The notes: generated from the sequence alone by a model not told the origin. A stretch of DNA of 25,956 nucleotides from a virus (IMGVR_UViG_3300048579_000065), one strand, 5' to 3'; positions 1 to 25,956 are shown, counted from the stretch's first letter. A program made the numbers and translations.

Positions 1-53
1 ACAATGTTGAAATTACGCCAACCAATTAAATATACAGGCAAGGGATTAGACAT
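1..53 (-). CDS. Partial CDS running off the window edge (MSNPLPVYLIGWRNFNI...)
   Basis: ATG at 53 overlaps the end of the upstream gene, preceded by GAGG/GTGG; frame open to position 1. Confidence 0.5.
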   Translation of the reverse strand, partial: MSNPLPVYLIGWRNFNI

Positions 54-342
54 TCACCACTTCCTCATCAACAGTTATTATCCTATGTATTAGCCTGAAG
101 GTATGTTCTTTGTTTTCAGGATCTAATCTTACTGCTACCAAGGCTTTGGCAGCCTTTTCAACATTAGTAAATCCTGACTTAGATCCATCAAACTGCTTAT
201 AACCACTACACTTAGTAGCTTTTGAGGCTATACTACCATAATTGCTATCAACAAACTCACGAGTTTTAGACTTCCATTGGTGTTGGATAGTATAGTAATC
301 TAGTATTGTTACATGGTGGCTAGTTTCTATAGTTTTAGACAT
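46..342 (-). CDS. Hypothetical protein (98 aa)
   Basis: ORF track 46..372; ATG at 342 (MSKTIETS) lies just after the methyltransferase stop with GGAG upstream, so it is the preferred start. Confidence 0.7.
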   Translation of the reverse strand: MSKTIETSHHVTILDYYTIQHQWKSKTREFVDSNYGSIASKATKCSGYKQFDGSKSGFTNVEKAAKALVAVRLDPENKEHTFRLIHRIITVDEEVVNV

Positions 343-343
343 C

Positions 344-1006
344 TTACTTCTCCAAACACAGTAGCCCCTCAAACTCTAAATAGCCTGCCTTTATAGTATA
401 CTTCTTTATTCCCAGCTCGGCTGCTAGATTAACCATTTCATTAGAATCTAGGAAGAAAAGATTATCTCTTTGCTTAGCAGGGCTGAGACTATGACTATTC
501 ATAAAGTTAACAATAAGACAAATATTAGTATGTTTAAGTAACATTTCTAGTGTAGGCTTAACTACTTCATAAAGCCACTCATACTTGGAAGTCTCACCTT
601 TCTCAGTAAAGGTTCCATTGACCACAATAAATTCATAGCTTTCATCCTTATCTAGTTCCTGTCCTACAGGAAGGTGGAAGAATAGATCATCATAATGTCT
701 TAGCCCCGCTTCCTTTACCATCTCTAGACTAGCATCACAGCCTCTGTATTGTTCATCATCCCAGCCCCTTTCACCAAAGGAATTAAACAAACTAGCACAG
801 CCCATCCCAAAATCAAGAACTGTAGCGCCTTTATCCATTTCACTTTGATAAGTGGAAAGGATATTACAGATAGTATTGTTTCTAGTCTTAACCTGTTCTA
901 AATTTTTCCAATCTACTTCAAGGGCTTCATTGCCTCTATGCTTTTCTAGACAGGAAGTATAATGATCTACTATTTCTTGAGCAGCAAACTTATTTATTCT
1001 AAGCAT
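344..1006 (-). CDS. Class I SAM-dependent methyltransferase, sugar-locus type
   Basis: Motif I VLDFGMG, motif II YRGCDAS, YEFIVVNGTFTEK; N-terminal HY..CL.KH...VDW and C-terminal NFM...RDNLF resemble the family in bacterial O-antigen/glycosylation loci. Confidence 0.9.
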   Translation of the reverse strand: MLRINKFAAQEIVDHYTSCLEKHRGNEALEVDWKNLEQVKTRNNTICNILSTYQSEMDKGATVLDFGMGCASLFNSFGERGWDDEQYRGCDASLEMVKEAGLRHYDDLFFHLPVGQELDKDESYEFIVVNGTFTEKGETSKYEWLYEVVKPTLEMLLKHTNICLIVNFMNSHSLSPAKQRDNLFFLDSNEMVNLAAELGIKKYTIKAGYLEFEGLLCLEK

Positions 1007-1178
1007 CCTTCAAGACCTCAATTAGCCAATCTCTTAGCTCTTTAGCCTCATGAACTGTTAGTACCTCATCTTCAAGCCTTTGGCCTGTAACTCTGTCACA
1101 TATAAAGACATCAAAATGACCTTGTTCTCTTTTATGTATTGAAAATTTTGTCACACCTTCGCTAGTTAGAAATTCCAT
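999..1178 (-). CDS. Hypothetical protein (59 aa)
   Basis: ORF track 999..1211; ATG at 1178 (MEFLTSEG) has a GGAG SD; overlaps both neighbours. Confidence 0.65.
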   Translation of the reverse strand: MEFLTSEGVTKFSIHKREQGHFDVFICDRVTGQRLEDEVLTVHEAKELRDWLIEVLKDA

Positions 1179-1950
1179 AAATCTTCTCCATTTCAGCAGG
1201 GCTAGGTTCATACTTGTTGAAACTTGTATTAGGACTGTAAGTATAAGGATGGTAATAGTCTCGGCCTAGCCAATTCTCACACTCTACATCACTATACCTA
1301 TAACTTACACTCCACCTTATTTGGTCTTCAGTAGTGTTGGTGCCGGATTTGTGGACCAAATTTGTACTAAATAATACCAAATCTCCTGGCTCCATGTCAA
1401 GAGCTGTGAAGTCATTTCCAGGCTGAGTAGCTTCTACAGCAAAATTAGATACTATACTTGTTGTCTTAGTTTCAGTACAATGACTGCCTGGCAAGACTTT
1501 TAAGCTTCCTACAGGTTTGGTTTTAACAAGAGGGAACCAAGCCACGGTGCTCGACAACGAGCCTTGAGTTGAGCCAAAATCTCTATGAACAGGAGTTTTC
1601 CATACAGCATCTTTCTTGGCCAGATTCTTATTATGAAAGAACAGTACAGGCTTAGTATTTAGCACAGGAAACTTTATATTAAAGTCTCTCTCTACAAGAT
1701 TCATAATCATTTCATCAAATTGAAACTTATGTAAGGCTGGAAGATTCTGTATTATCTTTCCACAATTTTGTACTACTTGTGGATAAGTCTTAAATAAGGT
1801 AATTAAGTTTTGCTCAAAATTACCACCTTTAATGTTGTAGTGTTTAATTTGCTTATTGAAGATGTATATAGCATCTGCCTTAATCTCAGCTAGTTTCTGA
1901 GTATTTAACACCTGTCTATAGACTCTGTAGCCAAGTTTCTTGTGATCCAT
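1162..1950 (-). CDS. PhyH-family 2-oxoglutarate/Fe(II) dioxygenase
   Basis: Facial triad VHRD...LVHKSG, AWFPL, GSLKVLPGSH, MEPGDLVLFS, C-terminal RWSVSYRY. Confidence 0.92.
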   Translation of the reverse strand: MDHKKLGYRVYRQVLNTQKLAEIKADAIYIFNKQIKHYNIKGGNFEQNLITLFKTYPQVVQNCGKIIQNLPALHKFQFDEMIMNLVERDFNIKFPVLNTKPVLFFHNKNLAKKDAVWKTPVHRDFGSTQGSLSSTVAWFPLVKTKPVGSLKVLPGSHCTETKTTSIVSNFAVEATQPGNDFTALDMEPGDLVLFSTNLVHKSGTNTTEDQIRWSVSYRYSDVECENWLGRDYYHPYTYSPNTSFNKYEPSPAEMEKIYGISN

Positions 1951-2093
1951 TACTTAACTATCTCCTCAATAATGTAACACTCATCATCACAATTGTATTC
2001 AAGGTGTTTTGGTAGTAGTTTGCTAGCATACCTATCATTAGGACTTGACAGACTATTAACCTTTCCATGCTGTAATAAGACATCAATTGTCAT
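1950..2093 (-). CDS. Small hypothetical protein (47 aa, MTIDVLLQHGK...IEEIVK), not in ORF track
   Basis: Fills the gap exactly; its TAA overlaps the PhyH ATG (TAATG); contains the PhyH SD (GAGGAG). Confidence 0.6.
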   Translation of the reverse strand: MTIDVLLQHGKVNSLSSPNDRYASKLLPKHLEYNCDDECYIIEEIVK

Positions 2094-2337
2094 CTTTCTT
2101 AGCCAAATCTATTACTATTCTTCTAGTTTCAGGGTTTCCCTTAAACCAAGAGCTGTCATACATTTCAGACACATTATCAACTCTATATTTTTTAAAGGTT
2201 GAGAAGCTGTGCAGGAAGTGTTCCAATTTATCATTAAATTCCTGATTTTCTTTATTTTTCTTCTCTAATCTTTCAGCATCTCTCCTATCCAACTCAGCTT
2301 TAAGTTGCTCATCTGTTGCTTCTTTAATATCAATCAT
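2083..2337 (-). CDS. Hypothetical protein (84 aa)
   Basis: ORF with GAGG SD; ATDEQLKAELDRR helix common in small phage proteins. Confidence 0.75.
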   Translation of the reverse strand: MIDIKEATDEQLKAELDRRDAERLEKKNKENQEFNDKLEHFLHSFSTFKKYRVDNVSEMYDSSWFKGNPETRRIVIDLAKKDDN

Positions 2338-3142
2338 ATATAACCTCAGCTATTTGTATGTTGCCCCTAAGACTCTCATCATTATTGTACAAGCAGTACA
2401 CTTTGTCATCATTTGTAAGTTGAAAAGGGTAAGGATAAGCCACGATGCTATCCTCACATTCTAGCACGGTTGGTAGCCACTGATCATGATATTTTGTTAA
2501 TACCATACCTTTATAGTTCCTTTTACCAAACTCTCTGAAGCAGCAAAAAATACTATCTTTGAAAGGTACGGGCCTAGCATAACAGAAGCCCCCACTAATA
2601 ACATCCTTAAAGTTTCTAAGAACATACCTTTCTTTACCAGTAGTGTCAAAGTATATACCACATTGTCTTATAGAATATAAAGCCTCTTTGTTTTTCCAAG
2701 CCTGGAAACTCATGTAATAGAGAGTATTTTTTTGTATTGTAGGCATTGAGCATCCAATATCATTGTCATCTCTTTCTAGCAAAACATTTATCTTATTAGT
2801 CCCAAGATCCATGTAGCACATACAGCTCTTAGAACTTGACTCATTATCTCCACCTAGATTCCAGCCGGTGAAGAACATTTCCTTACCTGAAACAAAACTA
2901 GGCATAGTGCCTTGTGACCAAGCTGTTCCAGGCTTACCAGTAAAATCTAGTATATTAGAGCCAGTCACATCTATTGAAAAATCATGCACTATTTTCCCCA
3001 AAAACCACATTACTGTTCGGTTTTGAGAATCCCGAGTTGAACACCATACTCTACCATCCTCAGTAACTAAGGGGGCTTGAGTTCCTGAATAGTGTTGACC
3101 ATGTAGGTTAACTTTAATTTCATGTATTTTCTTAAGTCTCAC
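2330..3142 (-). CDS. Five-bladed beta-propeller glycosidase-like protein (GH32/43/130-like fold), sugar-locus family
   Basis: TQAP, STRD, GKPGTAWSQGTMPS, MFFTGWN, SMP, YYMS, YARP, FCCFR, VAYPY, LYN repeats; GTG at 3142 has a GGAG SD (ORF track start 3163). Confidence 0.7.
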   Translation of the reverse strand: MRLKKIHEIKVNLHGQHYSGTQAPLVTEDGRVWCSTRDSQNRTVMWFLGKIVHDFSIDVTGSNILDFTGKPGTAWSQGTMPSFVSGKEMFFTGWNLGGDNESSSKSCMCYMDLGTNKINVLLERDDNDIGCSMPTIQKNTLYYMSFQAWKNKEALYSIRQCGIYFDTTGKERYVLRNFKDVISGGFCYARPVPFKDSIFCCFREFGKRNYKGMVLTKYHDQWLPTVLECEDSIVAYPYPFQLTNDDKVYCLYNNDESLRGNIQIAEVIYD

Positions 3143-3290
3143 GTTCTTTCTCCATAGCTTCAATCTCTTCTACTATACAAAACGAGCACATGTGTCCTGA
3201 GATACAAAACTTATGTACCATTCTGTTACAGCCCAAACACATCTCTTTATTTGTCTCTAAGAAGAATAAAGACTTAAACCACTTCCACAT
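3132..3290 (-). CDS. Small Cys/His-rich zinc-finger protein (52 aa)
   Basis: ATG at 3290 with GGAG SD; CLGC..HKFC..HMCSFC. Confidence 0.65.
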   Translation of the reverse strand: MWKWFKSLFFLETNKEMCLGCNRMVHKFCISGHMCSFCIVEEIEAMEKERET

Positions 3291-3714
3291 TGTTTCTCCA
3301 CTTTCCAAATAGCTCTGGATACTTGTCTTTCCAAGACTGGTTAAGACTAGGATCACCTTGTAAGATTCTATAGTCTAAAAGATAATCATCATGGTAAAAA
3401 AGATCAATCTTATTTATAAGATCTTGATTTCTTTCCATAGCTTTTGGGCTAGGCTCAAAGGTTATAAACTTGTAATCCTTATAACCTTCTATAAATACTG
3501 AGTCATCAGCCCAGCCAAGATTATCAGTCATAAGATCACCTGTTTCTTTATTTATTCTTAGGTAATCTGTACTGTAATGCTCTGTTACATCATGTCCTTC
3601 ATGATCTTTGGCTGGAAATCTAGCAATCCTGTACTCTTTTGTTCTTCCACCACCATATCCAAGATAATACTCTACTTTACAAGTTTTACAAGCTATGTTA
3701 GAATCACTACCCAC
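3274..3714 (-). CDS. Hypothetical protein, possible Zn binding
   Basis: 146-aa ORF; CKTC...HEGH. Confidence 0.75.
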   Translation of the reverse strand: MGSDSNIACKTCKVEYYLGYGGGRTKEYRIARFPAKDHEGHDVTEHYSTDYLRINKETGDLMTDNLGWADDSVFIEGYKDYKFITFEPSPKAMERNQDLINKIDLFYHDDYLLDYRILQGDPSLNQSWKDKYPELFGKWRNNVEVV

Positions 3715-3910
3715 CTACTCTTTCCTCCAAAATACTTAATCTTTGTTCTAACTCTCTTAATCTGGTATTTAATGACTTCTTTACTTTAGCCGGACACTGT
3801 ACACACCACCAGGAAGGAAATCTTCCTGGATTCTTGTCTCCACAAACAGTACAATGTAAGTCTTTACCATCTCCTTCTGGAGTGTGTCTCTCATAATCTT
3901 CATTAAACAT
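3707..3910 (-). CDS. Small zinc-ribbon/coiled-coil protein
   Basis: CTVC...CVQC then RLRELEQRLSILE; AGGAG SD upstream. Confidence 0.7.
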   Translation of the reverse strand: MFNEDYERHTPEGDGKDLHCTVCGDKNPGRFPSWWCVQCPAKVKKSLNTRLRELEQRLSILEERVGG

Positions 3911-3943
3911 TAGATTTCATTACTCCTTTTTATGTTAGAATCA

Positions 3944-4261
3944 CTACCCATCTGCTCCCTCCTTCCAAATATCAAACTTGGAACCACACCAAGGACAGTG
4001 GTTAATAAATAAGCCGTTATCTTTAGGCTTCTCCCTATACATTATGCCAGCCACAAAATGGTCACGGCATCCTTGTTTCATTGCTTCAGGTGACATATCT
4101 GTTAGCACACAAACGACAAATCCTCTACCATGATTAGCTTCTGGAGATAAGTGAAAATCCATTGCTGGACACCAATTTGCTTTAGTTTTATTTTTACTAA
4201 TCCATTCAAGAGAGCAAGGCTTATACTCTTCACCTTCTTTAATACCTTTATAATCAGCCAT
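3944..4261 (-). CDS. Hypothetical protein with C-terminal CPWCG zinc knuckle
   Basis: WCPAM...INHCPWCG; TAATG coupling to the upstream gene. Confidence 0.8.
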   Translation of the reverse strand: MADYKGIKEGEEYKPCSLEWISKNKTKANWCPAMDFHLSPEANHGRGFVVCVLTDMSPEAMKQGCRDHFVAGIMYREKPKDNGLFINHCPWCGSKFDIWKEGADG

Positions 4262-5022
4262 TAAATCTCATCACTCCTTTTATGGTACTTATTGTTTACC
4301 CCAGCTAGATAAACCTCATAAGGTTTAGTTGATTTAGTTATTACAGCGCCCATTCCGATCACATTGTTTGGGGCTATTTCTACACCATCCTTAATAGAGG
4401 TATTAATACCTAAGAAACTATTGTGGCCAATCTTACAGCCTCCCGAGATTACTGTACCAGTAGAGATAAAGCAAAAGTCTTCTAGCTCTGATCCATGCCC
4501 AAGATGCACATTACTCCACAATATACAGGATTTACCCATCTTAGCACGAGTCTGTACTCTAGAATGCTCAAGTATTATTGATCCTATCCCAACCTCAGAA
4601 CCATGAGCCATATAAGCTAAGTCATGTATAAAGGTCATTATAGCTATATCATTGTTAAAACAATCATTGAAAATCTTCTCTCTAAGTGAGTTACACTTAT
4701 TGTAGCCTATTGGTAAGAATATGCCCATAGGTTTAGGAAAAGCGTCCATAGATTCAGCAACCCATTGAGTTTTAATGTGGTCCCATGGCTGAACCTTTAC
4801 ATAATCAGCATTGACAGTTAGACCTTTATACCTATCCATAAACCAACGTTTAATAATAGATTCACCTGGATAAGTCACAATATACCCTTTACCTTCATCT
4901 TTGCTTGTAGTCCAGTTTACCTGCCTATCTCCTAAAACATAAGCTTTATAAGAGTCATGCCTAAGATAGTTGTAGAAGTCTTGGGCTAAAATACCATTAC
5001 CAAAAATGGTGAAATCAATCAT
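4261..5022 (-). CDS. Hexapeptide-repeat sugar acetyltransferase (NeuD/PglD-like)
   Basis: IFGNG N-terminal motif; PIGYNKCNSLREK; left-handed beta-helix repeats ILWSNVHLGHGS, ISGGCKIGHNSFLGINTSI, IGMGAVITK. Confidence 0.92.
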   Translation of the reverse strand: MIDFTIFGNGILAQDFYNYLRHDSYKAYVLGDRQVNWTTSKDEGKGYIVTYPGESIIKRWFMDRYKGLTVNADYVKVQPWDHIKTQWVAESMDAFPKPMGIFLPIGYNKCNSLREKIFNDCFNNDIAIMTFIHDLAYMAHGSEVGIGSIILEHSRVQTRAKMGKSCILWSNVHLGHGSELEDFCFISTGTVISGGCKIGHNSFLGINTSIKDGVEIAPNNVIGMGAVITKSTKPYEVYLAGVNNKYHKRSDEI

Positions 5023-5024
5023 AA

Positions 5025-5924
5025 TTAACCTCTGTAAGCTGGAAACATTGTAGTAGTCTTGTTTTTAGACAATTCTTCATATGTGCTAGGCTGGTGAATT
5101 ATCTTATATATGTAATTATTCAAATTCATGTTAGCAAAACCGTGCTTAAATCTTCTTAAACCTTCTCCACTAGCTCCATCTGGTACTGAACCAATCTCTA
5201 GTCTGTCTAGCCCCAAGGCTTTGAAGAACTTAATAGCTGTAAACATTGTGTCAAAATTTGCTTGAAGCTTATAGAAGTCCTCAGAATAAGGAAATGATGC
5301 ATGATAGTATATTGAGGAACCTTGTATATAAAAGAGGGCTAAACCTAAAAGGCTGTCTTCACGATCATACTCATCAGAGTTCTGCATAGTATTAAATAAG
5401 ACTGCTCCAGGGACTTTTAATACAAGATCCCATATCTGTTCCTTGCTATAGTGTGTCCAAGCATCAGGAGATATATTATGCCTTTTAATTAAGTTCTTAT
5501 AGCCTACACAAGCATATTTTGCATAACCTTCAGGATTTGCTACAACCTCAGTGTAAATATGATTCTTATCACACTTCTTAATGTTTCTTTTATGGTTCTC
5601 AGGAAGTTTACTTTCATCAAACTTTGCTAAATCAACCACAGCATGTTCTTTATACACTTCCTGATGTTTTAAGTAACCATTATGTGCTAGACAAAATCTA
5701 GCCAAATTAAAATGATCTCCCAGTGGATCAGTTATTAAGGTAGTTGTTATTTCATTAGAATGCTCATGAAGTATGTGCTCAGAAAAAAATGGATAGACTG
5801 AAATCCTGTCTACATAAGATGTTTCAGGTATTTGTCTATGTACAAAACCATTCTTAATCTCACCATGTTTGGCATAAACATTCTGATATTCTTGGCTAGC
5901 ATATCCTTGGGTTACCATTTCCAC
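5025..5924 (-). CDS. GNAT/FemAB-like N-acyltransferase
   Basis: LITDPLG, YKEHAVVDL, HKRNIKK, IYYHAS, LEIG...GEGLRRFKHGF (FemABX-type GLxxFK motif). Confidence 0.85.
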   Translation of the reverse strand: MEMVTQGYASQEYQNVYAKHGEIKNGFVHRQIPETSYVDRISVYPFFSEHILHEHSNEITTTLITDPLGDHFNLARFCLAHNGYLKHQEVYKEHAVVDLAKFDESKLPENHKRNIKKCDKNHIYTEVVANPEGYAKYACVGYKNLIKRHNISPDAWTHYSKEQIWDLVLKVPGAVLFNTMQNSDEYDREDSLLGLALFYIQGSSIYYHASFPYSEDFYKLQANFDTMFTAIKFFKALGLDRLEIGSVPDGASGEGLRRFKHGFANMNLNNYIYKIIHQPSTYEELSKNKTTTMFPAYRG

Positions 5925-6076
5925 CTACACTTTATAATAACTGTCTTACCATCTTTAGTCTTAATTATGATTGGATCTGAACATGGTAGCCGCCTGACTT
6001 GATCCTTAAGTTCCTGTACAGTGTACATTTTAGGCACTGGTAAAGGTTCAGGTGGGGCTATAAGTATATTGAACAC
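5912..6076 (-). CDS. Small hypothetical protein (54 aa, MFNILIAPPEPLPVPKMYTVQELK...CRWKW), not in ORF track
   Basis: Frame open from GTG 6076 (alternative ATG at MYTV) to TAA 5912; bridges the gap and overlaps both neighbours. Confidence 0.5.
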   Translation of the reverse strand: MFNILIAPPEPLPVPKMYTVQELKDQVRRLPCSDPIIIKTKDGKTVIIKCRWKW

Positions 6077-6347
6077 TTGATTTCATCCCTGCTTTTAACA
6101 CTTGCATTATGTCATAATGATCACCTTTAGTCAATAGATCAAATAAGAAATTATCAATTAAAAACTTCCTAACAGCATAGGATATATCAAGTTCTGGATT
6201 ATTCATCATCATAGTGTAGCACCTATCTACAAGAGGCAGAAGGTACTTAAACTCAATGTGTTGATTATATCCTGCTAGTTCAAATAATATCTTATACTTC
6301 AGGCCATTAAGTTCCAACATTTGCTCATCTGGCAAGTTTATTTGCAT
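6048..6347 (-). CDS. Hypothetical protein (99 aa), first gene of the accessory operon
   Basis: ORF with AGGAG SD directly downstream of a sigma70 promoter. Confidence 0.8.
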   Translation of the reverse strand: MQINLPDEQMLELNGLKYKILFELAGYNQHIEFKYLLPLVDRCYTMMMNNPELDISYAVRKFLIDNFLFDLLTKGDHYDIMQVLKAGMKSSVQYTYSPT

Positions 6348-6353
6348 AATAAA

Positions 6354-6382
6354 AGACTCCTACCATTTATAGATAAGAGTCT
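6354..6382 (-). promoter_or_regulatory. SD-sequestering hairpin / possible intrinsic terminator
   Basis: AGACUCUUAUC-uauaaau-GGUAGGAGUCU, an 11-bp stem with 2 G.U, followed by UUUAUU and AUG. Confidence 0.7.
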
Positions 6383-6406
6383 AGCACGATTTTGGCTAAG
6401 AGTCAA
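6378..6406 (-). promoter_or_regulatory. sigma70-type promoter
   Basis: TTGACT (6406-6401), 17-bp spacer, TGc-TAGACT (-10 at 6383-6378 with extended TG). Confidence 0.8.
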
Positions 6407-6409
6407 GTA

Positions 6410-6979
6410 TTATTTTACAACATCTATCACTTTCTTTGTTGTAATTGGCTGCCTAGACTTATCTGGCTTAGGATCTCTGACTAGCTGAGAGTCATCTTCA
6501 TCATCATTATCAGCAACCTCATCAAGGCTAAGGCTATGAACAATGTCCTGATAAGCCCCGCCTACAATCCTATTGGATTTAGCATCTCTAACAGGTGGAT
6601 TCTTACGTTCTAGCTGATCCTTAACAATCTTAGCATCCTTCTTTCGGTGGCTAGGAACTTCAATGAAGTAGTAGCCTGGAATAGGTGATTCCTCAGTCTT
6701 ATAGACAAGTACACCTTCTGCATACTCTCTATCATCAAAGGCTGCATCAGGATTCTTATAGAGCATATTTAAGGTATGGTAGTTATTAGCACTTCTGTTA
6801 ATACCTTGCCTAGAATCCTCTGGAAACATCTCTTGTAGACTCTTTCCAGCTTTGTCTCCTAGATGTCGCTTGCTAGCCTCATGAAGCTTACCAAAGTCAA
6901 CATCATTCTTCGGCTGAATGAACTCCCATGTGCTTGGAGTATAGAAGGTAAAGCATTGTTTCTTATGTGAAGGTGCCAT
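6410..6979 (-). CDS. Hypothetical protein (189 aa), probably late-expressed
   Basis: ORF with AAGGA SD and upstream AGATAGAAT motif. Confidence 0.85.
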   Translation of the reverse strand: MAPSHKKQCFTFYTPSTWEFIQPKNDVDFGKLHEASKRHLGDKAGKSLQEMFPEDSRQGINRSANNYHTLNMLYKNPDAAFDDREYAEGVLVYKTEESPIPGYYFIEVPSHRKKDAKIVKDQLERKNPPVRDAKSNRIVGGAYQDIVHSLSLDEVADNDDEDDSQLVRDPKPDKSRQPITTKKVIDVVK

Positions 6980-7012
6980 AGATATTAAATTCCTTTGAAG
7001 GTTAACAAAGAA

Positions 7013-7021
7013 ATTCTATCT
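7013..7021 (-). promoter_or_regulatory. Putative late promoter motif AGATAGAAT
   Basis: Matches the RGATARAMT motif found upstream of head genes; 33 nt before the ATG. Confidence 0.55.
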
Positions 7022-7055
7022 TATAAATAAGATTGCAAAGTTATTTAGCAAATAT

Positions 7056-7352
7056 CTAAGTCTTTTGAAGGTTATTCTGTAACAATTGTAATCCCTTTTC
7101 AAAACTCTCATCTGCTCTATCAAGAAGAATATCTACAATGTCTTTTCCATATACTCCCACCCCATCCCTTACCACTAATCTAAGCTTTGCAAAATCACTT
7201 TTATTCATATGACCTAAATAAGGAAGACCACCATTACATACAGAGGCAATAATAGAATCCCCTTGAACACGCACTATGAAAAAGCTAACTTGTCTATAAG
7301 TACCATACTTATGCCAAACATCTCCAACCTTTACTGTGAGAGGATCTAGGTG
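7056..7352 (-). pseudogene. 5'-truncated hypothetical gene (HLDPLTVKVGDVWHKYG...LQKT)
   Basis: Frame is open 26 codons upstream of GTG 7274, to an in-frame TAA at 7355-7353, with protein-like sequence but no start codon or SD. Confidence 0.5.
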
Positions 7353-7773
7353 TTATGAGCTGACGTTGTTTAGAGAAGAACCTATAATCAAAGCCTGCTA
7401 AGGCTACATTCTCATACCTATCTACAAAATCCTCAGCACATTTGAAGATAGTTCCATCAGCAACAGGTATTTTAGTATTCCTGTTAAGTCTTACAAATCC
7501 ATCAAGATTATCATCTAATATCCAGTGCCTATCATAACCATTGTCTATAGAGTGTTGCCACACAAAATTCCTGGCTGGAATTGATCCTTGACCTAGATTA
7601 CTGAATGGTAAAACAAGAATCTTATCTTTATCTATATGTTGAGCATAGAGATCATACTCTTGAGGTTCCACGGCTATAAGGTAAGGTACATTAAGCTTCT
7701 CTAATGCTTTAGATGTGAGTCTTGTATCATGCCTGCCTTTAGAGATAATATAAACAGGATAATTAGGATTCAA
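7309..7773 (-). pseudogene. TET-associated glycosyltransferase (TAGT/GREB1-related), C-terminally truncated
   Basis: YPVYIISKGR, AVEPQEY..Y, VLPFSNLGQGSIPARNFVW, HWILDDN, CAEDFVDRYENVALAG; similarity stops at RQLITP and the expected NTRIYSC/RYNEDTDL/KGGN half is absent. Confidence 0.75.
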
Positions 7774-8128
7774 TGCTAGTGTACCTGTAGTCAGAAGGTT
7801 TAATTAAGTCTTGTTTTGGATACCAGACACTTTTAGTCTTATCAGTAACTTTTTGATTAATTAAGTTTGAGAAATCTTTAACATCATCAAATGATAGGAA
7901 GTTAATTTTAAGGCTCTTTACAGGCTCAAGATCTTCCTGTACAAATTCAGGCATACCTTGCCAAGCTTCCTCAAAGAAGTCAGCGCTAGACTTTCCTTGA
8001 ACCATTTTGGCTGAATGCTTCCACCTATCTCTAGCCTTAAGTTCCTTTATAAGGAGTTGAGAGACAGGACTAGACTGATCATCAAGACCACCATTATCTA
8101 TAAATTCTTGTAGTTCTTCTAAGAGCAT
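7763..8128 (-). CDS. Small conserved partner of TAGT glycosyltransferases
   Basis: C-terminal WQGMPEF.QED...F...DV.DF..LI.Q..TDKTKSVWYP motif, typically found directly upstream of phage TAGT genes. Confidence 0.7.
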   Translation of the reverse strand: MLLEELQEFIDNGGLDDQSSPVSQLLIKELKARDRWKHSAKMVQGKSSADFFEEAWQGMPEFVQEDLEPVKSLKINFLSFDDVKDFSNLINQKVTDKTKSVWYPKQDLIKPSDYRYTSIES

Positions 8129-9675
8129 TTAACTGATTCCTCCTTAAATGTATGAAATACTTCATTATGTATACCATTTTTCTTATCTGATAACCATCTT
8201 AGATAAGATTGCTTCTCCTCTTCAGAAGGTGCTTGATTCCATTGAGGGTAGCACTTTTCTCTTTTTAATCCTTTTATAATTGGACACATAAGCAGCCTGT
8301 GGTGATCCCATCCTTGATCAAACCTTCCTCTAGCAGCCTCTCCTTGCCTAGAATAAAAATTTCCATATTTCTCTATTGCTTCAGTAATAGATATTTTCTT
8401 AGTTTCATTAAAAATGAAACCTAAGTAAATGTTAGAACCTTTGTTATTTGATTGTTCTTTTGGTGTTGCTAGTCTAATATTACCTGGCTCATAGTTTCCA
8501 TCATTATCTTCTCTATCTAAAGTATAGCCATGATCTATGAGGTCATAGATATTAGGCCAGTTTGATAAAAGGTATTCATGGAATTTCATAGGAGAATTTA
8601 ACCACTCTTTGTAGACTTTAATACCTCTTCCACCATACCTATAATAAGCTTTATGATTAGGATTTGTACATCTTTGTATACATCCTAATATCCTTTGGTA
8701 TAGCCTGTCTCCTGAAAGTCCAAAACCTCTTTCATGTATTGGCCTGTTCCATTTAGCACATTCACTGCAATATTCTAACTTTCCTTTAGATACTAAGTAA
8801 GCATCCAATAATGCTCTTCTCTTTTCTCCATCAAAACAAGAACACTCACACTCAACCATTGGCTTTTTAATTTTTGATTCAAGGTTATAGGTTGGATAAC
8901 TTTTATTTAATACTCTAAGTCTTCCATAAGTTTCACCTATCATAATGTTTGAATTGAAATCAAATCTCTTTAACTTCTGTCTACCAAAAGCTGCTAACTT
9001 GCTTCTTTCTTTATGATTTAGTGGGGTGCTTGATAGGCTGTATTTAGTGCCTGATGGTTGTTCAGGGGCTAGCAATGCTCTTTCAATGTCCCAACCATTA
9101 TCTAATCTTCTCTGTATAAGCTTATATGAGTAGTCACTAAATTCCTCAACAGCTCTGCCTAGAGACATCTCTTCTCCTAATACAGTAACAATGTTAGAAG
9201 ACTTAGGACCAATCATAAGATTATTCTTAAAGTATCCAGCCATCTTATCCTTTCTAAGGATACTTGAGGTTTCAACAGTTAGATTGGTTTTGGCTAATTC
9301 ATCTTCCAACCAAGACTTGAAGGCTAGAAGCCCTTTGCTATCTGTCTGATCTTTCCAGGCTGGATCTATATCAATATTCTCTCTAGAACAATACAATAGA
9401 ATGTGTCTGTAGCGGCTATACAAAGGTGTACCTTTAAGACCATGTTTCCTTAAAGGATTCTTAGTCACAAGTCTCTGTTCTTTACACGGACAACCTTTCA
9501 TTACTGTCATAGAACTAACAGTAACTCTGTGCTTATGACCATGTACTTTACATTCAACAAGGTACATAGAAATATGTTTACCACGTTCAGTTACTTTAGT
9601 AGGTAACTTACTAAGAGCAATCACATTTCCAAATATTCCACCTGACAAATCCTTACTATTGTTTGCAAATCCCAT
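8119..9675 (-). CDS. HNH-type homing endonuclease with duplicated domain
   Basis: C-terminal unit GETYGRL..CECSC..RC.NPNHKAY.RYGGRGI..TLDREDNDGNYEPGNIRLATPKEQSNN; degenerate N-terminal copy. Confidence 0.85.
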   Translation of the reverse strand: MGFANNSKDLSGGIFGNVIALSKLPTKVTERGKHISMYLVECKVHGHKHRVTVSSMTVMKGCPCKEQRLVTKNPLRKHGLKGTPLYSRYRHILLYCSRENIDIDPAWKDQTDSKGLLAFKSWLEDELAKTNLTVETSSILRKDKMAGYFKNNLMIGPKSSNIVTVLGEEMSLGRAVEEFSDYSYKLIQRRLDNGWDIERALLAPEQPSGTKYSLSSTPLNHKERSKLAAFGRQKLKRFDFNSNIMIGETYGRLRVLNKSYPTYNLESKIKKPMVECECSCFDGEKRRALLDAYLVSKGKLEYCSECAKWNRPIHERGFGLSGDRLYQRILGCIQRCTNPNHKAYYRYGGRGIKVYKEWLNSPMKFHEYLLSNWPNIYDLIDHGYTLDREDNDGNYEPGNIRLATPKEQSNNKGSNIYLGFIFNETKKISITEAIEKYGNFYSRQGEAARGRFDQGWDHHRLLMCPIIKGLKREKCYPQWNQAPSEEEKQSYLRWLSDKKNGIHNEVFHTFKEESVKCS

Positions 9676-9681
9676 AAACTA

Positions 9682-9716
9682 AATAACTCCTGTATTTTTT
9701 ACTTACAAGAGTTATT
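9682..9716 (-). promoter_or_regulatory. SD-sequestering hairpin of the HNH gene
   Basis: AAUAACUCUUGUA-(9 nt)-UACAGGAGUUAUU, a 13-bp stem with one G.U; AGGAG lies in the 3' arm. Confidence 0.8.
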
Positions 9717-9722
9717 ATAGCA
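9714..9722 (-). promoter_or_regulatory. Extended -10 promoter TGcTATAAT
   Basis: Perfect TGnTATAAT overlapping the hairpin 5' arm. Confidence 0.75.
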
Positions 9723-9762
9723 TAGTGATGTGGAGTGAGGAGGAACTTAATGTTTAATTAAG

Positions 9763-10932
9763 TTAGTTAACCCCAGAATATGATCCCCGGGATACCACCA
9801 AAGGATCTATAACAGACTCCATATTGAAGCAACAAAACAATCTGTTAAGGGTTGGAGTGTACCTTTCAACACAGAAGGGCCCTGGGACTCCAAACATTGA
9901 GAACTCACTTACACAGGGCTGACTTGGGTCAAAGAATAAGCAATATCCACCACTTGGCAAATCTGGCTCATGTACAAAGATTACTGGCAAACCTGGATCT
10001 GGTTGAAACACTCTTGCCATTGCTGGAACAAAACAACCAGTTACACCTGCTGCTTCTAGGTCAGCTTGAGTAGCCATATAAGCTTGACTATTTTCACCTG
10101 GAAATCTAGCAATCATCAAGTCACGAATCTTAGCGATTTGTGCTGAAGTTGTCAGAGCAATCAATGGACGTTGATAGCCAAGACCGTTGTTACTTGCAGC
10201 ATTAGCCAGAGCGTCTACCTTAGCTTGAATCAACGGGCTAGTCAGGTCAGATCCTTGAGCCAAACCAGTTGCATAAGCTGTAGAACGATTGATAAAGCCA
10301 CCCCACTGAGGAGTTGCATTAACTTCTGCTGTGATTTCAGTATTGCTAAGCATCTTACGATTAGCAAACCTTTCCATTCTTACCAAGCCCATCTTGACTT
10401 CACGAAGTTTGATGTCTTGAGGCATGATAGGAGACTGTCCAGCCAATTCAGTTACAATGAAAGGAAGGTCTAGCGTCCAACCATATGCACCATGAGTATT
10501 AGTGCGGACACCTCTATTCATTTGGTCATTGTTAGGATTAACATTAGAGTTCAGGTTAAAGAAGTCTACGTTACCAGCACCGGCATATTCTTCATTCCAG
10601 CGTACTTGGAAGTCAGTTGAGCGATTGGTTCCATTCTTTCTAAGAATGTTTCTGAAGACTGTCATAGCATTAGCTAGCACACCAACTTGGTCATACAAGC
10701 TAACAATTCGGATACCAGCCAAGTCGGTTGACTGTACTGCCTTCTGGATAGTAGCCTTAACTACATCTTTGAGTCTGCTAGCATCTGGATCATGACCAAA
10801 GGAAGTTTCAATTGCTTCCTCGGCTGACATTACTAGCCGACCGCCTGACTTTAGGACAGAATCAGGGTTATTCTTACGGCTGAAGTCCTCAATTACGTCA
10901 CCAAAGGACTTTTGGATCTCTACTTCTGACAT
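9763..10932 (-). CDS. Major capsid protein (HK97 fold, SU10-MCP-like)
   Basis: 389 aa directly after the protease/scaffold; AAGGAG SD; LYDQV, WNEE, NTHGAYG, QWGGF pattern. Confidence 0.85.
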   Translation of the reverse strand: MSEVEIQKSFGDVIEDFSRKNNPDSVLKSGGRLVMSAEEAIETSFGHDPDASRLKDVVKATIQKAVQSTDLAGIRIVSLYDQVGVLANAMTVFRNILRKNGTNRSTDFQVRWNEEYAGAGNVDFFNLNSNVNPNNDQMNRGVRTNTHGAYGWTLDLPFIVTELAGQSPIMPQDIKLREVKMGLVRMERFANRKMLSNTEITAEVNATPQWGGFINRSTAYATGLAQGSDLTSPLIQAKVDALANAASNNGLGYQRPLIALTTSAQIAKIRDLMIARFPGENSQAYMATQADLEAAGVTGCFVPAMARVFQPDPGLPVIFVHEPDLPSGGYCLFFDPSQPCVSEFSMFGVPGPFCVERYTPTLNRLFCCFNMESVIDPLVVSRGSYSGVN

Positions 10933-10938
10933 TCTTAA

Positions 10939-11412
10939 TTACTCCTTGATGAGTAGACGGTCAAGCAAAGCTTGATTTGGGGATTTCTGTACAACTTGTG
11001 AGGAAGCCTTACCAGACTCAATTGCTTGCTCAATGGTTTTTTCTTTGGCCTGAGACTTGACTTGTGCCTCAAGGTCTGATACTTTATTTATAAGAGAGGT
11101 GTTACTAGCCACGAGGTCTGTTAGACCTTTTTCTAGCTTGGAACCTACTTCAGTCATGTAGCCTAGAATGGCTAGATGCTTATCTTTCTTAGCATTTTCA
11201 GGGATTTCATCAATATTTTTAGCAATTGATTCAAGTTTAGCCAAGGCATCTTCAGCCTCTTTCTTCAAATCAATATGCTTAGGAGGTTCAATTACTTGAT
11301 GATGTGAATCAACAGCAGGCTTGACTTCAGCATCTCCACCTACATCAGGAAGTGCAGGGACATTAATTTGCCCTAACTCTTTGCTGACATCATCCTTCTT
11401 TTCTTCTGACAT
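10939..11412 (-). CDS. Putative internally initiated scaffolding protein (157 aa, MSEEKKDDV...)
   Basis: In-frame Met391 with GATAGAAT late motif 31 nt upstream (11444-11452); weak GGA SD. Confidence 0.45.
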   Translation of the reverse strand: MSEEKKDDVSKELGQINVPALPDVGGDAEVKPAVDSHHQVIEPPKHIDLKKEAEDALAKLESIAKNIDEIPENAKKDKHLAILGYMTEVGSKLEKGLTDLVASNTSLINKVSDLEAQVKSQAKEKTIEQAIESGKASSQVVQKSPNQALLDRLLIKE

Positions 11413-12582
11413 TGTATTATCCAATATAGTACTTTCAGAATTAATTCTATCAGCCAATTTAGATTTAAGAAGTTCTATCTCTTCCTTGTACTTAGACATT
11501 TCTAGTTCCATCTCTGATTTGAGTTCAGCCAGAGGGTTAACATCTAGACCAAGTTCAGTAATACCTAAATTACTAATACCTACAGCAATAGCATCAGATG
11601 ATGTTACAGCGCCAAAAGAATTCGATCCAACTGCTGTACAGTTAGCATTTTCTTCCAATTTTACAATAGGTGCTACAATACCTTCTGGCTTTCCATCCTG
11701 TCCAAACTTTAAGAGAGCTTTTGCTCCAACAGCTTCCAGTCTATCTTGTTCGTTTTTATCCACAATATTATCCTCACTTTCACTCATTTTTAGCGCCCGA
11801 GATTCTGTCCTGGCTGGAGTTGCAACCAAAGAGATTTCAGCATTTCTACTTGCCTTAGTAATTACACCTTTAATTCTCTGACCATTAGGCATATAGTCAC
11901 CAACTTGGTGAGGACAAGCCTTATCAGCCATTGAGATTCTACAGCTTGAACAATGGTAGTCGGCTGGATTCATAAAGAAACCAACAGATGTCTTAGTATA
12001 TAGACCATTAAGTATGTCTTCTATATAAGGAGTGTTTCTAGCCGATTTTGGAAAGTAAGCCTTATAGAAAAGTGTATTGTCTTTAACATAAGCATCATAG
12101 ACAATACCTTTAGTATTTATAGCCTTTCTTGTATGATCCTTTTCATCTGAGTAAGAAGCTAAAAGTACTGGTAGACCAACTTCTTTAGCATCAGCGGCTA
12201 GAAATTCTAGCACATCAGGATTGATTATGTCATCATCAGAAGGAGATTCAGAAGCAGCAGCACGAATAGTTAATGAAACAACATCAGAAGCCTTAAGATC
12301 TTTACCATCAATAGTTCCTAGAGCCTTTTGATTGATTAGTGCTAGTTCATCAGCATCTGGCTCAAACCTATTACCACTTCTAGATTGATCAGCCTTCTGT
12401 ATAGGTTTAGCATATTCAAATTGAGGTTTTAGCAGGCCATCTTCAACAGTAGCTCGACAACCCTTATCCTTAAGGATTTCTAGCACTTCAGAGTCAAGTC
12501 CTTCAAGTTCTTTGAGGATTTCATCTTTTCTACTCTGTAAGTCTGTTCTGGCTAGCTCGGCTAGTAGTTTATCATTTTTCAT
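10939..12582 (-). CDS. Prohead maturation protease with C-terminal scaffold region
   Basis: ELALINQ, DH, YKAYF, TSVGF (catalytic Ser), CSSC..CPH zinc finger, EISLVATPA; acidic coiled-coil C-terminus. Confidence 0.88.
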   Translation of the reverse strand: MKNDKLLAELARTDLQSRKDEILKELEGLDSEVLEILKDKGCRATVEDGLLKPQFEYAKPIQKADQSRSGNRFEPDADELALINQKALGTIDGKDLKASDVVSLTIRAAASESPSDDDIINPDVLEFLAADAKEVGLPVLLASYSDEKDHTRKAINTKGIVYDAYVKDNTLFYKAYFPKSARNTPYIEDILNGLYTKTSVGFFMNPADYHCSSCRISMADKACPHQVGDYMPNGQRIKGVITKASRNAEISLVATPARTESRALKMSESEDNIVDKNEQDRLEAVGAKALLKFGQDGKPEGIVAPIVKLEENANCTAVGSNSFGAVTSSDAIAVGISNLGITELGLDVNPLAELKSEMELEMSKYKEEIELLKSKLADRINSESTILDNTMSEEKKDDVSKELGQINVPALPDVGGDAEVKPAVDSHHQVIEPPKHIDLKKEAEDALAKLESIAKNIDEIPENAKKDKHLAILGYMTEVGSKLEKGLTDLVASNTSLINKVSDLEAQVKSQAKEKTIEQAIESGKASSQVVQKSPNQALLDRLLIKE

Positions 12583-12592
12583 AGATTAAATT

Positions 12593-13015
12593 TTACCTAA
12601 GACTTGACTTAATTAAGTATATATGACTATCAATCTTCTCTTGCACTTCACATAGTATGTTAAGAGTAGTTTGATCATTCTCACTGTTAGCAAGATTGAT
12701 ATTACTTAGATTAGATACTTTTAATGTTTCTAGCTTTTGAAGTAGGTCTCTAGCCAACTCAAGTGCTGAGTCTAGTATTGGTTGATCTGATAGTGAGGAT
12801 ACTTCTAGTGCTTGTAGTAATGTTCCTGAAACTCTACCACCTTGGCCTCTAAGTCTCTCGGCTAGTCTATCAATCAAATCATCATACTCATCATAGATTC
12901 TGTCAAATAGAAGGTGAAACTCATAGAACAGCATTCCTGAGCAATTCCAGTGAGCATTTTTAGCCTGATACCTAATGTTAATCAGGTTAGAGATAGTTCC
13001 ATTTAGGTCCATCAT
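12593..13015 (-). CDS. dps: Dps mini-ferritin (DNA-binding protein from starved cells)
   Basis: Signature AHWNCSG..FYEFHLLFD and IDRLAERL with ferroxidase His/His/Asp/Glu; DQTTLNIL. Confidence 0.93.
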   Translation of the reverse strand: MMDLNGTISNLINIRYQAKNAHWNCSGMLFYEFHLLFDRIYDEYDDLIDRLAERLRGQGGRVSGTLLQALEVSSLSDQPILDSALELARDLLQKLETLKVSNLSNINLANSENDQTTLNILCEVQEKIDSHIYLIKSSLR

Positions 13016-13777
13016 TTAAGAGTAATCCAATTGAGAGTACCAAAGGTCAACAATTAAGTTTCCATCTCCAGTTGCAAATTCAGCATTTGTTGAAACAAGG
13101 TATATACCTTTACCTACATAACTTGCAGGATTGGTACCATCCAAAACTCCTACAAAATCTCCCCACCATGAACAGGAAGCTGCTGAAAAGGATGGAGCTG
13201 CTGAAGTTAACACAGCATCATTCATTCTTATAACCTGAAGACCTGTATCTACATTAATTACTAAAGCTCCAGGAGAAGCTTTAGTGAATGGAGTTGTCCC
13301 AGTTTGGTAGATTATTGTATAAACAGGTAATTTTAATACATTTGCAGCTGATGAAATCAAAAGATATGGTGTAGCAAATAATTGTTTCAAATTAGCATTA
13401 GGAACAGTTATTCTAGTATGAATTAAATCATTACTAGAGCCACCACTAGAATTAATAGTTACATCCCCAATTCCATCTACAGGATCTATAGTAATGTTAG
13501 TTCCAGCCACAATTGATGTGACTCCACCACCACTAGAACTGGTTGTCCAAGTTGCTCCTACACCTCCTGTGGTTGCTAGAGTATAATTTCCAGCACTTAA
13601 AGAAGTATCACCTTCAGATCCATTAACCTTTCCACTAACAGGCCTTAGTGTTACAGTTCCTGAAGCCTGTATAACTACTTGTCTATTACCTTGAGTGGAT
13701 GTGTCAGGCAGGCTTAATATGTCTCCTTGAGTTAGGGCTACTACTGTTTGGCCAGTACCTAAAGATATTGTAGACAT
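13016..13777 (-). CDS. Virion structural protein, fibre/decoration-like
   Basis: Gly/Thr/Ser-rich; GGGVTSIVAGTNITI..G.GDVTI fibre-shaft motif; located in head module. Confidence 0.6.
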   Translation of the reverse strand: MSTISLGTGQTVVALTQGDILSLPDTSTQGNRQVVIQASGTVTLRPVSGKVNGSEGDTSLSAGNYTLATTGGVGATWTTSSSGGGVTSIVAGTNITIDPVDGIGDVTINSSGGSSNDLIHTRITVPNANLKQLFATPYLLISSAANVLKLPVYTIIYQTGTTPFTKASPGALVINVDTGLQVIRMNDAVLTSAAPSFSAASCSWWGDFVGVLDGTNPASYVGKGIYLVSTNAEFATGDGNLIVDLWYSQLDYS

Positions 13778-14163
13778 TATAATACCCTACCTCTAACATT
13801 AATCTGAGTATTAGCAGTCACTGTTGGTATGCCAATGGATACCCAATCTGTACCTAGACTCCTATCTAAAGCTACAGAAACTGTTTGTCTATTACTGGTC
13901 CGGCTAGACATATTATAAGAAGTGCCACCTAGATCCCAAAATACACTTGAATCAGTACCATGAGCATTTACACCTGTTAGGTAAGGTACAGGAGCAATTG
14001 AAGGTTGAATAGGTCCACCATCACCATCATAGAGTTTAATGCTAGTAACATCAGCAGTTGAGATTGTTTCTATAATAAGGTCAGCCTTACCAACATCTCT
14101 GATGTACATATCGATATAGCCAGAGGCCCCGGCTGCTAAAGTCATTTGGGCTAAAATAGACAA
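13777..14163 (-). CDS. Putative virion structural protein (beta-rich)
   Basis: TTG start with GGTGGAG SD and AGATAAAAT motif upstream. Confidence 0.65.
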   Translation of the reverse strand: MSILAQMTLAAGASGYIDMYIRDVGKADLIIETISTADVTSIKLYDGDGGPIQPSIAPVPYLTGVNAHGTDSSVFWDLGGTSYNMSSRTSNRQTVSVALDRSLGTDWVSIGIPTVTANTQINVRGRVL

Positions 14164-14175
14164 TTTACTCCACCT

Positions 14176-14256
14176 TTACTTAGATATGTAAATTTTATCT
14201 AGAGTTTTAACCTTGTCTTTATTAACTTTCTTAATCTTCTTTTTCTTGTCTGACAT
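14176..14256 (-). CDS. Lysine-rich micropeptide (26 aa), not in ORF track
   Basis: MSDKKKKIKKVNKDKVKTLDKIYISK; TAATG-coupled to the upstream gene, AGGTGG SD. Confidence 0.5.
   Translation of the reverse strand: MSDKKKKIKKVNKDKVKTLDKIYISK
14192..14200 (-). promoter_or_regulatory. Putative late promoter motif AGATAAAAT
   Basis: 28 nt upstream of TTG 14163. Confidence 0.45.
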
Positions 14257-14498
14257 TATTCACCACCTAACTTTTCTTCTAGCCAGGCTAAAACCTCTGC
14301 TTTCTTATTTTCAGCAGCCTTAATCTGACCACTAAGAGTTTGTAGCTCACTAATATGATCGTCAAGATCTCTAGAGGTTGGAAATTCTTTAACTTGATTA
14401 GCCAGGCTAACTGCCTGAGCATTTAAGGCAACAATTTCTGCCTCTAGTGGTTCTAGAGCTTTTGATACGCTTAATTTTGATAAATCTAATTCTGCCAT
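14256..14498 (-). CDS. Small coiled-coil protein (80 aa)
   Basis: Heptad pattern; AAGGA SD. Confidence 0.8.
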   Translation of the reverse strand: MAELDLSKLSVSKALEPLEAEIVALNAQAVSLANQVKEFPTSRDLDDHISELQTLSGQIKAAENKKAEVLAWLEEKLGGE

Positions 14499-14552
14499 TT
14501 TGTTTGTTCCTTATATAAGTTGAGATTTACTGGCAATTTGTACTGATGATCA

Positions 14553-16673
14553 TTACCAGCCCTCCAGTATAATCCACCCTGTTTGTGCTCCACCTGTACT
14601 TGGTAATGTACAAGCAGTAGTTGTAGTTGATGTTGGAGTTACTGTAGTATTATTAAATACTACAGCTGGAGCATTCGTAAATGCTGTAGTGTAAGTCACT
14701 ACTTCACCACTATCATTAAATGCATTTAAGTATATTATTACTTTCTTATAGCTTGCACTCCTTTCTGGTTGACTCCAGCTCAGTGATCCCCCAGTCGAAC
14801 CTGAAACTACAGTGATATCAGCACTTCCACGGATTATTACATTAGGTCCAATATTAATATAATTACTTGTAGATGATGATGGAGTGTCTGCACTAGAGCC
14901 AATCAAAATATTATTAGAACCAGTAGTTAAAGTAGAATTACCTGCTCTACGTCCTAAGAAGATGTTATCACTTCCAGACAGCAAAGCTCCACCAGCTGTC
15001 TCTCCTATGCATGTATTCTTTTGACCAGTTGAAATCTGGTATCCAGCACTATCACCAAGAGCAGTGTTGCTACCGCCTGTAGCTAAACTTAATGCACTAT
15101 GGCCTACAGCTACACAGCTAGACCCTGATGTTATAGTTGCTAAAGAAGACCAACCAATTGCTACATTATTGTTGCTTGTGGCAGCTGATAAGGCATTGTA
15201 CCCAATAGCTACACTATAACTAAGTGCTGTTGCAGAGCCGGAACCTAAAGCATTTACACCTACAGCTACATTTTCTTTTCCAGTTGTAATTGAATCAGCA
15301 GCTCCTGATCCTACAGCAGTGTTACTTGAACCCGTTGCTGTAGTTAATGCTTGGTATCCTACTGCTGTGGAGTTACTACCAGTATGTAATGCCAGCGCTG
15401 AGTGTCCAAATGCACAATTCTGAGCACCAGTAATATTTGTACCTAAACTGTCTCTACCAAATGCACAATTGTCAGTTCCGCTTGTATTAGCATCTAAACT
15501 ACCACTACCAAATGCACAAGTATTAGAAGCTGTGTTAGCAAAAGCAGCTTGATATCCTACAGCAGTGGCTCCACTATTTGTAGAAATACCTCCTAATGCA
15601 TCCTTACCTACTGCTGTATTAAATTGTCCAGATGTATTGGCATCAAGACAGCCTGAACCAACTGCTGTTATATTTGCTGCTGTACACAATAACAAAGCAT
15701 TAATACCTACTGCTGTACAATCATCCCCGGCTGTTGTTCCTAATGCATTGCTGCCTACTGCTGTACAATTAGCATTTGTGACAGCATCACCAGCCTGGAA
15801 ACCAATGAGAGTGCAGGAACCATTAGTTGTTAGTGCTGTTCCTGCTGCATAACCCACAGCAGTATTCTGTGTGCCTGAGGTTAATGAATCTAAAGCTGTG
15901 CTACCTACAGCAGTTATTTGTGCTGCTGTACAATTTCTCAAAGTATTATAGCCTAACCCAGTAGAATCATTAGGCGCAGTGCCACAAGACTGCATACATC
16001 CTGATCCTACTGCTGTTATTTGTGTGCCAGTTGTCACATTTCCAGCAGCACCATAACCTAGTCCTGTATTGCTGCTACCAGTTGAAGACCCTAGAGCGTT
16101 GTATCCAACAGCACAGAGAGATGTTCCAGAAATATTACTCATTAAGGCTTGACTGCCTACAGCAGTAATTCTTATGGCTGTATTAACTAATCCTGCTTGG
16201 GCTCCAACTGTTGTACAGTCAGTTCCAGTTGTGAATCCAGCAGCAGTTAGAGTGTTGTAACCAATTGCTGTATTATTACTTCCACTTGTGATTGAGTCAC
16301 CAGCGTTAACACCAATAAGAGTGTTGTTTTTGTTCGTGCTATTTATTGCAGCACCAGCACCCTGACCAAACTTCACTGATGTGGTGTCACCATTAGGATT
16401 ACCTATTGCCCCAAGCGTCAGTGTTACAGCGCCGGTTGAGCCTGAATTGGTGATGAATACTGAATCACCTGTTAAGGTAGTAACTCCACCACCCCCACCT
16501 CCACCACTAGCAGATATAGTAAGAGATCCAGCTACTGAACCATCAATAGTTATTCCACTTCCAGCCTTGAGTTGAGAAGAGCCAGGAAGAATTGATAATT
16601 CATTATTCTCTGTTATGTAGGAGGCATTAGCATCAGCCCCACTTCCACCTTGACTTGGAAATACATTACCCAT
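14553..16673 (-). CDS. Fibre/adhesin-like protein with many (N/C)TAVGxxAL beta-roll repeats
   Basis: Dozens of roughly 14-18 aa repeats (NTAIGYNTL, ITAVGSQAL, NCAFGRDSL), YadA-head-like; Gly-rich N-terminal hinge. Confidence 0.75.
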   Translation of the reverse strand: MGNVFPSQGGSGADANASYITENNELSILPGSSQLKAGSGITIDGSVAGSLTISASGGGGGGGVTTLTGDSVFITNSGSTGAVTLTLGAIGNPNGDTTSVKFGQGAGAAINSTNKNNTLIGVNAGDSITSGSNNTAIGYNTLTAAGFTTGTDCTTVGAQAGLVNTAIRITAVGSQALMSNISGTSLCAVGYNALGSSTGSSNTGLGYGAAGNVTTGTQITAVGSGCMQSCGTAPNDSTGLGYNTLRNCTAAQITAVGSTALDSLTSGTQNTAVGYAAGTALTTNGSCTLIGFQAGDAVTNANCTAVGSNALGTTAGDDCTAVGINALLLCTAANITAVGSGCLDANTSGQFNTAVGKDALGGISTNSGATAVGYQAAFANTASNTCAFGSGSLDANTSGTDNCAFGRDSLGTNITGAQNCAFGHSALALHTGSNSTAVGYQALTTATGSSNTAVGSGAADSITTGKENVAVGVNALGSGSATALSYSVAIGYNALSAATSNNNVAIGWSSLATITSGSSCVAVGHSALSLATGGSNTALGDSAGYQISTGQKNTCIGETAGGALLSGSDNIFLGRRAGNSTLTTGSNNILIGSSADTPSSSTSNYINIGPNVIIRGSADITVVSGSTGGSLSWSQPERSASYKKVIIYLNAFNDSGEVVTYTTAFTNAPAVVFNNTTVTPTSTTTTACTLPSTGGAQTGWIILEGW

Positions 16674-16707
16674 TTCTTAATTAAGTTTCCTATATAGCAT
16701 AGTAAGT

Positions 16708-18231
16708 TTACCGATACCATTTGAGTTCTTCAGGAGTCCAAATCCTTACTTCAAGATCATCGTTATATCTCTTGATCATTGATTTTGTTGGCTTTCCAAT
16801 AGCCTTAGCCACATCAGATTGAGTATTCATGTCTCCAATGTAAGCATCACCTTCAGGACCGTCTAAGGATTCCCATCTCATTACTCTTGTCCTGAACTCA
16901 TTTACAGTTATAATCTTAGTTTTAGTTTGAGCTATAGCTAAGGCAAACATAGCAGCGGCCTTGCTTATGGCTCCAAATTCACCTCTTGCACTTAAGTAAA
17001 TTCCATCAAATCCAGCTTCAGCTAGTTTTTTATTAAGGTAATCAAATGTTAGCCCTGAAGTATAATACATCTCATTGTCAAAACTTAGACTAATAGAGTC
17101 AAACACTTCAGCTTCATTCTTGTATTGACTTCCTCGGCTAAGACCAATTCTTTCAGGATTGACTCCAAACATAGTAGCCGTCCTGATACCTATAATCTCA
17201 TTAAGATTCTTATAGGCCATATCCATTTCACCAACCTTATTAAGGTCATAGAACTTTTCTAGGAAAGGTGCTACTGCTAGCTGGCCAGCTCCACGTACAC
17301 CTCCAAATCTCCTATCATAAAACTTAGTAAGTTGCTCGGCTAAGTCCATATAAGACTTATCATTAACTACTTGCTTCTCACTATTAAGACTTCTGAGAGC
17401 TAGCAAGCCTCTCATCATCCCACCTTTCTGCATAACAGTATTCTGATAAATACTAGAATGCATTGCAGCCTCTACATCTACAATGACAGGGCTAAGTGCA
17501 GGAGTGCCCATTACATTAGTTCTACAACTATATGTATATACATGGTCTACCTGATCAGGGCTAAAACTAGACTGGCCATGTTGTAGGTAGTATTCCCACC
17601 TTACAATCTCATCTTTTTCTCTGTTAATGACAGGTTGAAGATTTTCCATTACAAATAAGAAAAGCTTATCTTGTCCTTTCTTTCTTTCAGGATAGGCAAC
17701 CATGTTACCAAAAGTTGCTATTGTATCTCTAATCTTATTTATGAAATACTTAGCATCTCTTCCATTAGTAGAAAGATTATCAAGATAATCTAAGGCCTCT
17801 CTTAATCTCTTAGGATTTTGTTTAGACTCAGATTTAAGTACAAAACCATCTCTATCAACTTCCTTCCAAAGCTCACGTCTAGATTTCCAGGCGGCCCAGT
17901 AGTTCTCACTTACAAAGGCTGCTACTTGAAATGGATTAGGATAAAGCCTTCTCAGTACAGATCCTGCTTGTTGAAAGCCCATCAAGTCTCTTGGGCTAAG
18001 AGTAGTGGATGAAGGAAAACTTTTCTCTACATTCATCTGATCACATAAGTAATCATTAACTCTTTTAGCATCATCAGCTAGAAGTGACTGATCATACATC
18101 ATATCAGCACCCATCTCATGAAGTCTAGCAAAAGACCTTAAAGTGTCCCCATCAGCATTCTTGAATATATCAGGGGCATCCGGAATGTCCTTATAGCCCA
18201 ACAAACTATCTCCAGTGCTCCACTTTGACAT
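16708..18231 (-). CDS. Portal protein (HK97-like)
   Basis: TFGNM, MGTPAL, QKGGMMRGLL, GGVRGAG, DMAY, MFGVNPERIG, ITVNEFR. Confidence 0.9.
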   Translation of the reverse strand: MSKWSTGDSLLGYKDIPDAPDIFKNADGDTLRSFARLHEMGADMMYDQSLLADDAKRVNDYLCDQMNVEKSFPSSTTLSPRDLMGFQQAGSVLRRLYPNPFQVAAFVSENYWAAWKSRRELWKEVDRDGFVLKSESKQNPKRLREALDYLDNLSTNGRDAKYFINKIRDTIATFGNMVAYPERKKGQDKLFLFVMENLQPVINREKDEIVRWEYYLQHGQSSFSPDQVDHVYTYSCRTNVMGTPALSPVIVDVEAAMHSSIYQNTVMQKGGMMRGLLALRSLNSEKQVVNDKSYMDLAEQLTKFYDRRFGGVRGAGQLAVAPFLEKFYDLNKVGEMDMAYKNLNEIIGIRTATMFGVNPERIGLSRGSQYKNEAEVFDSISLSFDNEMYYTSGLTFDYLNKKLAEAGFDGIYLSARGEFGAISKAAAMFALAIAQTKTKIITVNEFRTRVMRWESLDGPEGDAYIGDMNTQSDVAKAIGKPTKSMIKRYNDDLEVRIWTPEELKWYR

Positions 18232-18261
18232 TAAATAAGATTCCTTAGCAATTCAAACCTA

Positions 18262-18270
18262 AGTTTATCC
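18262..18270 (-). promoter_or_regulatory. Putative late promoter motif GGATAAACT
   Basis: GGATAAACTTA is identical to the sequence upstream of TerS; 30 nt before the portal ATG. Confidence 0.6.
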
Positions 18271-18274
18271 TAAG

Positions 18275-18307
18275 ATACAAATAGACTCCCTATTTCTAGA
18301 GAGCCTA
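18275..18307 (-). terminator. Intrinsic terminator
   Basis: UAGGCUCUCUA-GAAA-UAGGGAGUCUA, an 11-bp stem with GNRA loop, followed by a short UUUGU tract. Confidence 0.65.
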
Positions 18308-18333
18308 CTTGCTGGAGAGCACCCGGAGAAAAC

Positions 18334-18846
18334 TTAGTTACCTGATGTTAGACCAAAAGTTCCTGTACCACTTGATCCATCTGGACCATAGTGAGTAGAG
18401 TTAACTACGCCACCAGCGTTGGCCATTACACCACTCAAGAGATCTTCAGGGCTTAGGATTCTATTCAAGCAAAGAAGTACAAGCTGAGTAGGAGCAAGAC
18501 TTACACCAGAGTTATTAGTGATTCTAAGCTTCAGGTACTTGTTAGTAGAGCTTGAATCACCTACCAAGTAGTTCTTTACAGAAGCTGTGGTAGAAGTAGT
18601 GAGTGTAGCTGTTGGGCTAGCAAAGTCAGGTGATCCACTTGTTGAATAGATTGACATCTGAACAAGAGTTGAACCACATGGCATTTGGACAAGAGCAATA
18701 TTTGTGCCTGGATTAGGAATTGTAATTTCATTAGATGTGGCTGCTGTGCCAGTGCTAATGTTTACACCTACTGGAAGGTTTAAGTCCGAAGAACCTGATA
18801 GGACAAGGTTTCCTACTAAGTCTTGCCTTGAAGTTGGTAGTGACAT
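18334..18846 (-). CDS. Putative head decoration/cement protein
   Basis: Ser/Thr-rich beta protein with KYLKLRIT; has its own promoter motif, AGGAG SD and terminator. Confidence 0.55.
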   Translation of the reverse strand: MSLPTSRQDLVGNLVLSGSSDLNLPVGVNISTGTAATSNEITIPNPGTNIALVQMPCGSTLVQMSIYSTSGSPDFASPTATLTTSTTASVKNYLVGDSSSTNKYLKLRITNNSGVSLAPTQLVLLCLNRILSPEDLLSGVMANAGGVVNSTHYGPDGSSGTGTFGLTSGN

Positions 18847-18873
18847 CTAAATTCTCCTAAAGTAAACCTTAAA

Positions 18874-18918
18874 CTATCTAACATAAGATATTCTATCTAA
18901 AGAAATAAAGTACTATCT
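18874..18918 (-). promoter_or_regulatory. Putative late promoter AGATAGAAT (18890-18898) within three AGATAG copies
   Basis: AGATAG at 18874-79, 18893-98 and 18913-18, spaced 19-20 bp. Confidence 0.55.
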
Positions 18919-21426
18919 TCAGTCATAGAACCCTCTAAAAAAATTCTCGTCTAATTGATTTTCATCATCGAAGCTAGCCCCCATACCTTGTAATTGATCA
19001 AGAAAGCTAGGATTGTTCTCATCCTCTGCTATATATAGTATAGGATTGTCCTTTTTCTTTTCTTCCTCAGACTTATACTTAGTCTCTACAAGGTTATTAT
19101 TTTGAAGTTTATAGGAAGTTTCACCTGGAACTGAGAAGAAAAGATTTCTATCTATCTTCTTAATAATAGGTAGCCTTTGGTATAGGTAGTATGTTAGCCC
19201 ATCTCCAGGATGAGATACAAACTGGACTGACTTATATACATCTTCTGGATAAATCACCTTAGTTGTCCGCCTGGCATATTCATCTATATTAGCTTTATCT
19301 AATCTTTGTCCAGATTTGTCTAGCTTGATATCTCTTATTGATGTTACTGTGTACTCACACTTCTTATTAATATAACAAGTTATGTGATTAGTGTTATCTT
19401 TGAATAACCAGTTAGCATTGTTTAGGCGATCAAGTAATGGAATACTTCTCTCATTACTCTGATCAACCATCATTTTGACTTTATAGCCAGCCTTGTCTAA
19501 TATGTCATGAATAATCTGAAACTTAGTCTTCTCAAGGGGGCTAGTATTTTTAGTAGTAGCTGTTGGATCTCCCCATAGGTAGACTGTTTTCCTGAAATCA
19601 GGAAATTTCTTCATAAGATACTCGGCTGTATGTTCAGGCCCGGCTCCTCGATTCCTCTTAAACTCTTCCTTAGTCATGTTAGGACCAAACTTCTCTAAGA
19701 TTTCTCTTATGTCAAAGAGGATAATCTCATCTATACAATCAATCCTTACAATCTCACCTCTTGAGTCTAAGGTTTCCTGTACTACACAGGAGCAGGCTGG
19801 ACGTTTATTAAAGTCTAAACAGAGGTGTAAGTCTTTAGAAGGATCAAACTCAACATCAATTGTATTAATATTAAGTAGACTAAAGCTATTATAAGCATTA
19901 TTGGAGTTAAGCTCCATAGGTGTGCCTCTAGCATACAAGGCAGCAACATTAGAATCTGAAGATCCTACAATCGTTTGAAGGTAGTCAGCTCGGATGTGTG
20001 CATTACTTGCAGCATCAGAGAACATAAGTCTCCAATAGTATTGATTACCTGGACAGACTAAATCGTGATCAACTCCATGCTTATCCTTAATCTTATAAAA
20101 GTCTCGCCTAGCTCTCTTACCTGTAACCTTTATAAAGGCACAGTCAGGATTAGTGCAGGTATGATTTTCGTCCCATGGCCATTCACCTAGAGAAGGTTTA
20201 GCATTTAAGCATTTCTGACAAAACTGACAAGTGCAAGGATTACCTATTGGAGTTTTTGGCTTACCTTCCCATGATGTTAAGTATTGATTAACATTCCATT
20301 TAGGATATATCCAGTGGCTAGTAGATTCAGGAGGATTAGTAGTACAGAATAGATGAGATACAGGAAGGATTGTTCCTCTTAGTCGTCTAGGAGCCTCATC
20401 AATAATTGAAGAATCTAAAAATTGAGAGATTTCCTCAAGGTGCATCCAATCTTTATTTCTACCTCTTACACGTTCCCAATCTAATACTTGGAAAAATTCA
20501 ATTTCAGACCATATAGCTCCTGGATAAGGCTCTATTTTTAGTTCTTTACAGTGTGCTGATGTTAGTGAAGGACTGCATTTAACACATGGATGATCAAAAG
20601 GTGCTCTTATTGAGAGTAGTGATTGCCACTGGCTTATAACATTAGCTCTTAAGTCTCCATAGACCGCACCCCCCACTAGGCCTTTAGTTCCAGGATATAG
20701 GAATGTGTATTCCATCCCAAGACCCACACTATGACTGGTTTTCCCAGAATTATGAGAAACAATTAATGTATCTAAAAGGTAAAGTTGATCTCCATCTATC
20801 TCAAATCCGAAGTAGTCACCTCTTTCTAATTCTTCAATCTTAAAGTCTAGTAGTTCTCTTTTACCATCTGGAAAAGTCTTGTATAGCTTTAAGATCCATT
20901 TAGTCCACAGAGGGCACTTTACAAAGGTTGTAATAGAGATGTTTCTAGGTTCTAAGTCCCATTCAGCCCTGAGACTTAATATATGTTTACTGTCACAAAT
21001 GAAAGGTTTTTCATTTTCAGGAGTTACTTTATAGAGTTGTCCTCTACCTCTCTTTAGACTTATTACATTTCTAGGCCCATAGTCTGGACCCATAATCTGG
21101 TCACCAACCTTAATGTCTTGAACCATTCTAATAGATTTGTCATACATTAAGATAGGAGTATCTAGCCCATGGCAGCCTGTGCCACCCCATAATAAGTCAC
21201 CTACAAACCTATGTGAAGGTATTCCACCATGAATAAATTCAGATTGAATATTCTCATAAGCTTCAGGCTCACAGAATCTTTCTCTCACATCCCAATTATT
21301 AATTAGTACTGGAAGAAAGTCATCACTAGCTCCATACCTAACATCTTGTCCGGGATTAGGCCAGCATTTGATGCCTTTGGCCCAAATATCCCGAATTTCT
21401 TTTGGAGTCCATTTAGTCCTGCCCAT
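18919..21426 (-). CDS. terL: Terminase large subunit (intein-containing)
   Basis: Walker A GGTG|SGKT, Walker B WMHLEE, CTTNPP coupling motif, nuclease LCLDFN, WGDPT, SHPGDGLTY. Confidence 0.95.
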   Translation of the reverse strand: MGRTKWTPKEIRDIWAKGIKCWPNPGQDVRYGASDDFLPVLINNWDVRERFCEPEAYENIQSEFIHGGIPSHRFVGDLLWGGTGCHGLDTPILMYDKSIRMVQDIKVGDQIMGPDYGPRNVISLKRGRGQLYKVTPENEKPFICDSKHILSLRAEWDLEPRNISITTFVKCPLWTKWILKLYKTFPDGKRELLDFKIEELERGDYFGFEIDGDQLYLLDTLIVSHNSGKTSHSVGLGMEYTFLYPGTKGLVGGAVYGDLRANVISQWQSLLSIRAPFDHPCVKCSPSLTSAHCKELKIEPYPGAIWSEIEFFQVLDWERVRGRNKDWMHLEEISQFLDSSIIDEAPRRLRGTILPVSHLFCTTNPPESTSHWIYPKWNVNQYLTSWEGKPKTPIGNPCTCQFCQKCLNAKPSLGEWPWDENHTCTNPDCAFIKVTGKRARRDFYKIKDKHGVDHDLVCPGNQYYWRLMFSDAASNAHIRADYLQTIVGSSDSNVAALYARGTPMELNSNNAYNSFSLLNINTIDVEFDPSKDLHLCLDFNKRPACSCVVQETLDSRGEIVRIDCIDEIILFDIREILEKFGPNMTKEEFKRNRGAGPEHTAEYLMKKFPDFRKTVYLWGDPTATTKNTSPLEKTKFQIIHDILDKAGYKVKMMVDQSNERSIPLLDRLNNANWLFKDNTNHITCYINKKCEYTVTSIRDIKLDKSGQRLDKANIDEYARRTTKVIYPEDVYKSVQFVSHPGDGLTYYLYQRLPIIKKIDRNLFFSVPGETSYKLQNNNLVETKYKSEEEKKKDNPILYIAEDENNPSFLDQLQGMGASFDDENQLDENFFRGFYD
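20749..21174 (-). mobile_element. Mini-intein (142 aa, no endonuclease)
   Basis: Cys1 block A CHGLDTPILM, block B CDSKHIL, block F YFGFEID, terminal HN then Ser+1. Confidence 0.93.
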
Positions 21427-22000
21427 CCTCTACCACTTCCCCATCTATTGGATGAGTTTCCACTAACAACTTTTGATCTTCACTGTCATATCCTGTAAAC
21501 ACTGTTACACAAGGAGTTCCAGCACCGTCTAGGACTGGATCAGATGATGTTATACCTCTTGAAAGCTTCTCTAGTCTAAGTTTCCTAGCAAAGAAGTCTT
21601 CCTTTTGAGCTAAATCTAATAGTTTACAAAGGTTAGCATGGTCAATACCTACCTTTTCTTTATAAGTAGTCTGTGGAGGTCTATCATCATCAAACTCTTT
21701 AGTAACAGGGCTAGAACCTAAAAACTTAGGTGTAATACAATCCATAATAGCCATTTGTATTATTTCTAGCCGGACTCTTGTGAATGAACAGGCTACAGCA
21801 TTATTGTCACTTAACTCTTTCTTGGCTATCTCTCTTATTTCATCTTCACAATTCTCTCTGATTTCATCAATATCTTCTCCATAGATAACATTGTCTATGT
21901 ACTTTTGTCTAAAATCTGCTAGAATCTTAACATCTGGTGTTCTTACAGCCAGAAGTGTCTTGATAAATTTAAGTTGATTTCTGGTATAGCTGCCAATCAT
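21413..22000 (-). CDS. Putative terminase small subunit
   Basis: Helical 195-aa ORF overlapping the TerL start; positional inference only. Confidence 0.6.
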   Translation of the reverse strand: MIGSYTRNQLKFIKTLLAVRTPDVKILADFRQKYIDNVIYGEDIDEIRENCEDEIREIAKKELSDNNAVACSFTRVRLEIIQMAIMDCITPKFLGSSPVTKEFDDDRPPQTTYKEKVGIDHANLCKLLDLAQKEDFFARKLRLEKLSRGITSSDPVLDGAGTPCVTVFTGYDSEDQKLLVETHPIDGEVVEDGQD

Positions 22001-22006
22001 TACATA

Positions 22007-22015
22007 AGTTTATCC
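22007..22015 (-). promoter_or_regulatory. Putative late promoter GGATAAACT (leaderless TerS)
   Basis: Only 6 nt between TAAACT and the ATG; no SD. Confidence 0.55.
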
Positions 22016-22046
22016 CAGTAAAATAAGTTAGGAGTTTTATTTAAGC

Positions 22047-22571
22047 ATGAGTGAGTATCTTCCACCTGTAAAACCAATATCACCAACACTTAAAGCTGAT
22101 TTGGAGAGGTTTTATCCAGAGGCTAGCCCGGCTGAGATTGAATCTTACATTGAAATGGTAAGGAACTATGATGCTGAATCATTACCTCCTACAAAAGAGA
22201 CTTTAGAATACAAGGATGTTGTTAGGCAGATTAAAGCACTTGAAGAAAGAAAAGAACCTCTCAGACTAAGAGTGCTAGAACAATATCATTGTTTGTCTCA
22301 TCAGCTTGGAAGTGTTAAGATTGTTAGCGCTCAAGGCACATCCTATAATACAAGTAAGCTTTATGATTGGGCTAAAGAAAACTTGAGTCCTGAAGACCTT
22401 GAGCTAATAACAATCAGGACTGTAGATGAGAAAAAGTTTAGTGTACTTATTCTAGATAACAAAGTAAACTCTAAGGACTTGCCGGAAGACATTTTTGTTG
22501 AGAAGAATAAGACATGGAAGGTGGAGTTAGATGACGCTAGAAAAGGAAGAAAGAAAACAACTAACACTTAA
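22047..22571 (+). CDS. Hypothetical protein, coiled-coil, possibly Gam-like/replication accessory
   Basis: AGGAG SD; coiled coil then LYDWAKEN...TVDEKKF pattern; function weakly inferred. Confidence 0.75.
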   Translation: MSEYLPPVKPISPTLKADLERFYPEASPAEIESYIEMVRNYDAESLPPTKETLEYKDVVRQIKALEERKEPLRLRVLEQYHCLSHQLGSVKIVSAQGTSYNTSKLYDWAKENLSPEDLELITIRTVDEKKFSVLILDNKVNSKDLPEDIFVEKNKTWKVELDDARKGRKKTTNT

Positions 22572-22668
22572 GAAGTGGTTAAGTGAGTACAAGAGAAAGT
22601 CTAAGCTAAACTTAGTTTGTGAGAGATATAGAAAGCATAGTAGGACAAGTAAACAATGTCCGAAATAA
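22531..22668 (+). CDS. Small basic protein (45 aa, MTLEKEERKQLTLKKWL...CPK), not in ORF track
   Basis: AAGGTGGAG SD; overlaps both neighbours and fills the gap. Confidence 0.55.
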   Translation: MTLEKEERKQLTLKKWLSEYKRKSKLNLVCERYRKHSRTSKQCPK

Positions 22669-25613
22669 AGATTCCACATGAATTTATAGAGGTTTTCCCT
22701 AAATTCATTAAGAAATATTTGCCTGGAAATGTGTCTAAGTTTGACATTCAAGGTGAAATACTTCCTTGCATTAAGTATCCTAATGGTAAGTTTGGCTACT
22801 TTGAACAGAAAAGGAAGCTGACTCAGACTGATTGGATGTTCCATTTCTTCTTATCTCCTAAAGTATCTAATGGTATGTTGAAGGCTAGCCTGAGTCTTAG
22901 TGGCCTAGCTGATGATGGAACTAGCCTGAAATGGATCTCTATTGATATTGATGACTCCTATCAGATGTCAGTATGGGAGACTAGACTACAGCCCCATTTA
23001 GATCTTATTGGTGTTGAATACTTCATTGAATGGGGTGGAGATGAGGTTGATGGAGAATTTAATCGTTGCCATGTGATGATCTTCTTTGAAGACATTGATT
23101 TAGCCACGGCTACAGAGTTTACTAGACAACTTTTCTTTAACATTGATGAGCCAATCTTTGCTAATGAAGTTGGTCACTTTACTAATCCTGATGGAACTGT
23201 AAGAACTACTGTAGATGGTAATTGGTTTGATGAGATCTTTCCTATCAATAAACCAAAGAATAAGATTAGGCCACCATTTGGCTATCATTGTAAGAAAGGA
23301 AGAGAAAGAAGATATCCTTGTGAATACAAAGGTGTTAGATTAGATACAGCTATCACAGTTATGCAAGGTGTAATAGATTGTAAATCTGTTACCTTAGATT
23401 TCATTAAAAACTATGTTAGTCCAGATGTTATGCAGAAGCTTGTATCCAAAATTAATTGGGCTGACAAGATAAGTAAACGTCTAAATAGACTTTTCTCCTT
23501 CTACTACTTACCGTACAAATTACGTTTACCTGTAGATAATATCCCATTAAAATTACAGCCTGTAGTAAGAAACTGTCCAGCAATAAATAAGCTGTTGTCT
23601 GACACTGTAGACAAAGACTTTATTGAAAAAACAGGAGACACACACCACTATGGTCAGCTAATGCTCAGAGGTGTTACAAAATACCTTGATGCTAGATACA
23701 AGACTGATGAAGGTGAAACCTTCTACAACTTCCTTAGAGAGAACTATAGATTCAGATCTGATGAGGATCATCAGCTAGAAAGGCTTGAGCATGAAGAAAA
23801 TCCTATTAGATACTTTGCTGGCTGTGAGAAATGGCACAAGAAGTTTGGTTTATGTGGTGATTGTAAGTTTTTAGAAAAGATTACTAGCCCCAGACAGTTT
23901 ATTGAAGGTAAAGTAATCAAGTCTGAATTTATTAGGCAAGTTCCATTAAGTAATGTTGATTGGCTAAGAGTTAATGATTTACCTAAAGAAAGACAAAAAT
24001 TAATAGAAGCAGTAATAGCCAAATCTTATGTTACTAAAAGCTTTAAGTATCCTCAAGGTTGTGGAAAGTCTGTAAGCATTGTCAGAGCTTCAATAGAAGA
24101 GTTGACTGGCATGGGCTTAAAGGTCATTGTAGCTGTAAATAGTACAGACCTGGCTTTGGAGTATAAGAAAGATTTAGGAGTCAAAGGTATCAATTCTTTT
24201 GTACTCTCTTCTCACAAGTCTACATTTGATCCTAAGAGAAAAGAAAGAGTTACTGACCTAGTTTGTCCTTTCTTTGATGAAATGCAAGAGATGGAGAAGC
24301 TAGGTGTCTCTAATAGCACAATCAAAGAAACCTTTTGTGCTAGCTGCCAACATAACTCAGGGTGTCCTTATCCAAGACAATACTCTGAGGTGCTAGATCC
24401 TATTCATCAAGTTGTTATTATCCAACATGCTCACTTCTCTTGTCAGGAAGTTATGTTTGATTTGATGAGTAAAGGCTTTAACATAATCTACATTGATGAA
24501 ACCTTTATTGAATCACTCTTTAAGTTTGTTCCTGTTAGCCTTCAAGACATAATAGCTTTAAGAGGTGCTGCTAAACAACATAATCAACCGTGGGCTGAAC
24601 AATTAGCAGATTGGTTATCTTGTAAAACAAGTCCAGGAGAAAGAATCAATCCTGATGAGACAGGCTTACTGTTAGTTAAGTCCTACTTTGACACAGTATT
24701 TCTTAAATGGACTGTTCCTGATTACATCCGATTGCACAATCAAAAGAGACTTGTCAATCCAGTGGCCGGAATTGAAGCTATATATGAAATTCCAAACCTT
24801 TCTGTTAAGGCTTTTACGGATGCTACAAATCCTACTGAACTTACAAGACACCTGACAGGGCTAGAAAATATTGAAGTGGTAGGAGAGAATGTTTTACTTG
24901 ACATTAAGGCAATACATCCTGATAATGAAATTATTCAAGTCTTAGATTTTAACTCAAGTGTCTCCTGGCTAGAAAATGAAGAGGTATTTAATTTAATACT
25001 AGAGAAGATAGCCAAGGATATTGAAGAAGATGACAGCAATAAAAGACATCTCATTACAGCCTACTTAAAGGACCATGGGCGAATTAAGACCTACTTTGAA
25101 GGTAATCATCCTACTCTACTTCCAAAAATTGAAATTTCGGCAATTACGAAAGGTGTGAATCGATATTCTGAATTTGATACTCAAACAATTTTGGCTAACA
25201 TCCTTTTTCTTGGAAAAGATTATTATCAAACTAAATACAAATATGTTCAGATTGCTAATTACCATAGGCTGAAGAAAGGATTGAAGCCAATTCCTAATCT
25301 TTATCCAGTTAATGTAGATGAAAAGAGTCAAATACCAATAACATGGGAAACAGTCTCAAGAGTTGTTAATGGTTCTCTATTAGAGTTTCCTCAATTCAAA
25401 GTACCTAAGCCAGCCAAGGGTGCTAATGAGTATGATGACAATTATTGGTTCCGGCTAATCTATGAAAAAACAGTTGGAGAGATTCAGCAGGCTATAAGAG
25501 TTCGGCTAACAAAAGATAAGCCAAGGAAGATCACAATACTCAACAATGTAGACCTGCCTAGCATAAACACAACTCAATATAAAACACTTGAGCAGTGGTT
25601 AACAGGACTATAA
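22656..25613 (+). CDS. AEP-type primase fused to Cys-rich domain and SF2-like helicase
   Basis: WISIDIDD, RCHVMIFF, KIRPPFGYH; NCPAI...GCEK..LCGDC; PQGCGKS, IIQHAH, IYIDE, FTDAT, EIQQAIRVR. Confidence 0.82.
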   Translation: MSEIKIPHEFIEVFPKFIKKYLPGNVSKFDIQGEILPCIKYPNGKFGYFEQKRKLTQTDWMFHFFLSPKVSNGMLKASLSLSGLADDGTSLKWISIDIDDSYQMSVWETRLQPHLDLIGVEYFIEWGGDEVDGEFNRCHVMIFFEDIDLATATEFTRQLFFNIDEPIFANEVGHFTNPDGTVRTTVDGNWFDEIFPINKPKNKIRPPFGYHCKKGRERRYPCEYKGVRLDTAITVMQGVIDCKSVTLDFIKNYVSPDVMQKLVSKINWADKISKRLNRLFSFYYLPYKLRLPVDNIPLKLQPVVRNCPAINKLLSDTVDKDFIEKTGDTHHYGQLMLRGVTKYLDARYKTDEGETFYNFLRENYRFRSDEDHQLERLEHEENPIRYFAGCEKWHKKFGLCGDCKFLEKITSPRQFIEGKVIKSEFIRQVPLSNVDWLRVNDLPKERQKLIEAVIAKSYVTKSFKYPQGCGKSVSIVRASIEELTGMGLKVIVAVNSTDLALEYKKDLGVKGINSFVLSSHKSTFDPKRKERVTDLVCPFFDEMQEMEKLGVSNSTIKETFCASCQHNSGCPYPRQYSEVLDPIHQVVIIQHAHFSCQEVMFDLMSKGFNIIYIDETFIESLFKFVPVSLQDIIALRGAAKQHNQPWAEQLADWLSCKTSPGERINPDETGLLLVKSYFDTVFLKWTVPDYIRLHNQKRLVNPVAGIEAIYEIPNLSVKAFTDATNPTELTRHLTGLENIEVVGENVLLDIKAIHPDNEIIQVLDFNSSVSWLENEEVFNLILEKIAKDIEEDDSNKRHLITAYLKDHGRIKTYFEGNHPTLLPKIEISAITKGVNRYSEFDTQTILANILFLGKDYYQTKYKYVQIANYHRLKKGLKPIPNLYPVNVDEKSQIPITWETVSRVVNGSLLEFPQFKVPKPAKGANEYDDNYWFRLIYEKTVGEIQQAIRVRLTKDKPRKITILNNVDLPSINTTQYKTLEQWLTGL

Positions 25614-25642
25614 TGAGTAAGATACCTCTCATTGTAGCATAA

Positions 25643-25956
25643 ACTAGCCTTTAATGGGCAGTATTTTACTCATACTAGTTAAACCTACTACAATCAGTAG
25701 TAAGATTTAATAAATATGGCTAATTTACTGTGTGGTAAACCAATGGAATTTATTAAACTTTACTACAACCAATAGTAGGCGCAAAGGACAATTTGGTATG
25801 ACAACAATAGCATACAAAAGTTAACTTTGAAAGTTAGTAATATAATACCGGTAATAAAGTAGATTATAAATATGTAGCTTATATAAATACATATTATAAG
25901 TATTATAATCATTGAGATCTTATTCTTAAAATATATAATTTAAGTACTATAATCAT
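25643..25956. other. AT-rich non-coding tract with repeats, candidate replication origin/control region
   Basis: No ORF; AGTAnTATAAT x3, 15-mer repeat at 25898/25942, palindrome AAAGTTAACTTT at 25817-25828. Confidence 0.45.

What the first reader, a model, noticed from the sequence alone, without database searches (positions are those of the whole stretch)
344..7773. Phage-encoded sugar-tailoring pathway (GNAT, acetyltransferase, propeller glycosidase, PhyH, methyltransferase) next to a TAGT DNA glycosyltransferase
Seen: five co-oriented enzyme genes downstream of one sigma70 promoter (6378-6406), mostly overlapping or abutting, with phage-like codon usage and small phage ORFs between them. 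That pattern suggests a long-domesticated cassette rather than a fresh capture. Known: these families co-occur in bacterial amino-deoxysugar (DegT/VioA-WbqC-type) surface-glycan loci, where the propeller, MTase and PhyH roles are poorly defined; TAGT/GREB1 enzymes glycosylate hydroxymethylated pyrimidines in phage DNA. Inference: the phage builds an acylated/hydroxylated/methylated sugar and attaches it to its DNA (anti-restriction/anti-CRISPR) or to its virion or host surface. I do not know of this enzyme combination being described in a phage. Caveats: the local TAGT is truncated, and no TET/JBP, C5-MTase or aminotransferase is in the window.
Basis: partly seen in the sequence, partly recalled or inferred. 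Interest (0 to 1): 0.85.

Follow-up and report, generated by a model that had tools for sequence, protein, structure and literature searches.

The report
Phage amino-sugar tailoring cassette, upstream half
An uncultured wastewater phage carries, just behind its capsid gene, a conserved set of enzymes that most likely decorate an amino-sugar (including a FemX-like enzyme that probably adds an amino acid from a charged tRNA), while the neighbouring DNA-glycosyltransferase gene is only a broken leftover.

Summary
The five enzyme genes are real. All lie on the minus strand, abutting or overlapping, in a tailed-phage contig. They are a FemX-type double-GNAT transferase (5025-5924), a NeuD/PglB/VioB-type hexapeptide N-acyltransferase (4261-5022), a five-bladed GH130/GH32/GH43-like propeller (2330-3163), a PhyH Fe/2OG oxygenase with an intact triad (1162-1950) and a SAM methyltransferase (344-1006).

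The same module recurs in five other phage contigs at 25-62% identity, always downstream of the capsid gene. There it continues into two GT2-type transferases. One complete relative also encodes RmlB-like, DesI/VioA-like and RmlC-like enzymes. It therefore looks like a viosamine-type amino-deoxysugar tailoring and transfer kit.

The TAGT is a 154-aa stump of a ~277-aa enzyme. It sits in a variable hot-spot and is absent from two relatives, so it is not part of the kit. The claimed promoter is no better than chance.

DNA as the target is poorly supported. Virion proteins are the likeliest target, but this is unproven.

This scan already flagged the adjacent 8 kb of the same genome as an amino-sugar glycosylation cassette. 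This finding is its upstream half. The new element is the Fem-type enzyme.

The parts
5025..5924 (-). FemX-type double-GNAT transferase (299 aa; database start 5918, 297 aa). Predicted aminoacyl-tRNA-dependent aminoacyl transferase acting on an amino-sugar amine.
   Evidence: AF2 pLDDT 84. Foldseek top hits are FemX, FemA, Sbb17/Sba18 and MprF. Family profile vs PDB FemX gives E 2.6e-14, with family F257-K258 aligned to FemX F304-K305. Distant relatives are PF13480.
4261..5022 (-). Left-handed beta-helix (hexapeptide) N-acyltransferase of the NeuD/PglB/VioB type.
   Evidence: PF00132 E 6.8e-17. TIGR03570 E 1.1e-35, 123 bits, below the 160.8 cut-off. Conserved next to the Fem-type gene in all six loci.
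2330..3163 (-). Five-bladed beta-propeller of the GH130/GH32/GH43 structural class (277 aa from a TTG start). Role unknown: sugar-phosphate or glycoside-handling enzyme.
   Evidence: AF2 pLDDT 71. VIA Z 19.1 to GH130 phosphorylase/mannoside synthase and GH32/GH43. Atlas TM 0.78-0.81. The long start is supported by alignment A2.
1162..1950 (-). PhyH-family Fe(II)/2-oxoglutarate oxygenase (hydroxylase type, HxD triad).
   Evidence: PF05721 E 3.5e-13. Weak TIGR04324 'sporadic carbohydrate cluster' match. H122, D124, H200 and R212 invariant in five orthologues.
344..1006 (-). Class I SAM-dependent methyltransferase.
   Evidence: Weak Pfam hits. The L002 orthologue has clear MTase hits. Motif I and acidic D91 invariant.
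46..372 (-). Conserved 108-aa ORF. In relatives it precedes a 230-aa GT2-like gene, so the module runs off the window's left end.
   Evidence: 67% identity to L001 16202-16516. Downstream genes in L016/L002/G001.
3274..4261 (-). Three small ORFs (146, 67 and 105 aa, with Cys pairs) inserted between the acyltransferase and the propeller. Lineage-specific.
   Evidence: Conserved with L001 at 54-76%. No matching ORF found in L002, L004, G001/L003 or L017. One weak PHROG hit of unknown function.
6354..6406 (-).
   Evidence: TTGACT-17-TAGACT is 9/12. Site count equals the shuffle expectation. An 11-bp stem is followed by a T-run at 6382-6354.
7309..7773 (-). Truncated TAGT-family DNA-glycosyltransferase remnant (154 aa, TTG start, last ~15-20 residues unrelated).
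   Evidence: PF20691 positions 1-141/205. 69% identity to the intact 277-aa L002 protein only in the N-terminal half. Homology ends at 7351. L002 has an ATG start. Full-length homologues are ~270-280 aa.
7763..8128 (-). 121-aa ORF that travels with the TAGT gene (overlapping it). Function unknown.
   Evidence: 54% identity to L002 4062-4436, same position.
8119..9675 (-). HNH homing-endonuclease-like gene heading the variable region between the capsid gene and the cassette.
   Evidence: phrog_374 E 2e-47. Orthologue in L002. Absent at this site in L001.
9763..10932 (-). Probable major capsid protein (SU10-type), the conserved upstream neighbour of the module.
   Evidence: Atlas feature score 0.98, 198 shared features, to SU10_MCP clusters. 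Orthologues in G001 and L017 carry PF17236.

Best explanation
Window 344-6347 is the upstream half of a conserved, cytoplasmic, phage-encoded module that tailors a 4-amino-4,6-dideoxyhexose (viosamine-type) nucleotide sugar and transfers it to an acceptor.

Proposed route; every step is inferred:
1. A host dTDP-glucose pool is converted by a phage RmlB-like dehydratase and a DesI/VioA-like aminotransferase. Both are seen in relatives; for the window's own genome an earlier scan note that I could not verify reports an aminotransferase just left of the window.
2. The free sugar amine is then acylated. The FemX-type double-GNAT enzyme adds an amino acid from an aminoacyl-tRNA.
3. The VioB/PglD-type hexapeptide enzyme N-acetylates either the sugar amine or the new aminoacyl amine.
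4. The PhyH oxygenase hydroxylates the decorated sugar, and the SAM methyltransferase methylates it.
5. The GH130-like propeller handles a sugar-phosphate or glycoside step.
6. Two soluble GT2-type transferases just beyond the window's left edge attach the product.

The likeliest acceptor is the phage's own particle proteins, because the module is fixed behind the capsid gene, has no membrane parts, and its bacterial cousins sit in a flagellin-glycosylation-like island.

The TAGT gene is a decayed passenger of an HNH-marked variable region and takes no part.
For: Shown:
- Enzyme identities.
- Module synteny in L001/L016, L002, G001 (L003/L020), L004 and L017 at 25-62% identity, always after the SU10-type capsid gene.
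- Two GT2-type genes follow the module.
- The complete relative G001 encodes a dTDP-glucose 4,6-dehydratase-like protein (TIGR01181, 338 bits), a DesI-like aminotransferase (E 1.6e-72) and an RmlC-like cupin, but no nucleotidyltransferase.
- L017 has a DegT in the module.
- Remote Fem-type relatives lie next to DegT (L014), next to sulfotransferase/MTase/GT genes (L015), and directly after flgK-flgL with DegT and giant GT2-TPR proteins (L019).
- The family's invariant F-K aligns with FemX F304-K305. Lys305 is the catalytic residue, and a Fem-like enzyme (Orf11) glycylates the amino-sugar streptothrisamine from Gly-tRNA (PMC12945691).
- No hydrophobic 19-mer reaches the transmembrane range in any cassette protein.
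- The TAGT is truncated and dispensable.
Against: - No donor, sugar or acceptor is demonstrated.
- The window's own GT2, DegT and RmlB genes could not be read, because no genome is held.
- The hexapeptide and PhyH scores lie below NCBIfam cut-offs.
- Fem-fold enzymes can in principle use acyl-CoA.
- The propeller has no acidic residue invariant across all six orthologues, and its model is only moderate (pLDDT 71).
- L017 lacks the PhyH and the 220-aa MTase, so these two are accessory.
- Adjacency to the capsid gene is one inherited arrangement, not six independent ones.
- GT-A DNA transferases resemble GT2 TarP (bioRxiv 10.1101/2023.12.21.572611), so GT2 does not exclude DNA.
Confidence: 0.6

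Rival explanations
1. DNA hypermodification. The tailored sugar is attached to hydroxymethylated pyrimidines in phage DNA, by TAGT-like or GT2-like transferases, as an anti-restriction or anti-CRISPR measure.
For: - A TAGT-family gene lies 1.4 kb upstream of the Fem-type gene.
- L002 keeps an intact TAGT with two DNA methyltransferase genes between capsid gene and cassette.
- TAGT homologues in T4-like Aeromonas phages are annotated as hmC-glucose transferases.
- Phage GT-A DNA transferases structurally resemble GT2 TarP and co-occur with extra sugar-modifying enzymes.
Against: - The window's TAGT lacks its C-terminal ~45% and has lost its ATG start.
- L001 has no TAGT at that site.
- The complete relative G001 has the cassette but no TAGT and no thymidylate-synthase-like hydroxymethylase. 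The Tet_JBP search was empty, but its control was uninformative.
- No C5-MTase, TET or hydroxymethylase is in the window.
- The module sits in the late structural gene block, not with replication genes.
Confidence: 0.12
2. Host-envelope remodelling. The module makes a modified sugar that is put on a host lipid-linked glycan (LPS, capsule or teichoic acid) during infection, for example to mask receptors and prevent superinfection or virion trapping.
For: - The GT2 genes' best named matches are lipid-carrier or polysaccharide enzymes (TuaG, PglI, EpsE), but far below cut-offs.
- The enzyme families are typical of O-antigen and capsule loci.
- Remote Fem-type relatives occur in bacterial glycan loci.
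Against: - No flippase, polymerase, priming transferase or any membrane protein is seen in the module in the relatives examined; the transmembrane scan covered the window's proteins and six relatives' GT2-type proteins.
- No integrase or lysogeny genes were seen in the window.
- The module is co-oriented with, and fixed behind, head genes.
Confidence: 0.18
3. Non-sugar substrate. The Fem-type enzyme aminoacylates a protein (for example a capsid lysine or N-terminus) or a small molecule, and the oxygenase, MTase and acyltransferase tailor that product. The GT genes nearby would be a separate function.
For: - The Fem/L-F-transferase/Ate1 class includes protein-modifying aminoacyl transferases and natural-product enzymes.
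- Fused relatives exist with a sulfotransferase or a histidine-kinase-like domain.
Against: - The Fem-type gene is always immediately followed by a NeuD/PglB/VioB-type sugar N-acyltransferase.
- Three of four remote contexts contain a DegT sugar aminotransferase.
- A carbohydrate-class propeller and GT2s are part of the conserved core.
Confidence: 0.08

Closest known systems
Mimivirus fibril glycosylation genes for viosamine (R141 dehydratase, L136 aminotransferase, L142 N-acetyltransferase; methylated Vio4NAc). Recalled from the literature and named by the earlier scan note; review PMC9614988 listed but not read here.
   Same: A virus-encoded route from a 4-keto-6-deoxy sugar, through a DegT-type aminotransferase and a hexapeptide N-acetyltransferase, to a methylated 4-amino-4,6-dideoxyhexose that ends up on the particle.
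   Different: This is a tailed phage of about 112 kb. It adds a Fem-type transferase, a PhyH oxygenase and a GH130-like propeller. The target is unproven.
Mycobacteriophage virion glycosylation (Freeman et al. 2023, cited in PMC12619734).
   Same: Phage-encoded glycosyltransferases modify capsid and tail-tube subunits.
   Different: Per the citing text only glycosyltransferases and glycans at the C-termini of capsid and tail-tube subunits are reported; from memory, a methyltransferase is also involved and no amino-sugar synthesis or aminoacylation is described there. There is no sequence relation: tblastn of the Fem-type and propeller proteins finds nothing in 50,697 phage records.
FemX of Weissella viridescens, and Orf11/Sbb17-type aminoacyl-tRNA-dependent amide synthases.
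   Same: Double-GNAT fold, profile-level homology (E 2.6e-14) and a conserved F-K catalytic pair. Orf11 transfers glycine from Gly-tRNA to an amino-sugar amine.
   Different: Only 14-17% identity. It lacks FemA's coiled-coil insert, it is encoded by a phage, and it sits in a nucleotide-sugar context, not a peptidoglycan or antibiotic one. The donor is untested.
TAGT / T6-type beta-glucosyl-HMC alpha-glucosyltransferase (PF20691, phrog_842).
   Same: The N-terminal 141 profile positions are present, including R, DDN and EDF motifs like those described for GT-A DNA transferases.
   Different: The C-terminal ~45% is missing, the start is TTG, and no hydroxymethylase or TET partner is present. It is best read as a pseudogene.
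Bacterial flagellin-glycosylation-type island (contig L019).
   Same: A Fem-type PF13480 protein, a DegT aminotransferase and GT2 proteins lie beside the structural protein genes that are presumably decorated.
   Different: It is bacterial and uses sulfotransferases and giant GT2-TPR proteins. It is 26% identical to the phage enzyme.

Membership tests
FemABX-type aminoacyl-tRNA-dependent transferases | Double (tandem) GNAT fold | tested here: met
   AF2 pLDDT 84. Foldseek FemX E 1.5e-12, TMq 0.64; FemA, Sbb17 and MprF follow.
FemABX-type aminoacyl-tRNA-dependent transferases | Sequence-profile homology to FemX | tested here: met
   Profile of 63 family members vs PDB: FemX E 2.6e-14, FemX(Sa) 2e-6, FemA 5e-5. 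The single sequence misses the Pfam and NCBIfam cut-offs.
FemABX-type aminoacyl-tRNA-dependent transferases | Catalytic Lys preceded by an aromatic residue (FemX F304-K305) | tested here: met
   K258 is invariant and F257 is at least 90% conserved in 63 sequences. They align to F304-K305. Role of Lys305: PMC12945691.
FemABX-type aminoacyl-tRNA-dependent transferases | Uses aminoacyl-tRNA as donor | not testable with these tools
   Needs an enzyme assay.
NeuD/PglB/VioB sugar N-acetyltransferases (TIGR03570) | Left-handed beta-helix with hexapeptide repeats and a family-level score | tested here: inconclusive
   Hexapep E 6.8e-17. TIGR03570 E 1.1e-35 but 123 bits against a 160.8 cut-off, and the N-terminal 90 residues are unmatched.
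PhyH Fe(II)/2OG oxygenases (PF05721) | Full-length domain match plus the HxD...H triad and a 2OG-binding Arg | tested here: met
   50.7 bits against a cut-off of 22, profile positions 5-211/213. H122, D124, H200 and R212 invariant.
Class I SAM methyltransferases | Motif I (D/E-x-G-x-G) and an acidic residue ending beta-2 | tested here: met
   D65-F66-G-M-G69 and D91 invariant. Own Pfam scores are below cut-off, but the L002 orthologue passes.
Five-bladed propeller glycoside hydrolases/phosphorylases (GH130, GH32, GH43, GH117) | Five-bladed propeller fold | tested here: met
   Z 19.1, rmsd 3.1 over 238 residues to GH130. The first 46 rows are glycoside-active or other carbohydrate-active five-bladed propeller enzymes. 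Atlas TM 0.78-0.81.
Five-bladed propeller glycoside hydrolases/phosphorylases (GH130, GH32, GH43, GH117) | Conserved catalytic acidic residues | tested here: inconclusive
   D45, D106, D132, E160 and E273 are invariant in four sequences. None stays invariant once remote orthologues are added, whereas R44, R197 and R210 do. The alignment is unreliable at 25% identity.
TAGT DNA glycosyltransferase (PF20691) | Complete GT-A domain (~205 profile positions, protein ~270-280 aa) | tested here: not met
   Only profile positions 1-141 are present, in 154 aa against 277 aa. No C-terminal part is found in any frame.
Phage DNA sugar-hypermodification system | A source of 5-hydroxymethyl (or 5-hydroxy) pyrimidine: ThyA-like hydroxymethylase, or C5-MTase plus TET/5mYOX | tested here: not met
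   None in the window. None of PF00303 in the complete relative G001. The PF12851 search was empty but lacked a working control. The window's full genome was not searchable.
Virus-encoded virion glycosylation cassette | Glycan demonstrated on particle proteins | not testable with these tools
   Only positional and contextual evidence.

The most novel reading that the evidence does not exclude
The Fem-type enzyme draws its amino acid from a dedicated, non-decoding carrier. Such an RNA could be charged by a host synthetase that does not need the anticodon, and could feed amino acids only into glycan tailoring. That would give a phage particle coated with an aminoacylated, hydroxylated, methylated viosamine.
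Probability: 0.06. Interest if true: 0.9.

Novelty: new variant of a known kind. Interest (0 to 1): 0.55.

Why it matters
- Virus-encoded glycan synthesis is well documented for giant viruses. For tailed phages it is known only in a simple form, as mycobacteriophage GTs.
- A conserved phage lineage with a full amino-deoxysugar route and a Fem-type, probably tRNA-dependent, aminoacylation step would widen the chemistry known for phage particles, with consequences for immune recognition, adsorption and phage-therapy pharmacology.
- It would also give a tractable model for how amino-acid-decorated 4-amino-6-deoxy sugars are made. From my own knowledge, such sugars occur in several O-antigens and their aminoacylating enzymes are poorly defined.
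- The result also warns against reading a TAGT hit as evidence for DNA glycosylation without checking that the gene is intact.

Tried and rejected
- Megablast of the window against 50,697 phage records: no match.
- tblastn of the capsid, Fem-type and propeller proteins against the same records: no match.
- An exact 47-mer in IMG/VR: no match. Single-protein locus search in IMG/VR: none.
- The window's own contig could not be fetched, since no genome is held and the exact-protein look-up is empty. The region left of position 1 was therefore not read.
- The Pfam Tet_JBP search of G001 was empty but its controls rang nowhere, so absence is not shown.
- Rfam scans of the window, L001, L002 and G001 found no tRNA or tRNA mimic at useful scores. 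G001 has only an odd CAU tRNA-like RNA, so a link between the Fem-type gene and an anticodon-less tRNA could not be tested.
- Atlas feature search for the propeller gave only unnamed clusters at 0.87-0.90.
- Sequencing runs: partial holders are wastewater metagenomes, and no RNA holder is listed.
- No complex prediction was run, because enzyme-substrate pairs are poor subjects for it.
- I considered and rejected the 72-aa ORF 7056-7274 as the missing TAGT C-terminus. It has no TAGT match, and the upstream edge of that segment (7353-7275) and the spacer downstream of it weakly resemble L001's non-TAGT arrangement.

Full report
SETTING

The window is part of an uncultured tailed-phage contig. 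The database lists its proteins on a 112,224-bp contig. Portal (16708-18231), an intein-bearing terminase-like gene (18919-21426), a tail-spike-like protein (14553-16673) and a probable SU10-type major capsid protein (9763-10932) all lie on the minus strand. Everything in the finding is also on the minus strand, downstream of the capsid gene. GC is an even 35-37% across 1-9000. No GenBank phage matches at the DNA level, or at the protein level for the capsid. Partial holders of the stretch are wastewater metagenomes. No whole genome is held.

OBSERVATION

The five enzymes exist.

- 5025-5924 has no Pfam hit. Its AF2 model (pLDDT 84) matches FemX, FemA, the aminoacyl-tRNA-dependent amide synthases Sbb17/Sba18 and MprF ahead of ordinary GNATs. 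A profile of 63 family members hits FemX in the PDB at E 2.6e-14. The family's invariant F257-K258 is aligned to FemX F304-K305. Lys305 is the catalytic residue of FemX (PMC12945691).
- 4261-5022 is a hexapeptide acyltransferase closest to NeuD/PglB/VioB.
- 2330-3163 is a five-bladed propeller. It scores Z 19 to GH130, GH32 and GH43 enzymes, and TM about 0.8 to bacterial 300-aa clusters partly labelled GH32N/GH130.
- 1162-1950 is a PhyH oxygenase with an invariant HxD...H triad and Arg.
- 344-1006 is a class I SAM methyltransferase. Its own score is weak, but its orthologue scores clearly and the SAM motifs are invariant.

Genes overlap or abut, and most have Shine-Dalgarno-like sequences. Small ORFs sit between them. 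They are conserved only with the nearest relative.

The promoter at 6406-6378 is a 9/12 match, in a region where such sites are as frequent as in shuffled sequence. It overlaps a terminator-like hairpin. The single-promoter claim is therefore not supported.

CONSERVATION

The Fem-type protein has seven close homologues among 5.8 billion clusters and about 1,850 remote ones among 1.84 billion representatives. Contigs L001/L016 (capsid 92% identical), L002, G001 (= L003/L020; IMG/VR, 121 kb, CheckV 100%), L004 and L017 carry the same module. The order is Fem-type, hexapeptide, propeller, PhyH and MTase, at 25-62% identity. In the phage-length contigs it lies directly downstream of the capsid gene. 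L004 holds the five genes back to back with no inserts. L017 lacks the PhyH and the 220-aa MTase, so these two are accessory.

In L001/L016, L002, G001 and L017 the module continues into a 216-237-aa GT2-like protein, a 255-268-aa GT2 and a 180-190-aa MTase-like protein. The window ends exactly before that part, since its first ORF (46-372) is the orthologue of the gene preceding the GT2-like gene. The 'no intact GT' caveat is therefore an edge effect.

SUGAR PATHWAY

The complete relative G001 also encodes:
- a dTDP-glucose 4,6-dehydratase-like enzyme (338 bits against a cut-off of 365);
- a DegT aminotransferase closest to DesI, which makes dTDP-4-amino-4,6-dideoxyglucose;
- an RmlC-like cupin.

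It encodes no sugar nucleotidyltransferase. L017 has a DegT inside the module. This points to a viosamine-type 4-amino-4,6-dideoxyhexose built from the host's dTDP-glucose.

I could not read that DNA, but the relatives make it credible. This finding is thus the upstream half of a cassette the scan had already flagged.

ROLE OF THE FEM-TYPE ENZYME (inference)

All top structural relatives transfer an aminoacyl group from aminoacyl-tRNA to an amine. One class (Orf11/Sbb17) does so on an amino-sugar. Remote family members (PF13480) sit beside DegT aminotransferases, sulfotransferases, methyltransferases and GTs.

I therefore propose the following order. The enzyme aminoacylates the C4 amine. The hexapeptide enzyme N-acetylates. 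PhyH hydroxylates and the MTase methylates. The propeller remains unassigned: conserved arginines rather than acids persist across remote orthologues, which is compatible with a sugar-phosphate-handling GH130-like enzyme but does not prove it.

TARGET

No protein in the window's part of the module, or among the relatives' GT2-type proteins tested, has a transmembrane-grade hydrophobic segment. No flippase or polymerase is seen. The module is fixed behind head genes in the same orientation. A bacterial relative of the Fem-type gene sits right after flgK-flgL, in what looks like a flagellin glycosylation island. These points favour cytoplasmic glycosylation of self-assembling structural proteins, that is, the virion. 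This is contextual evidence only. I put it at roughly 45%, with the host envelope at about 20-25%, DNA at about 10-15% and other targets making up the rest.

TAGT

- 7309-7773 matches only positions 1-141 of the 205-position Pfam model.
- It aligns with the intact 277-aa L002 orthologue at 69% identity up to about residue 133-141 and then diverges.
- No frame downstream carries the rest.
- Its start is TTG where L002 has ATG.
- Full-length homologues (43-50% identity) in Aeromonas, Vibrio and Tenacibaculum phages are all about 270-280 aa.
- Downstream of the break, the window weakly resembles L001 (short tblastx matches at 7353-7275 and 7055-6988), then clearly from 6970; L001 has an ATP-grasp gene instead of HNH + 121-aa ORF + TAGT.
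- G001 has no TAGT and no ThyA-like hydroxymethylase.

The TAGT is therefore a decayed passenger of a variable, HNH-marked hot-spot, not a partner of the cassette. It does keep R, DDN and EDF motifs like those described for GT-A DNA transferases, so residual nucleotide-sugar binding cannot be excluded.

NOVELTY

Virus-encoded amino-sugar glycosylation is known from giant viruses, and GT-based virion glycosylation from mycobacteriophages. I found no paper describing a Fem-type enzyme in a phage sugar module, and no homologue in deposited phage genomes. BFVD holds one uncharacterised 'FemAB family protein' from an uncultured siphovirus. I rate this a new variant of a known kind, of moderate interest. 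The speculative link to the anticodon-less tRNA mimic noted elsewhere in this genome could not be tested.

Noticed in passing
window 18919-21426 (-): The 835-aa terminase-like protein carries a Hom_end-associated Hint domain (PF05203, E 2e-16, residues 85-159), which points to an intein inside the packaging ATPase. The G001 orthologue is 981 aa.
   Followed up: no
window 12593-13015 (-): A ferritin/Dps-like protein (PF00210, E 2e-18; phrog_3636) sits inside the head-gene block and is conserved in L001 at 74%.
   Followed up: no
L010 5170-5253 (G001 contig 65170-65253, +): An odd 84-88-nt tRNA-like RNA with a CAU anticodon loop, a weak 3-bp anticodon stem and a short extra arm. ARAGORN calls it tRNA-Met. 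Rfam gives only a sub-threshold tRNA-Sec match (27 bits). It is the only tRNA-like gene found in this complete relative.
   Followed up: partly
L001 7385-8176 (+): The closest relative has an R2K-type ATP-grasp gene (PF14243/PF18299) at the site where the window has HNH + 121-aa ORF + TAGT stump. The capsid-to-cassette spacer is therefore a swap hot-spot.
   Followed up: partly
L002 5314-6081 and 7644-8477 (+): The relative with the intact TAGT carries an N6/N4 DNA methyltransferase and a Dam-type methyltransferase next to it, but no C5-MTase or TET in the 21.6 kb seen.
   Followed up: no
L017 5555-5932 (+); L020 17979-18443 (+): Relatives carry an AdoMet-decarboxylase-like gene (PF02675) between the capsid gene and the cassette, and a peptide deformylase gene just after the sugar module.
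   Followed up: no
proteins P0113, P0074, P0030: Remote members of the Fem-type family occur in three fused forms: with a sulfotransferase domain, with an Hpt + HATPase_c histidine-kinase-like part, and as a tandem duplication (659-670 aa).
   Followed up: no
With a Fem-type, probably tRNA-dependent enzyme in the same genome, a donor role is worth testing. I could not read that sequence.
   Followed up: partly
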